In this document: positions 1-64,000 of the stretch, one piece after another
How positions within the stretch are numbered: the first letter of the stretch is position 1
Layout: each line of letters opens with the position of its first letter
Assembly: GCA_964524025.1 (NCBI GenBank)
Contig: CAZGBT010000003.1
Span: 602 to 64,601, forward strand
Direction: 5' to 3'
Length of the DNA: 64,000 bases
Origin: an uncultured archaeon
Lineage (GTDB): Archaea; Aenigmatarchaeota; Aenigmatarchaeia; CG10238-14; EX4484-224
Notes under the pieces: generated by a model
The model's database searches: none
The model's input: the letters and a program-made list of their open reading frames with translations, nothing else
Told to the model about the DNA's origin: nothing
Made by a program: the position numbers and the translations under genes

Positions 1-1002
1 CTACAAATGGGTGCTAAATGGGCTGTCGAAAATGGTTTTGGCACAGAAAGAGATCTAGAATTTATAGAAGAAAAAGGCTGCCTAAAATACGCTGATCCTG
101 ATAAAGTATCGGAAAAAGCAAAAAGAAGAGGAGCGCCTCAGCTAGGTTCTTTAGGTGCAGGAAACCATTTCCTAGAAATTCAGAAAGTAGATAAAATCTA
201 TTTGCCTGAAGTAGCAAAAGTTTTTGGTATAGAAAGAGAAGGACAAATAACTGTTATGATTCATACTGGTTCTAGAGGCTTTGGCCATCAAGTTTGCACA
301 GATTATCTAAGAATTTTAGAGCATTCGTTTAGAAGCGAATTAAGGAAATTGCCAGATAGAGAGCTTGTTTTTGCTCCAGCTGGGACTAGACAATGCGAAG
401 ATTATTTTGCTGCAATGTGCTGTGCTGCAAATTTTGCATGGTGCAATAGACATATGATAATGCACTGGGTTAGAGAAAGCATGATAAAGGTTTTTGGTAT
501 GAGAAGAGAGGATATAGGATTAGAATTGGTCTATGATGTAGCTCATAATATTGGAAAGATAGAAGTTCATGAAATAGACGGAGAAAAAAGAAAGGTTTAT
601 GTACACAGAAAAGGTGCCACAAGAGCTTTTCCGCCAGGAAGCGAGGATATACCAAAGGCTTATAGAAAAGTTGGGCAGCCGGTGTTAATTCCAGGTTCAA
701 TGGGCACTGCTAGCTATATTCTGGTAGCTGCTGAAACTGCAAAAGAAACTTTTTATTCTACTGCTCATGGAGCTGGTAGAGTAATGTCAAGAGCAAGAGC
801 TTTAAGAACTTTTAGAGGAGAAAGGGTAGCTGGTGTTTTAGCAAGTAGGGGTATTCTAATAAGGGCAGCGAGCTGGAAAGTAGTTGCAGAAGAAGCTCCA
901 CAAGTTTATAAGGAAATAGACGAAGTTGCTTTAACAACTGAAAGAGCTGGAATATCCAAGAGAGTTGTAAGATTAGTTCCTATTGGTGTAGTAAAAGGAT
1001 AA
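1..1002 (+). CDS. rtcB: RNA-splicing ligase RtcB, C-terminal ~333 aa; the 5' end lies outside the window
   Basis: Frame is open from nt 1. Motifs GAGNHFLEIQ, HTGSRGFGHQ and HGAGR are typical of RtcB. Confidence 0.9.
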   Translation, partial: LQMGAKWAVENGFGTERDLEFIEEKGCLKYADPDKVSEKAKRRGAPQLGSLGAGNHFLEIQKVDKIYLPEVAKVFGIEREGQITVMIHTGSRGFGHQVCTDYLRILEHSFRSELRKLPDRELVFAPAGTRQCEDYFAAMCCAANFAWCNRHMIMHWVRESMIKVFGMRREDIGLELVYDVAHNIGKIEVHEIDGEKRKVYVHRKGATRAFPPGSEDIPKAYRKVGQPVLIPGSMGTASYILVAAETAKETFYSTAHGAGRVMSRARALRTFRGERVAGVLASRGILIRAASWKVVAEEAPQVYKEIDEVALTTERAGISKRVVRLVPIGVVKG

Positions 1003-1587
1003 CTAGCCAACTAACTTTTGCGCTATAGCTTCTCCAAATTTCTTTGCAGCAAACGGACCACTTGCTGTTATAATATTACCATCTATTTCTACATCCTTTC
1101 CTGTATAAATTGCTCCATGCATTTCTAAATTACTCTTTTCAGAAGGAAAAGCCGTAACTATTTTTCCTTCTAAAATTCCAGAATTAGCTAAAATCGATGG
1201 CGCGATGCAGATAGCGGCAATTATTTTATTTTTTTGATATGCCTCTTTAGCTATTCTTAAAGCTTCTGTATCGTTAAAATAAACCTTAGTTCCGGGTCCT
1301 CCTACAAATATTATTGCATCGTATTTATCCACACTTACTTCCTTTAAAGTCAAATTTACATTCAAACTTTTTCCAAAAACACTTCTAGCTATTCTTTCTT
1401 TACTAGCTATGTAAGCTTTTGCTCCATAGCTAGTCAATATTTTGTAAGGTTCAAAAAACTCTTCGTCCCTAAAATCCTGCGGAGCTACTATGAATAAAAC
1501 AGATTTTCCGGCTAAATCTATTTTAGTTTGCTTTACACAACCAGCGAGTAATAGAGGTATAATTATTAAAGCAAAAAACTTTCTCAT
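1003..1587 (-). CDS. DJ-1/PfpI family protein with a lipoprotein-type signal peptide
   Basis: N-terminus MRKFFALIIIPLLLAGC looks like a lipobox. Nucleophile-elbow motif AAICIAPSILA and a class I glutamine amidotransferase-like layout. Confidence 0.8.
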   Translation of the reverse strand: MRKFFALIIIPLLLAGCVKQTKIDLAGKSVLFIVAPQDFRDEEFFEPYKILTSYGAKAYIASKERIARSVFGKSLNVNLTLKEVSVDKYDAIIFVGGPGTKVYFNDTEALRIAKEAYQKNKIIAAICIAPSILANSGILEGKIVTAFPSEKSNLEMHGAIYTGKDVEIDGNIITASGPFAAKKFGEAIAQKLVG

Positions 1588-1595
1588 GAATTAAA

Positions 1596-1991
1596 TTAAA
1601 AATTAAATTTAAAATCTTCTTTTGCAATTTTCTCTAATCTTCTGACCTGTTCTTTTCTAAAACCAATATAAATGCCACCCTCTTTCTTTCCAACCCAAGT
1701 TCTTGTTCCTTCACCTTTTTCTAGTACCTTATTAAGGAGTTTATGAAAAATCTTAATTTTCCAACCTTTACTAGTTTTTATTTCAATCCCGTCTTTAAGC
1801 CCTCTAATCGAAAGAAACTCTCCTTTTCCGTTTATGAATTTTTCAAGTTCCTTAGCTTCTATATCTAAGTGAGTAACTCTAGCTAAAGCAAAACCTTTTA
1901 CATGAATGTAAACTTCCCCTTCTATTTCTTTAGTCCCAACAAAAATTTTTGCTCCTTCAAGTTTAAGCTTACCATAAGCTGGGCCAGTCAT
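1596..1991 (-). CDS. Hypothetical protein (131 aa), translationally coupled to archease
   Basis: Start taken at MTGPAYGK, where its ATG overlaps the archease TGA (ATGA at 1988-1991). I recognise no family. Confidence 0.5.
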   Translation of the reverse strand: MTGPAYGKLKLEGAKIFVGTKEIEGEVYIHVKGFALARVTHLDIEAKELEKFINGKGEFLSIRGLKDGIEIKTSKGWKIKIFHKLLNKVLEKGEGTRTWVGKKEGGIYIGFRKEQVRRLEKIAKEDFKFNF

Positions 1992-2407
1992 ACATCTAAT
2001 ATCACTTGAGCCTTCCAAACATCATTTTTCTCTATTTCCATTTTATGCATAGTGCATGCTTTAACTTCTGTTTTACCTTCGTGTTTTTCTGGGTCGAAAT
2101 GCTCTCCATAACAAAAAGCTTTTAATTTATAATTTTTTTCATCAACTTGAACTTCAAATTTTGAAAAAACTAAGCCTTCAGCACCAAAATAATAAAGCAA
2201 CTCGTTAAGCCAATTAAAAAGCAAAGATTTTAAATCGTCCCCTTCAACTTCGATAATCTTTTTCTCTTTTGGTTCAATTTTTGTAGTATCTACCATCACT
2301 TCAAACATAGCAAGGGCTGCATTTTCAAAAAGTTCATTTAAACTCTTACCGTAAGCAAGGAAAGCTACGTCTGCTGTTGTTATATCCAAATACTCAAATT
2401 TTTTCAT
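1988..2407 (-). CDS. Archease (RtcB activator)
   Basis: 139 aa. N-terminus MKKFEYLDITTADVAFLAYGKSLNELFENAA and a C-terminal KACTMH-type motif are typical of archease. Confidence 0.85.
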   Translation of the reverse strand: MKKFEYLDITTADVAFLAYGKSLNELFENAALAMFEVMVDTTKIEPKEKKIIEVEGDDLKSLLFNWLNELLYYFGAEGLVFSKFEVQVDEKNYKLKAFCYGEHFDPEKHEGKTEVKACTMHKMEIEKNDVWKAQVILDV

Positions 2408-2482
2408 AATTTCTTATTAGTTTTGGTTAATGAAAGTGTTAAGAAAAAGATTTAAATTACTTGAACACAATTTTTTTGTACT

Positions 2483-3328
2483 ATGAAAGATATTTACGAC
2501 TTAATAAGAACGGAAGAAAGAGTTTTGGAACTTGTAGATTCTGCAAAAGGTATTAATGCTTTATTAAGAGATTACTTAAGACCAGATAGGGGTTATCAGA
2601 CTGCTCGCTACGTTGTTTCGGAACTTCAGCATTATGTGGAAAATCTTTATGAGGGACTTCAGCGAATAGAAAAAATACCCAGTTTTAAGAAGATAAAAGA
2701 ATTGTTTGAGGAAGATGTCTTTCCTATTCTAAGGAAAATGAAAAACCTACTTAGAAAAGTCGAAGTATCTTATGAGAAGGGAGAAAGAGGTAAGGAAGTT
2801 CTGCTGGCAGGCGAGTTTGAGGAACTCTTGATAGACGCCTATGGGATTCACATTGCTATAAGTTTTTATAAAGGACAACTTACCTTAGTAGCTAGTGCGC
2901 TAAGGGGCGAGTTATTTTCCGCGTTAAAAGAAGGTTTAAGGTATGCTTCTATTTTTGTAAGAAAAAAGAAAAATGATCAGACTTATTATATGAACGGCTC
3001 AGAACCGTTCATAGCTTGGTCGATTGGGACTTCTTATGAGAACGAAGGGAGAATGCTTAGAGAATTAGTAGAAAAGATTAAAAGAAAGAGATTCAAGGAA
3101 GCAAAAAAATCTTTGTTACAACATGCGCCAATAGAAGGGGTAAAAAAAATGATCGAAAAACTAAGGGGTATGAGAAAACTGTTTCATCAGATGGTTAGAG
3201 AAAGGACTCTCTGGGAGAAGGGGTGTAGAGCTTCTGTTCTTTTCAGTCTAGTTCCACCCTATTATGAATCTCTAATCAATGAATTATATGTGGAGTTTTA
3301 TTCAAATCCTTCTACCTACATCGTATAG
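2483..3328 (+). CDS. Hypothetical helical protein (281 aa)
   Basis: Long ORF with a TATA-like tttaaatta about 30 nt upstream. No family recognised. Confidence 0.5.
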   Translation: MKDIYDLIRTEERVLELVDSAKGINALLRDYLRPDRGYQTARYVVSELQHYVENLYEGLQRIEKIPSFKKIKELFEEDVFPILRKMKNLLRKVEVSYEKGERGKEVLLAGEFEELLIDAYGIHIAISFYKGQLTLVASALRGELFSALKEGLRYASIFVRKKKNDQTYYMNGSEPFIAWSIGTSYENEGRMLRELVEKIKRKRFKEAKKSLLQHAPIEGVKKMIEKLRGMRKLFHQMVRERTLWEKGCRASVLFSLVPPYYESLINELYVEFYSNPSTYIV

Positions 3329-3673
3329 CCGCAGCTTTAATCTTAACAGTTCACAAGCAATATCAGGATCTTCTTGAGCTATTTCACGTAAACCTTCTAA
3401 CTCTGCCTGAGGAAGTGACCCTTCCGCCACTTCTAACAACTCTCTTACTTCCATTCGTAGCTTTTCTTCAAACCTTTTCTCTTCCAAGATCGTCAGAGGA
3501 CTCTTGTATCTCTTCCATACAGCTTGTCGTTCTTCTCTCTCAAATTGCTCGTAGAATGCACATCCATATATTACGTCGGGGTCTACTTCACAATCTGGCC
3601 GCGCTTCTGGGCAAATAGGTACATAAGGGCATGCCCACTTGTTATTTTCCTTCATAATTAGAATTTTCATCAT
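3302..3673 (-). CDS. Hypothetical Cys-containing protein (123 aa)
   Basis: ORF convergent with 2483..3328, overlapping it by 27 nt. The N-terminal half contains CPYVPICPEARPDC. No family recognised. Confidence 0.45.
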   Translation of the reverse strand: MMKILIMKENNKWACPYVPICPEARPDCEVDPDVIYGCAFYEQFEREERQAVWKRYKSPLTILEEKRFEEKLRMEVRELLEVAEGSLPQAELEGLREIAQEDPDIACELLRLKLRLYDVGRRI

Positions 3674-3688
3674 AAATTATTTAAATTA

Positions 3689-4510
3689 CTACCGCCTAAT
3701 GGCTAAAATTTTAGTCAATTTCTCCTTGATTTTTAATGCATCTCTTTCTAAAAGTGGTGATTCGCAGATTATCGTTATGTTAACAGCTCTTTTTACTATT
3801 TCTTTCAAAAGCGGCTCGACTGGAGGATGATTGTTTATTGGAACATGGATATCCTGAAACCTTTTTGTATTAATATTATACTTTACGTTGCTAAAATGCG
3901 AATTTATATGCTGCAAATTCATAACCTTAACTTTATCGAAAATCTCTGAATAATCTATAAAACCATTATTTCTAGCATAGATGTGCGCAAAATCTATTAA
4001 AGGAACTACTCTTTTGTCATTTACTTCTTTACATAATTTAATTACTTCATCCAAGTCACCAAACTGCCCTTTCTTTGCCATCGTTTCTATAGCAAGCTTA
4101 GTATTACCGCTAAATCTTTCTAGTATGTCCTCTATTCCTTCTTTTATCTTTTGAAAGGTTTCCTCCTTTCCTTTCTTCCAATAATAACCTGCATGTATTA
4201 CAACACACTCAGCATTCATAGCACTTCCGATTTCTAAAGATTTAAGTATTAAACCTTTTGATCTTTTAACAACAACTTCCCTTTCTGAAGCAAGGTTTAA
4301 AAAATAAGGAGCATGAATAGATAATCTTATCCCTAGTTCTTCTGCTTTTTTACCCAAAATTTTTGCATCCCTTTCCTTTAAATAAATTTTCCTGACAAAT
4401 TCTATTTCCAAAGCGTTCAAACCAATTTTAGATATATAATCCAAAGCTTCAAGAGTACTCTTACCTTTTAAAGCTAAAGGTATACCAGCTGGTCCTATAA
4501 AAACTTGCAT
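3689..4510 (-). CDS. nfo: Endonuclease IV-like AP endonuclease (xylose-isomerase-like TIM barrel)
   Basis: Motifs HAPYFLNLAS, VVIHAGYY and IDFAHIYA resemble Nfo-family metal-binding motifs. Confidence 0.75.
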   Translation of the reverse strand: MQVFIGPAGIPLALKGKSTLEALDYISKIGLNALEIEFVRKIYLKERDAKILGKKAEELGIRLSIHAPYFLNLASEREVVVKRSKGLILKSLEIGSAMNAECVVIHAGYYWKKGKEETFQKIKEGIEDILERFSGNTKLAIETMAKKGQFGDLDEVIKLCKEVNDKRVVPLIDFAHIYARNNGFIDYSEIFDKVKVMNLQHINSHFSNVKYNINTKRFQDIHVPINNHPPVEPLLKEIVKRAVNITIICESPLLERDALKIKEKLTKILAIRR

Positions 4511-4671
4511 TATAGCAGAAATCTTGCTAATAATTCGATTATTATAAGGAAAATCGCTATAAAAACTACATGTTCAGGCTTTAACTTAAAGAATTTCTCT
4601 TCCTCCTCAGGGTACCTTATTAAACCTCCTATACCAGCTGGCAAATAAATTCTCTCCCTTCTTTTAACCAT
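4510..4671 (-). CDS. secG: Sec61-beta (archaeal SecG) translocon subunit, 53 aa; below the ORF-track size cutoff
   Basis: Manual translation gives MVKRRERIYLPAGIGGLIRYPEEEEKFFKLKPEHVVFIAIFLIIIELLARFLL. It has the Sec61-beta signature (basic N-terminus, GLIRY-EEE, one C-terminal TM helix). Its TAA overlaps the nfo ATG (TAATG). Confidence 0.7.
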   Translation of the reverse strand: MVKRRERIYLPAGIGGLIRYPEEEEKFFKLKPEHVVFIAIFLIIIELLARFLL

Positions 4672-4808
4672 ACTAATTTGCTTCTAAAATTATTTCTTCT
4701 TCTTCAAAGATCTTTTCCTTGAGCAACTCTATTAAAAGAAGTCTTCTAACATCTTTAACTAACTTGCTCTTCATTGGATAAGAGTTATACCTAATAATTT
4801 AAATAGTT

Positions 4809-5062
4809 GGCGTGCCGGCAGTAGCCCTCCTTCTGTTTAAGCGGCATTCGTCTAAGCGGCCTTAAAGGCCTTGCATCTCATCGAGGTCCTCGGCCCGTTT
4901 CATCCCTTCCAACCCAACTCAAGCAAAGCTATCATAGTTAGCGGATTGGAAGGGTGTCGTTTCTGATGCCGAGGCAAGCTTCTCAGCTTGCTCCTTTCGG
5001 AGCCCTCTCGATGGGAGGTACTTCCTCAGGTTTTTAACCCGAAGCCGCCCTGCCGGCTCGCC
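4809..5062 (-). ncRNA. rnpB: RNase P RNA (compact, ~254 nt)
   Basis: GC-rich island with no ORF. The 5' GGCGAGCCGGCAG pairs with the 3' CUGCCGGCACGCC (P1). It has a CR-I-like GAGGAAGUACC and a 3' region UAGACGAAUGCCGCUUAAACAGAAGGAGGGCUAC that parallels bacterial UAGAUGAAUGACUGUCCACGACAGAACCCGGCUUA. Confidence 0.8.
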
Positions 5063-5085
5063 AAATATTGATAGTCTTCCTGTTT

Positions 5086-6738
5086 TTAAATCTTACCTTT
5101 AAATAGCCCTTCCACATTTACTTCAAAACCTATGACAGGCATTTCAAGTTTCCATTTTTCCAAGACTCTAGGATGTATCTCTCCGAAGAAACCAACGCTT
5201 TTTTTACCGATAAGTATTTCAGCGCATCTTCCAGCTATAAAGGAAGGATGCTCAAACGGTTTAATTTCATAATTTATCCCTAGACTAGTTAGAAATGCGT
5301 CTATTACAGACCTTATTTGTGCAAAATTTGCTTTTGAGCTTGAAATTACACAAGCAAGCTTTCTTACATTTTTTGTTTTAGTCTCTTCATCTTGGTCTAT
5401 TATTACTGCATCGCCTATCTCAAATATTTTCTGAGGAAATTCTCTGTGTTTATTAGCTTCTAAGAACTTTAGTAAGCCAGGCAACAACCAATTTCTTAAA
5501 CATGTGTAAGTTTTAGAAACTGGATTCTCTATCTCAACTACATCTTTCCTTTTAACGTACATCTTATCGAACTGATCTTCTTCATTAGTTAAGACCGGTA
5601 GCATAACTTCTTGGAAGCCTAATCCGATCATCACGATTCTTAACTTATTAGAAAATTCTTCAAACTCATCTAGTTTACCTTTGGTAGCTAAATTTGGCAA
5701 TTCTGGCTCTATCTTATTAAATCCATATCCTATAGCTATATCCTCTATTAAATCCCATTCATGCAATATATCAACTCTATAAGGAGGTATCGCAACTCTA
5801 ATTTTATTCCTGCTTATTATTTTACTTCCAAAGCCCATTTTAATTAAGCATTGTTGAACTTTTTTTGCTGTTAATTTTATACCCAAAAGTTTCTCCGCTT
5901 TTTTCACATCCAAAATCTTGGTTTCTTCTCTAAGCTTGGGTGTGATCTCAACTTTATTTTTCTCTTTAATTTTTACAGCTTCTATTCGACAACCTCTTTC
6001 AGCAAAATTAGTAACTATTAAATTCAGAACTTGATTGACGGCATTTTTATCTGTTCCGGTCACCTCAACAAAAAGGTTTTTAGTATCTTCTTTTACTCTC
6101 GTTCTTTCAGAATTGATTATTGGTGGAAAACTAAAAATTCCATTTTTATCGCAATAAACAGGAAACATTTTAGCCTTTTCAACTATATGACCAAATTCTC
6201 TCCCCTTTTCTGTTTTCTTTAATATTTCTTCTAAAGTCAGTTCAGAATGCCAACCAAGAGGAACCATTTTTTCCTTTCTTCTAGCTTGCTTGTAATAAAC
6301 AGGAAATTCTATTTTATCTAAATCATGAATTCCTATCGCAACTTTTACTCTCCTTCTTCCTAAAGTTTCATGTAAAACTTCTTGAATGTTCATTAAGCTA
6401 CGAATAAAACTATCAGTTAGCTTTACATCCCTTATAATTGCACAAGCAATGTAAGGTCTTATTGGAACGTCTTCTTTTATCACTACATGCTTAGCTCTTT
6501 TTATCTTATACTTCACTGGCTTCTTATAAATTCCAAGATAAAACTTAAAAGCTCTAACCAAACCTTCTACTCCAAACATATCAGCTCTATCAGCAGTATG
6601 CTCAATCGTTATCTCATTTTCGGTAATTTCCTCGACATTTGTCTTAAAACTTTCGACTAAATTCTTAAGTTCTTCATCGCTTAATTTCCTTCCTAGAAGC
6701 TCGAATATATCCTCCTTCTTGTAAGTAATTACTGGCAT
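5086..6738 (-). CDS. pheT: Phenylalanyl-tRNA synthetase beta subunit
   Basis: 550 aa with archaeal PheT-like B3/4 and B5 domain order. Immediately follows pheS with a TGATG overlap at 6738. Confidence 0.9.
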   Translation of the reverse strand: MPVITYKKEDIFELLGRKLSDEELKNLVESFKTNVEEITENEITIEHTADRADMFGVEGLVRAFKFYLGIYKKPVKYKIKRAKHVVIKEDVPIRPYIACAIIRDVKLTDSFIRSLMNIQEVLHETLGRRRVKVAIGIHDLDKIEFPVYYKQARRKEKMVPLGWHSELTLEEILKKTEKGREFGHIVEKAKMFPVYCDKNGIFSFPPIINSERTRVKEDTKNLFVEVTGTDKNAVNQVLNLIVTNFAERGCRIEAVKIKEKNKVEITPKLREETKILDVKKAEKLLGIKLTAKKVQQCLIKMGFGSKIISRNKIRVAIPPYRVDILHEWDLIEDIAIGYGFNKIEPELPNLATKGKLDEFEEFSNKLRIVMIGLGFQEVMLPVLTNEEDQFDKMYVKRKDVVEIENPVSKTYTCLRNWLLPGLLKFLEANKHREFPQKIFEIGDAVIIDQDEETKTKNVRKLACVISSSKANFAQIRSVIDAFLTSLGINYEIKPFEHPSFIAGRCAEILIGKKSVGFFGEIHPRVLEKWKLEMPVIGFEVNVEGLFKGKI

Positions 6739-8003
6739 CAGACCACCTCCTTATTTCTTAACCAATCTAAATCATAGGAGTAAAGATACCTTATATCGTT
6801 TATTCCTAGTTTTATCATAGCTAGTCTGCCAAAACCAAGACCCCACGCGAGAACTGGAACGTCTATTCCTAAAGGTAAAGTAACCTCTGGCCTAAATATT
6901 CCTGCGCCACCATACTCAACCCAACCTATCTCTGGATGATAAGCCAAAGCCTCTACGCTTGGCTCTGTGAATGGAAAGTAGCTAGGTTTAAATTTTACCT
7001 TTACTGCATCAACAACTTCTTCAGCGATTACTTTTAGATATCCTAACAAATGCTTTAAATTTAAGCCTTCGCCAACGACTATTCCTTCGCATTGTTCAAA
7101 TTCAATAAAATGTTTTGCATCTATGACATCAGGCCTAAAGACTTTGTCTATCATAAACATCTTGAAAGGTAAATCTTCCTTCCTAAGTTTATAAAGGACC
7201 CTTGCAGATACAGCAGTTCCTTGACTTCTCAAAATAAGCCTTCTTGCTAATTCAAAATCCCAAAAACCCCATCCTTTACTTCCTGTTTTCCAACCATTTT
7301 CATGAGTCTTCCTAACCCTTTCCCATAGTCTTTTGTCTAAAACTTTCCCATACCTTGGTTTTTTAACCATAAAAATATCATGAATGCTTCTTGCTGGATG
7401 ATCGCTAGGCATAAACAAAGCATCGCAATTCCAAAAGTTTAGTTCTACATAAGGTCCTTTTACTTCGACAAAACCTAATGCTAACAATTTCTTCCTTACC
7501 TCTTCTATTATTTGTTTGTATGGATGTGGCTTACCAGGAAAAATCCTTTTACTCTTTAGGGTAACATCATATTTTTTAAACTTAACTTTTTTCCAAATTC
7601 CAAATTTTATGAGTTCTGGTGTTAAATCTGTAACCTCCTTTCCTGCGTATATACGTTCCAATTCTTCTTTTCTAGGAGAATATTCGTATATAAGCTTTCT
7701 TTTTAAGAGAAGTCTTACCATTTCTTCGCTAACCTGTTCGCCCTTACTTATCTTTCTTAAAGCTTCTTCTTCTGGAAAACTTTCTGGGACTTTTTTTAAC
7801 CAAATCCCGCCGCCTTTAACTTCTATCCATCCTCTTTCAAGACACCATTTTATGGCTATATGAAAATTCTTAATCTTCTTAATAGCATGTTCCATCTTTA
7901 AAAAATGGGATGGCTCTTGCTTAAGCAATTCTATAAGTTTTCTTTCAGGCAACCCCTTTTCTAAATATTCTTTACCCTCTTCAGTAAGCTTGTAAATTTT
8001 CAT
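6738..8003 (-). CDS. pheS: Phenylalanyl-tRNA synthetase alpha subunit
   Basis: Class II core motifs (HPARSIHDIF, FRPD, GAGIFRPEV, AWGLGFGRL). Confidence 0.9.
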   Translation of the reverse strand: MKIYKLTEEGKEYLEKGLPERKLIELLKQEPSHFLKMEHAIKKIKNFHIAIKWCLERGWIEVKGGGIWLKKVPESFPEEEALRKISKGEQVSEEMVRLLLKRKLIYEYSPRKEELERIYAGKEVTDLTPELIKFGIWKKVKFKKYDVTLKSKRIFPGKPHPYKQIIEEVRKKLLALGFVEVKGPYVELNFWNCDALFMPSDHPARSIHDIFMVKKPRYGKVLDKRLWERVRKTHENGWKTGSKGWGFWDFELARRLILRSQGTAVSARVLYKLRKEDLPFKMFMIDKVFRPDVIDAKHFIEFEQCEGIVVGEGLNLKHLLGYLKVIAEEVVDAVKVKFKPSYFPFTEPSVEALAYHPEIGWVEYGGAGIFRPEVTLPLGIDVPVLAWGLGFGRLAMIKLGINDIRYLYSYDLDWLRNKEVV

Positions 8004-8064
8004 AAAATCAAGTTTTGATTTGCTTTATATTTTTTTAAAGTTTTATAAAATCCAATTATCCATC

Positions 8065-9159
8065 ATGGGAATCTTAATAGATCCTTGGGGAAGTTTTTTG
8101 ATAAAAGATTATGAAAGGTTGATAGGAGAATATAGGATTGAACCATTTACTAAAGAATTGCTTGAAAAGCTACCAAACCCGAATAAATTGATGAGAAGGT
8201 TTGTAGTTTTTGGACACACGGATTTGCAAAGGATAATTAAAGCTATAGAAAATAAAGAAAAATTTTACGCGTTAAGCGGAATAATGCCATCTTATGATAA
8301 AATTCATTTCGGGAATAAGATGGTAATAGAAAATCTCTGTTATTTTCAAAATTTAGGCGCAAAAACTTTTGTTTGTGTAGCTGATTTAGAAGCTTTAGCT
8401 ACAAGAAAAGTAAAGCTAGAAGAATCGAGAGAAAGAGCTTTAAACTTTCATATACCAGCTTACATAGCTTTAGGTTTGGATCCTAAAAAAACCATTTTTT
8501 ATTTTCAATCAGAAAACGAAAAGGCAAAGAACCTTTGTTTCGCTTTCTCAAGTAAAATAACAACTAGCGAATTTAAAGCTATCTATGGAAGTTTAGAAGC
8601 TTCTAGAATAATTTCATCCCTTTTGCAAGCTGGTGATATATTATTCCCTCAATTAGAAAACCCAATGCCTGGAATTATACCAGTAGGTCCAGATCAAAGC
8701 CCCCATATATTGTTAACAAGAGATGTAGCACATAGAACCAAATCTATGTTTGGATTTATCCCGCCTTCTGCTATATACCATAAATTCACACCAGCTTTAA
8801 ATGGAGAGCTCAAAATGAGCAAGTCAAAGCCACAATATTGTATTTCTATTCCAGAAGAAGAGGATAGCATTAGAAAGAAAATTATGGACGCTTTTACAGG
8901 CGGCAGGTTTACTTTAAGGGAACAGAGGGAATTGGGAGGAGAGCCAGAGAAATGTACTGTTTTTGAATTATATAAGCAGCATTTAGTAGAATATGATGAA
9001 GAATTAAACGAAATTTATAGAAAATGCAAGAATGGAGAACTGATTTGTGGCGAATGTAAATTAATGTGCATAGAAAAAATGTTAAAGTTCATGAAAGATT
9101 TTGAGAAAAAGCTAGAAAAGGCTAGAAAAATCGTTGATAGACTAAAATTCTTAAAGTAA
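8065..9159 (+). CDS. trpS: Tryptophanyl-tRNA synthetase (archaeal type)
   Basis: HIGH-like KIHFGN and KMSKS motifs. The C-terminal GGRFTLREQRELGGEPEKC...CKNGELICGECK closely parallels archaeal TrpRS. Start moved to the ATG at 8065, because the TTG extension from 8020 looks spurious. Confidence 0.9.
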   Translation: MGILIDPWGSFLIKDYERLIGEYRIEPFTKELLEKLPNPNKLMRRFVVFGHTDLQRIIKAIENKEKFYALSGIMPSYDKIHFGNKMVIENLCYFQNLGAKTFVCVADLEALATRKVKLEESRERALNFHIPAYIALGLDPKKTIFYFQSENEKAKNLCFAFSSKITTSEFKAIYGSLEASRIISSLLQAGDILFPQLENPMPGIIPVGPDQSPHILLTRDVAHRTKSMFGFIPPSAIYHKFTPALNGELKMSKSKPQYCISIPEEEDSIRKKIMDAFTGGRFTLREQRELGGEPEKCTVFELYKQHLVEYDEELNEIYRKCKNGELICGECKLMCIEKMLKFMKDFEKKLEKARKIVDRLKFLK

Positions 9160-9180
9160 CAAAATTATAACAAACTAATT

Positions 9181-11979
9181 ATGGCAGAAGAATTTGAGAT
9201 TTGGGCTGAAAAATATAGACCGAAAACTTTTGATGAAATAATAAATCAGGAACATGTTATAGAAAGGGTTAAAAGTTTTGTTGAAGAAAAGAATCTTCCG
9301 CATATGCTTTTTGCTGGCCCGGCAGGTACTGGTAAAACAACAACAGCTCTTGTTATAGCAAGAACTCTTTATGGAGAAGGTTGGAGACAAAATGTTCTCG
9401 AGTTGAACGCAAGCGATGCAAGAGGCATAGATGTAATAAGAGGTAGGGTGAAGGATTTTGCAAGAACTAAAGCTATAGGAAAAGTTCCGTTTAAGCTTAT
9501 AATATTAGACGAGGCTGATGCTTTAACTAACGATGCTCAACAGGCTTTAAGAAGGACTATGGAGGATTTTAGTGATATAACGAGATTTATTTTAATTTGC
9601 ATATCACCAGATACCAAAGTTTATTTGCCTAACGAAATAGAAATACGCGCTGAGGATTTGCAAAATTTAGTTGGAAATCATGTTCTAGGTTTTGATTCAA
9701 TTTCTAACAAAATTAAAAAGTGCTATGTAAATGCCTATCTTGAATTAAATCCAAAAGAGATTGGTAAAAAGGTTTTGAGAATAAAAACCGACTGTGGAAG
9801 AGAATTGATTCTGACAGAAGATCATCCATTACTTACGCCCAACGGTTGGAAGTTAGCTGGTTTAATGAAGGAAGGAGAAGAAATTTTAGTTTTTCCTGCG
9901 CTTGAGGGAACATCGCCCCCGAAGGTTAAAAGAGTAATCTTAGACGAATTTGAATTTATTAAGAGATGTGCAAAAATAGAGAAAAAAAGGAACAACAAGA
10001 AGAGGTTTAGAGATTTAACAACCATTGAAAAGATTAGAATTGCTTTACTTATTAGAAAGTTGTATAAAGAAATTAAGAGAGGTCTAACTAAAAGGGAGTT
10101 TGAAGTATATAAGATAATTAAGAAAAGGCCATTAATATCTAGGAAAGAAATTCAAAAAATCGTAAAACTAAGTAGAGTAAGAGTTAATCAGATTTTAAAA
10201 TCGCTGGAAAAGAAGAATGCAATTAAAAGAGTTGTCGAGAAAAAAGTTCATAGATTTGTAGTACTTCGAGATTGCCTTAAACTTAGGAATTTACAGGATA
10301 TAAGAAAAATTGTAAAGAAAAAACTTGGAATTGAAATATCTTACAGCGAAGTTAAGCGTCTTGTAGAGAAAAGGTTGAGAACCAACTTGATTAAAATAAA
10401 AGAAAAATTGGAAGAGAAAGGATTACTACCACTAATCGACGCAAATGAAAAAGCATTAAAAATTGCAAGATTGTTTGGATTTATCCTGGGTGATGGCCAT
10501 TTAAGTTTACGACCCAAAAGAATTATTATTTCGTCTAAGCCCTACGTTCTTAAAGAAATTAAGAAAGAATTAAAATCTCTTGGGTTTAAATCTTCAAAAA
10601 TTTATAGAAAAAAACTTAAGAAAGGTTATACTTACTTCATTTTAGTCGACGACAGATCTCTTTATTATTTACTTTATGCGCTAGGAATGCCAATAGGAGA
10701 TAATACAACTAGCGAATTTTATTTGCCAGATTGGATCAAAAATGGATCGAAAATAATTAAAAGAGAGTTCTTGCGTGGATTTTTTGATGCAGAACTTTCA
10801 ACTCCTTATGTAAATAAACACTCCTTTTCTGCTCCCTACTTTGTGCAGCACAAAATTTCTAGATTAAAAGAGAACTTAAAGATCTTCGCTGAAGATATGA
10901 AAAAATTGTTAGAGGAATTCGGAATTGAATCGAAATATAGAATTATCTTACTAGATTACGTAAGGAAGAAAGATGGTGAAAGAGTATGTAAACTTGTTTT
11001 CTTAATAAGACCTAACCATAAAACAATTCTAAAACTTTACTCAAGAATAGGATTCTACTTCGAAAAGAAAAGAAGAATATTAGCCAGACAAATTTCTGAA
11101 TACTTAAGATTCAAGTTTAACTTACTTTCTAAAAGAGAGGCATTAAGAGAAAAAGTTGTACAACTTTGGTTAGAAGGATCCAGAAAAACTAAAATAGCGG
11201 CCTCACTCGGCGTTACTTTAGATTTCATTAGGGATAGCATAAGTGGAAAAAAGGTTAACGTAGCGTATTCCTCCTTTCCTACTTTTGATGAATGGATAAA
11301 GGAAAGGAAGTTTGCGGATGAAATAATAATAAATAAGATCGAAGAAATAGAAGAAGTCGATAAGGAGAAAGTTGTTGATATTCTAGCGATTCCTTATCAT
11401 TCATTCATAACTAACGGAATAATTTCTCATAATTGCAATTATTCGAGCAAAATTATAGATCCGATCCAATCAAGATGTGTTGTTTTTAGGTTTAGAGCTA
11501 TGGACGAGAAACATGTAAGGCAATTTATAAATAGGATTGTTAAGAAAGAAAAACTAAAAATAGACGAAAAAGCTATAAAAGCTATAATAGATATAGCTGA
11601 AGGTGATTTAAGAAGAGTTAGCAATTTATTGCAAGCTTCTGCAGCTTTAACAGACAAAATTACAGAAGATGTAGTATACGAGGTTGCGAGTCTAGCTAAA
11701 CCAACCGATATAAGGGAAATGATAGAATTTGCTATAAAAGGGGAATTTACTAAAGCTAGGGATAAATTAATTCAACTTTTAGTTAAACAAGGACTAGCTG
11801 GAGAGGATATAGTAAGACAAATTCATAAGGAAATTTATAAGCTTAAAATCCCTGATGAACTCAAAATTAAACTTGTTGAAAAAGTTGGAGAATTTGAATT
11901 TAGGATTTCTGAAGGTGGAGATCCATTCGTTCAACTAGCAGCTTTGTTAGCACATATTGCATTAGTTTGTAAAAAATGA
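9181..11979 (+). CDS. rfcS: Replication factor C small subunit precursor containing one intein
   Basis: The exteins together give about 320 aa with Walker [14 protein letters not shown], and RFILI|[15 protein letters not shown] once the intein is removed. Confidence 0.9.
9598..11433 (+). mobile_element. Intein (612 aa) with a LAGLIDADG homing-endonuclease domain and an inserted wHTH-like region
   Basis: Starts at Cys (CISPDTKV) and has block B LTEDHPLL. Ends in SHN followed by the +1 Cys of CNYSS. LAGLIDADG motifs are [10 protein letters not shown] and [10 protein letters not shown]. It sits in the conserved RFC box (RFIL.CNY). Confidence 0.85.
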
Positions 11980-12356
11980 TAGTTATTAGTGATGAAATAA
12001 AATCTCTAATAGAAAATAATCCATTAGCTTTAGCTACGGTAGACGAAGAAAATAAACCTCATTGCATTGCTGTTTCTTTTGTGAAAGTTTTCCCACCTGA
12101 TAAATTACTTATAACAGACAATTACATGGTTGAAACAATAAAAAACTTGAAAAGAAATCCTAATGTTTCGTTAGTGGTTTGGAACCCTAATTGGAGAGAA
12201 GAATGCGTCGGATACGAACTAAGAGGTAAAGCCGAGTATTTTACTAGCGGAAAATGGTATGAAATTGTTAAAAAACTTCCAGAAAATCAAGGCGAACCTT
12301 GTAAAGGAGCTATTCTTGTTACTATTTACAAAATTAAAAGATTAACAAGCGAGTGA
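11976..12356 (+). CDS. Pyridoxamine 5'-phosphate oxidase-like FMN-binding protein
   Basis: 126 aa with a split-barrel-like pattern ([20 protein letters not shown]...LITDNYM). ATGA overlap with rfcS. Confidence 0.6.
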
Positions 12357-12517
12357 AATTTTCACCAGTTTTAAGTTAGTTAGTTTATCCTGAGATATTC
12401 CTTAATAGTATGGGGGGTATTTTTCTTAAAATTCTATACAACATTTCTGAATAAGATAATTTAAAATCTTACTGACTAAACATCAAAAATTTTTGAGGTA
12501 AAGCTTTAATCTAATTA

Positions 12518-13729
12518 ATGGTCTGGATTATAAAGTATGCACCAAAAAGCCTTAAAGATTTTGTAAACCAAAGGGAAGCTGTTCAAAAATTTCTATCTTG
12601 GTATAAAAGTTTCAAGCCTGGCTCCAAGGCGATTTTATTGTATGGGCCACCAGGAGTTGGGAAGACTGCTTTAGTAAGAGCTTTTGCTAAGCAAGAAAAT
12701 TTGGAGTTAATAGAAATGAATGCAAGCGACGTAAGGAATGCAAAAAGGATAAAAGAAATTTTCGGCCATTCAATGCTTGTAAGACCATTCTTCAAAAAAG
12801 GAAAAATATTTCTAGTTGATGAAGTAGACGGAATTGCTGGCAGACAAGACGCTGGTGGAGTTAGAGAAATTATAAGGATTATAGAATCTTCAGCTTTTCC
12901 CGTAGTTTTAACAGCAAACGATCCGTGGCTACCTAAACTAAGACCATTAAGGAATTATTGCGAATTCGTTCAATTTAAGGAGCTTTCGGTTAGAGATATA
13001 GTTAAAAGGTTAGCCTATATATGCCAAAAGGAAGGAGTTAAAGCAGATAGGGAAGTATTAAGGCAAATTGCTATAAGGTCAAAGGGTGATTTAAGAGCTG
13101 CTATAAACGATTTAGAAACTGTCGCTAGAGGAAGAAAAGTTGTAACTTTAAAGGATTTAGAAGTTCTTGGCTATAGAGAAAAAGAAAGACAGGTTTTTGA
13201 GGTTTTAAAGACCATTTTTAAATCGAAATCTCCTATAGCTAGCAAAATAGCAATTCTAAACGCTGATAAAGATCCTGACGAGCTCTTCTGGTGGATTGAG
13301 GAAAACATAGCAAATGAGTATGAAAAAATAGATGAAATCGCTAAGGCATACGATGCTTTAAGCAAAGCAGATTTGTTCAGAAAATGGATTTTATCGAGAC
13401 AAAATTGGAGATTTTTGGTTTATATGATAGAATTGATGGGCGGCGGAGTTGCTCTAGCGAAAAAACAGATGTATAGAAAATTTACCAAATACAAACCACC
13501 AGAAAGGCTAAAAATTTTAGGAACTACTAAAGAAGAGAGAAAAGAGGTTAAAGAAATTTTGATTAGATTAAGCGAATCGTTACATTGTTCAACAAAAGTA
13601 ATAAAAAAAGAATTCTTCCCTTATTTAAGAATAATCTTAAGAAACAAACAACATCAAGAAGCTTTCAGAAAAGCTTATAACTTATCTAAAAAAGAATTTG
13701 AGGTTTTTCTGAATGCTATTTCATCTTAA
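12518..13729 (+). CDS. rfcL: Replication factor C large subunit
   Basis: KYAPKSLKDFVNQ, Walker A GPPGVGKTA, DEVD, and an SRC-like region. Confidence 0.85.
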   Translation: MVWIIKYAPKSLKDFVNQREAVQKFLSWYKSFKPGSKAILLYGPPGVGKTALVRAFAKQENLELIEMNASDVRNAKRIKEIFGHSMLVRPFFKKGKIFLVDEVDGIAGRQDAGGVREIIRIIESSAFPVVLTANDPWLPKLRPLRNYCEFVQFKELSVRDIVKRLAYICQKEGVKADREVLRQIAIRSKGDLRAAINDLETVARGRKVVTLKDLEVLGYREKERQVFEVLKTIFKSKSPIASKIAILNADKDPDELFWWIEENIANEYEKIDEIAKAYDALSKADLFRKWILSRQNWRFLVYMIELMGGGVALAKKQMYRKFTKYKPPERLKILGTTKEERKEVKEILIRLSESLHCSTKVIKKEFFPYLRIILRNKQHQEAFRKAYNLSKKEFEVFLNAISS

Positions 13730-13751
13730 ATTCAAAATCAAAATATCTTTT

Positions 13752-14726
13752 ATGAAAAAGTTCCTATCTTTCTTCCTGTTCTTATTACTTTTTCTTCCTA
13801 TTTCAAAAGCTCAGATTGAATTACAACCTGGGGAAGCAAGATTTACCTTAGCTTCCCTTTTTCTATTACCTCCTGGGGCGCCCGGTGTAGAGGAAGGCAT
13901 CCAGCCAGGACAACCAGTTAGTTGGTATGAATCAAATTATTTAACTCTGTGGGGGGATTTCAACTACCTTAACATAAAATGGAAGGCTTATTGGTCTGAT
14001 AACGATACAGAAAGACTTATAGGCGTTAAATGCTACTTAAATTGTCCGTTTACCGAAAACGTGATGGAAAATTGTGAAAACTATCAAAGTTGCCAACCTG
14101 TGATTGGTTGGAAACCGGGCTCACATTATTGCAGCATATTGCATCCAAACTATCTTTTAGAAAACATTAACCAACCCGAAAATGTTAAATGTATCTTTTT
14201 TCTCTGGGAAGACCCATCCATTCAGTTCACACCTTATATTAGCGTAAACTTCTCTGTTTCTAATCTTACTATAGAAGCTAGAGACTTAGAATTAACAGTC
14301 GGGAGAAAAACAAAATGGTCCTTCAATTTAAAATCAAGAGGACTTTTCTTAGATAACTTAAACGTTACAATAACGACTCCTTTTGCTAATTCGTTACTCG
14401 TAGGGAATCCAACAGCATTTCTTTCTAATGTTAAATATGGAGATTTAGAAAAAATTTCTTCAGACCTAATTCTCTTGATAGCAAGCGGCGTTAAAGTACC
14501 GGTGAAAATAATGGTTGAAAGTGAAGTTGTAAATAAAATAAGGAAAATTAATGGAGATTGCTCTTATTTAGTAAGAGATTATACAGAAAAAGACGATAAG
14601 TGCCTAATAGTAAAAACTATTAACATTAAAGGAAAATACTTAAGTTTAGACGGTATTAAATCATCTCAACTAACTGTTGGTACTCTACTTAGTATATTTA
14701 TTTTCTTAATTTCTTCATTAATCTAG
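13752..14726 (+). CDS. Secreted or membrane-anchored hypothetical protein
   Basis: Start taken at MKKFLSFFLFLLLFLPISKAQ (signal peptide). Has a C-terminal hydrophobic anchor, many Cys residues and many N-x-S/T sequons. Confidence 0.5.
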   Translation: MKKFLSFFLFLLLFLPISKAQIELQPGEARFTLASLFLLPPGAPGVEEGIQPGQPVSWYESNYLTLWGDFNYLNIKWKAYWSDNDTERLIGVKCYLNCPFTENVMENCENYQSCQPVIGWKPGSHYCSILHPNYLLENINQPENVKCIFFLWEDPSIQFTPYISVNFSVSNLTIEARDLELTVGRKTKWSFNLKSRGLFLDNLNVTITTPFANSLLVGNPTAFLSNVKYGDLEKISSDLILLIASGVKVPVKIMVESEVVNKIRKINGDCSYLVRDYTEKDDKCLIVKTINIKGKYLSLDGIKSSQLTVGTLLSIFIFLISSLI

Positions 14727-14798
14727 GGGTCCGTCGTCTAACGGCTAGGACGCCACCCTTACGAGGTGGAGATCCCGGTTCGAATCCGGGCGGACCCA
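14727..14798 (+). tRNA. tRNA-Val (anticodon UAC)
   Basis: Manual cloverleaf: acceptor GGGTCCG/CGGACCC, anticodon arm CCACC-CTTACGA-GGTGG, T arm CCCGG-TTCGAAT-CCGGG. CCA is not encoded. Confidence 0.9.
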
Positions 14799-14799
14799 T

Positions 14800-15093
14800 T
14801 TACTTTTTGTATTTTTCTAGAAATTTTTCGATAGGTGTAACTCCTTCTTTATCTTCAATAAAAACTCTATAAATTCCTTGGAATTGTATGTCTGGATTCC
14901 TTCTTCCTAGCAAGTTGTAGCCACTACGTCTCCTCGCGATAATAACCTTTATCGAATTTTCTGCTTCGTAAACATCTCCTACCAATGAACTGCCCTCTAG
15001 TGAAAATATAATTATTTCCTTTTCTATAGGGACTAAGTTTCCTACGATTTGTTTTGCAAATTGTAGTGCGTCCTCATATGAATTAAACCTCAT
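14800..15093 (-). CDS. Hypothetical protein (97 aa)
   Basis: ORF only; lies between two tRNA genes. Confidence 0.4.
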   Translation of the reverse strand: MRFNSYEDALQFAKQIVGNLVPIEKEIIIFSLEGSSLVGDVYEAENSIKVIIARRRSGYNLLGRRNPDIQFQGIYRVFIEDKEGVTPIEKFLEKYKK

Positions 15094-15210
15094 ATTTCTA
15101 CTTGGCAGTGAATTTTAAAATTTTCTCCTCTTCATCAGCGTTTTTGCGTCTTCCGAAGTAAAAGAATTACTTTAATCTCGAGAAATCAAGAAAATATTGT
15201 AGATAAGAAA

Positions 15211-15284
15211 GGGGCCGTAGTCTAGCTTGGTTAGGATGCCGGCCTTGGGAGCCGGAGACCTGGGTTCAAATCCCAGCGGCCCCA
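15211..15284 (+). tRNA. tRNA-Pro (anticodon UGG)
   Basis: Acceptor GGGGCCG/CGGCCCC, anticodon arm CCGGC-CTTGGGA-GCCGG, T loop TTCAAAT. Confidence 0.9.
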
Positions 15285-15341
15285 TCAATTTATCACTACT
15301 AATTTGGAAATTTTTTAAGAGTCGACCACTAAAAAGTAGTT

Positions 15342-16103
15342 ATGAAATACAGTGGCATTCTGATAATGAGAGAAGTGAAAAGGAAAGCTAAGTTGTTTGT
15401 AGATAATCTTTGCTCCTCTCTAGAAAGAATGAAAGCAGAACATGGAACATCGCCCGATTTTATTCTCATCCGCGAATACACACCAAAAGTTAGTTCTGTA
15501 AGTAGTGCAGAAGATTATATAGAAAAAACAATCGCTTACATTGAAATGAGGAAAGAGGAAGATTCCTTATTTAATGACCTTTACAAGACAACCGTAATTT
15601 TTGCACCTGCAGTTACAATTGGCAGGGAGGAAATAGGAGCTTATTTTGTTGAAGGTAGGTATGAAATCTTGAAAAAATGGAAATTGGAGGATGGAAGTCC
15701 TCACATAATTAAGCACGGCAAACTAGAAGGAGCTGGAATAGCAATATGCGGAGAGATATATAAAATCAGGAACGTTGAAAATCTGAAGCAACCGATAATA
15801 TTTAATCCCTCATATGAGGGAGATGATATAGGATACTGTTTTGCTAATTATGCAGCTGTCTATGGAGAAGAGATAGCTAAACTCCTTTGCAAGATGTTTG
15901 GCTATAGTCATAAGGAAGAAGAAATAACAAAGCAAAGAAACAGCTTTTACGCTACCATTTTAGGAGAAAAACCTATTGCACTTGTAAGGAGCGATGTACA
16001 CTATTGTTTCGGTCTGATGAACCCTTTTACCGAGGGCATAAACCTGAATGAGTTTATTTACTATCCGAGATCAGATGAAGCATTTATAGCCTTTGAGATC
16101 TAA
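15342..16103 (+). CDS. Hypothetical protein; weak resemblance to the nitrilase / carbon-nitrogen hydrolase superfamily
   Basis: A possible E-K-C triad context (LIREY, KKWKL, GIAICGEIY). This is by-eye similarity only. Confidence 0.4.
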   Translation: MKYSGILIMREVKRKAKLFVDNLCSSLERMKAEHGTSPDFILIREYTPKVSSVSSAEDYIEKTIAYIEMRKEEDSLFNDLYKTTVIFAPAVTIGREEIGAYFVEGRYEILKKWKLEDGSPHIIKHGKLEGAGIAICGEIYKIRNVENLKQPIIFNPSYEGDDIGYCFANYAAVYGEEIAKLLCKMFGYSHKEEEITKQRNSFYATILGEKPIALVRSDVHYCFGLMNPFTEGINLNEFIYYPRSDEAFIAFEI

Positions 16104-16994
16104 GATGAAGAGGTCTTGAAATATAAAAATCCTCAAAACGTTTTAATTATTAAATTTAAGAGGTATAAATACATAAAAATTTGTTGCAACTTAGATCAAT
16201 AGGCTTGCCTTCGTTTAAACAAATAACAACTTTTAAGCATAGAGAAAAATAATCCAACCTTGGTTACCAAGTTAAAGCATTCTTAGCAAATTCTTACGGA
16301 ATTCTAGTTGCCGTATAATTTCAGAAGAATTTATAGAGAGTATTCTGTGACAAAACGTTATCATTTGTGTTTCAGATATGATAACGAATGAGACCCCATT
16401 ATACTTTTTATGAGTTTTTAAAGGACGGTATAAAATGAAAAATTATAAGGTATCAAATTTCCTCAAACTTTAGGATTAATTCATTTCGTCTATGTTGATT
16501 AGGTTTATCTCTAAGCAAAATCTCGCCTTTTAAGGTACCTCGAGCCTCATCTCATTAAGATTTAACATGTAGTACTTAAGAAAACCTATAGTTGTAGAGA
16601 TCTAAAAATTATAACCTTCCAATCCAAATTTCTTATCGCTAGGCAAATGATCGTGCTATTAGTCCAATTGCAAATAAGCATTTTTAACCATTTCTGGTAA
16701 AATTCCAATATCTGTTAACAAAATCTAAAAGGCAAAAATAAAGGAGATCGCAAAAGGGTCTCTGAAAAACTCAAATCTTGCCAGTTAGCTGCTCCCGATA
16801 ACCAAAGTGTTCTCGTTTAATCTACCGTAAAAATGCTGAATTTCCAAAAAACTATTAAAAAACCGTTTAAGATGGCCTAACTTAGAATGCGGCCTCTTAC
16901 TTCCTTCACCAAGGCTTGGCACCCCTGTATAAAACTCAATTTTAATCTTTAGTTAAAAATAAAAAATTTACTACTGTTTAAAAATTACGAGAGA

Positions 16995-18737
16995 ATGATA
17001 GTAATTGGAGTAAACCCAATGGATGATGCATCAGCGTGCCTCGTGAAAGATGGTAGGCTTGTAAATTATGTAGAAAGGGAGCGATTCCCCCCAAGGTGGA
17101 AACACAGCAGGAAGTATGATCCTTTAGAAGATAGAGTAAAACGACTTAGTCCTGTACCTGCCATAAAGTGGTGTTTGGAGGATGCTGGAATAAAGATCTA
17201 CGAAGTCGATTTCATAGTAATCAGCTGGCTTGCAAAGAAAGACGTAATGAAAAGACTCTACGAGGCTGTGCCTTATGAAAAAGAACCAAGCCGTATAAGA
17301 TGGGAAAAAAGATGCTTAGAAGAGCATGCACCAGAGGCACTAATGGCTAGACTAAAAATAGATCTTGAGGAAGCTGGCTTGGTACCTGTACCACCGATGG
17401 TTTGTATACCTCACCACTTGGCACATGCAGCAACAGCTTACACAAGTGGTTGGAAGACCTGTGCAATATTAACCGTGGACGGTCATGGGGATACGACTGC
17501 TATCGCAGGGTGGATAAAGAGGGAGGATGAAATTAAGAGAATATACTGGAAACCGTTCTGGTGTAGCTTAGGGTGGTTCTACGCCGCGGTGACAGAATTT
17601 CTCGGTATGCGAATGAAGAACGATGAAACAAAAGTTATGAATTTGGCAAATTACGCCAACCCCTCCCCATCGCTCGAGCGAAAGATGCTAAAAATAGTCC
17701 AGATTAAGGAGGATGACGTGGAAGTAGATGCAAGCTATTTGCTCTATGGGCCTCATAGAGACTCTACCAACCCAAGATATAGTGATAAATGGTTGAAACT
17801 TTTTGGTGAACCTTACAAAGATTTCCAAAGGAAGTTTAGAACGAGAGAAGATGTAAAAGGTACACGAGCCGCTACTTTTGCCGCGACAGCCCAGAAGGTT
17901 TTAGAAGAAGCTCTTCTCACACTCGTAAATCTTCTGTATAAAAAAACGGGAGTAGATCACCTCGTTATGGCAGGGGGTGTGGCTCTAAATTGTAGGGCAA
18001 ATAGCACAATTTTAAAAAGAACGCCCTTTAAAGACATCTTTGTTTGTCCACCAGCTCACGACGGAGGTACAGCGATAGGAGCGGCCCTCTACTGGTATTC
18101 GCACGAAACAGGAAAAGATCCAACATTCTGCCTTAAGCACGCTTTTTACGGGCCTTGCTATTCAAACAAAGAGATAGAAAGAACCTTAGAAGAAGCCGAA
18201 CTGGATTTCGTAAAGGTAGATCCTGTTGCAAAAGCTGTGGAATTGCTACATGAAAACGAGATAGTTGCATGGTTCCAAGGTAGATGTGAAATGGGACCAA
18301 GAGCTTTGATGAATAGAAGCCTTTTGTTCGACCCTACCGATAAAAGAAACTTTCTCTTAATTAGTCAGTATAAAAGTAGTGTACTATGGAGAGATAGGAG
18401 TCCCAGTGTTACTAGATCTTTTGCTGAAGAGCATTTCGATCCATATTTTAGCAGATTAGACCATTTCATGTTAGGACTAAGGGAGGTCAAAGAAAACGTC
18501 ATACCAGCTGTTACATCCATAAGAGGAGAGTGCAGACCTCAGATAACAGATCATCCAATTTTAAAGCTACTCGAAGAGGAAGGAAGTCTTGGTGCTGTTG
18601 GTAACACAAGCCTAAATAGAGCTGGTGCCCCGATTGTTAACAGTCCGAAGCAATGCTTAGAAGATTGCAGGAAAATGGGAGTGAAACACCTCATAATCGG
18701 TGACTTTTACGTAAGGTTTGATAACAATAAGAATTGA
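16995..18737 (+). CDS. Carbamoyltransferase (NodU/CmcH family)
   Basis: N-terminal ASKHA-like IGVNPMDDASACLV..ERERF, plus HHLAHAATAY and TVDGHGD, and a C-terminal carbamoyltransferase-like region. Looks more G+C-rich than its neighbours. Confidence 0.8.
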   Translation: MIVIGVNPMDDASACLVKDGRLVNYVERERFPPRWKHSRKYDPLEDRVKRLSPVPAIKWCLEDAGIKIYEVDFIVISWLAKKDVMKRLYEAVPYEKEPSRIRWEKRCLEEHAPEALMARLKIDLEEAGLVPVPPMVCIPHHLAHAATAYTSGWKTCAILTVDGHGDTTAIAGWIKREDEIKRIYWKPFWCSLGWFYAAVTEFLGMRMKNDETKVMNLANYANPSPSLERKMLKIVQIKEDDVEVDASYLLYGPHRDSTNPRYSDKWLKLFGEPYKDFQRKFRTREDVKGTRAATFAATAQKVLEEALLTLVNLLYKKTGVDHLVMAGGVALNCRANSTILKRTPFKDIFVCPPAHDGGTAIGAALYWYSHETGKDPTFCLKHAFYGPCYSNKEIERTLEEAELDFVKVDPVAKAVELLHENEIVAWFQGRCEMGPRALMNRSLLFDPTDKRNFLLISQYKSSVLWRDRSPSVTRSFAEEHFDPYFSRLDHFMLGLREVKENVIPAVTSIRGECRPQITDHPILKLLEEEGSLGAVGNTSLNRAGAPIVNSPKQCLEDCRKMGVKHLIIGDFYVRFDNNKN

Positions 18738-18921
18738 ATAAAAACTAAAAAATTGAGAAAAATTGGGATGTTTCTCGAATGTTACTTCGATTAATTTTTA
18801 ATGTATTTTGAAAAACGGTCAATTTCTGTTCTCCATATTCTCTATAGTTAAATGATAGCCAATTTCAAATATGAAAAACGTTTTGAAGCTGCAACCGAAA
18901 GCGTATATTATCTCATGAGTA

Positions 18922-19019
18922 TGGGCCCGGTGGGATTCGAACCCACGACCTGCGGTTTTTACGCTGTTCGAGCGACAGCCTTATAAGACCGCCGCTCTAG
19001 CCAGCTGAGCTACGGGCCC
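18922..19019 (-). tRNA. tRNA-Ile (anticodon UAU) with a ~24-nt intron at or next to position 37/38
   Basis: Acceptor GGGCCCG/CGGGCCC. Anticodon stem GCGGT/ACCGC with loop CTTATAA after removal of ~18958-18981. The intron has an inner helix GCUGU/ACAGC and a 4-bp helix UUAU/GUAA. Confidence 0.8.
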
Positions 19020-19044
19020 AATAAAAATTATTGATAAATCATTT

Positions 19045-19398
19045 TTAACGTTTTCTGAATTCCTTAAATTTTCTTCTGTTAATTCTCATCTTCTTAAAAT
19101 ACTCTTTTTCTAAATCCATATCGAAAAGGTTAGAAGCTATAAGAACGTAAATGAATATATCAACTATTTCTTCCTTCAATTTTTCTATTTCCCTTTTCGT
19201 TGCAAACCTTTTCAGATTATTAAACCTTCTTCTTATTTTCTTAACCAGATTAGCAAATTCACCTATTTCACCGGCTAATGCTATAGCTAAATACTCGAAT
19301 CTTCTTAATAAATCTTCTTTACTTCTTATTTTCCAAAAGACAGGAAAATGTTCTAAATCAAACTCTTTCTGAAATTTCTGTAAATCTTTAAGCTTCAT
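19045..19398 (-). CDS. MazG-like nucleoside triphosphate pyrophosphohydrolase
   Basis: All-alpha 117 aa with EIGEFANLVKK and EEIVDIFIYVL acidic motifs. Confidence 0.65.
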   Translation of the reverse strand: MKLKDLQKFQKEFDLEHFPVFWKIRSKEDLLRRFEYLAIALAGEIGEFANLVKKIRRRFNNLKRFATKREIEKLKEEIVDIFIYVLIASNLFDMDLEKEYFKKMRINRRKFKEFRKR

Positions 19399-19401
19399 AA
19401 C

Positions 19402-19908
19402 TTAATGTTTAGCTAGTAAACTTAAAATTTCGCTTCTAATTTTGTCAAATTTTTCTCTAGTTAACCAGAAAACTTTGCCATAATTTTTAAAATCTTTAAC
19501 AAAATTTCTATGCAAAACAGCCAATAACTTTTTATCACTTCTAACCAATTCGAATACAAACTGTTTAAATTTTGGAGAAAAAAATTCCATTTTGCCCATC
19601 TCATCTATTGCTATTACATCCGCTTCGCCTATATCCTCGAATATTTCTTCAAAAAAACGTTCGAAATCATCTACAAAAACAGTGTACTTACCAATTTTTT
19701 TTCCTTTGTATTTACCAACTTTTGCTAACCAGATTTCTTTTGAAGAATTAAGATCTTTACATTTAAAGCCAATTCTCTTATTTCCTTCTCTAACTTCTGG
19801 GGTGGTAAAACCTATAATTTTAACACCTCTTTTCTTAAGCTCTTCTACAATCTGTAGAAAAAGAGTTGTCTTGCCAACGCCTGGTTTGCCTGTTATGAAA
19901 ATTTTCAT
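19402..19908 (-). CDS. Nucleoside-triphosphatase, THEP1 family
   Basis: MKIFITGKPGVGKTTLF P-loop, IAIDEMGKME Walker B, ~170 aa. Confidence 0.8.
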   Translation of the reverse strand: MKIFITGKPGVGKTTLFLQIVEELKKRGVKIIGFTTPEVREGNKRIGFKCKDLNSSKEIWLAKVGKYKGKKIGKYTVFVDDFERFFEEIFEDIGEADVIAIDEMGKMEFFSPKFKQFVFELVRSDKKLLAVLHRNFVKDFKNYGKVFWLTREKFDKIRSEILSLLAKH

Positions 19909-19995
19909 AGTAATTTTAATTTTGTTTGGATTTTGAAATTTTGAAATGAAGTCTCCCGAAATAAATTTCCAATTTTAAATAAGAAATTTCATTTT

Positions 19996-20709
19996 GTGAG
20001 ACTAAACAATGAATTGTGCTACCTTTGCGGATTTATAACTGGAGATGGTTACATATCAACAAAGGATAACAGAATCATCTTAACAGGAAATGCTACTCTA
20101 GAGGAGGAATTTTTTATGAATTATTTAAAACCGCTTATAGAAAGAAATCTACATGTAAACGTAAGGATAAAGAAAAATAACCAAACTTGTGTTCTCGAAT
20201 TTTATTCGAAAGAGGTTGTAGATTTCCTAGTTAAAGTTGGACTTAAAAGAGGCTCTAAAAGTAAGCAAGTTGAAATACCAAAAACTTTTCTTTCCTCCAC
20301 AAATTTCTTAAAAAGCTTCGTAGAAGGTTTTATGGATGCTGAATTCTGTTTCACTCTTAAGAAAAGATATAAGCAATTTCCTTATTATCCTTGCATAGAA
20401 TGTAATATAGCTAGTAAAAAGATCTGGAAACAATTGATTGATATCTTTAAGTCGTTTGGTTTAAAACCATCTTCCTGTGTTATTAAAGAATATGACAAAA
20501 GATTTCATAAATACTGGACCAAATACAGGATTGATTTAAATGGAGTAAACAATCTTATCAAGTTTTTAAAGTGCTTTCGTCCTAAAAATCCAAAGTTTAT
20601 CAAATTTCTTTCAGAACTAAGCGCAACTCTTAGAAAGAATAAGATAAAAAGAAAATCTTATTCCAAACTGCTGTGTATTAGTCAAAGGAATAGCGGGGGT
20701 GGGATTTGA
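19996..20709 (+). CDS. Free-standing double-motif LAGLIDADG homing-endonuclease-like protein
   Basis: GTG start. Motifs LCGFITGDGYI and VEGFMDAEFCF. The last ~19 nt run antisense into the initiator tRNA, so the true C-terminus is uncertain. Confidence 0.7.
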   Translation: MRLNNELCYLCGFITGDGYISTKDNRIILTGNATLEEEFFMNYLKPLIERNLHVNVRIKKNNQTCVLEFYSKEVVDFLVKVGLKRGSKSKQVEIPKTFLSSTNFLKSFVEGFMDAEFCFTLKKRYKQFPYYPCIECNIASKKIWKQLIDIFKSFGLKPSSCVIKEYDKRFHKYWTKYRIDLNGVNNLIKFLKCFRPKNPKFIKFLSELSATLRKNKIKRKSYSKLLCISQRNSGGGI

Positions 20710-20765
20710 ACCCACGACCTCCGGGTTATGAGCCCGGCGACCACTCCAAGCTGGTCCACCCCGCT
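20691..20765 (-). tRNA. Initiator tRNA-Met (anticodon CAU)
   Basis: AGCGGGG/CCCCGCU acceptor with an A1:U72 pair. Anticodon arm CCGGG-CTCATAA-CCCGG has three G:C pairs next to the loop, which are archaeal initiator hallmarks. Confidence 0.8.
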
Positions 20766-20790
20766 ATTCAAATATTGCTACTGATAGTTT

Positions 20791-21726
20791 TTAAACTTTT
20801 ATTTTCTGATAGTAAGCCAGAAATTCTTTTAGAGAAGAGATAAAACTGCCTCTTTTCAACTTATCATAAATTATGCTCGGTGCTAGAAAACATTCTAGCA
20901 AACAATCAAAGCAAGGCTTCCCAACTCCATTAAACCTTGGCAATTCCTTATAAGAACATATTTTAGGTTTATTAAAGCATGGAAAAACATTACCATACCA
21001 ATCAACATAAAAAGTACAAGTACCTCCCCAACATCTTAATTTAACCTTTCCATTAAGTCTGTTTATCACCTCTTCTATTATTTCCTTAAAAGTTAAGAAA
21101 GGGTACCTATCATAGACTTTGAGTATTTTAGTATAGACGCTAAGAAGAAATTTGTCATCGTAATATTTTTTAAACTTCCATGTTTCAGTTTTTGACGCCT
21201 CTGGCGTACAAATTCCGATGGGTATTTTTAATACATTTTTGCAGAAATCGAACGTTTTAATTAAGAAAGGTGAATTAAGTGGTGTGGGTAGAATAGATGC
21301 ACTGACTGGTTGCCTAAGTTTCTTACATATTTTTATACTCTTAATAGAATTTTCCCAAGCCCCCTTTACGCCTCTCCAGTAATCCATTTCTTCTTCTATG
21401 CAACTATCTAGCGAAATTGATATAAGAGAGAGTTTAATTTTCGCAATCTCCTTAATAACATCAGGTCTTGAACCATTAGTAGAGATACCAACGAAAAATC
21501 CAAGTTTCTTTGCAAATTGTAATACTTCTATTAAATCAGGATAAAGGGTTGGCTCACCACCTGTAATAAGCAAAAACTTTACGTTAGCTTTCTTTAGATA
21601 TAACAATATTTCCTTAACCCTCTTAAGAGGTGGAAAATACGGCCCAAACTTCCAAACTTCACAACCTTTGCATCGATAGTTACAGGTTGGTGTGATAGCA
21701 AAAACTGCGTGCCTCGGTAATTTCAT
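20791..21726 (-). CDS. Radical SAM protein with a SPASM-like Cys-rich C-terminus
   Basis: CNYRCKGC (CxxxCxxC) near the N-terminus. C-terminal CWGGTC...PCFN...CFDCLLEC. Start set at MKLPRH, whose ATG overlaps the Orc1 TAA (TAATG). Confidence 0.75.
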   Translation of the reverse strand: MKLPRHAVFAITPTCNYRCKGCEVWKFGPYFPPLKRVKEILLYLKKANVKFLLITGGEPTLYPDLIEVLQFAKKLGFFVGISTNGSRPDVIKEIAKIKLSLISISLDSCIEEEMDYWRGVKGAWENSIKSIKICKKLRQPVSASILPTPLNSPFLIKTFDFCKNVLKIPIGICTPEASKTETWKFKKYYDDKFLLSVYTKILKVYDRYPFLTFKEIIEEVINRLNGKVKLRCWGGTCTFYVDWYGNVFPCFNKPKICSYKELPRFNGVGKPCFDCLLECFLAPSIIYDKLKRGSFISSLKEFLAYYQKIKV

Positions 21727-22757
21727 TAAAACCTCTCCTCGTATTTTACCAAAATTTCTTTTCCTTTCTTTTCCATCTTTACCAAACCGCATTCTTCTAA
21801 GTGCTTCAAATAATTTCTGATCATCCTTTCTCCAACTGGTTTTTTGATTTTTTTAACATATCTTTCATAAAGCTCAGCTATTTTCAAAGGTTTCTTCCTA
21901 CCTTTAAGTATTTTAACCAAAATTCTCTCGTGCTCATTCAATTTTTCTACAACAATTTTTGGCTTAACCTTTCCAACTTTTTCTAAAACTGATTTAACAT
22001 GTCTTGCTAACAACTTTTTCGATCCTTCCCTTTCTGCCATCCTTCCAGCTTTAAGCAAAACTTCTAATCCAATCCTAACATCGCCACCATTTTTTATGGC
22101 ATGATTAGCAGCTAAGCTTATAGCAGCCTTTTCAAAATCTAAAAAGGCCTCTTTAGCTCTTTCTTCTAAGATATCTTTCATTTCTAAGAACGAATAAGGC
22201 TTAAACTCTATTTCATCTAAACCTAAACTGCTTTTTATTCTCGGCTCTACATGTGAAAACACGAATGGATCGTTAGAGATAAAAACTAAACCAATAGGAA
22301 ATTTTACGAATTGCTTCATCCGCAATAAATCATAAAGGACTGAATCATCTTTCTTAATTAACTGGTCTACTTCGTCCAAACAAACTATAACGCTTCCAGT
22401 TTTGTTAATAGCTTCTATAAGCCTTGAAATTACTTCATCTTTAGCCCAACCTCTCCTTTGAACAAAAAAACCAAGGCTTAAAGTAATTTCACTTAAAACA
22501 GCAAGAGATGTGTTGAATTCCCAGCAATTTATGTAAATTGTTCTTAGACCAGAAAATTTTTCGAATTCGCGAAAAACATATTTAATACAAGCTGTCTTTC
22601 CTATTCCTGGAGGACCAAATATAAAAGTATTAATGGGTTTTCTTCCAGATGCCGCAGGCAATAAGTTCGAAGCTATTTGCTTAATTTCATTTTCTCTATG
22701 CGGCAAAGTAGGTGGTAAATATTCTGGGTCTAAAACGTCTTCCCTTTTGAACACCAT
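21726..22757 (-). CDS. cdc6: Orc1/Cdc6 replication initiator
   Basis: LPHRENEI, Walker A GPPGIGKTA, Walker B CLDEVD, and a C-terminal winged helix. Confidence 0.9.
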   Translation of the reverse strand: MVFKREDVLDPEYLPPTLPHRENEIKQIASNLLPAASGRKPINTFIFGPPGIGKTACIKYVFREFEKFSGLRTIYINCWEFNTSLAVLSEITLSLGFFVQRRGWAKDEVISRLIEAINKTGSVIVCLDEVDQLIKKDDSVLYDLLRMKQFVKFPIGLVFISNDPFVFSHVEPRIKSSLGLDEIEFKPYSFLEMKDILEERAKEAFLDFEKAAISLAANHAIKNGGDVRIGLEVLLKAGRMAEREGSKKLLARHVKSVLEKVGKVKPKIVVEKLNEHERILVKILKGRKKPLKIAELYERYVKKIKKPVGERMIRNYLKHLEECGLVKMEKKGKEILVKYEERF

Positions 22758-22775
22758 AATTTAAATGAGAATTCT

Positions 22776-23480
22776 TTAAAATTCAAAGTATTTTCTAAAA
22801 TTTACTTCTATTCTTTTCTCAACTTTGCTTACACTTTCATTTCTTAATTCAGCTATTATCTTTATAGTATTCTTTATCATCAAAGGATTTAACTCAAGAC
22901 CTCTATACTTATATGGTCCATCCGATTCCGTTATAAAATTCTTAGAAATTTTAGCAACCTCTTTATGTTTTTCTTGGATTGTTATAGCTGGATTTATTCC
23001 TATAAAGTAACCTTTAGATTCTATTTTTTCTAACAAATCTAAAGGTCCTGTGTACCAGTGGAAAAGAGCTTTTTCTATATCATATTTTACTAAAAGGTTG
23101 AAAACTTCTTGCCAAGCCCCAGCAGAATGTAGATTTAAGATTAGGTTATATTCATTAGCTAGCTTAAGGAAAAATTTAAAAAATATAAGCTGCTTATCCC
23201 AAGTTTCTGGCACAAATTTTTTATCCAAACCTATCTCGCCTAAAACTTTTATTTCATGCCTTGCTACTAAATGCTTGATTTCTTCCAGAGCACTTTTTCT
23301 TGTATTTTTTACTTCCCAAGGATGTATTCCTATAGCTGGAATCCAGTTCTTCTCAGTTTCACAAAGTTTTATTGTTTTAATAGAAGATTTCAGATCGTCA
23401 CTAACTGCAATTATAACTATTTCTTTGAATTTATGCGGATTTGAAAATTCGTGAAGATGGCAGTGCACGTCGATTAACAC
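22776..23480 (-). CDS. tatD: TatD-family metal-dependent hydrolase / DNase
   Basis: MLIDVHCHLHEF, GEIGLD and LHS motifs. Confidence 0.85.
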   Translation of the reverse strand: MLIDVHCHLHEFSNPHKFKEIVIIAVSDDLKSSIKTIKLCETEKNWIPAIGIHPWEVKNTRKSALEEIKHLVARHEIKVLGEIGLDKKFVPETWDKQLIFFKFFLKLANEYNLILNLHSAGAWQEVFNLLVKYDIEKALFHWYTGPLDLLEKIESKGYFIGINPAITIQEKHKEVAKISKNFITESDGPYKYRGLELNPLMIKNTIKIIAELRNESVSKVEKRIEVNFRKYFEF

Positions 23481-23755
23481 TTTTATCCTACTTAAAATTA
23501 AAACCCAATTACAAATTAAGAATGACTTATTCTACAATTGAAAGATGTTACGAAAAATTTGCGAAATGGTATGTAAAAAAATAGAACTAGAACTGAACTA
23601 TTCTAAGTAGTTACTTCATCAAAAAGTCTAAATAATTCAAGTTTTCCATCCTTTCAAGGAATACCTAAACAGAGAATTTGCCAAAAATAAGTTCGACTGA
23701 ATATCAAACGATAGGTTGAATTTAAAATTTAAATGTTATGTTTAAATAAAAATCG

Positions 23756-24814
23756 ATGGCCCTAGAGGAACTTGAAGCAGAGATTTATTCGTGCACTGGC
23801 GACACAAGAATTAGTAGAGAAATCATAGCTCTTGCGAAGGCTTTACAAACCACTATTACGAAAAAGGTAATAAAATTGGCTAAAGATTTAAAGGAATATG
23901 AAGATGAATACGAAGAGCTGTATGAAGAGACGAGAGAAATTTTTACTAACCTTGCCAAAATACTTAGGTCGTATCCGCCTAAGATAGTGGAAAAGGTTTT
24001 GTCTTTTTTTGAGCAGATTATCGAGAACGACGATGTAGGAAATGCACCATCTGTTATAAGTGTGCTTACTAAATTATGTTCTAACAGTAGAATTGCTAAA
24101 ATCTTAAGAGAAGCACCAGACCATTGGATTGATGATTTATTGGGTGTCGCAAGGTATTACTGGCATTCAATAAGGTATTCCAAAGACCCAAATGAAGGTG
24201 TAAAAATACTCGAATCCTATTGGAGTTTACGAGAAATACTAGAAGATGAGGAGATGGGCGATTTGATTGAATTGATATTTCTAGAAACTAAAGATACAGA
24301 AGCCTGTAGAGAAACGTATGAACTTCTAAGAGAAGTTCCTCCCGATGAAAGGAAGAAGTTGATGTATGATTTCGAGTGTATAGCAAAGAGATCGGAGAGT
24401 GGTTATCTCATCAAGTTATACGCAAATACTTTAAGAAAATACATACCATTTCCCACCCTTCTTTGGCTTATTTCTTCTATTATAATGGACGAGTGTATAG
24501 AAGATGTATATAATATTCTTGGAGAATGCGAAGGGTGTATACTACATGAGAGTTATTTGGAAGCACTTGCACGACTTTATTCTAGTCCTACAGTTTATCA
24601 GATTCTTAAAAAGGCTCACTCCATCGACCAAGAGTTGGCGGAATACGTAGCTGAATTTGTCTGCAGATGTTATAAACGTGGTGGTTTTAAGGAAGCGGAT
24701 CGTAAGATCCTTTCCAAACTTATAAATGAGTTTCGCAAGGAACCAGAAGTGCTTAAGAGAGTTTTTAAGATTTTAAAGAGCACGGAAGAAGAGGAGGAAT
24801 TCGAAAAAGAGTAA
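23756..24814 (+). CDS. Hypothetical acidic helical protein (352 aa)
   Basis: ORF only, with an acidic C-terminal tail EEEEEFEKE. No family recognised. Confidence 0.5.
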   Translation: MALEELEAEIYSCTGDTRISREIIALAKALQTTITKKVIKLAKDLKEYEDEYEELYEETREIFTNLAKILRSYPPKIVEKVLSFFEQIIENDDVGNAPSVISVLTKLCSNSRIAKILREAPDHWIDDLLGVARYYWHSIRYSKDPNEGVKILESYWSLREILEDEEMGDLIELIFLETKDTEACRETYELLREVPPDERKKLMYDFECIAKRSESGYLIKLYANTLRKYIPFPTLLWLISSIIMDECIEDVYNILGECEGCILHESYLEALARLYSSPTVYQILKKAHSIDQELAEYVAEFVCRCYKRGGFKEADRKILSKLINEFRKEPEVLKRVFKILKSTEEEEEFEKE

Positions 24815-24885
24815 GCTTTTTTCTTTCCTATTTTAAGTCAAGCTTTTAGTTTTGTAGATTACTTATCAAATTCTATAGTAGAAAA

Positions 24886-24959
24886 TGGGGCCGCCGGGAT
24901 TTGAACCCGGGCTACCAGCACCCCAAGCTGGCGTCCTAACCAAGCTAGACTACGGCCCC
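24886..24959 (-). tRNA. tRNA-Pro (anticodon GGG)
   Basis: Acceptor GGGGCCG/CGGCCCC and anticodon arm CCAGC-TTGGGGT-GCTGG. The 5' half is identical to tRNA-Pro(UGG). Confidence 0.9.
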
Positions 24960-25005
24960 TTTATTGGTAGTAGCAGTTTTCGCATAGTCCTTAGCTTCTA
25001 ACAAA

Positions 25006-26085
25006 TTAAATCAAACCCTTCCATTTAAAATAGTCAAGCAAAATTTTCCAGTGATCAAAAGCCAAATCGATTGGCCTTAATTCCTCGAACTTGAACCATC
25101 TAACTTCCTTAACTTCAGCAGATTTTTTAATTTTTCCTTTAGCTTTTACTTCAAAAGCTACGGAATAAATAGGACCTCTTGGGTCTCTTCCTTTTTCAAA
25201 GTAATGGCCAAATTCTTCAATTTTTTTAACATTTAAACCAACTTCCTCTCTAACTTCTCTTTTTATAGCATCCTCGTCTTTTTCTCCTTTTTCAACAAAA
25301 CCACCTATTAAAGCCCATTTGTCTTTAAAAGGTTCTTTAGCTCTTTTTATCAAAAGAATTTTTCCATTTTTTTCTACAACAGCATCTACCGCAAATTTAA
25401 AACTTTCTTTTTCTAAAACTATAATCTTTGCATCTTTTCCTTTTTTTACTTCAAGCTCTTTTAAAAAACCAAAAAATTTACCATCATAATTAACTACTGC
25501 TTTTCCGTATCTTTCTACTTTAATCCTTACAATGGAATTTTCCTTTAAAATCTTCCATCTCTTAAAAATTCCAAATTTTCTTTCAAAAGAACGGTTTGGA
25601 ATTATATGGGATATCAAAATTCTTCTCTTCTTTATTCTAGGATAACCTAAAGAAGCGTTTAATCCGGAAGAACCTTGAGGAGTTGCTATAAGAATTCCAG
25701 AAGATACATGATAACTTTTTTTGTTATTTAAGAAAAGCGTATAATGTAAAGGTCTTGAAAGGGTTCTATGAAAAAGATAGATATCATAAAAGGCTTGAGT
25801 TCCGCCAAACTCTAACCTCAAAAAATTTTTAATTTCAAATTCTGCCCTTTTAATCTTCTTTAAATCATTAGCTAGCCTTTCTTCAGAAGTTTGAGCATGT
25901 AAAGCTATGCTCCCTCTTTTTCTGACAAACAACAAAGGCAAGTCGTATTTTTCTGCAGCCCTTGCAAAAGTTCCGTCACCACCTGCTACAATGATAAAAT
26001 CTGGATTCGAAGAAATCTTGAAACCTACACTCCTAACTATTTTTTCTAATCTTTTATCGAAAGGAATTATCTTGCATCTTTCCAT
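25006..26085 (-). CDS. NAD kinase fused to a C-terminal Nudix hydrolase domain
   Basis: N-terminal GGDGTFARAA and ATPQGSSGLNASLG (NADK). C-terminal Nudix box GGFVEKGEKDEDAIKREVREEVGL. Confidence 0.8.
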   Translation of the reverse strand: MERCKIIPFDKRLEKIVRSVGFKISSNPDFIIVAGGDGTFARAAEKYDLPLLFVRKRGSIALHAQTSEERLANDLKKIKRAEFEIKNFLRLEFGGTQAFYDIYLFHRTLSRPLHYTLFLNNKKSYHVSSGILIATPQGSSGLNASLGYPRIKKRRILISHIIPNRSFERKFGIFKRWKILKENSIVRIKVERYGKAVVNYDGKFFGFLKELEVKKGKDAKIIVLEKESFKFAVDAVVEKNGKILLIKRAKEPFKDKWALIGGFVEKGEKDEDAIKREVREEVGLNVKKIEEFGHYFEKGRDPRGPIYSVAFEVKAKGKIKKSAEVKEVRWFKFEELRPIDLAFDHWKILLDYFKWKGLI

Positions 26086-26101
26086 AAATTTAAATAGAAT
26101 T

Positions 26102-27373
26102 ATGGTTATTTACACAACAATTGTTGGGAGATCCAGAGATGAAGTTGAAAGATTAGGGACAAGAGGGGCTGGCTTTATAGGAAAACATATAGTAGGTACT
26201 GGTGAAGAGGCTCACTTAACTACTAAGGTTTTTATAGACCTAATAAAACCTCATGTTATCCTTATATGCGGGAAAAGAGGGACTGGAAAATCTTATTCAG
26301 CGGCCACTATTATAGAAGAAATTTGTTTGCTTGAAGAGACTTATAAGGAGAAAATTGCTGTTGTTGTTTTTGACCCAATAGGAATTTATTGGAGTATGAA
26401 ATTTCCGAATAGGCAGCAAGAGGAATTGCTAAAAGAATGGGGTTTGGAATCGAGGGGATTTGAGGAAGTTAAAATTTTCGTTCCTTACGGATTAAAAAGA
26501 GAATACGAAAAAGCTGGAATACCAGTCGATTTTTCAATTTCAATTTCACCTAAAGAATTCTTACCAGAAGATTGGAGTCTAGCTTTTAATTTAGAAAGGA
26601 CGAGCGAATTTTCTATAATACTCGAAAAAAATTTTAACAAGGCTTCAGAAATCTTTAAAGATTTTGAGCTAGAGGATTTGAAAGAGTTGATAAAGAAAGA
26701 TCAGCAAGCTTCCCAGCATGTTAAAAATGTACTATTAAGTTTCCTGGATTTAGCAGAAAGTTGGGGAATTTTTAGAAAAGGTGGTATGAGTGTTCATGAT
26801 ATAGTAAAAGGTGGGCAAGTTAGCATAATAGACCTTTCAAGAGTTAAAGGTGGAGAATGGGGTTTAAGAAACCTTTTAGCTGCTTGGCTAACTAGAAACG
26901 TTTATAGGGAAAGAGTTTTAGCAAGAAAAGAAGAAGAATTGGCAAAACTGGAAAAGAGAAAACCAAAAAGAGCATTCCCACTAACTTGGCTTATATTCGA
27001 AGAAGCTCACAATTTTATTCCAAGCAATAAGAATACTGTATCTACGGAGCCAATTTTAACTATAGCAAAACAAGGTAGGGAACCTGGTGTTTCTCTTGTT
27101 GTAATAACCCAAATGCCTAATAAAGTGCATTCCGATGTTCTTGCTCAAACGGATATAGTAATCTCATTTAGACTTACTAGTAAAAGCGACGTCGATGCTT
27201 TGCATGCTGTTATGCAAACTTATGTAAAAGAAGATATAGAAAAATATCTTAACAGACTTCCAAATTGGAAGGGTGCTTCTATAATTCTAGACGATAATCT
27301 TGAAAAGATTTTCACTTGTCAGATAAGGCCTAGATTATCTTGGCATGCAGGCGGAACTGCTATTGTAATATAG
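26102..27373 (+). CDS. HerA-like (DUF87-type) P-loop ATPase
   Basis: Walker A CGKRGTGKSYSA and Walker B LIFEEAHNF. Start moved to the ATG at 26102, because the upstream part of the ORF is antisense to the NADK gene. Confidence 0.7.
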   Translation: MVIYTTIVGRSRDEVERLGTRGAGFIGKHIVGTGEEAHLTTKVFIDLIKPHVILICGKRGTGKSYSAATIIEEICLLEETYKEKIAVVVFDPIGIYWSMKFPNRQQEELLKEWGLESRGFEEVKIFVPYGLKREYEKAGIPVDFSISISPKEFLPEDWSLAFNLERTSEFSIILEKNFNKASEIFKDFELEDLKELIKKDQQASQHVKNVLLSFLDLAESWGIFRKGGMSVHDIVKGGQVSIIDLSRVKGGEWGLRNLLAAWLTRNVYRERVLARKEEELAKLEKRKPKRAFPLTWLIFEEAHNFIPSNKNTVSTEPILTIAKQGREPGVSLVVITQMPNKVHSDVLAQTDIVISFRLTSKSDVDALHAVMQTYVKEDIEKYLNRLPNWKGASIILDDNLEKIFTCQIRPRLSWHAGGTAIVI

Positions 27374-28223
27374 TTTTTAGCCAATAAAGCATCGTTTCGC
27401 CCAGAACTTGAATTCCTATTTGATATTCTTTTGAAGGAAAGTTGTTTGAAGAGACTCTTCCTCTATAATTCATTTCTATCTGAACGCCTATTCTTTTCAT
27501 TTTATTTTTCCTATTATGCTGGATTACATGCTTGTTTAAAACATAATTTTTAGAACCCGTCCATCTCCACGTAGAAACTCCTATCTTCAAATCAAACTTT
27601 AAACCAACCTCTTCAAAAGCGTCCTTCAACCTTTGAATAAACATCCTTTTGAACAAAAAAGCGTTTTTCTTCCCACCTATGCATGCATAATCTCCTCCAA
27701 AACCTAGCAAAAAATCGAATTTTCTTTGGGCATGAATGCCATGCACTGATATTATTGCTTTTGGATTTAAAGACTCTATTATCGAGTGGTATTTGATCAA
27801 TTTTTGATAATATTGTTTATTTCTATGAATTGGAACGTAAACTACTTTTATCTTTGATTTATTGCTACAAACTCTTGTAAATAAAACTAAACCTTTTCCT
27901 AAATCTCTAGGATCTCTTGCTGCATCAGCGTCTATTCTGTTGAAATGAGGAAAAATATAAGCAGATAAAAGATGGAAACTTCCAATTTTAGCTAGAATAT
28001 CTGTATTTCTATCTCCAACGTTTATTACGATAGATTTATCTTTTTTCATCCTAAAAGTTTTTGAATTGGCATGCTCAGCTGTAAATAGGATACGGTTTGA
28101 ATTATAATGGTTAAGTATGCAATACTCTATTTCATCTTCTAAGATTGGACTTGTCTTTCTTTTAAAGAAACTTTCAAAAGATTTTTTTGAGTTAAAAGTT
28201 AAGTAAACCTTCTTCCTAGCCAT
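27360..28223 (-). CDS. N-formylglutamate amidohydrolase (FGase) family protein
   Basis: The ordered motifs FTAEHANS, GDRNTD, NRIDADAARDP, YHSII...IISVHG and VQIEMN parallel the FGase/HutG-family pattern. Confidence 0.55.
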   Translation of the reverse strand: MARKKVYLTFNSKKSFESFFKRKTSPILEDEIEYCILNHYNSNRILFTAEHANSKTFRMKKDKSIVINVGDRNTDILAKIGSFHLLSAYIFPHFNRIDADAARDPRDLGKGLVLFTRVCSNKSKIKVVYVPIHRNKQYYQKLIKYHSIIESLNPKAIISVHGIHAQRKFDFLLGFGGDYACIGGKKNAFLFKRMFIQRLKDAFEEVGLKFDLKIGVSTWRWTGSKNYVLNKHVIQHNRKNKMKRIGVQIEMNYRGRVSSNNFPSKEYQIGIQVLGETMLYWLKTILQ

Positions 28224-29113
28224 TCAAAGAACCTCCTCAAAGGTGGTCTTTTAAATTCCTTTGTTTCTTTTTTAACGAATTCTACTATGTGTTTTGCAAC
28301 GTTTATTCCAGTAACTTTTGTTAAACCTTCAAAATGAACGTTCACATTTGCTTCTATAACAACTGGTCCTTTTTCACTTTCTATTATATCTATGCCAGAA
28401 ATTTCCATTCCTAAAGCGTGAGAAGCTCTAACTGCTATGTCTTCTATTTCAGGATCCAATTTTTTTATAGCAACCCCTTTTCCACCAATTCCTATGTTAG
28501 TTCTTCTTTCTCTTTTAGGCGCTACCCTCTTTTCAGCAGCTAATACTTTATCTCCTAAAACAAAAGCCCTTATATCTTCTCCAGGATTTTCTACGTATTC
28601 TTCCAAAAAGATTGGCTGTCTAAATCTTTCTAGTGCATCCATTATACTTTTAGCTGATTCCAAAGAATCTGCAAACATAACGCCTCTTCCAAGACTTCCG
28701 TAAATTAACTTTAAAACAACAGGATATTTCATTCTTTTAGCCAATTTTTCTAAGACATCTCTTGAATAAGCTAAATATGTTTTTGGAACAGGTATACCAG
28801 CTTCTTTTAAAGCAACTAAAGTTAGAAACTTGTTGTGGGCTAATATAACAGATTCGGGCGTTAAAGGTAAGTAGCATTCCTTAAGTAACTTGCTTAGCAA
28901 AATAAAACCATACCATGCATAAGTCCTTGGTATTCTTGGTATTATGCAGTCAAAGTCGTTTAAAACAAAATTTTCATAAATAACATTTCCATTTTTTACT
29001 ACAGTTTTAGGTATTTCTGCGTAAACAGCTTTTTTAAACGATCTTTTTGCCTCTTTAAAAATCCATTCTTCGCAAGGACTTCTTTTCCTTGGTCCTAATA
29101 CCACAACCTTCAT
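28199..29113 (-). CDS. RimK-type ATP-grasp ligase
   Basis: YPVVLKLIYGSLGRGV, FLEEYV, IRAFVLG and IIEANVNV are typical of RimK/LysX-type ATP-grasp enzymes. Confidence 0.8.
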   Translation of the reverse strand: MKVVVLGPRKRSPCEEWIFKEAKRSFKKAVYAEIPKTVVKNGNVIYENFVLNDFDCIIPRIPRTYAWYGFILLSKLLKECYLPLTPESVILAHNKFLTLVALKEAGIPVPKTYLAYSRDVLEKLAKRMKYPVVLKLIYGSLGRGVMFADSLESAKSIMDALERFRQPIFLEEYVENPGEDIRAFVLGDKVLAAEKRVAPKRERRTNIGIGGKGVAIKKLDPEIEDIAVRASHALGMEISGIDIIESEKGPVVIEANVNVHFEGLTKVTGINVAKHIVEFVKKETKEFKRPPLRRFFEWLGRRFT

Positions 29114-29964
29114 TTTTTCAAAACCTTCCTAATCAAACTAAATATTTTTATAAAAGTTGTTTCAGATTTTTCTTTTATAAATTTCATGATTCTTTCTTCT
29201 AACTTTATTCCTAAATTTTTCCTCATCACTGGGAAATTTGGAGAGAAGCTTAACCAGTCGAGAATGAATTTGTTGTTGTGTTTGATAAATCTGAATGCAA
29301 AATAGTCTAAGTCTGTTACTTTTTTAATTTTTCTCAAATTTTTTTCGATAATTTTCTTTTCACTCTTGCTAAAATCTTTAAGTACATTTCCTTCCTTTCT
29401 CTTATAATAAAAAGCTTCATTACCTATAGTTAAACCAAACACAGAAAAATCTGGTTTGATGGGTTTGTAAATAATTATTGGAAATCCCTTTTCCATTACT
29501 GAAATTACTTGCTTTAATGTCTTCTCATTTGTAACGAGGACTTTTTTATGAAGTTGTTTTACTATAAGCGGAAATTCAAATTTTTCTTTTATGCTTTCCA
29601 AACCTGCAGTGGAAAATAAAGAATAATGCTCCCTTACCTCAATTCCACTAGTTTTTAAAATTTGGAAGATTTGATTAGTAGACAAAAGAAGATATTGGCT
29701 TGGAGAGAATGGCAAAACTTTGTGGTTTAGCATTCTAACTAGAGTATAAAACATTTCCCTATTCCTATTAGTTGGAACTGGAAATATGCATTCGTAATCG
29801 CTAATTCTTTCTCCATCATAGCTAACCTCCATTTTTCCTTTTATTTCAAACCTAACCCTATCTATTGGACAATAAATAACCTTTTCAAAATATTTTTTAG
29901 CAGCCTTTACTAATCCTTCATCTTTCTCTTTTCTAATAGGATCCCCTACAATTGCTATTTTCAT
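29110..29964 (-). CDS. Divergent ATP-grasp-like paralogue, probably lacking the Gly-rich loop
   Basis: Same length and layout as the RimK-like neighbour (FPLIVKQLHKKVLV in place of VVLKLIYGSLGRGV). 4-nt overlaps on both sides. Confidence 0.4.
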   Translation of the reverse strand: MKIAIVGDPIRKEKDEGLVKAAKKYFEKVIYCPIDRVRFEIKGKMEVSYDGERISDYECIFPVPTNRNREMFYTLVRMLNHKVLPFSPSQYLLLSTNQIFQILKTSGIEVREHYSLFSTAGLESIKEKFEFPLIVKQLHKKVLVTNEKTLKQVISVMEKGFPIIIYKPIKPDFSVFGLTIGNEAFYYKRKEGNVLKDFSKSEKKIIEKNLRKIKKVTDLDYFAFRFIKHNNKFILDWLSFSPNFPVMRKNLGIKLEERIMKFIKEKSETTFIKIFSLIRKVLKK

Positions 29965-31520
29965 CCTAAAACCCTTTCTATAACTCCTATACCTTTAGTT
30001 TTACCTTCTCTGAAAACAAACCTATCGCCAGTTCTTACAAACTGTGGGTTATATTTAAACCTTATTCTAACTTTTCCGCTTTCTCCCATCTTCAAATATT
30101 TTTTATCTATTAAATGAAAAATTCCTGTCTCACTTATTGTGTTACAATGAATTACAGGTTCGTAACCATTTTTGATTCTAGTAGGGTGACTTAAAACTAA
30201 AACTTCTGCAATAAATTCCCTTACAGCCTTAGGTTTAAGAGAGGGGTCGCATAAAATCATCCCTCTTCTTACTTTATCAGCTTTTACTCCTTTTATCGCA
30301 ATCCCAACTATAAAGCCAGCATCTGCTTCTTTTAATCTATAATAGTGCATCTCTATACTTTTTACCTTTACTCTTTTGAAATTTCCAGTCTTATCAGGAC
30401 CTATAAGCATTAGATCACCAACTTTTATTCTACCCTGCTTTATTGCACCAGAAACTACAGTTCCCACACCTTCTATGTTGTAAATTTTATCTATATACAT
30501 CAAGAAAGGTTTATTGCTTTCTTTCTTTCTTTTCGGCAGTTTTAGGAAAAATTTATAGAGCAAGTCAAAACCTGTAAATTTTTTTGCAGAAGTTCTAAAG
30601 ATTGGGACTACAACTTCTAACTTATCGACAACTACATCTATATCCTTTTCGTTTTTAATAGGATAAGGAATCTTTCCAACTTTTTTAAGCAAGTTGGATA
30701 TTTCATCTTCTACAACTTCAACTTTCTTTTTGTTTACAAGATCTGTTTTTGTTATACATACTACAACCGGGACTTTGGAAGCTAACAACAAACCCAAATG
30801 CTCTTTAGTTATATGAGTGACTCCATCGTCTGCCGCTACAACCACAATTCCATAATCTATTTCTTGACCAACTATGCCTCTTATGGTAGTTCTTAACCAA
30901 GGTTCGTGACCTACTGTATCAACAAAACTTATTAATTTTTCTGCATTTTCAACAATCCTTTCCTTTTCCTTTTTGCTTAAGGGATTCTCAAAGAAAATGG
31001 GCTTTCCAGCTTTAAAACCTAAAATTGCATGATGCAAATCTGCTGATAATCCACGCTCAATCTCGTGGGGCAAAACATTGAGATAAAGCCAAGCTTTCTT
31101 TTCCTTATCAGGCTTTCCTGTTATTAGAGTTCCTATTAAAGTGGATTTGCCATGACTTACATGACCACAAACAGCTATAACTATATTTTCTATTTCCTTT
31201 TTTCCAACCCTTCTTACAACAATTTTTCCTATTAACTTTCCATCTTCATAAAATTTTTCAACCTTAGCTATTTCTGCGCTACATTCTTTTGCTATATTTT
31301 CTAAAACTCTAACCGTTTCTGAAAATTCTAGTTCACTTAAACCTCTTATTTCCCCCGAATCCTTAACTCCTATTATATAAACAGCTATTCCGTTACCTAC
31401 TTCAAGCAAATATCTCATTTGGGCAGCTAAATGTTGCTTTCTTTCCTCTTTTAAATGATAATCTGCTTTAAGTATTTCCTTAAATTCTATATTCTTATTC
31501 TCTTTCTTTGGTATCTTCAT
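29961..31520 (-). CDS. EF-Tu/EF-1A-like translational-type GTPase (GTPBP1-like) with a ~110-aa N-terminal extension
   Basis: G1 GHVSHGKST, G3 DTVGHE and G4 TKTD, followed by beta-barrel domains II and III. Confidence 0.8.
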   Translation of the reverse strand: MKIPKKENKNIEFKEILKADYHLKEERKQHLAAQMRYLLEVGNGIAVYIIGVKDSGEIRGLSELEFSETVRVLENIAKECSAEIAKVEKFYEDGKLIGKIVVRRVGKKEIENIVIAVCGHVSHGKSTLIGTLITGKPDKEKKAWLYLNVLPHEIERGLSADLHHAILGFKAGKPIFFENPLSKKEKERIVENAEKLISFVDTVGHEPWLRTTIRGIVGQEIDYGIVVVAADDGVTHITKEHLGLLLASKVPVVVCITKTDLVNKKKVEVVEDEISNLLKKVGKIPYPIKNEKDIDVVVDKLEVVVPIFRTSAKKFTGFDLLYKFFLKLPKRKKESNKPFLMYIDKIYNIEGVGTVVSGAIKQGRIKVGDLMLIGPDKTGNFKRVKVKSIEMHYYRLKEADAGFIVGIAIKGVKADKVRRGMILCDPSLKPKAVREFIAEVLVLSHPTRIKNGYEPVIHCNTISETGIFHLIDKKYLKMGESGKVRIRFKYNPQFVRTGDRFVFREGKTKGIGVIERVLG

Positions 31521-31524
31521 AACC

Positions 31525-33273
31525 TTACATTCGGATTAGTCTTTTTAAAAAATTAAGAATGGCTGAAATATAGTTTATGAATTTTTTCAAAAAACCTTCA
31601 GCTTTTTTCTTTTCTATGCAAACAATAAATTCTTCATAGTTTGGAATGTTATCCTTAACTTCGATTCTTAAAAGGTTGCAACCTTCTTTTAAAATTATTC
31701 TCTTTTGGATGAAAACTTTTCTAATTACATTGACTCTTTCCCTTAAAATTTCATTGCCATTCAATAATATTTTAAACGTTGTTAAAGTTGGTTTAGAATC
31801 TAAATTAATTAGGAAGAAAGATAAGGTTAGATTTGAATTTGTTAAATTGTAGGTTAAATTTTCTATCTTAAAACTCAACTTTTCATAACTACTAAACGAA
31901 AATCTTGCCCAACCTTCCGGAGAATAAAAGTAAAAATTGAAATTTCCGATAGCTGGCATCTGAAATTTCAATTTATAATCCTCTTTAAAAAGAGATGAAA
32001 AATCAGAAAAGAAAATCCCTCTCTTTTTAACCTTCATTTCATAAATTTCTCCTACAGGCAGCGATTTATTCAAACTAGCTATTTCGACTATTTCTTTTTC
32101 TCCCTCTACCCTTAAAGGAATTTGTTTAACTATTTTTCCGTTTACTATTAAAGTTATTGGGCAAATAAGTCTTTCGAATTTGCTTACTTTCGGTGCCTTC
32201 ACGATCCAAAATATCTTATCGCCATTTTTTAGCCAGAGAATTCTTTTTGGTGAGAATATTTTAAACAGGCTTTTTCCGCTTTCATCTACGCACGAAATTA
32301 AATTAATAGAATAAAGACCTTCTTTATCCAAATTTGTAAGATTTATAAGGAAAACTGAATCTCCAAAGACTTTGATTGGAGATTCTACTGTAAAATTTAA
32401 AGTTTTTTCTTTTAAATCGAGTATTTTTAAGGTTGGTTTCTTTGGTAACCATTCAACGCTTCCCCAACCTTTATAACTTAAGCTTTCCGTAAAATTACTA
32501 TCCAATAAATTAGCTAATTTTATATGGGTTGCGTCCAAGTAACCTCCTTCTATCCAAGTTGGGTCTATAGGAATCCATTTTCCATGCATAAGAACTTCTA
32601 TCCAAGCATGGGACCAGAATTGGCTTGTATTAAGCTCTTCTGAAGGGATAGCGAAACCGACTACGTATCTAACTGGAATATTTTGGGACCTTAAAAATGC
32701 TGTAAGCAAATTGGAAAATTCACCACATGCTCCTCTTTTATTATGAAAGGTCTCTAATGAAGATTTCGTAATTTGGCTTAAAGGATTTATTTCGTATTTA
32801 AGATTATTTTTAATCCACCTTACTAATCTTGAAACTTTTTGTTCTAAAGTTTCTTTGCCATAAGCAATAGCTTCTATTTTTCTGTTCCAATCTGTTAGAC
32901 TAGTCCTTTTTAGAAAATGACTATAGTTAAAAGCGATTTCAGCGTTTTTTACATCCTTTTCTTTTATCCTTACTATAAATTTTACTTTATAAGGAATTTC
33001 GGCAGAAGAAGGATTTAGGATTTTAATTTTAATCATCTCATTCCCAAATTTATCCTTTACTAACTCAAAATTGTTAGGATAAACTTCAACCCTTTCCAAA
33101 CCTTCTTGCGGAATGTATAAAAACAGATTTATTTCCTTAATCCTACCGCTTATAAGAAGTTTTCCTTCTTTTACTATTTCAGCTCTTAATTCTTTGATTA
33201 GCTTTGGATTAAAAGCTATAGAAATTTTTGGGAGTAAGAAAAGGAATAGCAAAATTAAAATTATTTTTCTCAT
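31525..33273 (-). CDS. Secreted transglutaminase-like cysteine protease-fold protein
   Basis: Signal peptide MRKIILILLFLFLLPKISIA. Core GACGEFSNL...SHAWIEV...IDPT gives a Cys-His-Asp triad context. Confidence 0.75.
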   Translation of the reverse strand: MRKIILILLFLFLLPKISIAFNPKLIKELRAEIVKEGKLLISGRIKEINLFLYIPQEGLERVEVYPNNFELVKDKFGNEMIKIKILNPSSAEIPYKVKFIVRIKEKDVKNAEIAFNYSHFLKRTSLTDWNRKIEAIAYGKETLEQKVSRLVRWIKNNLKYEINPLSQITKSSLETFHNKRGACGEFSNLLTAFLRSQNIPVRYVVGFAIPSEELNTSQFWSHAWIEVLMHGKWIPIDPTWIEGGYLDATHIKLANLLDSNFTESLSYKGWGSVEWLPKKPTLKILDLKEKTLNFTVESPIKVFGDSVFLINLTNLDKEGLYSINLISCVDESGKSLFKIFSPKRILWLKNGDKIFWIVKAPKVSKFERLICPITLIVNGKIVKQIPLRVEGEKEIVEIASLNKSLPVGEIYEMKVKKRGIFFSDFSSLFKEDYKLKFQMPAIGNFNFYFYSPEGWARFSFSSYEKLSFKIENLTYNLTNSNLTLSFFLINLDSKPTLTTFKILLNGNEILRERVNVIRKVFIQKRIILKEGCNLLRIEVKDNIPNYEEFIVCIEKKKAEGFLKKFINYISAILNFLKRLIRM

Positions 33274-33307
33274 AACTAATTTTAAGGTTTAAACAAAAGT
33301 GAAAATT

Positions 33308-33718
33308 ATGGCAAGTTTTAAGTTTGTAGTAAGCGATCCTGAAACTAGAAAAGCTTATCAAATAGAAATAGAACAAGAAAAGGCAGCTCATTTAGTTGGT
33401 AAAAAAATTGGAGATGAATTCGATGCAACTTTTTTAGGTTTACCTGGTTACGTTTTAAAGATTACTGGAGGTACGGATAAAGATGGTTTTCCCATGCATC
33501 CTAGCGTTCACGGGCCTGGGAGGAAAAGAGTTCTTTTATCAGGACCTCCCGGATTCCATCCAAAACATAAAGGTCAAAGGAAAAGAAAAACGGTTAGAGG
33601 AAATACTATTTCTTTTGATATAGTGCAGATTAATTGTAAAATAGTTAAAAAAGGCGAAAAGCCTATAGAAGAGCTTATTCCAAAAAAAGAAAAGAAGGAA
33701 GGAGGTGAAGAAAAATAG
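33308..33718 (+). CDS. rps6e: 30S ribosomal protein S6e
   Basis: [21 protein letters not shown]..., GTDKDGFPM and the basic [11 protein letters not shown]. Confidence 0.9.
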
Positions 33719-34959
33719 ATCCAAGGTTAATTCCTGAGTGCAATATAGGAATGGTCGGACTTTGATGTAGCAAATTTGCTACATCAACCGAAAACGTAAG
33801 TCATGGAAAGACTACTTTAACCGAAGCTATAACTGGAATTTGCACTTTAAGGCATTCTGAAGAATTAAAAAGGGGTATAACCATTAGATTAGGATATGCT
33901 GATGCTACTATCTACAAATGTTTAAACTGCGGAAGGTATTGTACACACCCTAAATGTCCTTATTGTTTTAGCGATACAGAACCGCAAAGGACCGTTAGCT
34001 TTGTAGACGCTCCTGGACATGAAACTTTGATGGCTACTGTTCTAACAGGGACTGCAATAATGGATGGTGCAATACTAGTAATAGCTGCTAACGAAAAATG
34101 TCCACAGCCACAAACTAGAGAGCATCTTAAGGCTTTAGAAGTAGCTGGGATTAAAAATGTCATAGTAGTTCAGAATAAGATAGACTTAGTAACAAAAGAA
34201 GAAGCCATAAAAAATTATGAGGAAATAAAGGAATTTTTAAAAGGAACTTCTATAGAAAATGCTCCTATTATACCTATTTCAGCGCAAAAAAGGATTAATA
34301 TAGATGTCGTTTTAGAAGCAATTCAAAAATATATACCAACGCCTAAAAGAAAGGAAAAAGCTGATCCTTTAATGCTGGTTGCGAGAAGTTTTGACATAAA
34401 CAAGCCTGGGACGCCTGTGGAAAAAATTAAAGGAGGTGTTTTAGGAGGTTCTGTAATAAGAGGAAAGTTTAAAATTGGCGATGAAATTGAGATAAGACCA
34501 GGAATAAAAGTTGGTGAGAAATACAAAAGCATTAAGACAAAAATAGAAGGATTGCAGAAAGCTGGAAAAAATCTTGAAGAAGCTGGACCTGGTGGCTTGT
34601 TGGGTTTGCTTACTCAGCTTGACCCCTATTTAACTAAAGCTGATAAGCTAGCTGGCTCGGTTATTGGTTTACCTGAAAAGCTGCCAGATGTGTTATATGA
34701 ATTAAACTTAAAGGTAACACTGCTTGAAAGAATAGTAGGATTTGAGAAAATACTAGAAGTCGACCCTATTAAGGTTAACGAAGTTTTATTAATTAATGCT
34801 TGGACTGCTAAAAGCGTTGGTATAGTTACTTCAGTAAAAGGAGATGAAGTTAGACTAAAATTAAAACTACCAGTATGTATAGAAAAAAATCAAAGAGTTG
34901 TAATTTCTAGGCAGATTGCTGGAAGGTGGAGGCTAATAGGTTATGGAATTGTAGCCTAG
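33715..34959 (+). CDS. eif2g: Translation initiation factor aIF2 gamma, interrupted by a 33-nt insert with an in-frame TGA; start codon uncertain
   Basis: Sequence reads PECNIGMVG / insert / [14 protein letters not shown]...[10 protein letters not shown], then zinc knuckle CLNCG..CPYC, DAPGHE, NKID, and a C-terminal [15 protein letters not shown] single frame runs 33709-34959 apart from the TGA at 33763-33765. There is no in-frame ATG, GTG or TTG upstream of the beta-1 strand. Confidence 0.85.
33761..33793 (+). other. Candidate BHB-type (relaxed) mini-intron inside the aIF2-gamma mRNA
   Basis: A 4-bp helix UCGG(33755-58)/CCGA(33788-91) is followed by a 3-nt bulge ACU (33759-61) and an inner helix formed by the 26-nt perfect palindrome (33762-87). 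AAA (33792-94) follows on the 3' strand. Cutting after the 2nd nucleotide of each bulge removes 33 nt and yields GGA-CAC-GUA, giving GHVSHGKTT. Confidence 0.55.
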
Positions 34960-35351
34960 CCAGTTGGTGGACAATATACAGTCCCGGCCACACTTGTACC
35001 ACGAACCATAGCAACTACTCTTATATAATCAGCTTCGTTAAAGGTTCTATTTACCCTTACCTCACCCATCTCTCCGGGTTTTATTCGAGGTCCTGTGACG
35101 TCACTACCAATTTGAGTACCGTTAGAGAAATAAGCCCTAACTGTTACGTTTTCAGAAATAGAGGTCCCATCATTCCTAACAAATACATGTATATAGTTCG
35201 CATCACAGTAGCTAGCGGTACCATCAATAGTTAGCATTACCGCTGTTTTAGCTGTAAACACTCCAGAGATATAGGTATAAGCCAAGCCTGCTAAGCCAAT
35301 GGTTATTACTAACATCAATAAAGTTGCTATTACAGGCGAAATACCCTTCAT
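34956..35351 (-). CDS. Archaeal type IV pilin-like protein (class III signal peptide)
   Basis: N-terminus MKGISPVIATLLMLVITIGLAGLAYTYI matches the archaeal pilin / archaellin-like prepilin signal. Confidence 0.7.
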   Translation of the reverse strand: MKGISPVIATLLMLVITIGLAGLAYTYISGVFTAKTAVMLTIDGTASYCDANYIHVFVRNDGTSISENVTVRAYFSNGTQIGSDVTGPRIKPGEMGEVRVNRTFNEADYIRVVAMVRGTSVAGTVYCPPTG

Positions 35352-35387
35352 TCTCTCTTATAATTTTTAACTTCTTAAATTAAAAAG

Positions 35388-35747
35388 ATGGAGATTCGAA
35401 AGATAATTTTCGATTCAAACTTTTTGGTAGATATTTTTAGGTTTAAAATAGATTTTGAAGAAATGTTCTTCCTAGCAACAAAAAAGGCCAAGCTTGTAAT
35501 TCCTAGATTCGTAATCGAGGAACTTAGGAGAATTAACTCGCCATTCTCTAAGTTAGCTTTAGAACTTATTAAAAAGAAGAATTTTAAGGTGGTAGAGACA
35601 AAAGAAAAAGGTGACAAGGGTTTTTTTGAATTAATAGATAAATATACAGTAGTCGCAACAAACGATTCAAAATTAAGAAAAAAGTTAAAAAAGCTTGGAG
35701 TAAAAACAATTTATCTTAGAGGTTTATCGAAACTGGAGATGAGCTGA
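35388..35747 (+). CDS. PIN-domain protein (Fcf1/VapC-like)
   Basis: IIFDSNFL ... VVATNDSKLRKKLKKLGV. Sits in the conserved archaeal position between aIF2-gamma and rpoE. Confidence 0.75.
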   Translation: MEIRKIIFDSNFLVDIFRFKIDFEEMFFLATKKAKLVIPRFVIEELRRINSPFSKLALELIKKKNFKVVETKEKGDKGFFELIDKYTVVATNDSKLRKKLKKLGVKTIYLRGLSKLEMS

Positions 35748-36292
35748 TGTTTAGGATACTAACTGTTAAGGATACGGTAAGGGTAGGACCGGAAAAATTG
35801 GGAAAGGACTTAAAGGAAGCTTTAATGGAATCCATCTCTGAAAAGTATGTCGGTATATCTGACAAAACTATTGGAATTGTATTAGCAGTTGTTGATATAA
35901 AAGAAATAGGAGAAGGAAAAGTCAAACCAACAGATCCAGGAATTCATTTTGAAACTGTGTTTGAGCTTTTAACCTACAAGCCAGAACTTCATGAACTAGT
36001 TGAAGGAGAAGTTATAGATAATACTGATTTTGGAGCTTTTGTAAACATAGGTCCTTTCGATGGTTTAGTTCACATTTCCCAGATAATGGACGACTACGTA
36101 AGCTACGATAAGAAAACATCAACTTTTATAGGAAAACAAACTAGAAAAACTTTAAAAATTGGAGATAAAGTTAGAGCTAGAATAACTTCAGTTTCCTGGG
36201 GTGAGCAAGTAAGAATTGGGCTTACTATGAGACAAGCTGGTTTGGGAAACTTTGTTTGGATAGAGGAAGAAAAGAAGAAAAAGAGGAAGTAA
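35747..36292 (+). CDS. rpoE1: DNA-directed RNA polymerase subunit E' (Rpo7)
   Basis: N-terminal Rpb7-like fold followed by an S1 domain (GEVIDNTDFGAFVNIGPFDGLVHISQ). TGATG overlap with the PIN gene. Confidence 0.9.
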   Translation: MFRILTVKDTVRVGPEKLGKDLKEALMESISEKYVGISDKTIGIVLAVVDIKEIGEGKVKPTDPGIHFETVFELLTYKPELHELVEGEVIDNTDFGAFVNIGPFDGLVHISQIMDDYVSYDKKTSTFIGKQTRKTLKIGDKVRARITSVSWGEQVRIGLTMRQAGLGNFVWIEEEKKKKRK

Positions 36293-36293
36293 C

Positions 36294-36485
36294 ATGCCAA
36301 AGAGACTTTACGTTTGCAGAAACTGTAAAAGATTTACTTTTGAAAAAATTTGCCCAGTTTGTAAATCAACAAATCTTTCAACAAGTTGGAAAGGATTGGT
36401 AATAATACTTAAACCTGAAGAAAGTGAAATAGCAAAAACTTTGAACATAAAAGAAGAAGGTAAATTCGCTTTATACGTTGACTAA
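36294..36485 (+). CDS. spt4: Transcription elongation factor Spt4 (RpoE'')
   Basis: 63 aa with zinc ribbon CRNC...CPVC, directly after rpoE'. Confidence 0.8.
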   Translation: MPKRLYVCRNCKRFTFEKICPVCKSTNLSTSWKGLVIILKPEESEIAKTLNIKEEGKFALYVD

Positions 36486-37148
36486 AACTTTAGCAATTTT
36501 TCTAAGAAAAAGCTTTGGTTTTTTAGATTTTACGAAAGCTGAAGCTATCAAAACTCCCTCAGAGCCTAGCCTCAAAGCTTCTTCTACATCATCGGGAGTT
36601 GTTATACCGGCTCCGCAAAAAACTTTAATTCTCCTATCAACCCTCTTAACAAGCTCAACAGTTTTTACTATATCTTTAGGTTTAGCTTTAGAAACAGAAA
36701 TTCCAGTCCCTATTAGTTCTGGTGGCTCTATTGCAATTATATTTGGTTTGTACTCAGCTATCTTCTTAGCTTCTAACGGCGAAGAAGCACAACACAAAGA
36801 AATTATTCTGAATTTTTTAGCTATTTTTATGCACTCAACAATTTCTTGAATCCTTAGCTTTCTTTCTAAATGGTTAATTAAAGTTCCGTCCACAAAAGCC
36901 AAATAATTTTCTAATACTATGCGGCCTGTATAAGCACCACTTTTTCTAATCGGATCTATATGCTGAAGAAAAATGAATAAATCTTTAAATTTCTTTCTGA
37001 TCTCCTTTACATCTAGATACTGAGGGCAAACTGCTATAGGTATTTTAAATTTCCTAGAAATTTCGTAACAAGCCTTACATAACTTTAAAGCATTTTTTCC
37101 TACAGCTTCCTTGTAGGATTTGAAATTTAAAACTATTCTAGGTATCAT
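36471..37148 (-). CDS. tpiA: Triosephosphate isomerase (short archaeal type)
   Basis: 225 aa. VLNFKSY, NHLERK, IEPPELIGTG and CGAGI motifs. Confidence 0.85.
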   Translation of the reverse strand: MIPRIVLNFKSYKEAVGKNALKLCKACYEISRKFKIPIAVCPQYLDVKEIRKKFKDLFIFLQHIDPIRKSGAYTGRIVLENYLAFVDGTLINHLERKLRIQEIVECIKIAKKFRIISLCCASSPLEAKKIAEYKPNIIAIEPPELIGTGISVSKAKPKDIVKTVELVKRVDRRIKVFCGAGITTPDDVEEALRLGSEGVLIASAFVKSKKPKLFLRKIAKVLVNV

Positions 37149-37879
37149 AAACCTACTATTTCTTTAATTTTCTCTAACAGTTCTATTGCTTTGCTATCAT
37201 CTTTTAACCAAACGTTTCTACCAACAGCGACTCCTTTAGCACCAGCTTCTATGGCATCTCTAATCATTCCAAGAAACTTTTCTTCTTCGATTTCTGGTCC
37301 TCCCGCAATACCTACAGGACAAAATGTTTTTTCTATGACTTTTCTAAAACTCTCCTTATTCCCAGTATAATAAGTCTTAACCACATCAGCTCCTAACTCG
37401 CAGCCAACTCTTGCTGCATAAGCCACAGATTTTTCATCATAAACTTTTTTACCATTCTTTCTTGGATAGAAAAAACCTATTAAAGGAATTTTCATCCTTA
37501 GAGCAATTTCTTTAACTCTCGCAAAATTTTGCATCATTAAATGCTCAAAATCACTTCCTACATAAACTGTAGCTGCTAATCCGCTAGGCTTTATCTTTTT
37601 AATTTCTGCCTCGCTAGTTACAAGAGCTTGAACTTGATTTTTTGGTCTAACCATAGAAGTTTTTCCAGTTACTTTTAGAATTAAAGGCACTTTTAGCTTA
37701 ATCTTAGAAAGCACATATTTAGCTGACCCTATATGCAAGATTATTCCAGAAATTTTTGCTTCATTCGCCAAATTAGCTATTCTAACAGGATTTAGATTTG
37801 TTTGATAGAAAGGACCATGTTCTACACAATGATCAAAAGCTAAAAAAACAAACTTATCTAGGTTTAATCTTTTCCTCAT
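37145..37879 (-). CDS. Class I fructose-bisphosphate aldolase (archaeal DhnA type) or related aldolase
   Basis: LAFDHCVEHGP and ADVVKTYYTG (Schiff-base Lys context), ~244 aa. Confidence 0.7.
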   Translation of the reverse strand: MRKRLNLDKFVFLAFDHCVEHGPFYQTNLNPVRIANLANEAKISGIILHIGSAKYVLSKIKLKVPLILKVTGKTSMVRPKNQVQALVTSEAEIKKIKPSGLAATVYVGSDFEHLMMQNFARVKEIALRMKIPLIGFFYPRKNGKKVYDEKSVAYAARVGCELGADVVKTYYTGNKESFRKVIEKTFCPVGIAGGPEIEEEKFLGMIRDAIEAGAKGVAVGRNVWLKDDSKAIELLEKIKEIVGL

Positions 37880-39143
37880 AATCCTTTTTAATAAGCTCAG
37901 TAAGAACTCTAGCTTTAAAATCTGAAATTATACTCATTAAATTTGCAAAACCATCTTGAGGTGTGGGGAAGCAAGAAAAATATTTGTGAACATCTCCATC
38001 GTTCCACCATTTAGTGCAAATATAGTAAAGATGATCGCTTTGCTGTAATAACCTCCAAACTTTTAGAAAATAAGGATTTCTAAGCCTTTTTACATGTTTC
38101 TCCAAATTCTTAATTTCCTCAAAGCATATTTGTTGCATTCTATTACCTAACCATGCAGAAACATCTCTTTCCATATCTGCCCAAGAAGCTGTACTAAGCT
38201 CAAATACATCAATCTCTCCAACAGGTTTATATTTAAGAATTATTTCACTAGGCGTACAAAATTCCAAACTTTCATATTTTAGAATTTCGTAAGGCAATGC
38301 TTTCAAAAACCAGAAAATTCCGCTTTCTGCCCATTGATGCTCACCAAAAGTTTCAAAATCCATAAATATGTTAATACATTGACCAGGAGTTGCGTTTAAC
38401 CAAGCAGCGTATTTATCTGCTGTTAAAGGCCATTCACTCCAATCTTTAGCTGAAAACCTATAGCCTATATCATCGCTAAGCTGGTAATTTCTTAAAAGAA
38501 CTCTAATCCTTTTTTCTGGCGGTGGATCGTTAGGGAAACAAAATTTTCTTACATAGACAAAGTTTGGTGACCTCCAACCCAAAATCCTTTCCGCTCCTTC
38601 GCAGAAGATTGCTTTAAAACCTAAATCCTCAACTATCTTAGCTATTATATTGTTGTAGATTAATTCTGTGTTTGCAAAAACCTTTGGTTCGAATTTAAAG
38701 TAATCCTTCATAGCTTGCCTATGCATGTTAACTTGCTCTATAAATTCATCTTTCGCTTCGAATAAACTAGCTAAAGAATGATAGTAAGTTTCCCCTAGCA
38801 ATTCGACGCAACCAGTTTCTACTAATTGCTTAAACTGCTCTAGTAAATCTTTATTGTAGCGTTCGGCCATTTCCAGGAATATCCCGCTTATCGAAAATGA
38901 AACTTTGAATTTTCTTTTTTCCTTCTTAAAACTATCTATAAGTTCAAGCAATATAGATGTTGTAGGAAAGTAACATCTTTTTGCAACTCTATCGAATATC
39001 CATTTATCTAAACCATGGTTGAAATATGCTTCTATTAGCTTGTTGTTAGCTAAATTACCGTTTGGCTGAAAATTTGCAATTCTCATTGGTTGATGGACTT
39101 CGAAGCAAAAGCAGATTGAAGTCATATTTCTTATTTTTCTCAA
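37854..39143 (-). CDS. Glycoside hydrolase family 57 alpha-glucan-active enzyme
   Basis: N-terminal FCFEVHQPMR and DFETFGEHQW are characteristic of GH57. Confidence 0.75.
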   Translation of the reverse strand: MRKIRNMTSICFCFEVHQPMRIANFQPNGNLANNKLIEAYFNHGLDKWIFDRVAKRCYFPTTSILLELIDSFKKEKRKFKVSFSISGIFLEMAERYNKDLLEQFKQLVETGCVELLGETYYHSLASLFEAKDEFIEQVNMHRQAMKDYFKFEPKVFANTELIYNNIIAKIVEDLGFKAIFCEGAERILGWRSPNFVYVRKFCFPNDPPPEKRIRVLLRNYQLSDDIGYRFSAKDWSEWPLTADKYAAWLNATPGQCINIFMDFETFGEHQWAESGIFWFLKALPYEILKYESLEFCTPSEIILKYKPVGEIDVFELSTASWADMERDVSAWLGNRMQQICFEEIKNLEKHVKRLRNPYFLKVWRLLQQSDHLYYICTKWWNDGDVHKYFSCFPTPQDGFANLMSIISDFKARVLTELIKKDYEEKIKPR

Positions 39144-39161
39144 GGCTTTAAAATTTCTATT

Positions 39162-41126
39162 ATGGAATTTTTAATAGCAAAAGATTTGCCTGAAAAGTGT
39201 TATTTATTAGCAAACAAAACTTGCTTTTTCCATAGATTTTGCGATTCTGGTTTTAAAACAAAGTGGACAGGATTCTGGGTTTTTGATAAAAAGTTTATAG
39301 AATATTTTGCCTTTAAAATAAATGATGAATGGCTTTCACCACTTAATTGTAAAAGCTTTTATAGGAATGAAATAAGCGCCAAACATATTTATTCGACTAA
39401 GTTTTTTGACGTAGAAGAATTTTTATTCTTACCTTCAAACCTTAAATCTTTAATCTGCGTCCTAAAGTTAAAAAACAAAATAGGAAAAACTTTAACCGCA
39501 AAAATTTCTGCAGAAGTAGCTGCTAATATAAGGAAATGGAACGAAAATTGGCATAATAGAACTTACGAGCTAAGGGAAATTGGAAAGAAAATTTTGATTA
39601 AATCGAAGCTTGGATGTTTAATTTTTGGTTCTTTTCCAGAGGGAAAAATGGAATTTATGCCCAAGTATAAAGACCATAAGCCAGGAGAAGAATTGCAAAG
39701 ATGCTTTATTCCTGGCTTTTACATTGTAAAATTGAATGTAGCAGGAGAAAGTAACGTTTCCTTTATTTTCGCTTGCGGGAAAGATGAAAGAGAAGCTTTA
39801 AGCGAATACGAAAGTATTATTGGAAATCTGCCAAGAATCTATTCTGAAAGGGAAGAAGAAATTTTAAAGCTAAAAAGTTATATTTTCGATTCAAACATAG
39901 AGTGGTTAAATCAACTCTTTGAAATTTCCTTATTAAACTTGTACGAATTCTGGAGAAGCAATAAAATTAAGGGATTTATAGCAGGTTATCCATGGTTCTT
40001 ACAGATTTGGGGAAGGGATTCTGGCTGGATTTTGCCAGCAATTTGTGATTTAGGAGATTTTGAAAAAGTAAAAGATTGCTTAAAAACTTTATTCGATTTT
40101 AGAAAGGAAGGAAAAATTCCAAATTTCATTTGTTTCGATGGAACTTGCGGCTATAATTCAATAGATTCTACGCTTTTATGGCTAATTTCGCTTGAACATT
40201 ACCTAAAACTTACTAATGATATTAGCTTTTTAAGAGAGCTTAGCAGTGGAATAAAGGAAATCGAAGATTTTATTCTATCTAGAGTTAGGAATGGAAAAAT
40301 ACTTTGTAAGGCTGGGGAAAGTTGGATGGATACCTTAAGCAGGGAAGGCTTTAACATAGATGTTCAATCTATGTTTGCAAGAGCTTTGAAAAGTTTAATT
40401 TATGTTAAAAAAATGTTAGGCATCGATACGAAAGAATTGGAAGACCTTGCTATCGAAGCTAAAAATAGAGTGATGGATTTTTACTTCAAAGATTTTTTCA
40501 TAGATAATTTAGCAAATAAAAAAAGAACTTCTAACGTTTTGTTTGCAATATTTTTTGAAACTATTCCAAAACCGCTAGAAATTTTGAAAATTTTAGAAAG
40601 CGAAGAATTCTCAACCAAATTTGGAGTAGTAACCCTTTCTAGGAAAGAAGAGGATTTCGACCCAAAAGCTTATCATAAAGGAAGTTCTTGGGGAATTTTA
40701 AACGGAGTAATGGCATGTTGTGAATTCAAGTATGGAAATGTAAAGAAAGGTTTAGAATATCTAAAAATTTTGTACAATCTGATTAGGAAAAGGTGTATAG
40801 GTTGCATACCAGAAGCTTGGAATTCTTTAAACGGCAATCTCTTGCTAGATAAGAAAGGGAAAGTTGAAGAAGCCGCGATCTCACAGGCATGGAATTATGC
40901 ATTAATTATTAGATGCATCGACGAATATATGCTCGGTTTTAACATAGATTTGCCAAATAAGGTTTTTATTGCAAAACCAAAAATTCCACCAAACTTCCTT
41001 TCTTTAAGGAGAAAGAGAATTGGGGATGATTGGGTTAATTTTACTATAAGCAGAAAAGTTAGGAAAGTTGATGTAAAATTCGAGAGTGAAAAGAAAATTA
41101 ATTACAGGTTTTTAATAGTTCAATAA
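39162..41126 (+). CDS. Amylo-alpha-1,6-glucosidase / glycogen debranching enzyme (archaeal GDE type)
   Basis: GYPWFLQIWGRDSGW and later HKGSSWG motifs on an (alpha/alpha)6-type domain. Confidence 0.8.
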   Translation: MEFLIAKDLPEKCYLLANKTCFFHRFCDSGFKTKWTGFWVFDKKFIEYFAFKINDEWLSPLNCKSFYRNEISAKHIYSTKFFDVEEFLFLPSNLKSLICVLKLKNKIGKTLTAKISAEVAANIRKWNENWHNRTYELREIGKKILIKSKLGCLIFGSFPEGKMEFMPKYKDHKPGEELQRCFIPGFYIVKLNVAGESNVSFIFACGKDEREALSEYESIIGNLPRIYSEREEEILKLKSYIFDSNIEWLNQLFEISLLNLYEFWRSNKIKGFIAGYPWFLQIWGRDSGWILPAICDLGDFEKVKDCLKTLFDFRKEGKIPNFICFDGTCGYNSIDSTLLWLISLEHYLKLTNDISFLRELSSGIKEIEDFILSRVRNGKILCKAGESWMDTLSREGFNIDVQSMFARALKSLIYVKKMLGIDTKELEDLAIEAKNRVMDFYFKDFFIDNLANKKRTSNVLFAIFFETIPKPLEILKILESEEFSTKFGVVTLSRKEEDFDPKAYHKGSSWGILNGVMACCEFKYGNVKKGLEYLKILYNLIRKRCIGCIPEAWNSLNGNLLLDKKGKVEEAAISQAWNYALIIRCIDEYMLGFNIDLPNKVFIAKPKIPPNFLSLRRKRIGDDWVNFTISRKVRKVDVKFESEKKINYRFLIVQ

Positions 41127-41824
41127 AATCTTGGAAAGTTTTCTGGTTCGAATAAGATAGATTTTAATTTTTTCCAATTAAACTTAATTCTTTTAGCTCT
41201 TTTCATTTCGAGCTTATGCTTCGGAAACTTCTTATTCCAAATTATCTTTAACTTTCCTTTTTTCTCAAAAAGATGATAAGGAAATCCTTTACCTTTAATT
41301 ATTTCATAATTATGTCCTGCATCTATCGGCGAAACTGTTAAAACGAGTGCATCTTTCTTGAAAGACACAAGCCTATGAGCAAATCTTGGATGGATTAAAT
41401 AACCATAACCTTCTCTCAATCTTACTACTCTTGTAAGTTTATTTTTAAAATCAGAAAGCAAAAGGTAACATGAATTTTTTAAACAAAAATAAAGCTCTCC
41501 TCTTTCCTTTTCATGCAAATGTCCAAAGGTACAAAAAAGTTCTCCATCTCTAGAAAATCTTCCAGCAAAGAGAAGGGTCAAATCTACGTAAAGCTTGTAT
41601 TTCTTTAATATTTCCTTAGCTTTCTTTGAGAATTTCCAGAGATTAAATACTTGATAAATTTCTACATCACCTTTTTCTAGCAATTTTTTTGCATCCTTAA
41701 CTCTTAAAATTACTCTTTGCTTAACAAGCTCAGAAAGAAATCTTCTCCATAAAACAGGTTTTTTATTAAAAATTAAACCTATTTCACCATTTTTTGAAAC
41801 GACCTTAAAGCCAAAATTTTTCAT
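41120..41824 (-). CDS. pgiA: Cupin-type glucose-6-phosphate isomerase
   Basis: TFGHLHEKERGELYF and IHPRFAHRL match the metal-binding cupin motifs of archaeal cPGI. It has an N-terminal extension relative to the ~190-aa enzymes. Confidence 0.6.
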   Translation of the reverse strand: MKNFGFKVVSKNGEIGLIFNKKPVLWRRFLSELVKQRVILRVKDAKKLLEKGDVEIYQVFNLWKFSKKAKEILKKYKLYVDLTLLFAGRFSRDGELFCTFGHLHEKERGELYFCLKNSCYLLLSDFKNKLTRVVRLREGYGYLIHPRFAHRLVSFKKDALVLTVSPIDAGHNYEIIKGKGFPYHLFEKKGKLKIIWNKKFPKHKLEMKRAKRIKFNWKKLKSILFEPENFPRFY

Positions 41825-41835
41825 TAAATTAAATT

Positions 41836-43062
41836 ATGTGCGAAGTTTTTTATGTTCCTTGGCTTCATATGCATCAGCCATTAGTTTGGGTAAACGATAA
41901 ATTGGTTAGTTATTTGAAAGTTATGCTAGAGTCTGAAAATGCTCGTATAAAATGGAATGCAAAATTAATAGCAAGAGCTTACAAAAATCCAGCAAAATTT
42001 GTTTTAGAATTGAAAGAGGAAGGATTTGAACCAAGAATAATGCTCGATTTTTCTGGTGTTTTATTAGAAGCTTTGGTAGAGTTAAAAGATTATCTTTCTA
42101 GAATAGAAATTTATGGCGAAAAGATTGGAGACATAATTTCGCTTTATAAGAAGGTATTGAAAAAATATCCCGAATGTATCGAATTTGCAGGAACAGCTTA
42201 TTCGCATTGCTATTTTCCTGCTACACCAGAAAAAGATTGGTATTTACAAATAGAAGAATGGAGAAACGTTTTTGAAAAAATTTTTGGAAAAAAAGCGTTG
42301 GAAAGAGTAAAAGGATTCTGGCTTCCAGAACTTGGAGTTCCAGGTTTTAGAGATAAATTAAAGAAGCTTATAGAAGAGATAAGCAAGTTTTATGAGTGGT
42401 TAATCCTTCCAATTTTTTCTTTAAAAGGTTATGAAAGGCTTTCTTACGAACAAGTTATAAGAATAATTTCAAAGCCACATTGGTTAGAAATAGAAAATGC
42501 AAAAATTAAAGTAATATTTAGAGCTCCTTATTTTTTAATAGATCAGCAAGCAGGTTGTGAAGTAAACCTTTTAAGAAGAAAATTAGAAGAAGTCCTAAGC
42601 ATTTGCAAAGAAAGACCCTTGCTTATAGTTCCTGCAAGCGATGGAGAAAATGGAAATGTCATGATGAACGAATTCTTTCCAAAAACTTTCGTTCCATTTT
42701 TTAAGAAATTTATCAACAAAAAAATTTGTTCTGCAACTGTTTCTCAATTTTTAGAAAGGTATGGCAATCCTAAAAGCAAAATTGAGTTAAAAGTGATCGG
42801 AGCTTCATGGCTGGCAACTCATAAAAGCTGGTTGGAGGGGACCAAAAAATTAGAAATTATAGAATCTATTAAACGAATCAGCAAGCTTTATCATGGCTTA
42901 AAGGATAGGTTGAGCAAAAAAGAAGAGAGAAAAGCTAGAAAACTTTTACTTATAGCAGAAACATCTTGCTATCTTTATTGGGGCTCTGAATTTTGGTATA
43001 ACCAGGCTTTTAAAACTATAAAAAAGCTTGAAAATTTTTTAAATTCTTTCCGAAAAGTTTAA
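41836..43062 (+). CDS. GH57-like glycoside hydrolase family protein
   Basis: N-terminal VPWLHMHQPLVW; sits inside the glycogen cluster. Confidence 0.6.
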   Translation: MCEVFYVPWLHMHQPLVWVNDKLVSYLKVMLESENARIKWNAKLIARAYKNPAKFVLELKEEGFEPRIMLDFSGVLLEALVELKDYLSRIEIYGEKIGDIISLYKKVLKKYPECIEFAGTAYSHCYFPATPEKDWYLQIEEWRNVFEKIFGKKALERVKGFWLPELGVPGFRDKLKKLIEEISKFYEWLILPIFSLKGYERLSYEQVIRIISKPHWLEIENAKIKVIFRAPYFLIDQQAGCEVNLLRRKLEEVLSICKERPLLIVPASDGENGNVMMNEFFPKTFVPFFKKFINKKICSATVSQFLERYGNPKSKIELKVIGASWLATHKSWLEGTKKLEIIESIKRISKLYHGLKDRLSKKEERKARKLLLIAETSCYLYWGSEFWYNQAFKTIKKLENFLNSFRKV

Positions 43063-43074
43063 ATAAGTGATGCT

Positions 43075-44241
43075 ATGAGGATAGCAATTCTGAGCTGGGA
43101 GTCCAATTATTCCATTCCAGCAGGAGGAATTTCTTACGTCGTAGACGAATTATCTAAAACTTTAGCATCGAAAGGCCATGAAGTCCATGTTTTTACTAGA
43201 ATAGGACCCAATCAGCCTCTTTATCAAGAAATAAATGGAGTTCATTATCATCGTTGTCCATTTGCTTTTAACCATAACCTTGTATGGGAAATGAACAATA
43301 TGTGTAAATCGATGGTTCATTTCTTTTTTGAAACAGAAGGTTTTATAGGACCATTTGATATAGTACACGGGCATGATTGGCATGTAGTTAATGCTTTAGA
43401 TGAGCTAAAAAAAGCTGGCAAAAAAATTGTTTTTACGTTGCACTCGACGCAATATGGAAGGGATGGAAATAAGTTTAATGGTGGAATAGCCCAAGATATA
43501 CACAATTTAGAATGGTACGGAACTTACATAGCCAACTTAGTAACTGTTTGTACTAATACTATGAAGGATGAAATTAAGTGGTTGTTTAGACTTCCTGAGT
43601 GGAAGGTAAGAGTTGTTTATAATGCAATAGATTATCACAAGTTTGATGGTTTTATAGATCCTTGGAACGATGTAAAAAAATGGTGGGGAATTGGGGTTTA
43701 TGATCCTGTAATACTTTTTGTTGGAAGGATGACTTATCAAAAGGGAGTTGATATGCTTGTCGAGGCAATTCCTGACGTACTTAAAGATTTTCCAAATGCT
43801 AAATTCGTTTTTATAGGAGATGGTTACATGAAATCACACGTAGAGAATAGATGCAGAGAATTAGGTGTTGGTCATGCAGTAAGATTTACTGGCTACATTT
43901 CGGAAGAGGATAAAATAAAATGGTTAAAAGCTTGCGATATGGTGGTAGTGCCTAGCAGGAACGAGCCTTTTGGGGTAGTTGTTTTAGAAGCATGGGCAGC
44001 TGGAAAACCAGTAATAGCAACGCATGGCACAGGAGCTGGAGAGCTTGTATGGCACGATGTTACAGGTTTAAGAGTTTATCAAAATCCAAATTCGATAGCT
44101 TGGGGGATTAAAACCTTGTTGGCTGACCCAGATAAAGCAAGATGGCTAGGTAAGAATGGTAGATATGCGGTCGAAAAAGTATTTAATTGGGAAAATATAG
44201 CAAATAAAGTATTGGACGTATATAAGGAGGCACTAAGATGA
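43075..44241 (+). CDS. glgA: Glycogen (alpha-glucan) synthase, GT-B glycosyltransferase
   Basis: MRIAILSWE..PAGGISYVV N-terminus and a C-terminal EPFGVVVLEAWAAGKPVIAT motif. Confidence 0.8.
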   Translation: MRIAILSWESNYSIPAGGISYVVDELSKTLASKGHEVHVFTRIGPNQPLYQEINGVHYHRCPFAFNHNLVWEMNNMCKSMVHFFFETEGFIGPFDIVHGHDWHVVNALDELKKAGKKIVFTLHSTQYGRDGNKFNGGIAQDIHNLEWYGTYIANLVTVCTNTMKDEIKWLFRLPEWKVRVVYNAIDYHKFDGFIDPWNDVKKWWGIGVYDPVILFVGRMTYQKGVDMLVEAIPDVLKDFPNAKFVFIGDGYMKSHVENRCRELGVGHAVRFTGYISEEDKIKWLKACDMVVVPSRNEPFGVVVLEAWAAGKPVIATHGTGAGELVWHDVTGLRVYQNPNSIAWGIKTLLADPDKARWLGKNGRYAVEKVFNWENIANKVLDVYKEALR

Positions 44242-44456
44242 AGTGCTGGTTTTGTGATAAAGAAGCTAGAGGGGTTTGTGCAATCTGCGGAAGAGCAGTT
44301 TGTTACGAACATGCTTATAGATTGGATGAAATGACTCTAGCGAAATCAGATACTAGTACTGGCTATGCAACCTATTACAAAGCTTATAATGTGCTTAAAT
44401 GCAAAGAGTGCGCAATTAAATGGGAAGTTTGGGAAAAGGGTTGGAGGAAAGAGTAA
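44238..44456 (+). CDS. Small zinc-ribbon protein (72 aa)
   Basis: CWFC...CAICGRAVCYEH plus CKEC. ATGA overlap with glgA. Confidence 0.45.
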   Translation: MKCWFCDKEARGVCAICGRAVCYEHAYRLDEMTLAKSDTSTGYATYYKAYNVLKCKECAIKWEVWEKGWRKE

Positions 44457-44578
44457 TTAAGTTTTAAAACTCTTCAGAATTGTCATTTTTAATTTTCTTT
44501 AAGTGGTAACCCAAACAATTAAAAATTATTGGTTAACATAAATGATAAACTTAAAAAATCAAAATTTTAAAATTAAAT

Positions 44579-44848
44579 GTGGCAAAACCGAGAAGCGAAA
44601 TTAAAGAAAAAATAATTAAAGTATTAGCTGAGCATCCAGAAGGTTTAACTATTCAAAAAATATCAGAACTCGTTGGAACTACAAGAATAACTGCTGCAAA
44701 ATATATAGCTGAGTTGGCTGGAGCTGGAATTGTTTATAGAAGAAGAGTAGGAGTTGCAACCCTTTGTTACTTAAAAGAGAAATATGTTTCTCTAGTAAGA
44801 GAAGGTGAAATATTAGAGTTGTTAAGGAAAAAGTTGAAGAAGGTTTAA
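44579..44848 (+). CDS. Small winged-helix (wHTH) DNA-binding protein
   Basis: GTG start. LAEHPEGLTIQKISELVGTTRITAAKYIAELAGAGIVYRRRVG is a typical wHTH. Confidence 0.6.
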   Translation: MAKPRSEIKEKIIKVLAEHPEGLTIQKISELVGTTRITAAKYIAELAGAGIVYRRRVGVATLCYLKEKYVSLVREGEILELLRKKLKKV

Positions 44849-47070
44849 CCAAAGTATTCCTTTAAATCAAAAAAGAAAGGGGATTCATATTTTTTCCTTC
44901 TTTTTTTTATCAATAATACGGCTAAACAAATGGCAGCTAAAGCTATAATTCCTATTTTTTCTTCTCTAGAAAGTCTAAAAGTTATCTTGAGAGAGGGCCT
45001 AGCAACAAAGCCTGTAGGTTTCTTTGTAACTTCTTCTCCTTCCAATACAGAAAAGGCAAAGGTTTTTTCAAAATTTCCTATTGAGGTTTTAACTGAAATC
45101 TTTGCCGTATAAATTTTTGGTTTGGAAGTTGAAGGTACATTAAAGTAGACAGGCAAGGATACACTTTCTCCTTTCCTTATTCTAGATACATTACCCTTAA
45201 ACTCGTAAAACTGACTAGGAATTCCTGTAAGCCCTATTTTTTCTATTTGAACATCAACTTGCCCATCGTTAACTAGCTGTAAGAAATGAGCATAAGAATC
45301 TCCAGCTTTAATTTTTATAGAGTCGGGAAAGCGTAAGGATAAACTTTTCTTCTTTATAACTTGAAACTCTATCTCTTTTTCAAGACCAATAGACTTTTCG
45401 GCGCTAACTGAAATTAAAAGTGTGTAATTACCTTCTGTTTCTGGGGCTTTTAAATAACCAGAAAAGTAACCAGATCTATCTGTATAAAAGTCTTTTGAAA
45501 TAAACCCAAGCTTAACTTTTACTTTAGCATCTTTTATTGGATTATTAAATTCATCGTGAACAAAACCCTTAATTCTAATAGCATCACCTAGGTAATAGAC
45601 ACTTTTGTCTAAAGATATGTCTGCTTCTATTTTCTTCTTCTCGCCTATTGCAAAAGCGGAAAAATTAGAAACGTTAATGATAACTAGATTTCTTATCCTA
45701 TCAACTTCGCAATGTATTTCTTCCCATTCGTCTGTGCAAATTCTTCTAGCGAAATTCCACCATTCACATCTGTAAACTACTAAGTTTCTTTCATCAAGTA
45801 TTTTGCTTTCGTCGTACGGAAGGTAAAGTGTAGCAAAAGAAAATGGAAGTGTAAATTCTATAACGTATATATTTGCAATTCTTATACCTTCGATCAAATT
45901 CTTCCTGAACAAATCAAATCTTAATGGATTATCAAAATCCTCTTCTACTTTTGTATCGTAAATCACAATTCTTGAATCTTTAAGCCTAAATTCTAAATCA
46001 TAATCTCCTGGAGGTATTGAGAATGAATAAGAACCTGTACCTGTTATCGGAATTAGAGAATTTGTATTTCTTATTAAAATAGAACCTGGAATTGGATTAC
46101 CTTCAGCATCTTTTATATTTCCCTTTACTAGTACTGTATAATAAACCTCTCCATACCAACTTTCTTTCAAATTTTCATATTCAACTTCAACCTTAATTTT
46201 GTATTTACCAGGTTGAAAGTTGGGAAGCTTGAGTTGTATAAGATAGCTACTTCCTTTCTTATTCATATCGAAAGCTAATATTTCATTTCCAATACTTACC
46301 TTTACCATCTCAGCTTTAAGATCAATTGGCTTATCTCTGTAGGTTGCAAGTAAAGAAATTATTAATAAATCCCCTCCTCTAACGAATTGCTTGTCAAAAC
46401 TTGCATTAAGCAAAAGAAGTTTCTTTACTTCTACTTTTTTCTTATCATAAGCGTTAGTTCTGTCATAAAAACCAACAACTTTAATTTCTTTATCCCCTGT
46501 TTCTTCCATTTTTGTCTTCACAACCCAAACTTGATTTTCTAAATCAAACCCTTTAAATAAAATTGGAAGTTCTTTTCCGTTAGAAAACAGTTTAAAACTA
46601 ACGTTTTTTGTTATTATCACATCGTTCTTTTTTGTCAGGACTTTAATCTCGACTGTATCTCCTTCATATATTTTTTTCGGAAGCGAAGCTATTGAAACAG
46701 AAAAATTCCAGACATAAAAGTTAAATTGTAAGGTTGAGGTTTGATTTGAAGTACAATAAATAGTTGCTGAATAATCACCCGGCTTATCTATCCAGTAGTA
46801 AGGTATTTTGAAAGAAAAATAATAATCCTCTAGTTTTTTGTAATCTTGAGACTCAAAACTAATGGAAGGACCTTTTACTTCTACTTTTACGCTTATATTT
46901 GTAAAGTTATCAAAGCATTTAAACAATAAAGTTAGATTTTCTCCTATCCATAAATTAGAGGAAGGGTACAAAGTTAAGTTGGTTATTTGCGGACTTGCGT
47001 GAGTTACTCGGACTAAAACTAAAAATAAAAGAATGAAGGAAAAAAGAAACAACCTTCTCATTTTAGCCAC
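44845..47070 (-). CDS. Large envelope protein (741 aa) with a signal peptide, beta-sandwich repeats, a C-terminal TM anchor and a short basic tail
   Basis: Signal-like LFLFSFILLFLVLVRVTHA. Many N-x-S/T sequons. C-terminal IGIIALAAICLAVLLIKKRRKKY. Confidence 0.7.
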   Translation of the reverse strand: MAKMRRLFLFSFILLFLVLVRVTHASPQITNLTLYPSSNLWIGENLTLLFKCFDNFTNISVKVEVKGPSISFESQDYKKLEDYYFSFKIPYYWIDKPGDYSATIYCTSNQTSTLQFNFYVWNFSVSIASLPKKIYEGDTVEIKVLTKKNDVIITKNVSFKLFSNGKELPILFKGFDLENQVWVVKTKMEETGDKEIKVVGFYDRTNAYDKKKVEVKKLLLLNASFDKQFVRGGDLLIISLLATYRDKPIDLKAEMVKVSIGNEILAFDMNKKGSSYLIQLKLPNFQPGKYKIKVEVEYENLKESWYGEVYYTVLVKGNIKDAEGNPIPGSILIRNTNSLIPITGTGSYSFSIPPGDYDLEFRLKDSRIVIYDTKVEEDFDNPLRFDLFRKNLIEGIRIANIYVIEFTLPFSFATLYLPYDESKILDERNLVVYRCEWWNFARRICTDEWEEIHCEVDRIRNLVIINVSNFSAFAIGEKKKIEADISLDKSVYYLGDAIRIKGFVHDEFNNPIKDAKVKVKLGFISKDFYTDRSGYFSGYLKAPETEGNYTLLISVSAEKSIGLEKEIEFQVIKKKSLSLRFPDSIKIKAGDSYAHFLQLVNDGQVDVQIEKIGLTGIPSQFYEFKGNVSRIRKGESVSLPVYFNVPSTSKPKIYTAKISVKTSIGNFEKTFAFSVLEGEEVTKKPTGFVARPSLKITFRLSREEKIGIIALAAICLAVLLIKKRRKKYESPFFFDLKEYFG

Positions 47071-47768
47071 CTAAATAACTTGTCAAAAATACTTTCCTTG
47101 AAGTTTAATCCTAAAATCCTGTAAGCAACCTTCCTTACTTCTTTCGAAAACCTACATTTAGGAAAGAGATAAAAAGCTGGGAAACCTCTATAGAAAGATT
47201 TTAGTACTCTATCGTCTTCGGGAATAAAACCAAGTATCGGCAAATCTAAAAACCTTTCTATAACTTCTTTTTTTATAATTTTCCTATATCTATTCACTAT
47301 TATTCCAGTCTCTATTCCCATTTTTTTAAGTTTTTCAAAAACTTTTCTCGCTGAAAAGAGAGATGGTATATCTTGAGTACTAACTATGATAGCTTTATCG
47401 CTAAGTTTAATAAAAGGAAGGGAAGCTTTTATGGAGGGTTGTGTATCTATAAGGATTATATCGAAGTAAGATGGAAAATTTAAGCCAGTTAATTCTAAGT
47501 AAGAAAGATTTGAAGAAATAGGAGAAGCTAAAATCTCTATTCCGCTTGGATGTGATATTATAACATCTTTTAAATCAGCTCTTTCTAGCAAATCCAAAAT
47601 TGTAAAGGGTGGTTTAGTTATACCAAAAGATAAAGTTAAGCTTGCCGTTCTAAAGTCTCCATCAACTACTAAAACTCTTTTTCCTAATTCCCTAAAAGCA
47701 ATAGCTAAATTAGAAGTCAAAGTTGTTTTGCCAACTCCTCCCTTTTCAGAAACAAAACTTATAATCAT
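47058..47768 (-). CDS. MinD/ParA-family ATPase
   Basis: Deviant Walker A SEKGGVGKTT and IILIDTQPS. 236 aa. Confidence 0.85.
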   Translation of the reverse strand: MIISFVSEKGGVGKTTLTSNLAIAFRELGKRVLVVDGDFRTASLTLSFGITKPPFTILDLLERADLKDVIISHPSGIEILASPISSNLSYLELTGLNFPSYFDIILIDTQPSIKASLPFIKLSDKAIIVSTQDIPSLFSARKVFEKLKKMGIETGIIVNRYRKIIKKEVIERFLDLPILGFIPEDDRVLKSFYRGFPAFYLFPKCRFSKEVRKVAYRILGLNFKESIFDKLFRWLK

Positions 47769-47956
47769 GCTTCCTTTAAAGAGTAAACATAAGCCCTGCC
47801 GACCTTATACATCTTAATCTTTTTCTGATCAACCAAAGCCTTAAGGTAACCAGCTACTAGATCTCTTCTCAATTTCAACTTTCTTGCTATTTCAGAAGTT
47901 GTCAGAAGCCTACCTTTTAACAACTGCAAAATCTTTTCTTCTAAATTCCTTTCCAC
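47765..47956 (-). CDS. Small wHTH DNA-binding protein (63 aa)
   Basis: LLTTSEIARKLKLRRDLVAGYLKALVDQKKIKMYKVGRAYVY. 4-nt overlap with the MinD-like gene. Confidence 0.6.
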   Translation of the reverse strand: MERNLEEKILQLLKGRLLTTSEIARKLKLRRDLVAGYLKALVDQKKIKMYKVGRAYVYSLKEA

Positions 47957-48052
47957 AATTCTATTTTAGCTAAAATTAAATATTTAACATTTTTGTTTAA
48001 CATTATTACAACTATTTGGTAACTATTTTGCTGCTAAATGACAGTTATTTCG

Positions 48053-48784
48053 TTAAATAGCAAAAATATCTATAAGGAAGGATTTAAAGTAAAAAATCAG
48101 CTTACTGGTCTCTAAATTTTCAAATTTGATAGGAATTTCACAGACTTCATAAGTCTTAAGGTTCACAGCAACTAGCTTAATCTCTGCTGGAAAGAAAAGA
48201 CCTTCGAATTTTAATCTTACAATTTCTCCTTTCCATTCCTTAATACTTTTTTCCTCTAAGATCCAAGAAGATGGAAAGTTATAAGGAAGGACCAATAAAT
48301 TAGCCTCCTCTCCTTTAAATTTTAACATAATTTCGTCTGGAAAGATGGCCCACAATTTCAGATTAATGTAAAACGTTTCGTTTAATAAGCTGTTTACAAC
48401 TATAGTTAGGTTTTTAACTTCTTCTATCTCATTACCAAAATACGCTCTTATCCTTATCGAATAATTTCCTTTATCTGGCAAGTATAAATGAAAATTTAAA
48501 GTTTTAGAAGCTCCCGGAAATAAATCAACTTCTTTGCTCCAACTTTGTGAAATCCTTTCTTTTTCCTTAAAAGCTTCAGCCCTAAGCCTTACCTTGTATC
48601 CAACACTTCCAGGGTTATAAACTACTGTTTGAAAAGTTAATAAGTTAGATTTTTTTGAGTAATTGAAATATTCGAGCATAAAATCGAGTTTCTCCCTAAC
48701 GCTGACTTTTATTTTTACAGCAAAAGTTAAAAGTGGAAAGATTATTAAGACTAATACTAGCAAAATAATTTTAAAGTTTAGCAT
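48053..48784 (-). CDS. Secreted hypothetical protein (243 aa)
   Basis: N-terminal hydrophobic signal MLNFKIILLVLVLIIFPLLTFA, with a beta-rich composition. Confidence 0.5.
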   Translation of the reverse strand: MLNFKIILLVLVLIIFPLLTFAVKIKVSVREKLDFMLEYFNYSKKSNLLTFQTVVYNPGSVGYKVRLRAEAFKEKERISQSWSKEVDLFPGASKTLNFHLYLPDKGNYSIRIRAYFGNEIEEVKNLTIVVNSLLNETFYINLKLWAIFPDEIMLKFKGEEANLLVLPYNFPSSWILEEKSIKEWKGEIVRLKFEGLFFPAEIKLVAVNLKTYEVCEIPIKFENLETSKLIFYFKSFLIDIFAI

Positions 48785-49275
48785 AATGCTAAAAAGCCAA
48801 TTCTGCTGCCCTTCGAAATTATAACTATCTCGCCACTATAATTGCCTGGAATTGCTTGAGAAGTATTCAATATAACTTCAACGCTTTTTTTACTAAATGG
48901 GCCAAGGATAAAAGATGAAGGCTTGAAATAAAGATAACGCGAGATGGTGCCAAACGCCAAAATTTCTACCTTAACCGCTTTAGTTAAATTATTAGAAACT
49001 TCTATAAATTTTCTCGAGGAAAAAACCTTAGAAATTGGTAACTTTCCGAAATTGAAAACATATGGCTCTATAGCAATGCCTATGGTTAGATTGGTTGTAT
49101 TTACCAACTGAACATAGGCAGGATACCTACTAATATAATAAGTACAAAGGGGGAACCGCAAAACTTTGGCAGTAAAGTTAGTTATTCCAAGTGGTTTAAC
49201 TATTGGTTTTGAAAAAATTGTGGCTATTATGCTCAAAGCTAATAAGCAAAGAATAACAAATTTTTCGCCTTTCAT
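48778..49275 (-). CDS. Secreted or signal-anchored hypothetical protein (165 aa)
   Basis: N-terminal FVILCLLALSIIATIF; tightly packed in the operon. Confidence 0.5.
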   Translation of the reverse strand: MKGEKFVILCLLALSIIATIFSKPIVKPLGITNFTAKVLRFPLCTYYISRYPAYVQLVNTTNLTIGIAIEPYVFNFGKLPISKVFSSRKFIEVSNNLTKAVKVEILAFGTISRYLYFKPSSFILGPFSKKSVEVILNTSQAIPGNYSGEIVIISKGSRIGFLALC

Positions 49276-49276
49276 A

Positions 49277-50212
49277 CTATCTAATTTTGAAATAGACTAT
49301 CAATGTTAATAGGATTATTAAAAAAAGTAGAATATAAGCTAATGGAAATTTTACTTCTTTTTTCTCTTTAATTTCATAAATTTCCGGAATTTCTAAAGTC
49401 GTATTAAAAATATCTATTCCTGTGCCGTAAGAAAGGAGAGCGGTTGTTGTATAATTACCTGGTTCTACCGACTTATCTAAAGTGATGGAAATCGATTTGA
49501 TTTCTCCTGGTTTTAAAACTACCCAATTTGAAGAGAAGGTCTTGGTAGTGTTTTCGTTTGTAATTTTTAATTCTTTTATTCGAGATATTAAAGTAACTGT
49601 TCCTTCGTTCTTTGTTATTACCCTTAACTCTAATTTTTTGTCAACCCTTCTCGGAACTATATCAATAATTTTCGCCTTTCTTATCGCAACGCCTTTAACA
49701 TAAAAAATTAGTGGAAATTGGATGAATGCTCTAACACTAATTCCTATCCCAGTTTTTGTGGGAAGCTTTGTTATGGATTCTGGTCTTATGTAAATTGCAT
49801 GATAACCAGGCTCTGCATTTTCAGGAACTTTAAGAAAAAAAGAAACCTCACTCGCACTTTTAGCGATTCCCTTAAGAAAAGCAATTTTTGGAGGTAAAGG
49901 TTTAAGTTTAACAGGGTTTTCTATAAATTCAAGCCATGTAGTCGAATCCTCTTGAGAAACGTTTTCTAAAACCTTCTTGTTTATAATTGAAAAAATGGAA
50001 AGGGGGTCTTCGTACAAAGGGTTAACTTTAATCCATAGATCTGAAAAATCGCGAGAAAATACATAAAAGCTAACTAATCTTCTTTCTCCAGGTTCTACTA
50101 CACCCAAATCTAATCTAGATGGAGAAGTCCCTAAGATTTGAGCAAAAGCTCTAGGCGGGCAGATTAATAGCAAGTAGACTAACAAAATCAAGCAAAATTT
50201 CCTCATAATCAT
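49277..50212 (-). CDS. Secreted hypothetical protein with a C-terminal TM anchor
   Basis: Start taken at MIMRKFCLILLVYLLLICPPRAFAQ (alternative ATG at 50206). C-terminal FPLAYILLFLIILLTLIVYF. Confidence 0.55.
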   Translation of the reverse strand: MIMRKFCLILLVYLLLICPPRAFAQILGTSPSRLDLGVVEPGERRLVSFYVFSRDFSDLWIKVNPLYEDPLSIFSIINKKVLENVSQEDSTTWLEFIENPVKLKPLPPKIAFLKGIAKSASEVSFFLKVPENAEPGYHAIYIRPESITKLPTKTGIGISVRAFIQFPLIFYVKGVAIRKAKIIDIVPRRVDKKLELRVITKNEGTVTLISRIKELKITNENTTKTFSSNWVVLKPGEIKSISITLDKSVEPGNYTTTALLSYGTGIDIFNTTLEIPEIYEIKEKKEVKFPLAYILLFLIILLTLIVYFKIR

Positions 50213-50251
50213 AAATTTACTTGCTACTAAAGAAAAAGTAGTTAACCATAA

Positions 50252-50286
50252 TGTTAAACGAAAATTTTTATAAAAAACGTTTAACA
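50252..50286. promoter_or_regulatory. Inverted repeat in the divergent promoter between two secreted-protein transcription units
   Basis: TGTTAAACG (50252-60) and CGTTTAACA (50278-86) flank the A/T-rich, TATA-like AAAATTTTTATAAAAAA. Confidence 0.3.
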
Positions 50287-50300
50287 AATTTTAAATTAGA

Positions 50301-51248
50301 ATGAAAAGGTTTATAACCTTAGCAAGCATTGCTTTACTACTCTTTTTAGTTCCATCGATAACAGTAACTCTAAGCCAATTTAAAGAACAAGCAGATGCTA
50401 CAGATACAGCCGTCGTCAACGTCAGCATTCAAGGAGTTAATGCTGTCGACATAAATCCAATCAACTTCACTTGGGCAAATCTACCAGTTCCCCGTAACTA
50501 TACCGAAAGTGGACCGAAGGCGTTCCAAGTTGAAAACATAGGTTCTACGAATATTACACACATTTGGGCATCGACAACAAACCCAACAAGCAACCCATTC
50601 GGTACTGGAGTTGCAACTAATTACGATGCTGGTCAATTTGTAGTCCTAATAAATAGTAGCAGTAGCTCTTACGAATGGGTTCTCTATCCAAATACAGTTT
50701 TCTTTAATGAATCTGTACCTACTTATATTGTCAACAAACCATCGGGATGGAACAACGGTGGCTTATTTACGAGAATTAGAACAGCTGGCTGGGAAAGCGA
50801 CGAAGGAGAGGAATATTTCGTTTTCGTCGTAAATGGAACACAAAACTGTACGGATGGAACAGTCTATATAGGAAAAGATCCACATACAAAAACTAAAACA
50901 GGAAGTATAGACTTTTCCGATCCCGCTAATTATGTAAGCTTCGGCCTTACTTCTACTAATGACAAAAAGTGGGGATATAAAGGCCCAATAGGGGATTATG
51001 GCAGCATAAATAACTATATCGACAAGTATTACGTTCTCGTCCCCTATGACTGTAAAAACATCACACTAATAGGATGGTCAAGAAGATATGATACTACTGC
51101 TGGAATCGATATAGGTTATTACCTATTCTCAGGAACGCTAGAGCCAGGTGCTGCTCTAGACTATCTAATATCTGTAGTAATTCCATACGGAGTTGCTCAG
51201 GGTGATGTAAAAACTGGTACTCTAACGATTTACGCTACTACAGCTTAA
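50301..51248 (+). CDS. Secreted T/S/N/G-rich hypothetical protein (315 aa)
   Basis: Signal MKRFITLASIALLLFLVPSITV. Several N-x-S/T sequons. Looks more G+C-rich than its neighbours. Confidence 0.6.
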   Translation: MKRFITLASIALLLFLVPSITVTLSQFKEQADATDTAVVNVSIQGVNAVDINPINFTWANLPVPRNYTESGPKAFQVENIGSTNITHIWASTTNPTSNPFGTGVATNYDAGQFVVLINSSSSSYEWVLYPNTVFFNESVPTYIVNKPSGWNNGGLFTRIRTAGWESDEGEEYFVFVVNGTQNCTDGTVYIGKDPHTKTKTGSIDFSDPANYVSFGLTSTNDKKWGYKGPIGDYGSINNYIDKYYVLVPYDCKNITLIGWSRRYDTTAGIDIGYYLFSGTLEPGAALDYLISVVIPYGVAQGDVKTGTLTIYATTA

Positions 51249-51279
51249 AAATACTTAATCTAGTAAAATCAGGATTCAC

Positions 51280-53205
51280 CTAAACTTCTATCCATTCAAT
51301 TTTTTCTTTTTTAATTGCATCTTCTAAAGTTTTTAAAGTCTCTTCTATTTGCTCTATTTCGCTTCTTAGACTTTTCGTGAGCATAGCAGAATTCTTTATC
51401 TCGCTTATCCTATCCATTAGAGTTTCCAAGGTTTGTCTAGTCTCGCTGAACCTTCTTTCCATTTCTTGAGTTTTATTTTCTAAAGAGGAAAACTTATGCA
51501 TTAATTCTTTAAATTTGTCCTCTACCTTACTTATTTTTTCTGCCATACTCTTTACCTCTTGAAGACCATCTTCAACAACTCCCAGCCTTTCTTTTGTCTT
51601 AATTATTCCATCGTTCAAATCTTTTCCTAATCTTTCGAATGAGCTAATTTTATTTTCTAGCTCACCCATTCGAGAAGAAAAGGCTTGTATTCTCTCCTTT
51701 AAAGTTCTAAGCTCTAAAGTAAGATTTCTTATAATATCCTTGCTCAAAATCTCTTGAATTTCCTTTCTAATTTCCTCTACTTTTTCATCCAGTTTCCTTT
51801 CCATCTCTCGAGTCTTATTTGCCAGCTCTTTTGACTCATCCTCCACCTCTACAAGCCTACTTTCAACAGCTTTTAACCTCTCTTTTGCCTTCTCGATTTC
51901 ATCTTTAAGATCTTCTCTTAGCTTTACAAGCAAACTAATTTTATTCTCTACTTGAGTAGAAAAACCTTCTATTTTTCTCTTTAAACTTCCAAGTTCTAGG
52001 TCTAATTTTCCGATAGCATCCTTATCTACTAACTTTGAAATTTCCTGAATCTTTATTTCAATCTCTCTTATCTTTTCCTCAATTCTTTCCCTTGCATTCT
52101 TTTCTTCGCCTACAGAAAATTTTAACTCATCTAAAATAGAAGACAAATAGTTAAACTTTGAGTATAATTTTTCTAAATCTTCTGTTTTGGCAAATTTTTC
52201 TTTTAACATAAATATTCCTTCAAACCTTTTAGAAAGGTCAGAAACAGTCTGATTAAGAACCTCAAACTTCTCTTCCAGATATCTAATTCTTTTTTCTAGG
52301 TTTATAGGTTGGCTTTTTCTTACTATTTGTTGCAAATTAAGCAATCTATTGTTCAAATCGAGAATTAGAGAATTAAACTTGTTCAATTTGTTTTCTACAT
52401 CATCCACAGTTGTATTAATAAATTTTCTAACCTTACTCTGAAAACCTAAAAATTCTTCCCTTAAATTTTTAAGCCTAGAAAGGTTTTCTAAATTTTCTTC
52501 CATTTGTTTAAGCCTTTTCTTAAAAATTTCGTAAGAACTTTCCACCAAATTTTTTAAATTTGATAGATCTTTCTCTAGTTCTAAAATTTTCCTTATTCTC
52601 TCCTTAAACTTCTCTTCAACTTCTGCTTTAATTTCGTCTTTTAAATCTTCAGCGATTTCCATACTTTTTATCTTTAGCTTTTCCTCTACAGTCGAAGCTA
52701 GGGAAATAAAATTAGAAGAAAGTTTTTTGAATTCGGATAGTAAGTTACGATAATTTTCAGAAAGCACTTTTAAAGAAAATTTTAAATTATCAATCCTTTC
52801 CTCTATTTCGCTAATTTTCTTTTCTAAATCCTCAAATTTTGATTCTAACTTCTTCAAATTTTGCTCTGCAGAAACCCTAACTTTCTCTTCTAAATCTTTT
52901 CTTAAAATCTCAAAGCCTCTTTCTTGCTCTTTTACTTTAATCCCTAATTCATCCACTTCTCTTAAGAGTTTTGAAATAATGGAAGAAAATTTTAAAGCAG
53001 ATTTAAGCTCTTTATATAACTTAAAAAATTCCTCTTCCCTTTTTTTCTGTTCGCTCTCGATCTCGAACGTTCTCTTTTCTATTAGCTTAAACTTCTCTTT
53101 TAGCTCATCTATCTCACTTTTCAATTCTACTATTTTCTTAGCTAAAATTTCCTTTTCTTTCCTAACTTCCTTAACCCTTCTTTCCAACTCATCTAATACT
53201 TTCAT
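51280..53205 (-). CDS. All-coiled-coil protein (641 aa), third of three
   Basis: K/E/L heptad-rich throughout with no TM or enzymatic motif. Internal ~95-aa duplication (LELGSLKRKIEGFSTQVENKIS... versus LELRTLKERIQAFSSRMGELENKIS...). Confidence 0.75.
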   Translation of the reverse strand: MKVLDELERRVKEVRKEKEILAKKIVELKSEIDELKEKFKLIEKRTFEIESEQKKREEEFFKLYKELKSALKFSSIISKLLREVDELGIKVKEQERGFEILRKDLEEKVRVSAEQNLKKLESKFEDLEKKISEIEERIDNLKFSLKVLSENYRNLLSEFKKLSSNFISLASTVEEKLKIKSMEIAEDLKDEIKAEVEEKFKERIRKILELEKDLSNLKNLVESSYEIFKKRLKQMEENLENLSRLKNLREEFLGFQSKVRKFINTTVDDVENKLNKFNSLILDLNNRLLNLQQIVRKSQPINLEKRIRYLEEKFEVLNQTVSDLSKRFEGIFMLKEKFAKTEDLEKLYSKFNYLSSILDELKFSVGEEKNARERIEEKIREIEIKIQEISKLVDKDAIGKLDLELGSLKRKIEGFSTQVENKISLLVKLREDLKDEIEKAKERLKAVESRLVEVEDESKELANKTREMERKLDEKVEEIRKEIQEILSKDIIRNLTLELRTLKERIQAFSSRMGELENKISSFERLGKDLNDGIIKTKERLGVVEDGLQEVKSMAEKISKVEDKFKELMHKFSSLENKTQEMERRFSETRQTLETLMDRISEIKNSAMLTKSLRSEIEQIEETLKTLEDAIKKEKIEWIEV

Positions 53206-55094
53206 TTTAACAGACCTATGATATCAATTAGCCTTTTTTCCAGTTTATTCTTAAAACTCTCAAAATCTTTTTCCAAATTTAATAATTTACTTTCAAGTTT
53301 CATCGAAGTTGCCGAGAAATTCTGAACCGTTGTCTCAATTGATCTAATGATATCTTTTATTTCTTCTATTTCTGCAACTCTTTTTTCTATTGCTTCAATT
53401 CGTTTTCTAACTTCCTTCTCCTTATTCGATAAAACCTCTAACCTTTCAACTAGTTTCTTTTCCTTTATGTCTTTCAAATTTTCTTTTAGTCCTTTTAAAT
53501 CATCTTTAATAATAACAATTTCGTTTCTAACTTCAGAGATCTTCTCTTTCAATAATTTTTGAGATTTGATTACCTCATCTTGAATCTGTTTTACCTTCTT
53601 AACTCTATCTTGGAATGTTTCTAAATCTAAGCTTAATCTATCAACTTTTCCTACTTCCTTTTCTAAAAGTTCAAAGCGGCTGGTTAAATTTTTAGTTATT
53701 TCCTTAAGTTTGTTTATTTCGTCCCTACTGAGTTTTATCTTATCGCCTAAATTACTAATTTCATCTTTCAATTTTTTTATTTCCTCATTAATAATTGAGG
53801 TAAAATTTCCTACTTCATCCAATTTCCTACTTATAACCTCTCTATCTTTCCATATTCTTTCTACCTCTTCTTTTAATCTTTCAACCTCACTAACCAAAAA
53901 TTCAAGATTTTTAATCTTTTTAGCAAAACCTGAAGATTCTTTTTCCAAATTGCTAATTCTTTCGGATAAATTCGCTACTTTGCTTTGTAATTGATCTAAA
54001 TCTTCTATGCTTTTATCTTTTAACGACTCGAACGATTCCAATTTATGGTACAATTCTTTTTGTCTGTTTTCTAGATCTTCTGTCTTTTCGACAAGCTTGT
54101 TTATTTTAGTAGAAAAATTTGCTTCAACCTTTTCAACTTCTTCTTTTAGATTTTTTAACTCATAAGCAATTTTTTCTTCTAATTTCAACTTTGGTATAAG
54201 ATCTTCGATTTTTTTGTTAATTTTTTCCATTTCTACTTTTTTAGCAAAACTCAAGGATTCTTTAAGTAAACTATCAATTTTCTCAGACAAATCTGTTAAT
54301 TTGTCCCGAAATCTATCTACTAAGCTTAGTTCATTTTTAATTTTACTGATTTCTTCCTCTAAATTTTTCAGGCTGGCAAACTGTAAAGAAGTTCTTTCTA
54401 AATCTTTTTTTATTTTGTTTAACGATTCTAATAACGACTTCAACTTTAGTTCGAGATCTTTAATCTTACCTTCAAAAGAAACAGTCATTTCTGGTAAAGA
54501 GCTTTCTACTTTCTTTTTAAAAATTTTAAACGACTTAAGTTCCAAAGTTACAGAGCTTAGTTTTTCCGTTAACGAATTAATTGCGCGCCTTAAATTATCA
54601 AGATTTTTTAGTATATCCTCTTTTTCTTTTTTCTTTACAAACTTCTTTTCAAATCTTTCCTTTATCTCTTCTAATTCTTTAGCGAGGTTAGTAAAATTGC
54701 TCAAATTGTCCTTTAGGGTAGCGATCTCTCTATAAATTTGAGTAATTCTACCTTCCTCTTCCCTTAAAATTCTTTTAGTTTCTTCCCTTATTCTCTCTAT
54801 TTTATTTGAAAATTTTGCCTTATCCATTTCTTGTTTCTCTCTTAAGTTAATAAGCTCAAACATGAATCCTTTAACCTTATTTTCAAAAAGCGAAACACTT
54901 CTTTTGAAACCTTCGATTTCTTTAGAAATTAAAGAATAAGTTTTATCAACTCTGAGTTTTAAGTCTTCATATTTTTTCATTCTATCCTCTAATTCCACAA
55001 TTCTTTCTTCTGCAGAGTTTAGTCTACTTTTTATTGTAGCTAAACTTTCTTTCAAACTTTTTAGAACAACCGCTAAATCTTTTAACTCTTTCAT
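53202..55094 (-). CDS. All-coiled-coil protein (630 aa), second of three
   Basis: Heptad-rich K/E/L sequence. 4-nt overlaps with both neighbours. Confidence 0.75.
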   Translation of the reverse strand: MKELKDLAVVLKSLKESLATIKSRLNSAEERIVELEDRMKKYEDLKLRVDKTYSLISKEIEGFKRSVSLFENKVKGFMFELINLREKQEMDKAKFSNKIERIREETKRILREEEGRITQIYREIATLKDNLSNFTNLAKELEEIKERFEKKFVKKKEKEDILKNLDNLRRAINSLTEKLSSVTLELKSFKIFKKKVESSLPEMTVSFEGKIKDLELKLKSLLESLNKIKKDLERTSLQFASLKNLEEEISKIKNELSLVDRFRDKLTDLSEKIDSLLKESLSFAKKVEMEKINKKIEDLIPKLKLEEKIAYELKNLKEEVEKVEANFSTKINKLVEKTEDLENRQKELYHKLESFESLKDKSIEDLDQLQSKVANLSERISNLEKESSGFAKKIKNLEFLVSEVERLKEEVERIWKDREVISRKLDEVGNFTSIINEEIKKLKDEISNLGDKIKLSRDEINKLKEITKNLTSRFELLEKEVGKVDRLSLDLETFQDRVKKVKQIQDEVIKSQKLLKEKISEVRNEIVIIKDDLKGLKENLKDIKEKKLVERLEVLSNKEKEVRKRIEAIEKRVAEIEEIKDIIRSIETTVQNFSATSMKLESKLLNLEKDFESFKNKLEKRLIDIIGLLK

Positions 55095-56371
55095 TTTAAA
55101 CCTTCAACCAATTCTTTTAAACCTTTAAGCTGCGAATCTATAATTTTCTCTTGTTTTGATAGCTTTTCCTCTATTGATTGAACTAACCTTTCCAAATTAT
55201 TAGTTTTTCTTTCTAATTCTACAATGGAATTTTTAAGCTTGGAAACCAAAAAATTCAAACTTCTGATATAACTAAAGATCTTTTCTTTATCAAAACTTTC
55301 TATCCATTTGTTAATTCTTTCCAGACTATCCTTATAACCTTCCTGCTTAAATTTAAGAGAAGATAAATCGCTCTTCAAACCTGCAAATTTTTCATTTAAC
55401 CTTTCAACTTCTTTAGAAAGAATTTCTTGCGAACTTACAAGCTCAGAGATTCCTTTCCCAATTCTTACTAAATCGCTTTTAATATCCCCTATTACATCGG
55501 CATATTCTTTTTTTACACTCTCTAAGCTAGCTTTCAAGTTATCCCTAACCGATTTTATCTCTTTTTCTAGCTTCTTTATTTCGGTCAATTTTTTCTCAAA
55601 ATTTTCCAATTCTTTTTCGCAAAACTTCACTTTTTTGACGTCTCTGATTGTATTGTGTAATCTGTCAGTTATTTCGGAAATGCTTTTCTTAATCTTTCTT
55701 ATATCGTCTTTAAAGGGTTCTAACCTAGTCTCTACTTCTTTCTTTATATTCTTTGGGAGTTCTCTTTCTGCTATAGAAAAAAGATCCGAAATTCTATCTA
55801 AAGTTTCTTTTCCAACTTTATTTTTTAAATCCAAAATTTCCTTTTTTAAAACTGGAATCTCTGAAATCATTTTTATAGAAGTTTCTAAGGCAGAGATTCT
55901 ATTGGAAATCTCTTCTTTTACGAGCTTTTCTAAATTTTTTAGGTTTTTTTCTAATTGTAAAACTTTCATGGCTTCTTCTTCTGGAGTTAATTCTGGTAAT
56001 TCGCCAAAAATTCCTCTAGTTTTTTTCCTTTCCTTTAAAGCTTCCCTTATTTCGTTAAGTTGAGTCTCTAAGGAAGTTATTTTTTCTACGTGCTTGAGCT
56101 TTTCGTCTATCTCCTCTATCTTTTTGGAAAAGGTCTGCTTAAGAATTGAAAGCTCTTCTTCCAAGCTTTTAGTCTTTATCTTTCCGATTCTTCTCTCTAC
56201 GTTCTTTAAGTTTTCAAAGATAGTCTTCAAGCTGTCTTCTATTCTTTTATTTATTTCATCAAATTTCGGCTTTATTTTTTCCAAAACTTTCTTTTCAACC
56301 TCCTCTTCCTTGATTTTACTGGATTTAGAAGCTACTTCTTCTATAAGCTGGGCTAAAACTTCTTCTTCCAT
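55091..56371 (-). CDS. All-coiled-coil protein (426 aa), first of three
   Basis: Heptad-rich K/E/L sequence with no signal peptide or TM helix. Confidence 0.75.
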   Translation of the reverse strand: MEEEVLAQLIEEVASKSSKIKEEEVEKKVLEKIKPKFDEINKRIEDSLKTIFENLKNVERRIGKIKTKSLEEELSILKQTFSKKIEEIDEKLKHVEKITSLETQLNEIREALKERKKTRGIFGELPELTPEEEAMKVLQLEKNLKNLEKLVKEEISNRISALETSIKMISEIPVLKKEILDLKNKVGKETLDRISDLFSIAERELPKNIKKEVETRLEPFKDDIRKIKKSISEITDRLHNTIRDVKKVKFCEKELENFEKKLTEIKKLEKEIKSVRDNLKASLESVKKEYADVIGDIKSDLVRIGKGISELVSSQEILSKEVERLNEKFAGLKSDLSSLKFKQEGYKDSLERINKWIESFDKEKIFSYIRSLNFLVSKLKNSIVELERKTNNLERLVQSIEEKLSKQEKIIDSQLKGLKELVEGLK

Positions 56372-56541
56372 TATTTATACCTCTCCATTAACCTAAAACC
56401 AAGTTTTTTCCATTCTTTTATCCTTTTTCTTAAAATTTTCATTCTATGCTTAACAAAAAAGACTTCTGTTTCAGTTCTTTTTCTTCTAAAATGGAAAAAA
56501 AGGATTAAAAAAACTATCAAAAGTAAAGGAATTAAATACAT
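56371..56541 (-). CDS. Small single-pass membrane protein (56 aa); below the ORF-track cutoff
   Basis: Manual translation gives MYLIPLLLIVFLILFFHFRRKRTETEVFFVKHRMKILRKRIKEWKKLGFRLMERYK. Its TAA overlaps the ATG of the first coiled-coil gene (TAATG). Confidence 0.4.
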   Translation of the reverse strand: MYLIPLLLIVFLILFFHFRRKRTETEVFFVKHRMKILRKRIKEWKKLGFRLMERYK

Positions 56542-56564
56542 AATTTAATTTTTTTGTTCCAGAA

Positions 56565-57335
56565 TTATATTTTCCTTCTCAACCTAAGCTTTTCCAGCAG
56601 TCTTCTCCAAAAGCTTTTCTCAACATATGGTTCTCCTATTAAGTAACTAGCTAGTTTGATTAATTCTCTACAGGAATCGCATTTTGAATTATAGGTTATC
56701 AAAGGTAATTTTAATGCTAAACTTTTTAACAGATTTTCATCAAACTTTATTTTTGCAATTACAGGCAAGCCGACTAATTCCTCTATTTCTCTTGCTTTTA
56801 ATTCGTGTCTACTTCCTCTTACCATATTCAATACAATACCTATTGGTTTAACGCCAATCTCTCTTACTATTTCTTGGGCCCTTACTATATCCATAACAGC
56901 AGGTATGTAAGGTGTTGTTACATAAAGTATTTCGTTAGCAGCTCTAATAGCACTTAAAGCCTCTCTTCCAAAGCCAGGCGCTGCATCTAACAAGACAATT
57001 TCTGTTTTTTCTTCTAGCTGCCTTAAAATTTCTGGAAGTTTTACTAAATCAACCCCTTTAAGATCATCAACAGAAAGAGAAGCTGGAATAACTTTTAATC
57101 CTGTAAAATGAACAAAGATAGAATCTTCAACTGGATATTCTCCTCTTAAAACTTTATTTAAAGTAACAGGCGAATAATAGATACCTAAATGAAGGGCTAA
57201 ATGTGAAGTTGTTACGTTGCAATCTATAATTGTTACATCCCTCTTAAAAACTTCAGCTAATATAGCTCCTAGATTAGTTACTATAGTTGTTTTGCCAACC
57301 CCACCTTTTCCAGATGCAACAGCAATTACCCTCAT
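56565..57335 (-). CDS. MinD/ParA-family ATPase
   Basis: Deviant Walker A SGKGGVGKTT and VLLDAAPG. 256 aa. Confidence 0.85.
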   Translation of the reverse strand: MRVIAVASGKGGVGKTTIVTNLGAILAEVFKRDVTIIDCNVTTSHLALHLGIYYSPVTLNKVLRGEYPVEDSIFVHFTGLKVIPASLSVDDLKGVDLVKLPEILRQLEEKTEIVLLDAAPGFGREALSAIRAANEILYVTTPYIPAVMDIVRAQEIVREIGVKPIGIVLNMVRGSRHELKAREIEELVGLPVIAKIKFDENLLKSLALKLPLITYNSKCDSCRELIKLASYLIGEPYVEKSFWRRLLEKLRLRRKI

Positions 57336-57354
57336 TTTTCAATAGTAAATTGGC

Positions 57355-57807
57355 TTATACGTTTTTAAAATGGTTGGTTATTGTGTTTATCAGATTTTCT
57401 ACAACAAAAATTTCTGTAAAGAAAATTGAAGGAAAAGACAAAACAAAGAATAGATGGGAAAACAAACCGCCAAAAATTATTTGAAAGTCAGCAGATGAAA
57501 GCGAGAAAGATAAACCAAGAATTATTAAACCCAAATTTTTAAGTGCATCCTCTTCTGACAAAAGGAGTAGTATAGAAGCTAGTATCGTAAAAAGAAAACC
57601 TGATAAATAGATCAGGGGATTTAATTTTGTGCAGGCCACTTCTGTATAGGGGAAGTTGCTCGAAGAATCGTAAATAACTGCTTTTGCTTTACATCCAAAT
57701 GCGCTAGCTATTAAAGCATGGCCTATTTCGTGTAGGCTTAAAGCTAGGATTATAGCTATTAGGTTTAGGAAAAAATAATTAACTAAAAATTTTGCAATTA
57801 GCTTCAT
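57355..57807 (-). CDS. Small polytopic membrane protein with an HExxH motif (putative intramembrane zinc metalloprotease-like)
   Basis: About 4 hydrophobic helices. LSLHEIGHALI lies at the end of the first helix. Confidence 0.55.
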   Translation of the reverse strand: MKLIAKFLVNYFFLNLIAIILALSLHEIGHALIASAFGCKAKAVIYDSSSNFPYTEVACTKLNPLIYLSGFLFTILASILLLLSEEDALKNLGLIILGLSFSLSSADFQIIFGGLFSHLFFVLSFPSIFFTEIFVVENLINTITNHFKNV

Positions 57808-57845
57808 GAATTACTTAAAGGTAATTACTTTTAAAAACGTTACTA

Positions 57846-60800
57846 CTAAACTGTTAATTCTTCTAATCTTTTCCTAAGCTTCCTCCTAAGCTCCTCGTAA
57901 GCTCTAGCAGATATCAAACCTTCTCTATATTCCCTTTCTAATACCCTAAGAACCCTTTCAAGCCTCTCTCTTTCTTTCCTTACCTCTTCAGGCATTCTAG
58001 CAACTCTTATTTTTCTAAGCTCCTCTATCCTTGGTCTTATTTTTTCTTCAAACTCAATAAGTTTATGCTTCCACTTTACTGCGAAGAATACTACAAAGAT
58101 TAAAACAACAGCTATTGAAATGAGCAAAATTATTAGCCAGAGTGGGGGAGCTGGTACAGTAATTACTTTTATCTTTGGTGCTATAGAAAGCAAATAGAAA
58201 CCTCTATCGATCAAATTGGAAATTACTATCAAAGTAGCTGCACATTCGTCGAATTTTTTTCTCTTCAAATAATCCTTAGCAACCTTTATTTGAGTTTTAA
58301 TTTCTTCTATAATACTTCTAACAGCAGAAACATCATAGCCAAGTTTCTCTTTATAATCAGTTTGGTTTATCAATTCTTTTAATCTTTTTTCTAACTTAGC
58401 AATTTCATATGCTAGAAGTTCTTCTCTACTTTTGAATAAGTTAAATTTAAAACTTTTTTTAGTTGTTGTTTCGTTAGAAATGACAAGAAGCGACGCATTA
58501 TAAAACTTAGAATAGTTTACTTTTGGCGGTGATATTTTTAACCTTATTTCAATAGATTTTCCTGGTTCTAGCAGCTCTATTTTAGAAGGAATAAAAGTAA
58601 ACCAATTGGCTGGTGCGCCAAGTATAGCTAGTTCAATTTTATGCAAAACAACAGAACCCGTATTATTAAGGTAAAATATTATGTAGCGGGTCCATCCTCC
58701 TTCTATGCTAATTTCGCTAGGAAATCTCCAAATTATTAATCTAGCCACAGGCGGTACAGCAGGAGGTGCGGGAGGCGGTGCCACTGGTACAGGAACTTTT
58801 GTAACTACTCTAAAACTTTCCCATTTTAAAATGGGTGGCTTAACGGGATCGTAGGTTAATTTTACCTTCAAATAATAAGTACCTAAAGGTTGGTCTGAAA
58901 ATATGTAAACACTCCTAAGCAAAGTTTTATTCGACAAAGCTGGCATGTAGATTGCTTCAGAAGCATAGTACCAAGTATCGTTAGCACCCTCAACCCAATA
59001 TTCTAAGTCTACATCTTGGGAAACTTCTCCCTGATTTTCGATGTAAATTTCAAAAGGTAGAGTTTCACCAGGGCTTACTTCCTTTTCTAACAGTTTTATC
59101 CTAACGTCATAAGGGCCTCCTGCTGAAACTCTAAACATTGCAACACGTTGGGTAAATTTACCATCTTGATAAGCAGTAACGTAAGCGGTATAGGCTCCTG
59201 TAGGCGTATCTGAAGGCATGGCGTATTTGTAAATATAGTATCCTGTTGCTACCCTATCCATTTCATCGATAGTAGCAAAAAGATATAGATTGCCAGCAGG
59301 ATCCTTAACGGTTAGATTAAGCTGTTCAGGATCTACTGGCAATCCAGAAATATTATAAACTATTATTGAAAACTTCATAACGTTGTTTGGATACCAAACT
59401 ACTGTAGTTTCTACATCAACGTATAAGCTTTCTAATGAAACTTTTGCAGTCCCACTAACTTTAAAAACATAAAGATCCTCGCTGTTCGATGAATGGTTGA
59501 CTATATTATCCCAATAAGAGCTAAAAGCTATTAAAGTATAATTTCCGAGTGGAGCATCGCTTGTTATCCTAAAACTTGGTAGCGGATTGATATATCCTTC
59601 TTCGTTAGTTGTAAAATTAGATTCGTAAGTTAAGTTTTGGAGTGAATCATAAATTTTTATAGTAACGCTTACATTTCCTAATGGATTGTCCGTATAGTCA
59701 AAAACTCTGTAGAAAAACCTACCATCGCTTCCTGGTGGATATTCTTCTTGATAAGTAGAAAGGAATACAACCAACTTTGCATAAACGTAAAACTTAGATT
59801 CTGACTGGGTTGTTATTCCAACTTTATCTTTAGAATAAACTATAATTTCATAAATCCCTCTTAAGCTTGTATCCCCTTTGGTACCTGGATATTGGATGTA
59901 CCATAAAGAATGTTTATCATCATATTGCTCAACAAGCGTCATATTAAGACTATCGATAGTACCATTAGGTCTTGTTACGTTTATTCTTACCCATTCAATT
60001 CCGTAGCCAGACCTATCGGTTATGTTAGCATAGATATCGATATGACCCGTTTGCTCAATTTTTCCCGGAAAGACGGAGACGTTAATCAAAGGTCCTACAT
60101 AAGGATTTATTACCGTTGTTAAAAGCATAAAATCAGGAGATGCGTCAATATCTAAAGCGTCCACTTTAAAGGTTGAATTATAAAACTTAAGCTCGGCCCC
60201 TGTAACATTATAATAAACGCCGAAAACATAAGATTCTTGTGGGTTTAAGGTAAAATTCGTAACGTTTACCCAAGTTTTATTACCTTCTCTTGGTGTTATA
60301 GTAAAGTTTATAGGTAGATTTCCAGTATTGTTTACTCTAACTACGCACATTAAACCTTCAGGAACAGTAAAATTGGCTTCACAATGAGTTGGATGCATAG
60401 TCCAGGTTTTGTTAGTAAGAACTGTTACGTTAAGATATAGCCAATCGTAACCATTATTGGAGGTTGTTACATTCAATATTCCGCTATAATTTCCTGGCGG
60501 ATAGCCAGCTGGAATTGTAATGTTTATTTGAATAGATTGGACCTTTCCTCCTTCTAGGCTTGTTATATTTGGTATGAACTCGAACTGGAAATCTTCTAGG
60601 CCTATTACTGTAAATTTAATTCCTTCTATTGGGTCGTTACCAGTAGAATTTAGAGTAAAATTGCCTAAGATAGATTCTTTATTCTGTTCAACCTGATTGT
60701 AAACATAGTTTTCAGGAATATAGAAAGAGGGGTTGGAAGTTATAGTAACATTTACGCTTCTAGTTAAACTCTTAGTTCCCTCTCCTATATCCTCCCAGTA

Positions 60801-63602
60801 GTACGTTAGATTAACTAAGTAAAAACCCGATCTTGTTAAGGCTGGTATCGTTAGGTTAGCAGAAAATGTACAACTATTATTTATTGAGATGTTTCCGCAG
60901 AATTTGTAAGTTAAATTGGCTTGCCAATTAGCTGGTAAATAGAGTTTAAAATAGGAATTGAAAGCAGTCACGTTTCCTATATTTGTCACATTTCCAAATA
61001 GCTCGAACCAGTCTGATTGATAAGCTGTTATTGTGGTTGAAGTATAATTTGTTGGGGTAAGGTTAAACTCTACTTTGGCACCAGAAACTGTTACGTTAAG
61101 ATATAGCCAATCGTAACCATTATTGGAGGTTGTTACATTCAATATTCCGCTATAATTTCCTGGCGGATAGCCAGCTGGAATTGTAATGTTTATTTGAATA
61201 GATTGGACCTTTCCTCCTTCTAGGCTTGTTATATTTGGTATGAACTCGAACTGGAAATCTTCTAGGCCTATTACTGTAAATTTAATTCCTTCTATTGGGT
61301 CGTTACCAGTAGAATTTAGAGTAAAATTGCCTAAGATAGATTCTCTTCCTCGACCGACTATATTATACACATGGGTCTCTGGTATGTGGAAAGAGGGATT
61401 AGAAGTTACAATAACGGTAAAATTGGAAGACGTTGAATTTGTTGAGTTATCTGTGTTCCTCCATTTAGCTATTACAGTAACATTATAAGAACCAGATCTG
61501 GTTAAAGTTGGAATCGTTATGTTAAATGCCTTAATGCAATAACCGCTTATCGGTATTAATCCGCATTCTTCAAAAGTAGAATTTGCTTGCCAATTATTTG
61601 GCAAAATTATCGTTACATTAACATCGTAAGCAGTTCCGTTCCATGTATTATAAACTTTTACTTTGAAATCGAACCAGTCTGATTGATAAGCTGTTATTGT
61701 GGTTGAAGTATAATTTGTTGGGGTAAGGTTAATAGCTAAATAGGTTACGTAATCGTCTGCAGAAAAAGTATCTTCTCCATCCCCCCAGTTACCGTCTCTC
61801 GAAGCATTACAGGTTAAAATATAAAGACCTGGCTCTGACGGTGCCTTAAAGGAATAAAGATAAGTCCCATTATTGTAATCTGTAACGTTCCCATTAGCAT
61901 TTGTTTCATCGAAATAACAAACTATAGTACAATTAGGAAGAAGTGTGTCATTTCTGTAGTTCCTCACCTCTACACTTGCATTTATAGTCCTATTTATGAG
62001 ACCATACTCGTTCAAGACTTTTACAAAAACGTTTAGCAAATTAGTGACGTTAAAAGATGTTGTATTTTTTCCTAAAAAGGTTCCAGATGAATCATAAGCT
62101 CTCAAAGTTATATTCCAAATTCCTGTAGAATCGCTTTCATTTATTACAAAAGAACCAGTAAATAACTTGTCTCCAGCCACTTGATCAACGCCTGTCCCGT
62201 TATCATAAAGCAATATCCAAAAATCATCAGATTTATCTGGAGTTCCTCTATCTATGGTTGCATTAAGATAAGCTGTTAAATTGTAAGGATCATATGTTAT
62301 GTTAGCAAAAATTACTACCTCTTCCTTCCTGTTATATACAGGATATTCAGTATAAGGAATAAAACTTACTGATAAGTATTCTGGATTAGATAGGATTTTC
62401 TTAAATGGTTGTCTGAAACCTTCTAAAATTTTATTCAAAAATTCGCTAACGGCGTCACCACCGCCGAAAGTCGAAAAGTAAACGCATGCTTTTTCAGAAA
62501 TTTGCGTTATATAAATTGTATTCAAATGAATTCCTGTTCTTCCAGCCTCTGGAGAGTCTAAAGCATAGAAATTAGTAGTACCAGTTTCATTAAGATTTAT
62601 AACGCCCAAAACCTCTCCTCCAAAACCTCTTGAATAAGCGTAAGAGTATGGGTCTGAAGAATCGTAATATCTAATTATAACTTCTTCGCTTTTGAAAGTT
62701 CTATTAACGTCAAAAGCTAAAGCCCCTGCTTTAGTCGAATTTCTAGTAGCACTTCCGTTTAGCAATTGTTCAATTAATATAAAACTACCATAAGCTTGGG
62801 GTCCGACTTTCTCGTAGAAATAATAAATTTTCTTTCCAGTTAATTCTCCACTTTTCTGATAAGGATTTCCGAGGATTACTTCGTCACCATAAATTTCTAT
62901 TTTTATTCTTACGGGCCCGCTAGTAATAATAAAAGATGATGCATTTATCGTAAAGTTGTAAGTTCCATTCGAGTATTCTATGTATTCAGCAGTTCTTTCA
63001 TTAGAAGGTATGTCCTTAAAAACTGTACTAAGTCCATAATCCTGAACTTGATATATTCCTGTTGTATAATCTCCTCTTGATAAATCTATGAAATACATAA
63101 AGTAAGATGTATTAACTCTAATTTCATCACCTACTACCGCATAAGAAAGTTGGGTTGAATAATTTGCTTGCTCCTTCTGACCATTCTCTAAAATATCAAA
63201 ATAAACATAAAAGATTCTTTTCTGATTTAAAGGAGTCGTTCCGTTTGCTATGAAGATTAGAGTTCCATAAGCATTAGATGTAGCGTTAAAATTATCTGCT
63301 TTTTCAAATTGATAAGGAATTTCGTAAAGAAACTCGCCAGAAGTTATGTTGTATTCTATAACTCTAATAGAATTTTCGTCAAAAGTACCGCTCATACCGA
63401 GTTGCTCTATAAGTTTTGTAAAGTTTATATCTGTTTCTATAGGCCAATTAGTTCTTTCCACCCCTGTTGAATTAACCTCTATTCTTACTCTAAAATACCA
63501 GCTTGTATTCCACCATTCATAAGTTACTCCACTCACAGGAATAGCTAAAAATGTTAGAACTATAGGAATTAAAAATATTGCTATTTCTTTTTTAATTTCC
63601 AT
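57846..63602 (-). CDS. Giant envelope protein (1918 aa) with a signal peptide, many beta-sandwich repeats dense in N-x-S/T, a Pro-rich linker, a C-terminal TM helix and a 76-aa cytoplasmic R/E coiled-coil tail
   Basis: N-terminal IAIFLIPIVLTFLAIPVSG. Linker PVPVAPPPAPPAVPPV. TM helix LWLIILLISIAVVLIFVVFFAV, then KWKHKLIEFEEKIRPRIEELRK...LRKRLEELTV. Confidence 0.8.
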   Translation of the reverse strand: MEIKKEIAIFLIPIVLTFLAIPVSGVTYEWWNTSWYFRVRIEVNSTGVERTNWPIETDINFTKLIEQLGMSGTFDENSIRVIEYNITSGEFLYEIPYQFEKADNFNATSNAYGTLIFIANGTTPLNQKRIFYVYFDILENGQKEQANYSTQLSYAVVGDEIRVNTSYFMYFIDLSRGDYTTGIYQVQDYGLSTVFKDIPSNERTAEYIEYSNGTYNFTINASSFIITSGPVRIKIEIYGDEVILGNPYQKSGELTGKKIYYFYEKVGPQAYGSFILIEQLLNGSATRNSTKAGALAFDVNRTFKSEEVIIRYYDSSDPYSYAYSRGFGGEVLGVINLNETGTTNFYALDSPEAGRTGIHLNTIYITQISEKACVYFSTFGGGDAVSEFLNKILEGFRQPFKKILSNPEYLSVSFIPYTEYPVYNRKEEVVIFANITYDPYNLTAYLNATIDRGTPDKSDDFWILLYDNGTGVDQVAGDKLFTGSFVINESDSTGIWNITLRAYDSSGTFLGKNTTSFNVTNLLNVFVKVLNEYGLINRTINASVEVRNYRNDTLLPNCTIVCYFDETNANGNVTDYNNGTYLYSFKAPSEPGLYILTCNASRDGNWGDGEDTFSADDYVTYLAINLTPTNYTSTTITAYQSDWFDFKVKVYNTWNGTAYDVNVTIILPNNWQANSTFEECGLIPISGYCIKAFNITIPTLTRSGSYNVTVIAKWRNTDNSTNSTSSNFTVIVTSNPSFHIPETHVYNIVGRGRESILGNFTLNSTGNDPIEGIKFTVIGLEDFQFEFIPNITSLEGGKVQSIQINITIPAGYPPGNYSGILNVTTSNNGYDWLYLNVTVSGAKVEFNLTPTNYTSTTITAYQSDWFELFGNVTNIGNVTAFNSYFKLYLPANWQANLTYKFCGNISINNSCTFSANLTIPALTRSGFYLVNLTYYWEDIGEGTKSLTRSVNVTITSNPSFYIPENYVYNQVEQNKESILGNFTLNSTGNDPIEGIKFTVIGLEDFQFEFIPNITSLEGGKVQSIQINITIPAGYPPGNYSGILNVTTSNNGYDWLYLNVTVLTNKTWTMHPTHCEANFTVPEGLMCVVRVNNTGNLPINFTITPREGNKTWVNVTNFTLNPQESYVFGVYYNVTGAELKFYNSTFKVDALDIDASPDFMLLTTVINPYVGPLINVSVFPGKIEQTGHIDIYANITDRSGYGIEWVRINVTRPNGTIDSLNMTLVEQYDDKHSLWYIQYPGTKGDTSLRGIYEIIVYSKDKVGITTQSESKFYVYAKLVVFLSTYQEEYPPGSDGRFFYRVFDYTDNPLGNVSVTIKIYDSLQNLTYESNFTTNEEGYINPLPSFRITSDAPLGNYTLIAFSSYWDNIVNHSSNSEDLYVFKVSGTAKVSLESLYVDVETTVVWYPNNVMKFSIIVYNISGLPVDPEQLNLTVKDPAGNLYLFATIDEMDRVATGYYIYKYAMPSDTPTGAYTAYVTAYQDGKFTQRVAMFRVSAGGPYDVRIKLLEKEVSPGETLPFEIYIENQGEVSQDVDLEYWVEGANDTWYYASEAIYMPALSNKTLLRSVYIFSDQPLGTYYLKVKLTYDPVKPPILKWESFRVVTKVPVPVAPPPAPPAVPPVARLIIWRFPSEISIEGGWTRYIIFYLNNTGSVVLHKIELAILGAPANWFTFIPSKIELLEPGKSIEIRLKISPPKVNYSKFYNASLLVISNETTTKKSFKFNLFKSREELLAYEIAKLEKRLKELINQTDYKEKLGYDVSAVRSIIEEIKTQIKVAKDYLKRKKFDECAATLIVISNLIDRGFYLLSIAPKIKVITVPAPPLWLIILLISIAVVLIFVVFFAVKWKHKLIEFEEKIRPRIEELRKIRVARMPEEVRKERERLERVLRVLEREYREGLISARAYEELRRKLRKRLEELTV
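60421..61732. repeat. Tandem 666-nt (222-aa) duplication inside the giant envelope gene
   Basis: 60421-60678 matches 61087-61344 (258 nt, no mismatch seen by eye). 61003-61066 matches 61669-61732. The stretch between these blocks is strongly diverged. Confidence 0.85.
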
Positions 63603-63796
63603 ACTATCTTCCTCCCAATACCTCGTTTCGTTTTCTCGACGCTTTCTTCTACTAGGTCTAAAGCTTTTAGCTTATAGCAATAAAACCTTGCTGTTGCCCA
63701 CGAAACTTTAAGCTTCTTCGCTATTTGGTAAGTAGAAAGAGGCGATGCTCTAAGAAATTCGATTATTTTTCTTTCGATTCCAGAAATTTTTGACAC
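63581..63796 (-). CDS. Small wHTH DNA-binding protein (71 aa), first gene of the envelope operon
   Basis: IIEFLRASPLSTYQIAKKLKVSWATARFYCYKLKALDLVE. 22-nt overlap with the giant gene. Confidence 0.6.
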   Translation of the reverse strand: MSKISGIERKIIEFLRASPLSTYQIAKKLKVSWATARFYCYKLKALDLVEESVEKTKRGIGRKIVWKLKKK

Positions 63797-63870
63797 ATTT
63801 TATATTAATATATCAATAGATTAATACATTGATATAGTGAGATATTGATATCTCAATATATTAATACAAA
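63797..63870. promoter_or_regulatory. Divergent promoter/operator candidate with repeated boxes
   Basis: Three ATTAATA(T/C)A boxes at 63804, 63820 and 63860. An 8-bp inverted repeat TGAGATAT-TG-ATATCTCA at 63838-63855. TATA-like TTTATATTAATA. Confidence 0.3.
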
Positions 63871-64000
63871 AGCCGTTATAGATATAGGAGCTACTTACAT
63901 AAGATTCGGCAAAGGGGAAGAGAATGGGACTTTTTTACTCAAAAAGAAAGTTAAAACAGAGAAAAGAAGCGTAAGAAATTTTTTAGAACAACTAAAGAAA
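63845..64000 (+). CDS. Partial ASKHA/ROK-like sugar kinase N-terminus (continues beyond the window)
   Basis: KAVIDIGATYIRFGKG resembles the phosphate-1 motif of ROK/glucokinase-type kinases. The only candidate start is a TTG at 63845, and the 3' end is truncated. Confidence 0.35.
   Translation, partial: MISQYINTKAVIDIGATYIRFGKGEENGTFLLKKKVKTEKRSVRNFLEQLKK

Follow-up and report, generated by a model that had tools for sequence, protein, structure and literature searches.

A candidate bulge-helix-bulge mini-intron in the P-loop of an aenigmatarchaeal aIF2-gamma gene and related inserts in translational GTPases

A 33-nt insert in the aIF2-gamma gene

The window analyzed here, a 64-kb stretch of a metagenome-assembled genome from Aenigmatarchaeota (DPANN), contains the gene for the translation initiation GTPase aIF2-gamma within the conserved gene order S6e, aIF2-gamma, PIN, Rpb7, as in orthologues. 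The aIF2-gamma frame is open from 33709 to its stop codon at 34957-59, with a TGA at 33763-65 as its sole interruption. This TGA lies in a 33-nt insert that splits the His codon of the P-loop as C/AC. The gene, the insert, and the upstream neighbor are as follows:

33308..33718, + strand: ribosomal protein S6e, the upstream neighbor (NCBIfam S6e, E = 1e-56)
33709..33760, + strand: aIF2-gamma exon 1, which opens after the TGA at 33706-08 and ends at C33760, the first base of the His codon
33761..33793, + strand: candidate mini-intron of 33 nt with an in-frame TGA, UUUGAUGUAGCAAAUUUGCUACAUCAACCGAAA, delimited by the gap relative to orthologues and restoration of the His codon
33794..34959, + strand: aIF2-gamma exon 2, which opens with the remaining AC of the His codon and runs to the stop codon TAG at 34957-59

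Exon 1 lacks an ATG, GTG, or TTG before the Met codon at 33751-53, and the start codon is probably AUA 33715-17, located 6 nt after GGAGGUGA. The translation of exon 1 aligns with the N-termini of orthologues. The stop codon of S6e (TAG 33716-18) overlaps the probable aIF2-gamma start region. The S6e protein read from an ATG start was also found in two other assemblies, and the version read from a GTG start had no exact match; exact-protein look-ups of the Rpb7-like neighbor and of the truncated aIF2-gamma product (P0010) likewise returned no match. Once the insert is removed, the predicted 404-aa protein matches the NCBIfam aIF2-gamma equivalogs over their full length (E = 1e-187). Gene callers instead give a truncated product of 309 aa, and no full-length spliced product at 100% identity was found in the protein collection.

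Alignment with MAFFT against two intron-less orthologues that are 80% identical (L155 and L156) placed a 33-nt gap exactly at 33761-33793, and deletion of these nucleotides, and of no others, restores CAC (His). The resulting sequence, GGA CAC GUA AGU CAU GGA AAG, encodes GHVSHGK, and the complete P-loop reads GHVSHGKTT. The predicted splice product around the P-loop is NIGMVGHVSHGKTT, the predicted exon junction in the spliced RNA joins GGUCGGAC to ACGUAAGU, and the predicted peptide across the junction is ...NIGMVGHVSHGK. Both close and distant relatives read NIGM[VL]GHVSHGKTT, and a His occupies this P-loop position in every intron-less aIF2-gamma examined. An earlier sequence-only reading of this DNA had proposed the same excision to restore GHVSHGK, in agreement with the alignment gap, and was also right that a paralogous GTPase at 29961-31520 carries GHVSHGKST.

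The minimum-free-energy fold of the insert and its flanks, together with a tentative outer helix, comprises the following elements, all on the + strand:

33751..33753: 5' strand of the tentative outer helix, AUG, a possible partner of CGU 33795-97 if G33754 stays unpaired across from the AAA bulge
33755..33758: 5' strand of the central helix, UCGG, located in exon 1 and paired with 33788-91 in the fold
33759..33761: 5' bulge, ACU, unpaired in the fold, with the predicted cut between C33760 and U33761
33762..33787: intron hairpin, TTGATGTAGCAAATTTGCTACATCAA, a perfect 26-nt palindrome forming 11 bp and a 4-nt loop and stacking on the central helix
33788..33791: 3' strand of the central helix, CCGA, at the 3' end of the intron, paired in the fold
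33792..33794: 3' bulge, AAA, unpaired in the fold, with the predicted cut between A33793 and A33794
33795..33797: 3' strand of the tentative outer helix, CGU, based on column pairing across variants

RNAfold returned exactly a 4-bp helix, a 3-nt bulge, and an 11-bp hairpin, with an energy of -22 kcal/mol (z = -3.8), and none of 200 shuffles folded as well as the intron region. This is the fold put forward in the sequence-only reading, whose coordinates and sequences for the frame, the TGA, UCGG, ACU, CCGA, and AAA were all correct. The palindrome it described at 33762-87 is indeed perfect and is unique in the window even when 3 mismatches are allowed, with 0 matches in 100 shuffles. A MITE-like element was rejected as an identity for the insert, given the single copy in 64 kb at 3 mismatches and the unduplicated flanks.

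Archaeal bulge-helix-bulge (BHB) motifs are cleaved "between the second and third bulge residue," and relaxed versions of the motif occur in the introns of cbf5 mRNA (PMC2738675). When this rule is applied to the aIF2-gamma insert, the predicted excision matches the boundaries defined by the orthologues to the nucleotide, as computed from the sequence. The 5' bulge is closed by the flanking 11-bp intron hairpin, as in a BHB motif. For the 3' bulge, the sequence-only reading had found no convincing outer helix, and RNAfold likewise predicts none in the window version; a helix of 3 bp (AUG/CGU) can nonetheless be drawn with G33754 unpaired, and it is clearer in relatives. In the window this helix includes one G-U pair and one opposed nucleotide. 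Across nine variants, 89% of cells in the outer-helix columns are paired, and the changes there are confined to one side; RNAfold predicts the helix in four of the relatives, as a clean 2-bp CG/CG helix in L085 and as a 3-bp helix with one opposed nucleotide in L108, L159, and L161. Because the 3' bulge in the window is closed at best by this weak 3-bp helix, whereas the canonical hBHBh' form has an outer helix of 2 bp or more at this site, the motif counts as a relaxed BHB.

A lax helix-bulge-helix motif is frequent, with 2211 occurrences on both strands of the window, so the significance of the aIF2-gamma element comes from the length of its stem, its precise restoration of an invariant codon upon removal, and its reappearance in relatives. 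Window-wide BHB scans for other inserts whose removal would repair an ORF gave no second case, and the aIF2-gamma element alone stands out. Other apparent BHB "repairs" in the window were rejected, as all lie at ordinary gene boundaries or starts.

Related inserts in other Aenigmatarchaeota

Different inserts of 21-34 nt occur at the same site in seven other aIF2-gamma versions from Aenigmatarchaeota and in one gene for the paralogous aIF5B:

L081 and L085, aIF2-gamma: 21 nt
L014, aIF2-gamma: 24 nt
L162, aIF2-gamma: 30 nt
L157 and L161, aIF2-gamma: 31 nt
L108 and L159, aIF2-gamma: 34 nt
L045, aIF5B: 32 nt

These inserts, at C/A[CU], share the core TCGG-AC-N ... CCGA-A-N-A and differ in their hairpins, in which sequence and length vary while the base pairs are kept. 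When the 33-nt insert of the window is counted with them, five of the nine lengths are not multiples of 3, and the other four inserts, that of the window among them, contain an in-frame stop, so that none of the nine could be translated through. The minimum-free-energy fold of every variant consists of the 4-bp helix, the 3-nt bulge, and a hairpin, and computational application of the BHB cleavage rule gives the correct mature sequence in all of the other variants too. Among 163 loci, the core pattern is limited to GTPase P-loops. An unrelated 19-nt insert in another aIF5B gene (L163), four codons beyond the His site, also fits the EndA rule at both of its sites. Gene callers begin the intron-bearing aIF5B at "MLDK...", and the L014 gene also contains an intein, at a distance of five codons from the intron site. 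The candidate intron is one of a family whose members occupy this codon in several lineages of Aenigmatarchaeota and also in aIF5B, a paralogue.

To characterize pairing across the family, the core was aligned for nine sequences (a seven-sequence version was also run), hand-trimmed and anchored on the TCGG and CCGA strings, which are separate from the pairs counted. Paired bases occupy 94% of cells, compared with 20-40% after displacement of the partners by 1-3 columns; changes on both sides are seen at three hairpin pairs, and 0/500 shuffles reached the observed covariation score. Thus, comparison with relatives, a check suggested by the sequence-only reading, reveals both orthologues in which the 33 nt are absent (L155 and L156) and compensatory changes in the hairpins of the carriers. 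The central helix is paired in 9/9 variants and is invariant, and therefore yields no covariation signal of its own. TCGG occupies the helix position in all nine intron variants; among distinct contexts that lack an intron, 21 of 95 have it there (Fisher p = 5e-6, or 9e-4 when five lineages are counted as independent). Between the intron-bearing genes L081 and L085 there are 47 synonymous and 10 non-synonymous changes (dN/dS = 0.056), a sign of strong purifying selection on this pair. Once spliced, the L014 ORF stays open over 985 aa and includes an intein.

Splicing machinery, proposed mechanism, and alternative explanations

The window encodes the two ligation components that had been claimed for it, and Pfam searches support both; it also encodes an intron-containing tRNA:

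7..1002, + strand: RtcB RNA ligase (Pfam RtcB, E = 2.5e-131), of which the C-terminal 331 aa are present, as the gene runs off the window start
1988..2407, - strand: archease, the RtcB cofactor (Pfam Archease, E = 5.6e-51)
18922..19019, - strand: tRNA-Ile(UAU) with a 24-nt BHB intron (Rfam tRNA, 63.6 bits)

Pfam scans of 40 ORFs from the 64-kb window detected no domain of the splicing endonuclease EndA. The enzyme is presumably encoded elsewhere in the genome, since the tRNA-Ile in the window carries an intron. The Rfam alignment of this tRNA has a 25-nt insertion in the anticodon loop. Its intron geometry, derived by hand from the sequence, consists of a central helix (UUAU/GUAA), a 5' bulge (AAG), a 5-bp intron hairpin abutting the helix, and a 3' bulge (AAA) opposite 2 unpaired nucleotides. 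The BHB intron of tRNA-Ile is relaxed in a similar way, and this gene serves as a positive control from within the genome.

Based on these data, we propose, with a probability of roughly 85%, that the 33-nt insert is a relaxed BHB intron of aIF2-gamma that is excised by EndA and whose exons are joined by RtcB. The central helix would consist of 4 bp between the end of exon 1 (UCGG) and the 3' terminus of the intron (CCGA), the hairpin of the intron itself would close the 5' bulge ACU, and the 3' cut would fall within the AAA directly after the helix, as in a relaxed-type motif. EndA would cut each bulge after its second nucleotide, and RtcB, with the help of archease, would ligate the exons, so that CAC again encodes His and the P-loop reads GHVSHGKTT without interruption. 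We infer that EndA accepts the relaxed motif and that splicing takes place.

Several other explanations for the insert were considered. Perfect palindromes can come from assembly errors, and the window derives from a metagenome-assembled genome, raising the prospect that the insert is an artefact of sequencing or assembly, for example a chimeric palindrome formed by the assembler. This has a negligible likelihood, as the insert is present in three independent assemblies of different samples, including ERZ27248328 and SRR7051321 (both 99.9% identical to the window), and homologous inserts occur in unrelated metagenomes from differing pipelines (JGI, ENA, Logan, and NCBI). One of these two assemblies (L001) has a 1-nt deletion in the hairpin loop, giving a 32-nt insert; this could be an assembly error, because L001 has another 1-nt indel within a coding region. 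The in-frame stop, the exclusively truncated 309-aa product from gene callers, and the lack of a canonical start codon upstream of the P-loop, which taken alone resembles decay, might instead point to a recent pseudogene, produced by a palindromic mobile or slippage-derived insertion and loss of the start codon, with another copy supplying the function. However, the remaining 388 codons of the gene are intact, and the gene is recognized as a full-length equivalog and retains its conserved context from S6e to Rpb7, and the palindrome is single-copy in the window and lacks a target-site duplication. A protein search gave no second copy, the best other matches being 80% identical and representing the syntenic orthologous locus in another population. 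Moreover, equivalent inserts persist in several diverged lineages, with the low dN/dS between two carriers and the long open frame of L014, intein included, arguing further against decay, and we regard a pseudogene as very unlikely.

The insert might also be handled by the ribosome, which would hop over it (programmed bypassing) or translate it (readthrough), with no RNA splicing. In phage T4 gene 60, where bypassing occurs, the take-off codon has a stop codon and a hairpin downstream of it, and the aIF2-gamma site is superficially similar, with a Gly codon (GGA 33757-59) followed one codon on by a stop within a strong hairpin and with an insert that, in the window, is in frame at 33 nt. Yet neither a hop nor readthrough yields His from a codon split as C/AC; landing beside the insert would produce GNVSHGK, at odds with the His that is invariant in all intron-less aIF2-gamma examined, and the 3' end of the insert (CCGAAAACG) offers no GGA or GGN landing codon. 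Readthrough is excluded by the lengths and stops of the nine variants, and bypassing would leave unexplained why UCGG and CCGA pair invariantly and lie at a constant distance from the two boundaries. It is therefore highly improbable that either process accounts for the insert. Finally, removal from the RNA might involve another nuclease/ligase pair or a different cleavage register rather than EndA and RtcB, a view favored by the lack of EndA among the window ORFs scanned and of a convincing closing helix at the 3' site of the window version. We consider this unlikely, given that the EndA rule fits both sites in 9/9 variants and in the 19-nt insert of L163 and that this relaxed layout is shared by a bona fide tRNA intron in the window; we also know of no other archaeal system that excises short hairpins of BHB geometry. 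An intein was rejected as well, as the insert spans 11 codons with a TGA and other variants shift the frame.

Comparison with known introns and implications

In the literature that could be searched, BHB introns inside archaeal coding sequences are otherwise reported for cbf5 alone, as the sequence-only reading had held; HVO_1309 of Haloferax volcanii also has a BHB intron, located in its 5' UTR (Schwarz et al. 2020, PMC7714728). A search of this literature for aIF2 or DPANN mRNA introns gave no pertinent result apart from cbf5 and HVO_1309. The aIF2-gamma insert resembles the cbf5 intron (Watanabe et al. 2002; Yokobori et al. 2009, PMC2738675) in being short and within a protein-coding sequence (16-44 nt in cbf5 mRNA, 21-34 nt here) and too short for a homing endonuclease gene. 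In both cases, a relaxed BHB forms between exon and intron with the cut predicted between bulge residues 2 and 3, the BHB core is conserved around a variable interior, and a patchy distribution among relatives implies gain and loss. The candidate intron is nonetheless not the cbf5 intron itself, although it would work like one: cbf5 encodes a pseudouridine synthase of Crenarchaeota, whose EndA is a heterotetramer, whereas the hosts here are the translation initiation GTPases aIF2-gamma and aIF5B of Aenigmatarchaeota, with the aIF2-gamma insert located within the P-loop, in an invariant His codon. In addition, cbf5 splicing has been shown experimentally, while that of aIF2-gamma is predicted from sequence. 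DPANN EndAs carry an insertion loop that is associated with disrupted tRNA genes (PMC5829648).

The insert shares with archaeal tRNA BHB introns the geometry of a 4-bp helix and 3-nt bulges and the same cleavage rule. As in the tRNA-Ile of the window, its hairpin directly adjoins the central helix and its AAA 3' site faces unpaired nucleotides. In contrast to tRNA introns, it resides in an mRNA without a tRNA body to aid recognition, and the exon part of its helix is codon-constrained (Val/Leu-Gly). Like the HVO_1309 intron, it would extend the substrates of the splicing endonuclease beyond tRNA and rRNA to an mRNA, but the HVO_1309 intron lies in an untranslated leader of a euryarchaeal host and interrupts no reading frame. 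The unconventional splicing of eukaryotic HAC1/XBP1 mRNA by IRE1 and tRNA ligase or RtcB also involves a short coding-sequence intron, a structure-recognizing endonuclease, exon joining by a tRNA-splicing ligase, and a removal that alters the frame or product; it differs in that IRE1 acts on a different stem-loop motif and is stress-regulated. Inteins in the P-loops of GTPases and ATPases are likewise selfish insertions at a highly conserved catalytic motif, but they are translated and removed as protein, in contrast with an insert that contains stops or frameshifts and is far too short.

It is possible that mobile BHB mini-introns form a family specifically colonizing the P-loop-coding sequence of translational GTPases in Aenigmatarchaeota, an idea that we hold tentatively and rate at distinctly below even odds. 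Clues to such mobility are the same intron type in the same His codon of the paralogues aIF2-gamma and aIF5B and the unrelated 19-nt BHB intron four codons on in another aIF5B. If this were the case, the introns would have moved from one paralogue to the other by reverse splicing, or by gene conversion of a short tract over the nearly identical exon sequence ...CUCGGAC/AYGU..., and would then have been lost repeatedly. Two essential initiation factors would then depend on the tRNA-splicing machinery, a dependence that could act as a regulatory or quality-control link.

Since gene callers truncate intron-bearing genes and aIF2-gamma (TIGR03680) serves as an archaeal marker gene, such introns could distort DPANN completeness estimates, marker-gene phylogenies, and claims of "missing genes." For over twenty years the cbf5 intron of Crenarchaeota has been the sole reported archaeal coding-sequence intron, and the candidates described here would add two essential initiation factors from a different superphylum, DPANN. 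The ten distinct intron versions provide comparative support for mRNA splicing by the tRNA endonuclease as a recurrent rather than a one-off event, and these variants represent natural substrates for studying DPANN endonuclease specificity and the gain, loss, and paralogue transfer of BHB introns.

Fold and boundaries of the aIF2-gamma insert

As the sequence-only reading had described, the aIF2-gamma frame runs from 33709 to a stop codon at 34957-34959 with a single interruption, a TGA at 33763-33765. The predicted splice product is a full-length match to the aIF2-gamma equivalog (E = 1e-187). The other landmarks of that reading were likewise recovered in the window: the paralogous GTPase bearing GHVSHGKST (29961-31520), RtcB (7-1002) and archease (1988-2407).

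Positions 33762-33787 form a perfect 26-nt palindrome that occurs once in the window and was matched in none of 100 shuffles with three mismatches allowed. RNAfold analysis of 33735-33815 reproduced the proposed fold, with UCGG (33755-33758) paired to CCGA (33788-33791), ACU (33759-33761) unpaired and an 11-bp hairpin stacked straight onto CCGA; the energy of this segment, -22 kcal/mol (z = -3.8), was equalled by 0 of 200 shuffles. A lax form of the motif (4-bp helix, 3-nt bulge, stem of at least 4 bp) has 2211 matches on both strands of the window, and is therefore so common that the shape by itself proves nothing. The 11-12-bp stem is one of three features separating the aIF2-gamma element from this background, and among these matches only this element repairs a broken conserved open reading frame.

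In bulge-helix-bulge (BHB) motifs, cleavage falls after the second residue of either bulge and before the third (PMC2738675). Applied to the insert, this rule removes 33761-33793, the sole deletion that recreates the His codon (C joined to AC). In a MAFFT alignment with two intron-less orthologues of 80% identity (L155 and L156), the gap comprised exactly these 33 nt (33761-33793), and thus the structure-predicted splice sites agree with the homology-defined boundaries to the nucleotide.

Within 33700-33753, no ATG, GTG or TTG lies between the frame-opening TGA (33706-33708) and the Met codon of the P-loop strand (33751), and 13 conserved residues are still encoded in frame. The start is probably a non-canonical AUA at 33715-33717, 6 nt past a Shine-Dalgarno-like GGAGGUGA; this candidate codon overlaps the S6e stop (AUAG). 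The 80%-identical relatives instead have a GTG start and a 40-nt spacer, and the internal Met is also taken as the start in gene calls of several relatives (proteins P0003, P0004 and P0040).

Inserts and structural conservation in relatives

The organism was placed in the Aenigmatarchaeota (DPANN) by scanning collections of genomes and metagenomes. The majority of relatives have an uninterrupted GH[VI]xHGK, and in several the same His codon holds an insert unlike that of the window. Some carriers were detected through called proteins starting within or just past the intron, such as 'LTENVDHGK' and 'MVRSDIEHAIACLTENVDHGK', and all insert variants were extracted and folded.

Inserts in the P-loop His codon (L-handles denote homologous loci in other assemblies)
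Window and its near-identical copies L001 and L002: aIF2-gamma, 33 nt (32 nt in L001)
L081, L085: aIF2-gamma, 21 nt
L014: aIF2-gamma, 24 nt
L162: aIF2-gamma, 30 nt
L157/L158: aIF2-gamma, 31 nt
L161: aIF2-gamma, 31 nt
L108/L109: aIF2-gamma, 34 nt
L159: aIF2-gamma, 34 nt
L045: aIF5B, 32 nt

Common to all variants is [G/C]TCGG-AC-N, a hairpin and CCGA-A-N-A, with the His codon split between C and A[C/U], and the same architecture was present in the minimum-free-energy fold of each. In a neighbor-joining tree, carriers from the first two scans fell into three or more separate clades, all of which had intron-less sister lineages.

For the core alignment, the nine variants were anchored on the TCGG and CCGA strings and trimmed by hand to leave both strands of the central helix with their bulges, 6 nt from either end of the hairpin, and 12 nt of flanking exon on each side. 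Standard pairs occupied 94% of cells, compared to 20-40% when partners were slid by 1-3 columns, and neither the observed pairing nor the covariation score was reached in 500 shuffles (a 7-sequence version was also run). Two-sided changes were found at three hairpin pairs (G-C/A-U, A-U/C-G/G-C and G-C/U-A/A-U); the central helix is uninformative for covariation because it is invariant. TCGG was present in 9/9 intron variants vs 21/95 distinct intron-less contexts (Fisher p = 5e-6; p = 9e-4 when five lineages are counted), and the exon side of this helix is constrained.

The sequence-only reading had found no convincing outer helix closing the 3' bulge. RNAfold predicts one in L085, L108, L159 and L161, and in the window a weak helix, A33751-G33753/C33795-U33797 with G33754 unpaired, is possible, although it is the weakest version of all; these columns are paired in 89% of cells, and all changes in them are one-sided.

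Proposed splicing and alternative explanations

The best explanation of the aIF2-gamma insert is EndA-type splicing, to which we give a confidence of 0.85. EndA would cleave the insert endonucleolytically, and RtcB/archease would then ligate the exons. A tRNA gene in the same genome, found by Rfam and missed by ARAGORN, supports this reading as a control with the same relaxed layout:

18922-19019, (-) strand, tRNA-Ile(UAU) gene with a 24-nt BHB intron

In its intron the central helix is UUAU/GUAA and the 5' bulge AAG, the hairpin directly adjoins the helix, and on the 3' side AAA faces two nucleotides that are unpaired. The motif is relaxed, since a 2x3 internal loop contains the 3' splice site, and the second/third-nucleotide rule yields the correct anticodon loop, CUUAUAA. 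A free-standing open reading frame with a LAGLIDADG-like domain (19996-20709, + strand) adjoins tRNA genes. EndA was not found among the 40 window open reading frames scanned, so we infer its presence; DPANN EndAs are reported to have an additional loop (L3) that is associated with disrupted tRNA genes (PMC5829648).

Bypassing or readthrough of the insert could not restore the His, and is ruled out by frame-shifting insert lengths, with 5/9 not multiples of three and the remaining 4/9 containing stops. Intein and MITE readings were excluded, as was an artefact: two independent assemblies, ENA ERZ27248328 and Logan SRR7051321, reached through the neighbouring S6e protein, both contain the insert on contigs with 99.9% identity to the window across 10-11.5 kb. 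The L001 insert lacks one A from the hairpin loop and, if translated, would shift the frame; we give this little weight because the same contig has another 1-nt coding-region indel. There, one G is absent at position 24683, altering the C-terminus of the open reading frame at 23756-24814 (352 aa vs 322 aa), which reflects either genuine strain variation or a mistake in assembly. Relative to L002, a contig that otherwise matches the window at 99.9% identity, the 3' end of aIF2-gamma has eight substitutions packed into 35 nt (34821-34855), and this cluster looks like a short recombination tract.

A pseudogene was rejected on the intron-bearing pair L081 and L085, for which dN/dS is 0.056 (57 differences in the spliced frame, 47 synonymous and 10 non-synonymous); differences between their introns are confined to the hairpin top. 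No second aIF2-gamma copy was found by protein search, and the gene context (S6e, aIF2-gamma, PIN, Rpb7, (Spt4), TIM) is conserved as in orthologues. The spliced frame of L014 is open for 985 aa, through an intein of ~580 aa five codons downstream of the intron site. At this locus (1259-3010 of CAZPID010000013.1), the 24-nt BHB insert splits the His codon and the large intein (GHVSHGK-CISLDE...LLHN-TTL) follows, and the P-loop would thus combine RNA-level and protein-level intervening elements. An intein also interrupts the replication factor C small subunit in the window (9181-11979, + strand; Pfam Intein_splicing at residues 149-751 of 932 aa).

aIF5B and comparison with known mRNA introns

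The same intron type is found in the same codon of the paralogue aIF5B in L045 (28-66 of JAHIEG010000008.1), as a 32-nt insert, CTCGGAC-ATTAGATTAAGTTTATGCTTATTTAACCGAA-ATGTT. Splicing would give an open reading frame of 570 aa; the protein deposited as MBU3904916.1 is a truncated form beginning MLDKVRE, and the aIF2-gamma of this genome is intron-less. In L163, an aIF5B locus, the Lys codon of GHSDHGK is split by a 19-nt insert unrelated to the others (about 1455-1500 of ERZ27247709 k141_670558; GGA A-TCTGCTGAGGCAGCCGTTT-AG ACC) with perfect BHB geometry: an AUGG/CCGU helix, bulges AAU and UUA and a CUGC-UGAG-GCAG hairpin. L163 and L159 share a 181-kb contig, so that in one genome aIF2-gamma and aIF5B each carry an intron. 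Several further database aIF5B proteins begin 'LLDKIRG' or include translated intron sequence ('...SDIEQDSCLTEYVDHGK'). Products P0319, P0320, P0343, P0352 and P0349 look intron-interrupted: P0319 begins MCLCSDIEQDSCLTEYVDHGK, implying a 3' bulge AUA, and others begin LLDKIRG. P0349 is truncated, and its contig is 78,726 bp, as is that with L108.

Consistent with the novelty claimed earlier, the papers searched give mRNA BHB introns only for cbf5 (Crenarchaeota, coding sequence) and the Haloferax HVO_1309 5' UTR. Like the cbf5 intron, that of aIF2-gamma is short and relaxed, varies in its interior and has a patchy distribution, and by analogy it would work in the same way; its host genes, phylum and site differ. 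Given L045, L163 and the further aIF5B cases, BHB mini-introns in translational-GTPase P-loops look like a recurrent feature of Aenigmatarchaeota.

Follow-up and report, generated by a model that had tools for sequence, protein, structure and literature searches.

In a tiny archaeon of the Aenigmatarchaeota (DPANN), we detected an operon of eight genes that encodes a giant surface glycoprotein together with a MinD-family ATPase and three coiled-coil proteins (Table 1). We tentatively propose that it belongs to a phylum-wide, hitherto undescribed gene cluster of the Aenigmatarchaeota, which may link a specialised ATPase of the MinD family to the cell envelope, most likely as a MinD-anchored sub-membrane scaffold holding or positioning the giant glycoprotein. 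In line with what a first-pass annotation of this DNA had claimed, literature searches returned no described system of MinD, coiled coils and a giant surface protein. The arrangement is found repeatedly across the phylum without any described counterpart, which makes the operon a good candidate for a new apparatus that organises the envelope. A polar or attachment organelle with a role in episymbiont host contact is a speculative extension of this proposal.

Recomputing the open reading frames in the stretch of DNA that was analysed (the window, 64 kb) returned eight co-directional minus-strand genes at 51280-63796, with the coordinates of the first-pass annotation right to the base. The junctions were also as claimed. 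The first two genes overlap by 22 nt, intergenic gaps of 38, 19 and 23 nt follow, and of the last three junctions one is a 1-nt overlap (TAATG) and two are 4-nt overlaps (ATGA). No gap between the eight genes thus exceeds 38 nt. The description of a single tightly packed operon with this gene content is thus upheld, and the overlapping start and stop codons argue for co-translation. On the 5' side, a region with repeated TTGATAT/ATATCAA motifs separates the wHTH71 gene from a divergent plus-strand ORF ('IDIGATYIRFG...') that runs off the window beyond 63880, while on the 3' side the operon is limited by a convergent plus-strand gene ending at 51248. Long plus-strand ORFs within the coiled-coil genes (e.g., 54214-54735) were rejected as genes, being S/F/L-rich shadows of the purine-rich coding strand.

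Table 1. Features of the operon and of the adjacent module, in positions of the window.
Feature	Position	Strand	Description
wHTH71	63581-63796	-	71 aa, GTG start; first gene of the operon; small winged-HTH protein
Giant type-I surface glycoprotein	57846-63602	-	1918 aa
Ectodomain tandem duplication in giant	60420..61732	-	unit 666 nt (222 aa); repeat search
Giant TM helix	58077..58142	-	aa 1821-1842 (LWLIILLISIAVVLIFVVFFAV); translation and hydropathy scan
Giant cytoplasmic tail	57849..58076	-	76 aa (K1843-V1918), R/E-rich, heptad-patterned
Conserved tail motif	about 57858-57968	-	~35 aa; L..LE+E[YF]+EG[IL]IS...Y.EL....+L
M50B-like membrane protein	57355-57807	-	150 aa, small, polytopic, HExxH
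Archaeal MinD-family ATPase	56565-57335	-	256 aa
tm56	56371-56541	-	56 aa; N-terminal TM helix, strongly basic cytoplasmic segment
CC426	55091-56371	-	426 aa; first cytoplasmic coiled-coil protein, best conserved of the three
CC630	53202-55094	-	630 aa; second cytoplasmic coiled-coil protein
CC641	51280-53205	-	641 aa; third cytoplasmic coiled-coil protein, last gene of the operon; internal repeat
Candidate divergent promoter/operator	63797..63880	.	TTGATAT/ATATCAA repeats and inverted repeats; repeat search
Adjacent syntenic module	44845..51248	.	translations, Pfam, NCBIfam
wHTH63	47765-47956		adjacent module
ParA236	47058-47768		adjacent module
p741	44845-47070		adjacent module; signal peptide, Ig/CarboxypepD_reg domains, C-terminal TM

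The conservation of this arrangement was assessed in 82 related loci, each centred on an orthologue of MinD (45-66% identity) and all from one phylum. In about 17 of them the giant is followed by a small variable gene, MinD, a small membrane protein and then two to three charged helical proteins, and in about seven further loci the coiled-coil triplet lies on the opposite strand, in a divergent version of the cluster. Carriers of the arrangement occur in both major branches of the MinD tree, and in locus L002 (MinD 66% identical) the order matches across ~19 kb. The giant-MinD-coiled-coil order thus recurs across the Aenigmatarchaeota at 49-66% MinD identity, and the neighbourhood proved to be conserved. 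A giant-like protein lies at most three genes upstream of MinD in 37/82 loci, and charged helical proteins lie within four genes of MinD in 37/82 loci (at least one) and 21/82 loci (at least two). Among large proteins, those near MinD were charged and helical in 71 of 244 cases versus 17 of 221 farther away (odds ratio 4.9, p 1.6e-9, kinship ignored), and at least two such neighbours were found in 13/14 loci with a tail-bearing giant near MinD versus 7/27 (p 5e-5, kinship likewise ignored). The same DNA is present in two independent assemblies (Logan SRR7051321 and ENA ERZ27248328), and because of this and of the order kept in many distant genomes, the operon is more than a product of chance.

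In the giant, a signal peptide and a beta-sandwich array precede a juxtamembrane helical stalk, a TM helix and a cytoplasmic tail. Pfam matches comprise NPCBM_assoc in three stretches (74 bits) and MG2 in two (55 bits), and the protein holds 92 N-X-S/T sequons compared with 24 ± 4 in shuffled sequence. The copies of its ectodomain duplication share a 259-nt stretch at 100% identity. Full-length orthologues (33-37% identity, ~2000 aa) adjoin MinD in L041, L049, L054, L056, L058, L062, L063, L065 and L069. In loci free of coiled-coil proteins, a surface protein of ~415-430 aa adjoins MinD and carries the C-terminal module of the giant, i.e., a CARDB-like domain, helical stalk, TM and charged tail.

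The R/E-rich tail that had been noted after the TM helix is confirmed, and its motif is present in 25/25 giant orthologues, at a conservation far above that of the ectodomain (33-37% identity). Judged from its sequence, the tail is a conserved functional element. It had been suggested that the tail could contact the three coiled-coil proteins encoded downstream. This is not borne out by the motif, which a motif HMM search did not find in CC426, CC630 or CC641. Elsewhere, the protein that shares it is a different one: in 12 loci the motif recurs in a charged cytoplasmic protein encoded directly upstream of the giant (hhalign probability 97.9%), and matches of the motif HMM are limited to the tails of giants and to this upstream family, which is absent from the window. 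Pfam gave only sub-threshold matches on the tail (SHOCT_2, E 0.034; GvpG, E 0.004-0.3). The motif resembles the SHOCT domain (PF09851, PF20612) in being short, C-terminal and of two helices, with a conserved Gly, then a hydrophobic-hydrophobic-S/T stretch and an aromatic residue (PMC3581485), but every score against SHOCT or GvpG is below gathering thresholds, and the Glu that is strongly conserved in SHOCT has no evident counterpart in it. SHOCT is itself a domain of unknown function, for which the single oligomerisation experiment reported was negative (PMC3581485).

The ATPase scored 204.9 bits against the archaeal MinD model TIGR01969 (cutoff 201.75), and its nearest solved relative is A. 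fulgidus MinD-1 (1HYQ, E 2e-44). It has a deviant Walker A motif (SGKGGVGKT) and a conserved C-terminal amphipathic helix (aa 241-256, nt 56568-56615), with its top hydrophobic moment at residues 241-251. Switch I reads D-C-N in 118/120 homologues, whereas alignments show DAD or DGD (D-x-D) at the same site in solved MinDs and FleN. Mutants of other family members suggest that a switch I Asn reduces hydrolysis, and by analogy MinD of the D-C-N orthogroup would have reduced ATPase activity.

The three proteins encoded after tm56 are coiled coils over most of their length. Residues within 28-residue windows of strong a/d heptad contrast make up 76-98% of these proteins (CC630, 98%; CC641, 93%) versus 6-8% in shuffles, and proline plus glycine account for only 2-4%. 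The AF2 model of CC426 is nearly all helical, and a fold search with this protein gave no match at E <= 0.001. No known family was matched above cutoff in Pfam, NCBIfam or PADLOC, the matches of CC630 being all compositional. Only seven relatives of CC426 were found among 1.84 billion representative proteins. CC426 shares 36% identity with its L002 orthologue (E 1e-70) and CC641 26% over 529 aa with a 706-aa protein of L002, while the counterpart of CC630 there, by synteny, is a 449-aa protein. Beyond L002, orthology relies on iterated profiles owing to fast divergence, and such profiles can drift on coiled coils; in other loci the CC426 profile retrieves whichever charged protein comes first after MinD, and the CC641 profile matches proteins at matching positions in L049 and L058.

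From these features we infer the contacts between tail, MinD and coiled coils, and the following cellular role. The giant would be exported as an N-glycosylated type-I protein and anchored by its one TM helix, leaving the conserved helical tail in the cytoplasm. MinD would bind ATP, dimerise via the lysine of the deviant Walker A motif and sit on the inner membrane face through its C-terminal amphipathic helix. The replacement of the catalytic switch I Asp by Asn across the orthogroup suggests that it is probably a slow or partner-dependent hydrolyser, acting as a long-lived membrane landmark instead of a fast oscillator. Together with MinD, the small basic, N-terminally anchored protein and the three long coiled-coil proteins would form a sub-membrane scaffold onto which the tails of the giant could dock, directly or via a motif-sharing adaptor. 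Docking would thereby cluster or position the surface protein or tie it mechanically to the cell interior.

The genes might instead be neighbours by descent, an ordinary surface or S-layer-like glycoprotein next to a separate MinD/coiled-coil module for cell organisation, their order being inherited within the phylum; we regard this as unlikely, although it deserves serious consideration. The parts of the cluster are separable. L043, L059, L060, L061, L067 and L077 have the triplet, a 220-aa protein and MinD with no adjoining full-length tail-bearing giant, several of them having only a giant-like protein of ~410-460 aa with a short tail, and about 36 loci (85-aa family) keep MinD and wholly lack the coiled-coil proteins. 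In L004 the giant is several genes distant from MinD, and the lack of the tail motif in the coiled-coil proteins of the window also favours descent. On the other hand, the order survives on both branches of the MinD tree, even at ~50% MinD identity, and where the giant is missing, the gene immediately upstream of MinD still encodes a mini surface protein that has this C-terminal module. Inheritance of order alone is further opposed by the conservation of the cytoplasmic tail, which implies a cytoplasmic partner for the giant, by the association of tail-bearing giants beside MinD with nearby coiled-coil proteins, and by the overlapping start and stop codons.

Division-site placement of the Min, DivIVA or PomXYZ kind, or nucleoid-associated positioning, in which FtsZ would be placed or DNA segregated and the giant would be incidental, seems improbable to us, even if TIGR01969 is named 'cell division ATPase MinD'. 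A ParA/MinD ATPase also works with coiled-coil partners in DivIVA-MinJ-MinD, which counts for such a role, as does its pairing with them in PomXYZ (PMC7993993, PMC13170346). Weak EzrA-like compositional matches were obtained as well, but the EzrA, DivIVA, ZapB and Filament matches of the operon proteins are all sub-cutoff. Moreover, FtsZ, SepF and a DNA-binding partner are all absent from the operon, and MinD consistently has a surface protein as its neighbour. In Haloferax, none of the MinDs is reported to act in division (PMC11588486), and the divisome is positioned there by Dip, an unrelated system that is widespread among archaea using FtsZ (PMC13228585). Far more remote is an origin of the coiled coils as SMC/Rad50-type or defence (Lamassu LmuB, Wadjet JetC) parts, or of the cluster as a mobile element with a ParA partition cassette, which wHTH-ParA gene pairs resemble. 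The matches to SMC, Rad50, LmuB, JetC and DruC models are limited to coiled-coil arms (32-68 bits vs cutoffs of 567-1087), and P-loop head, hinge and zinc hook are all absent; with no ATPase head domains, the SMC/defence reading is effectively refuted. MinD and the other genes gave no PADLOC matches, and the MinD orthogroup had no match among 2.9 million viral contigs. The cluster is surrounded by housekeeping genes and adjoins ribosomal protein genes in relatives.

The proposed MinD-anchored scaffold has parallels among known systems. In the bacterial DivIVA-MinJ-MinD (Bacillus subtilis), HubP with ParA1, ParC and FlhG (Vibrio) and BcsQ (E. coli cellulose secretion complex) systems, landmark proteins, either coiled-coil or transmembrane, bring a MinD/ParA-type ATPase to a defined place on the envelope, and BcsQ is a ParA/MinD-family protein that forms a stable structural subunit of an envelope machine. 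Unlike these, the operon has a glycoprotein of 1918 aa whose cytoplasmic tail carries a conserved motif. MinJ and HubP were not among the family matches listed for the operon proteins, and a DivIVA-related model and BcsQ gave only sub-cutoff matches, except PF06564, which passed the Pfam cutoff but far more weakly than MinD. In Haloferax volcanii, archaella, chemosensory arrays and CetZ1 are positioned by MinD4 and MinD2, which serve envelope machinery and not the divisome (bioRxiv 10.1101/2020.04.03.021790; PMC11588486; PMC11621097), as we propose for the operon MinD. They share with it an archaeal origin, the deviant Walker A and a C-terminal membrane-targeting helix. In contrast, the operon MinD is of a different orthogroup with the D-C-N switch I, comes from a DPANN archaeon and not a haloarchaeon, and is encoded with a giant and three coiled-coil proteins, such partners not being described for MinD4/MinD2. 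PomXYZ of Myxococcus xanthus is similar in that a ParA/MinD ATPase is encoded beside coiled-coil partners, which build a large scaffold and one of which activates the ATPase through a short basic peptide (PMC7993993, PMC13170346). However, PomZ binds the nucleoid and not the membrane and positions FtsZ, PomX and PomY have no sequence similarity to the coiled-coil proteins of the operon, and the operon has, besides three such proteins, a membrane anchor and a surface protein.

The smaller proteins are more variable. tm56 had been described as a membrane protein, and its N-terminal TM helix stands, but it is kept by position and not by sequence: no sequence homologue was found, and its place is filled in 16 loci by a ~90-aa protein in which an N-terminal TM segment leads into a coiled coil. 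It is a candidate membrane adaptor. The 150-aa protein had been annotated as a membrane HExxH protease, and an HEIGH motif does lie within its first membrane helix; the match to Peptidase_M50B is sub-threshold (Pfam, 20 bits, cutoff 26) and the slot is variable. As in site-2 proteases (Peptidase M50, M50B), the HExxH helix is followed by a predicted beta-hairpin and by an invariant Asp in a later membrane segment, and HExxGH and two Asp are invariant across 10 orthologues, but the protein is very short by comparison. A fold search with its AF2 model (pLDDT 64) gave no matches. The gene was found in 11 loci, and because unrelated 220-aa or 85-aa proteins occupy its slot in other lineages we consider it accessory. 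It may be an intramembrane metalloprotease, possibly processing a membrane component. wHTH71 is probably a transcription regulator and would regulate the operon; it matched FaeA at 21.4 bits (Pfam cutoff 20.7), with HTH_11 (22.2 vs 25) and HTH_5 (slightly) below cutoff, and an orthologue (50% identity) lies immediately upstream of the giant in L075.

Although the packing of the eight-gene unit is real, the unit is larger than first described, as synteny with relatives extends over the whole of 44845-63796, where a second module of wHTH, ParA and surface protein is also found. This module holds p315 (plus strand, secreted), p336, p165 and p243 (secreted or anchored), wHTH63, ParA236 and p741, and the order of their orthologues is kept in L002 and L004 and, depending on the gene, in 11-19 more loci.

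We detected the eight minus-strand genes of the operon at exactly the coordinates claimed in the first-pass annotation, and the junctions were also as described there. The first genes overlap by 22 nt, the next three junctions are gaps of 38, 19 and 23 nt, and then come one TAATG and two ATGA overlaps. The identical sequence was found in two independent assemblies from hot-spring samples (Logan SRR7051321 and ENA ERZ27248328). The 5' boundary of the operon is fixed by a divergent plus-strand ORF, whose IDIGATYIRFGKGEENG stretch resembles a phosphate-1 motif as in ROK or actin-fold sugar kinases. On the 3' side, 31 nt separate the last stop codon from the end of a convergent plus-strand gene. 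Repeats in the intergenic region upstream make it a candidate operator, on which the wHTH71 regulator may act; one of the palindromes present is TGAGATAT-CA-ATATCTCA. A scan for sigma-70 promoters and intrinsic terminators, which is not informative for an archaeon, returned counts at or below shuffle expectation. The simplest reading of the operon is a MinD-based sub-membrane scaffold organising the giant surface protein.

Features of the window and of related loci (L-numbers) around orthologous MinD genes in other genomes
Feature	Position	Strand	Description
RNase P RNA	4810-5061		archaeal
tRNA	18922-19019	-	98 nt; Rfam match, no ARAGORN call
Glycogen/sugar metabolism group	39162-44241		GDE_C debranching enzyme, GPI, GH57, GT4 glycosyltransferase
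Adjoining module	44845-51248		6.4 kb
ParA236	47058-47768		adjoining module; switch I canonical D-G-D
wHTH63	47765-47956		adjoining module
p741			adjoining module; signal peptide, Ig/CarboxypepD_reg domains, C-terminal TM
p243, p165, p336, convergent p315			adjoining module; secreted or anchored, no family match
Operon	51280-63796	-	eight genes
Skewed stretch	52000-56000		GC skew -0.32 to -0.43, AT skew about -0.23 to -0.25, GC only 28%
Spurious ORF (example)	54214-54735	+	S/F/L-rich
Tandem duplication	60420-61732		666 nt, inside giant gene; 259 nt 100% identical (60420-60678 vs 61086-61344)
Candidate operator region	63797-63880		~85 nt, AT-rich, divergent intergenic, upstream of wHTH71; several TTGATAT/ATATCAA repeats and palindromes
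Divergent ORF	~63880-64000	+	runs off window; translation 'IDIGATYIRFG...', start '...IDIGATYIRFGKGEENG'
Motif-bearing upstream gene	L049:1509-3119, L041:867-2729		directly upstream of giant; also in L054, L056, L058, L062, L063, L065, L069, L075, L084, L086
220-aa family	L049:9235-9897		26 loci; well conserved, no Pfam match
85-aa 'MGLFGP..FWLH' family	L017:9650-9937		36 loci; well conserved, no Pfam match

To our knowledge, archaeal MinDs are abundant and their cargoes are known in one haloarchaeon only. The MinD of the operon scores 204.9 bits against the archaeal MinD model TIGR01969 (cutoff 201.75), which places it in this family, and its best solved relatives are the archaeal MinDs 1HYQ (E 2e-44), 1G3Q and 1ION. 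The deviant Walker A motif SGKGGVGKT at residues 8-16 (form xKGGxGK[ST]) aligns with the P-loops of 1HYQ and 1G3Q. The D-x-D of switch I is absent, with IIDCNV here versus VDADI in 1HYQ, VDGDL in 1G3Q and LDADL in FleN (residue-level alignments; the solved MinDs compared are from A. fulgidus and P. furiosus). D-C-N was present in 118 of the 120 closest homologues, and the Asn is invariant in the trimmed MinD alignment. The second Asp of switch I (D40 in E. coli MinD, D44 in Soj) is needed for ATP hydrolysis and not for dimerisation. Since an Asn takes the place of this hydrolysis Asp, the D-C-N orthogroup may represent a slow or partner-dependent ATPase, and perhaps a naturally 'locked' MinD. 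A C-terminal amphipathic membrane-targeting helix is predicted, the top helical hydrophobic moment lying at residues 241-251 (SFWRRLLEKLR), with the pattern kept in orthologues. The nearest MinD proteins carry the name Candidatus Aenigmatarchaeota.

A contig search with MinD as a single-protein query returned no loci; a survey that took one genome for each GTDB species and used the trimmed MinD alignment as query gave 80 further loci, in which ORFs were called and compared with the window proteins. All but a few of these loci are from Aenigmatarchaeota MAGs, many of them from hot springs. The operon had been proposed as one apparatus; its gene order was kept in L002 and recurred in the Type A loci of the survey, and a version with the helical triplet on the opposite strand in the Type A' loci. 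L002, which has the nearest MinD (66% identical), keeps the same order across ~19 kb, with identities to the window of 54% for the giant, 42% for the M50B-like protein, 36% for the coiled-coil protein CC426 (E 1e-70) and ~26% for the other coiled-coil proteins. The order then continues with orthologues of p315, p336, p165, p243, wHTH63, ParA236 and p741, and the adjoining module formed by these genes belongs to the same conserved neighbourhood as the operon, with orthologues in 11-19 Aenigmatarchaeota loci, depending on the gene. Like the operon, this module groups a wHTH gene with a MinD/ParA ATPase and an anchored surface protein, which in the module is rich in Ig domains and anchored at its C-terminus.

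Type A loci (~17) carry a charged protein of 476-740 aa, a giant, a 220-aa cytosolic or M50B-like protein and MinD, followed by a ~90-aa protein (N-terminal TM and coiled coil) and two or three charged helical proteins; their giants are ~2000 aa long and 33-37% identical over their full length. In Type A' loci (~7), the helical triplet is transcribed divergently from MinD and the 220-aa gene. In Type B loci (~36), a second MinD paralogue is followed by two anchored proteins, a surface protein of ~415-430 aa, an 85-aa protein, sometimes an M50B-like protein, and MinD; coiled-coil proteins are absent from these loci. The mini surface proteins of Type B share with the giant a module made up of a CARDB-like domain, a helical stalk and a TM helix, and end in short but conserved tails of 14-18 aa with the pattern +RPKLL. 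Across loci, MinD is most constantly accompanied by a surface protein that is anchored in the membrane and conserved at its cytoplasmic end; next in frequency come a small membrane-anchored coiled-coil protein and the triplet of long coiled-coil proteins.

The giant combines a signal peptide with beta-sandwich stretches (three NPCBM_assoc, two MG2) and 92 N-glycosylation sequons (24 +/- 4 expected), and ends in a juxtamembrane helical stalk, a single TM helix and a 76-aa tail. A homologue search with its C-terminal 298 aa gave no match, and an exact-sequence look-up of all 1918 aa returned no record. As to the tandem duplication inside its gene, either an ectodomain unit of ~222 aa was doubled very recently or the assembly created it. 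The motif L..LE+E[YF]+EG[IL]IS...Y.EL++.N.E+L is common to the cytoplasmic tails of all giant orthologues (25/25) and is far more conserved than the ectodomain. At 12 loci, the charged cytoplasmic protein encoded directly upstream of the giant (476-740 aa), which is absent from the window, carries this motif two to four times; hhalign relates the two sets with 97.9% probability, with the caveat that the pattern used to select the second set came from the first. Among all proteins of 85 loci and the six-frame ORFs of the window, the combined motif HMM matched only the tails of the giants and the upstream charged proteins, with a clean jump in E-values from 6e-8 to 0.39. The giant tail was the sole match in the window ORFs; the HMM finds no tail motif in CC426, CC630 or CC641, and its presence in these coiled-coil proteins was rejected. 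This is a new short motif common to a membrane-protein tail and a cytoplasmic partner.

A SHOCT or GvpG identity of the tail was also rejected, the Pfam matches being sub-threshold (best SHOCT_2 score 14.7 bits versus 24, in one of seven peptides). SHOCT, whose function is unknown, consists of two helices in a short C-terminal domain (PMC3581485); the tail has the C-terminal location and a conserved Gly, but the conserved Glu of SHOCT is not evident.

A heptad pattern runs through 76-98% of the length of the three coiled-coil proteins, compared with 6-8% in shuffles. The predicted structure of CC426 (AF2 single-sequence model, pLDDT ~64) is helical almost throughout, one helix being ~150 residues long, and Foldseek found no match for this model in the PDB at E <= 0.001. 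Against PDB sequences, CC426 and CC630 had chance coiled-coil matches only. Searched exhaustively with phmmer, 1.84 billion representatives included only seven relatives of CC426, and a prefiltered search found only the self-match, because coiled-coil words saturate the prefilter. Iterated profiles consistently put the CC426 relatives first after the small TM protein; this evidence is weaker, since coiled-coil profiles can drift. Cytoskeletal profiles stayed below cutoff (Filament 16.6 versus 40, EzrA 26-30 versus 39.6, ZapB 15.4 versus 31.5), a DivIVA-related model reached E 0.017, and the three proteins matched no family specifically. The first-pass annotation had named confident homology to a known family such as SMC/Rad50 fragments, combined with evidence of action elsewhere, as grounds against its proposal; no such homology, and no ATPase head, hinge or zinc hook, was found. 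Matches to SMC/Rad50/SbcC were limited to arm regions with no P-loop (68 bits versus 567 for SMC, 53 versus 700 for Rad50), and the PADLOC matches behind a defence reading (LmuB, JetC) were likewise confined to arms and far below cutoffs.

In the 150-aa protein, HExxGH and two Asp are invariant among ten orthologues, and the later Asp would be a candidate third zinc ligand. The protein, earlier proposed as a protease, is M50B-like but falls short of the M50/M50B gathering scores (PF13398 20.0 bits versus 26; PF02163 17.4 versus 27.2). The AF2 single-sequence model of this protein (pLDDT ~64) had no Foldseek match in the PDB at E <= 0.001. Its slot directly upstream of MinD is taken in other lineages by the 220-aa or 85-aa family, and the three families mostly substitute for each other, except in L004, L009-L011 and L019, which have both 85-aa and M50B-like genes. 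The strongly basic cytoplasmic segment of tm56, the 56-aa membrane protein, could be an ATPase-interacting peptide.

The cluster relates to the ParA/MinD positioning or scaffolding systems. PomXYZ combines a ParA/MinD ATPase with coiled-coil partners (PMC7993993, PMC13170346), and the operon shows the conserved gene-level architecture (ATPase plus coiled-coil genes) of the PomXYZ- or DivIVA-MinJ-MinD-type class, as known here from its genes. Its new elements are three: the MinD orthogroup with D-C-N, the tail motif, and the fact that a giant surface protein is coupled to the system. The literature searches found no description of a MinD/coiled-coil/giant surface-protein cluster, and an Aenigmarchaeota genomics paper does not mention MinD.

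We infer all physical contacts of the scaffold model from sequence, and its main weakness is that the coiled-coil proteins of the window lack the tail motif. The genes could instead belong to separate modules whose adjacency is kept by descent, which we consider unlikely, although less so than the other alternatives below. Of the large proteins encoded at most four genes from MinD, 71 of 244 are charged and helical, versus 17 of 221 farther away (p 1.6e-9, no phylogeny correction), and a tail-bearing giant near MinD was accompanied by at least two charged helical proteins at 13/14 versus 7/27 loci (p 5e-5, again uncorrected for phylogeny). In a MinD tree built by neighbour joining, both major branches include loci with coiled-coil proteins, and the window and L002 are placed within the otherwise coiled-coil-free branch. 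We regard a role in cell division or at the nucleoid as improbable, more so than separate modules. The MinDs of Haloferax serve to place envelope machinery, not the divisome (PMC11588486; bioRxiv 10.1101/2020.04.03.021790), a background that fits the scaffold reading, and divisome placement there is the task of Dip, an unrelated system (PMC13228585). Readings as SMC-type proteins, a defence system or a mobile element are all but excluded: the matches that could suggest them are arm-only and sub-cutoff, the MinD orthogroup had no match among viral contigs, and the ordinary chromosomal context (sugar genes and RNase P RNA) argues against a mobile island.

DPANN archaea rely on cell-surface contact with their hosts. 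We know of no component of DPANN contact structures that has been identified. The molecular identity of their attachment organelles has been stated to be unknown (PMC11104419). A bolder proposal, to which we give little credence, is that the cluster is the core of an Aenigmatarchaeota cell-contact or attachment structure not seen before. The hydrolysis-impaired MinD would then be a static membrane landmark, a cytoplasmic plaque would consist of MinD, a membrane-anchored adaptor and the three coiled-coil proteins, and the tails of the giant glycosylated adhesin would dock on this plaque via the new SHOCT/GvpG-like tail motif. If true, this structure would be a prokaryotic analogue of the focal adhesion, and the cluster would name, for the first time, candidate parts of an attachment organelle in DPANN archaea. 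The cluster offers a conserved, testable gene set joining a positioning ATPase, cytoplasmic coiled-coil proteins and a giant glycoprotein via a conserved tail motif; if this link is real, prokaryotes would have a new means of tying surface proteins to an internal scaffold.

On the evidence of its archaeal RNase P RNA, its archaeal-type tRNAs, the nearest MinD proteins and the related loci, the window is assigned to a low-GC DPANN archaeon of the phylum Aenigmatarchaeota (GC content ~33%). The 98-nt tRNA is probably an intron-containing archaeal one. The extreme skew within the operon arises because the coding strand of the coiled-coil genes is purine-rich (E/K), which also produces long spurious plus-strand ORFs.

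Follow-up and report, generated by a model that had tools for sequence, protein, structure and literature searches.

Directly downstream of an archaeal MinD-type ATPase gene, a small-celled, uncultured archaeon of the Aenigmatarchaeota carries a gene for a small transmembrane (TM) protein (TM56) followed by three genes for long helical rods (CC1 to CC3), and this set is a lineage-restricted conserved module of Aenigmatarchaeota-type DPANN archaea. Since distant relatives share these genes and no named family matches them, they probably encode an undescribed membrane-attached scaffold. Our more specific reading, to which we give a probability of about 0.45, is that the module encodes a membrane-tethered, cytoplasmic, hetero-oligomeric coiled-coil scaffold close to the membrane, which would serve the adjoining membrane-binding MinD as its dedicated partner or cargo, by analogy with bacterial PomXYZ. 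The window is the whole stretch of 64,000 nucleotides analyzed here (contig CAZGBT010000003.1, positions 602 to 64,601), and the features of interest, numbered from its first letter, are listed below (L numbers denote related loci).

63798..63871, no strand: AT-rich element with nested TTGATAT/ATATCAA palindromes and 27-nt direct repeats
63581..63796 (-): winged-helix regulator, 71 aa, opening the operon; 22-nt overlap with the start of the 1918-aa gene
57846..63602 (-): surface protein, 1918 aa, rich in N-glycosylation sequons, with NPCBM_assoc and MG2 domains; the operon's first large gene
57355..57807 (-): 3-TM M50B-like membrane protein, 150 aa, HEIGH motif; also conserved ahead of MinD in L003, L005 and L013
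56565..57335 (-): archaeal MinD-type ATPase, 256 aa, with deviant Walker A SGKGGVGKTT and C-terminal amphipathic helix SFWRRLLEKLR
56371..56541 (-): TM56, 56 aa; its stop overlaps the CC1 start
55091..56371 (-): CC1, 426 aa, all-helical
53202..55094 (-): CC2, 630 aa, 81% heptad coiled coil
51280..53205 (-): CC3, 641 aa, 82% heptad coiled coil
51397..51999 (-): tandem internal duplication in CC3, aa ~403-486 aligning with ~497-603

TM56 and the three rods (1697 aa for CC1 to CC3 together) overlap on one strand, with a TAATG junction between TM56 and CC1 (1-nt overlap) and ATGA junctions between CC1 and CC2 and between CC2 and CC3 (4-nt overlaps, 55091-55094 and 53202-53205), as the original prediction had placed them. 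Stoichiometric co-translation and filament formation, as first suggested for the rods, are conjecture. Given the local base composition, the chance of an open frame is 6e-20 to 1e-29 for CC1-3 and 0.003 for the 56-codon TM56 ORF. The ORFs are real genes rather than low-complexity artefacts, in keeping with the first view, since syntenic sets of orthologs occur in genomes with 33-51% GC. About 55% of rod residues are K, E, L or I, and the hydrophobic periodicity is 3.44-3.56. The share of each protein lying in strict 28-residue heptad windows is 81-82% for CC2 and CC3, compared with at most 22% in shuffles, and only 38% for CC1; the claim of near-total K/E/L/I heptad sequence does not hold for CC1, and the rods are segmented into 14-19 register blocks each, the longest of ~75-80 aa. 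Motif and hydrophobicity scans of CC1-3 found no Walker A motif, hydrophobic or TM segment, signal peptide or class III signal, in agreement with the earlier claim that Walker motifs, TM helices and signal peptides are absent. In profile searches, the rods reached no cut-off of a named cytoskeletal or SMC-type family, SMC, Rad50, arcadin-4 and EzrA included, which supports the earlier view that they match no recognized archaeal cytoskeletal family.

Six CC1-family loci were recovered, the window included, with the gene orders given below (numbers are protein lengths in aa).

Window: MinD-TM56-CC1-CC2-CC3
L003: MinD-CC1-449-706
L013: MinD-76 aa TM-CC1-422-304
L014: MinD-90 aa TM-CC1-687-731
L011: MinD-CC1 (769)-104
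L012: 93 aa TM-CC1-1080-480, without MinD nearby

An orthologous MinD lies directly upstream of CC1 in five of the six, so that the proposed link between the rods and the adjoining ATPase is conserved. A small protein with an N-terminal single TM helix precedes CC1 in four loci, two further long coiled-coil ORFs follow it through tight or overlapping junctions in five, and junctions overlap or span at most 16 nt in all. At L012, neither the 3.8 kb of upstream contig nor the 10 kb downstream of the CC1 locus contains a MinD. In L005, L006 and L008-L010, close orthologs of MinD stand without adjoining rod genes, and thus MinD does not need the module; related Aenigmatarchaeota loci retain the surface-protein/two-MinD cluster and lack the rods.

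CC1 is a real, distinct family with conserved motif-bearing non-heptad N-terminal blocks, and it is the conserved core of the module. Its members are mutual best hits (E 1e-7 to 1e-75) and rare, with 7 matches in 1.84e9 representative proteins, one cluster being named Candidatus Aenigmarchaeota. The N-terminal ~250 aa carry the family motifs LIEE[IV][SA]SK, RGIFGELPE and IPxxIKKEVExRxEP, with P206 and P219 invariant, and heptad coiled coil makes up the C-terminal ~210 aa. In AlphaFold2 models, both CC1 (pLDDT 52) and CC2 (pLDDT 64) are helix practically throughout, the latter with four long helices (2-150, 155-272, 308-450, 457-629). CC2 is the fastest-diverging rod (26% identity to its L003 counterpart, 43 bits); CC3 is also 26% identical to its counterpart there (E 1e-18), and the lengths of both shift quickly, partly through internal duplication. 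The ~95-aa duplication previously noticed in CC3 was confirmed, with Smith-Waterman scores of 144-180 against maxima of 98 in 51 control segments from real coiled coils and 79 in shuffles. The description of the rods as paralog-like was not upheld: the pairwise similarity of CC1, CC2 and CC3 in the window (33-37 bits) equals the coiled-coil background between non-corresponding proteins, hhalign was non-discriminating and could not separate the rod groups, and CC1 forms its own family. Paralogy among CC1, CC2 and CC3 is not demonstrable from sequence, and with hhalign non-discriminating, orthology of CC2 and CC3 outside L003 is mainly positional.

The ATPase was correctly recognized as MinD: it scores 204.9 bits against TIGR01969 (cut-off 201.75) and is a bona fide archaeal MinD. 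The MinDs compared form a single orthologous group (43-75% identical) apart from a second MinD-like paralog, and all the orthologs bear the C-terminal amphipathic helix (hydrophobic moment 0.59-0.86). Conservation is much higher in MinD (66% identity) than in the rods (26-36%). Upstream, the M50B-like protein of L013 has lost its HExxH motif, and the AT-rich palindrome and repeat region is the putative promoter/operator of the 12.5-kb operon. The 1918-aa surface protein is anchored through a C-terminal TM segment and also has a helical cytoplasmic tail of ~75 aa, which is not a rod-specific docking site since it is just as conserved in rod-less loci.

TM56 has a single hydrophobic segment at its N-terminus (aa 1-21), then a basic juxtamembrane RRKR and a short helical tail, likewise basic (net charge +12); by the positive-inside rule its C-terminus is predicted to be cytoplasmic. 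The TM helix, basic tail and stop/start overlap first ascribed to this ORF all hold, but other pipelines do call it, contrary to its description as unannotated. The suggestion that it is a membrane tether is favored because three other loci also couple the first rod gene to one for a small single-TM protein. These counterparts in position and architecture, of 76 aa (L013), 90 aa (L014) and 93 aa (L012), are mutually homologous (E 1e-5 to 7e-7). Counting against it, the small TM gene is absent from the L003 and L011 loci, and no significant sequence similarity was found between TM56 and the three counterparts.

From gene order and sequence features we infer that the rods interact with MinD, hetero-oligomerize and are tethered to the membrane. 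CC1, CC2 and CC3 would co-assemble via their heptad regions, and the small TM protein would pin the assembly beneath the membrane. ParA/MinD genes typically adjoin genes for their cargo (PMC10241942), and these ATPases bind the N-terminal region of a partner and contact the membrane via a C-terminal amphipathic helix (PMC11407121). Because partners usually bind in this way, we propose that membrane-located, ATP-bound MinD dimers may contact the conserved N-terminal part of CC1, with ATP turnover by MinD positioning or partitioning the rod assembly. Since the operon and cluster around the module encode large anchored surface proteins, the scaffold may serve to organize a surface or host-contact zone. 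Both the L012 locus and the MinD orthologs that lack adjoining rods count against a MinD partnership. The conserved N-terminal motif of CC1 is acidic and serine-rich, whereas the typical peptide of ATPase-activating partners is positively charged, which also counts against this reading.

The same two observations on MinD would fit an intermediate-filament-like cytoskeleton independent of it (cf. crescentin, FilP/Scy, Helicobacter Ccrp), in which a small cell bounded by an S-layer would owe mechanical support or its shape to the rods, and MinD would be a mere neighbor in a surface-protein cluster. The segmented heptad architecture and weak, sub-threshold matches of CC2 to Filament (E 0.007) and of one CC1 homolog to Rod_CreS (E 9e-5) also point this way. 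However, family cut-offs are not reached, rod lengths range widely (304-1080 aa), and MinD stands immediately upstream in 5/6 loci from several divergent lineages, so we regard this explanation as credible but unlikely.

It is improbable that the rods are exported fibrous attachment proteins, forming stalks or fibers with the neighboring adhesin-like proteins like the sigma-1-like coiled-coil proteins (CCPs) that have been proposed at DPANN type-IV-pilus loci. The genes are embedded among large anchored surface proteins, DPANN coiled-coil proteins, including those of Aenigmarchaeota, have been modeled on reovirus sigma-1 6GAO (Hamm et al., 2024, PMC11291902), and the CC1 profile weakly matches 6GAO (25 bits, E 7e-5). 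That match is one among dozens of generic helical matches, however, and the absence of export signals and TM helices from CC1-3, a sequon density of 0-1.1 per 100 aa compared with 4.8 in the 1918-aa surface protein, the cytoplasmic tail predicted for TM56 and the absence of CpaF or TadC pilus genes among the scanned window ORFs all argue against export, and the first two also support a cytoplasmic location.

Quite improbable, too, is that the proteins are not rods but amphipathic-helix coats that bind and remodel membranes directly (apolipoprotein, PspA/Vipp1 or perilipin-like). Apolipoprotein A-IV is the best PDB sequence match of the CC1 profile (39.5 bits, E 3e-9), faint Apolipoprotein, DUF948 and DUF1664 matches occur in several module proteins, and the conserved, proline-punctuated helices of CC1 have a local periodicity of 3.66-3.7 (aa 15-98 and 169-252). 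All these matches fall under curated cut-offs and are typical of generic helical repeats, and the dominant periodicity of the rods goes with a/d-type hydrophobic spacing, with K or E making up ~33-35% of residues and narrow hydrophobic stripes. Headless SMC/Rad50/ASRP relatives, or relatives of SMC-like defense proteins such as JetC and LmuB, that work on DNA and use the ParA/MinD-type ATPase as segregation motor are very improbable, since the top NCBIfam and PADLOC matches (SMC, Rad50, ASRP, JetC and LmuB, 30-68 bits) are confined to coiled-coil arm regions and lie 5-30 times below curated cut-offs, the rods lack Walker A and match no DNA-binding domain in Pfam or NCBIfam, the ATPase bears a MinD-type membrane helix, and no phage, virus, defense-system or defense-island signals were found.

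Among known systems, Haloferax volcanii MinD4 and MinD2 belong to the same ATPase family as the MinD described here (TIGR01969 cut-off reached) and position non-divisome cargo, namely motility and chemotaxis machinery and CetZ1 (10.1101/2020.04.03.021790; PMC11588486; PMC11621097), although in another lineage and gene neighborhood; among haloarchaeal MinDs we found none reported to have a coiled-coil partner in its operon. Crescentin, FilP/Scy, Helicobacter Ccrp and EzrA share segmented heptad rods, and EzrA is anchored by an N-terminal TM helix and weakly matches CC1 and CC2 (26-30 bits); every match to EzrA and the bacterial coiled-coil cytoskeleton is below gathering scores, however, the FtsZ/MreB context is absent, and the putative anchor is encoded here by a gene of its own, that of the 56-aa protein. 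The DPANN CCPs (Hamm et al., 2024, PMC11291902) are likewise long coiled-coil proteins of unknown function, conserved in DPANN including Aenigmarchaeota and encoded near cell-surface genes, but they are defined by 'nucleopore-like' domain HMMs and neighboring CpaF/TadC genes, whereas our locus has MinD and showed no pilus genes among the scanned window ORFs. By analogy only, and with no homology, Mycoplasma pneumoniae, a minimal-genome, host-attached cell, has long cytoplasmic coiled-coil proteins (HMW-type) in the internal core of its attachment organelle, under an adhesin patch (PMC8191905; PMC4959525), and it is speculation that our module acts at a host-contact site. PomX/PomY/PomZ of Myxococcus xanthus differs in that no sequence relationship with the rods is shown, the PomZ matrix is the nucleoid whereas MinD here has a membrane-type amphipathic helix, three rods and a TM protein occur in an archaeal DPANN host, and the basic N-terminal activating peptide is not evident in CC1. 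It nevertheless pairs a ParA/MinD-family ATPase with adjoining long coiled-coil scaffold proteins that activate it (PMC7993993; PMC13170346), its positioned cargo is a multi-protein scaffold, and PomZ is better conserved than its fast-diverging partners PomX and PomY (PMC7993993), the same pattern as that of MinD and the rods.

The MinD-type ATPase gene of the window is followed by four minus-strand ORFs, and we propose that their products TM56, CC1, CC2 and CC3 would form a membrane-tethered hetero-oligomeric scaffold that serves as a partner or cargo of the ATPase. From sequence features and gene order, we put the probability of this reading at about 45%.

56371-56541, minus strand: TM56, small membrane protein, 56 aa
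55091-56371, minus strand: CC1, first coiled-coil protein ("rod"), 426 aa
53202-55094, minus strand: CC2, second rod, 630 aa
51280-53205, minus strand: CC3, third rod, 641 aa

The junctions TM56/CC1, CC1/CC2 and CC2/CC3 read TAATG, ATGA and ATGA with overlaps of 1, 4 and 4 nt, and the original prediction of consecutive rod ORFs overlapping by 4 nt at both rod junctions was correct, coordinates included. At the local base composition the per-codon stop probability is 0.099, and open frames of 426–641 codons would be expected by chance with p = 6e-20 to 1e-29 (p = 0.003 for 56 codons, the size of TM56). A low-complexity artefact, already considered improbable in the original prediction, is ruled out by the conserved synteny and by the GC content of the module loci, which ranges from 33% to 51%; because the loci span this range, the rods are not a product of AT-richness.

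All three rods are rich in K, E, L and I and nearly devoid of P, G, C, W and H, with a hydrophobic periodicity peak at 3.44–3.56. Neither a Walker A motif (pattern [AG]xxxxGK[ST]) nor a hydrophobic segment was found in CC1-3, in agreement with the earlier claim that Walker motifs and TM helices are missing. The rods had also been described as heptad sequence almost throughout. This applies to CC2 and CC3, where strict 28-residue heptad windows cover 81–82% of the sequence versus at most 22% in shuffles, and does not apply to CC1, where they cover only 38%. AlphaFold2 produced low-confidence models, both essentially all helical, for CC1 (7-sequence alignment, pLDDT 52) and for CC2 (single sequence, pLDDT 64), the latter with four helices of 118–173 residues. 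Each rod is segmented into 14–19 register blocks, the longest of ~75–80 residues. The internal duplication suspected in the last rod is real, as residues ~403–486 of CC3 align to ~497–603 with a score of 144–180 and the maximum among 51 genuine coiled-coil segments used as a control was 98. TM56 has the expected N-terminal TM helix and basic tail: a single hydrophobic segment (aa 1–21) is followed by RRKR and a tail (net charge +12) that is predicted to be cytoplasmic by the positive-inside rule. The suggestion that the rods are paralog-like is not supported. BLASTP among the window rods gives gapped alignments of 26–28% identity and 31–35 bits, which an all-against-all alignment of 17 module proteins from six loci places at the level seen between any non-corresponding coiled-coil proteins. 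Since this is background, common ancestry can be neither demonstrated nor dismissed, and the three rods behave as separate lineages.

The ATPase upstream of TM56 scores 204.9 bits against TIGR01969 (archaeal MinD), above the cut-off of 201.75, and carries a deviant Walker A, SGKGGVGKTT, at aa 8–17 (xKGGxGK[ST]) that is kept in 10 of 10 orthologs. A C-terminal amphipathic membrane-binding helix distinguishes MinD-like from ParA-like members of the family (PMC11407121). The window protein has a C-terminal amphipathic helix, SFWRRLLEKLR, with a hydrophobic moment of 0.77 (0.59–0.86 in orthologs), and judged by this predicted helix it is MinD-like (membrane-matrix), not ParA-like (DNA-matrix). The closest MinD homologs with an organism name are all from Candidatus Aenigmarchaeota/Aenigmatarchaeota, except one from Candidatus Micrarchaeota. 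A distance tree intersperses MinDs from loci with the module among those from loci without it, all in one orthologous group apart from MinD2, the second MinD-like ATPase paralog of the same surface-protein cluster. This interleaving suggests that the module is old and has been repeatedly lost or relocated.

Contigs encoding close MinD homologs were compared together with those encoding CC1 relatives.

Gene order at loci carrying a CC1-family gene (CC, coiled-coil protein)
Window: M50-like, MinD, TM56, CC1, CC2, CC3
L003: M50-like, MinD (66% identical), CC1 (36% identity, E 1e-75), 449-aa CC, 706-aa CC (26% identity to CC3, E 1e-18), followed by the secreted-protein/HTH/MinD2/surface sub-cluster also present in the window
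L013: MG2 surface protein, M50-like, MinD, 76-aa TM protein, CC1 homolog, 422-aa CC, 304-aa CC
L014: MinD, 90-aa TM protein, CC1 homolog, 687-aa CC, 731-aa CC
L011: MinD, CC1 homolog (769 aa, motif block duplicated), 104-aa CC
L012: 93-aa TM protein, CC1 homolog, 1080-aa CC, 480-aa CC; MinD absent from the available flanks

Linkage to the ATPase is kept, with MinD adjoining the CC1-family gene in five of the six loci, and module junctions in all loci overlap or lie at most 16 nt apart. Module rods from all loci have a periodicity of 3.47–3.69 and heptad coverage well above shuffles. Their lengths range over 424–769 aa (CC1), 422–1080 aa (second rod) and 304–731 aa (third rod), a variation that stems partly from internal duplication. 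The small TM proteins of L012, L013 and L014 are mutually homologous (E 1e-5 to 7e-7); TM56 shows no significant sequence similarity to these three; its layout is the same as theirs, with a TM helix at the N-terminus and then a helical tail. Such a small TM gene is absent in L003 and L011. N-terminally anchored BLAST alignments link L013_422 to L012_1080 and L014_687, and the window's CC3 (W_CC3) to L3_CC3, L013_304, L012_480 and L014_731 (rods named by locus and by length or position). With hhalign, the CC2/CC3 positional groups, represented by shallow profiles, gave cross-group probabilities of 88–92% versus 74% and 16% for same-position comparisons; the method fails to separate the groups from the coiled-coil background, and CC2/CC3 orthology is therefore mainly positional.

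Other Aenigmatarchaeota loci (L005, L006/L007, L008, L009 and L010) retain close MinD orthologs and the surface-protein neighbourhood and are missing CC1-3; the second MinD-like ATPase is also kept in L005 and L010. In L006 (10797-11285), and also in L007, the gene after MinD encodes a protein of 162 aa that has TM helices at its N-terminus and a coiled coil at its C-terminus; in function it may be a compact equivalent of the rods and TM56 together. In L012, the gene after the trio codes for a DUF7504 protein (10409-10939), and L009 has both a DUF7504 protein and a KaiC/RecA-like ATPase ~1–2 kb downstream of MinD (11785-13286). The association of DUF7504 with these loci may be recurrent.

Searched exhaustively with phmmer against 1.84 billion representative proteins, CC1 gave only seven matches at E <= 1e-3: the query, one full-length ortholog (38% identity), one unrelated surface protein and four distant relatives (P0123, P0124, P0125 and P0127). 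Motif blocks in their N-terminal halves are common to the relatives, so CC1 is more than a featureless rod. These blocks are LIEE[IV][SA]SK, a (R)GIFGELPE-type break and a ~90-residue block, ...RISxLE...IP...G.E.L..I..L...[IL]P..IKKEVE.R.EP..D, with two invariant prolines. In the first, all four closer sequences keep K16; in distant homologs the motif lies 25–165 aa from the N-terminus. One family member shares its 90% cluster with an NCBI protein encoded by a Candidatus Aenigmarchaeota MAG. On sequence grounds, the CC1 family is real and rare. In a word-indexed homolog search, no match at E <= 0.01 was obtained with a 91-column profile of the motif block; genome-collection scans with the MinD and CC1 alignments gave no confirmed locus, and metagenome scans that took P0124 or the CC1 alignment as query returned nothing. 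CC2 had 0 significant matches among 8000 candidates in the word-indexed search because the exact CC2 (53202-55094) is missing from that 15-billion-protein collection, in which CC1, CC3 and TM56 are present. The exact CC2 is encoded on two contigs.

The rods had been predicted to fall outside named families, and no named cytoskeletal or SMC-type cut-off was reached in Pfam/NCBIfam profile searches. Pfam, NCBIfam and PADLOC yielded generic coiled-coil matches far below curated cut-offs (SMC/Rad50/ASRP arm regions, arcadin-4, EzrA, SpiroCoCo, JetC, LmuB, ATG17 and DUF1664; for PADLOC, arm-region matches to JetC, LmuB and DruC only) with one nominal exception. This is a partial match to Baculo_PEP_C (PF04513; CC2 50.0, CC1 40.9 and CC3 31.1 bits versus a gathering score of 38), which is accompanied by ~25 other generic helical families and is shared by six of the seven CC1 homologs. 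We regard it as non-specific, reflecting composition and helical repeats and not functional membership. Arcadin-4 (Rkd4), a crenactin-associated coiled-coil protein, is matched at 32.0 bits by CC3 and 25.6 by CC2 versus a cut-off of 860, and EzrA at 29.8 and 26.6 bits versus a gathering score of 39.6; the rods also have no TM helix, whereas EzrA carries one at the N-terminus of the same polypeptide. Among the characterised coiled-coil families tested, we detected no sequence relationship to the module. A viral origin found no support: neither a scan of IMG/VR nor tblastn searches of phage records with CC1 and CC3 gave a match.

Other roles for such rods can be envisaged. They could build an intermediate-filament-like cytoskeleton independent of MinD, which we consider unlikely: CC2 scores 16.6 bits with the Pfam Filament model versus a gathering score of 40, and Rod_CreS matches only one CC1 homolog (E 9e-5), also below its gathering score. 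An improbable alternative is that they are exported as sigma-1-like fibres, as suggested for the CCPs, coiled-coil proteins of DPANN type-IV-pilus loci (PMC11291902). When the PDB was searched with the CC1 family profile, reovirus sigma-1 did come up, together with apolipoprotein A-IV, chemoreceptors and designed bundles, at 25–40 bits and all generic helical. Against export stand the missing export signals, the low sequon density of the rods and the absence of type-IV-pilus CpaF/TadC genes, none of which occur among the window ORFs scanned (every ORF of at least 400 aa included) or the genes called in L003 and L011–L014. Membrane coats of apolipoprotein or PspA type, to which the apolipoprotein A-IV match might be related, have an even smaller chance. 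That the rods are headless SMC-like proteins is barely credible: SMC/Rad50/ASRP models match arm regions only, at 30–68 bits versus cut-offs of 300–1087, and an SMC/Rad50-like identity proper is rejected for want of ATPase heads (Walker A absent). A Foldseek search of PDB with the CC2 model discriminated nothing, finding only SMC arms and chemoreceptors (best E 0.26).

The window is chromosomal archaeal DNA of 33% GC with genes for RNase P RNA, tRNAs, PheRS, an intein-containing RFC subunit, a Cdc6-like protein and eIF2-gamma. The RFC-type clamp-loader subunit (9181-11979) contains an intein that carries a LAGLIDADG homing-endonuclease domain, and a 98-nt tRNA found by Rfam on the minus strand at 18922-19019, absent from the ARAGORN list, is probably an intron-containing archaeal tRNA. 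The rods form the distal end of a ~12.5-kb minus-strand operon with intergenic gaps of at most 38 nt, in the order 71-aa HTH, 1918-aa surface protein, 150-aa M50B-like protein, MinD, TM56, CC1, CC2, CC3. The 71-aa winged-helix/HTH gene and the AT-rich block upstream of it occupy 63581-63871. The gene shares 22 nt with the start of the surface-protein gene. Three direct repeats of 27 nt accompany the nested TTGATAT/ATATCAA palindromes of the block, which is probably an autoregulated promoter/operator. A bacterial-type promoter/terminator scan gave fewer sites than shuffles; its models are bacterial and the host archaeal, hence the scan is uninformative. A 63-aa HTH paralog of the regulator (47765-47956, 35% identity) opens the MinD2 sub-operon.

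The 1918-aa protein (57846-63602) is a sequon-rich surface protein (92 N-x-S/T sequons versus ~22 expected) with a C-terminal anchor, in which the stretch GNFTLNSTGNDPIEGIKF...YDWLYLNVTV is present twice as a long near-identical internal repeat. Its helical cytoplasmic tail, which may be SHOCT-like, has a motif kept in five loci (...ER.RL.R.LE.LE.E...G.IS...Y.E.K...). The tail is equally conserved where rods are present or missing, and was therefore rejected as a rod-specific docking site. The M50B-like protein (57355-57807) has three TM helices and reads HEIGH in the window and HEFGH in L003. In L013 (4567-5004) HExxH is lost, so protease activity may not be its conserved role. Downstream of the rods lie four secreted/anchored proteins, the paralogous small HTH, the second MinD-like ATPase and a 741-aa surface protein. 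This Aenigmatarchaeota cluster (44845-51248), which has no family assignment, recurs in L003, L005, L009 and L010, with or without the coiled-coil trio; its secreted/anchored proteins are of ~315, 336, 165 and 243 aa, its surface protein is a CarboxypepD_reg protein of 740–770 aa, and the whole may be a surface-structure assembly system. A glycogen-type carbohydrate cluster (37854-44241; GH57, amylo-alpha-1,6-glucosidase, a second GH57 and a GT4 glycogen-synthase-like protein) adjoins it.

Given this operon, one possible role of the proposed scaffold is the organisation of a zone at the surface or of host contact. In the most specific version, a MinD-positioned, membrane-tethered three-rod lattice would be the cytoplasmic core of a polar or contact-site organelle specific to DPANN, clustering the operon's giant adhesin-like proteins where the episymbiont touches its host; we view this as a long shot. 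If true, it would be the first MinD-plus-scaffold positioning system described in Archaea, and the Mycoplasma attachment organelle, with its coiled-coil core, would be convergent in function. To our knowledge, archaeal MinD proteins are widespread with few known cargos, all in haloarchaea, and DPANN cell biology, including host attachment, division and the internal structures seen in cryo-tomography, is almost unexplored. With this module, which occurs in DPANN archaea, an archaeal MinD gains a set of candidate partners that is concrete and conserved. As the module is small, with four genes besides MinD, and is defined by sequence, the hypothesis can be tested directly in vitro. Cryo-ET of Aenigmatarchaeota enrichments also gains a specific structure to seek. 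Its significance would be modest if it is only a lineage-specific structural filler.

Our literature searches turned up no archaeal coiled-coil operon described as linked to MinD, no archaeal MinD with a dedicated partner comparable to MinE, ParB or PomX/PomY, and no report of a partner operon in studies of haloarchaeal MinD2 and MinD4. The DPANN CCPs, which are loosely defined, belong to type-IV-pilus loci (PMC11291902), and the module is set apart from them by its own gene context. The partner proposal draws on the following points. Genes adjacent to ParA/MinD ATPases usually encode a cargo or partner (PMC10241942), and conservation is asymmetric, with 66% identity for MinD and 26–36% for the rods between the window and L003. 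Partners typically touch the ATPase through their N-terminal region (PMC11407121). In the proposed scaffold, the role of conserved adaptor would fall to CC1, and that of fast-evolving structural rods to CC2 and CC3. The closest likeness is to Myxococcus PomXYZ, in which the ParA/MinD ATPase PomZ works with the coiled-coil proteins PomX and PomY, a polymerising scaffold and ATPase activators, and is far better conserved than either (PMC7993993, PMC13170346). Here too, coiled-coil genes sit next to the ATPase, a linkage conserved in five of six CC1-family loci, and the ATPase is conserved above the rods. [quoted passage not shown] PomXYZ is a bacterial, functional analogue, and we propose that the module represents the same pairing of a ParA/MinD ATPase with a coiled-coil scaffold partner in a new form that is archaeal, predicted to be membrane-tethered and built of three rods.
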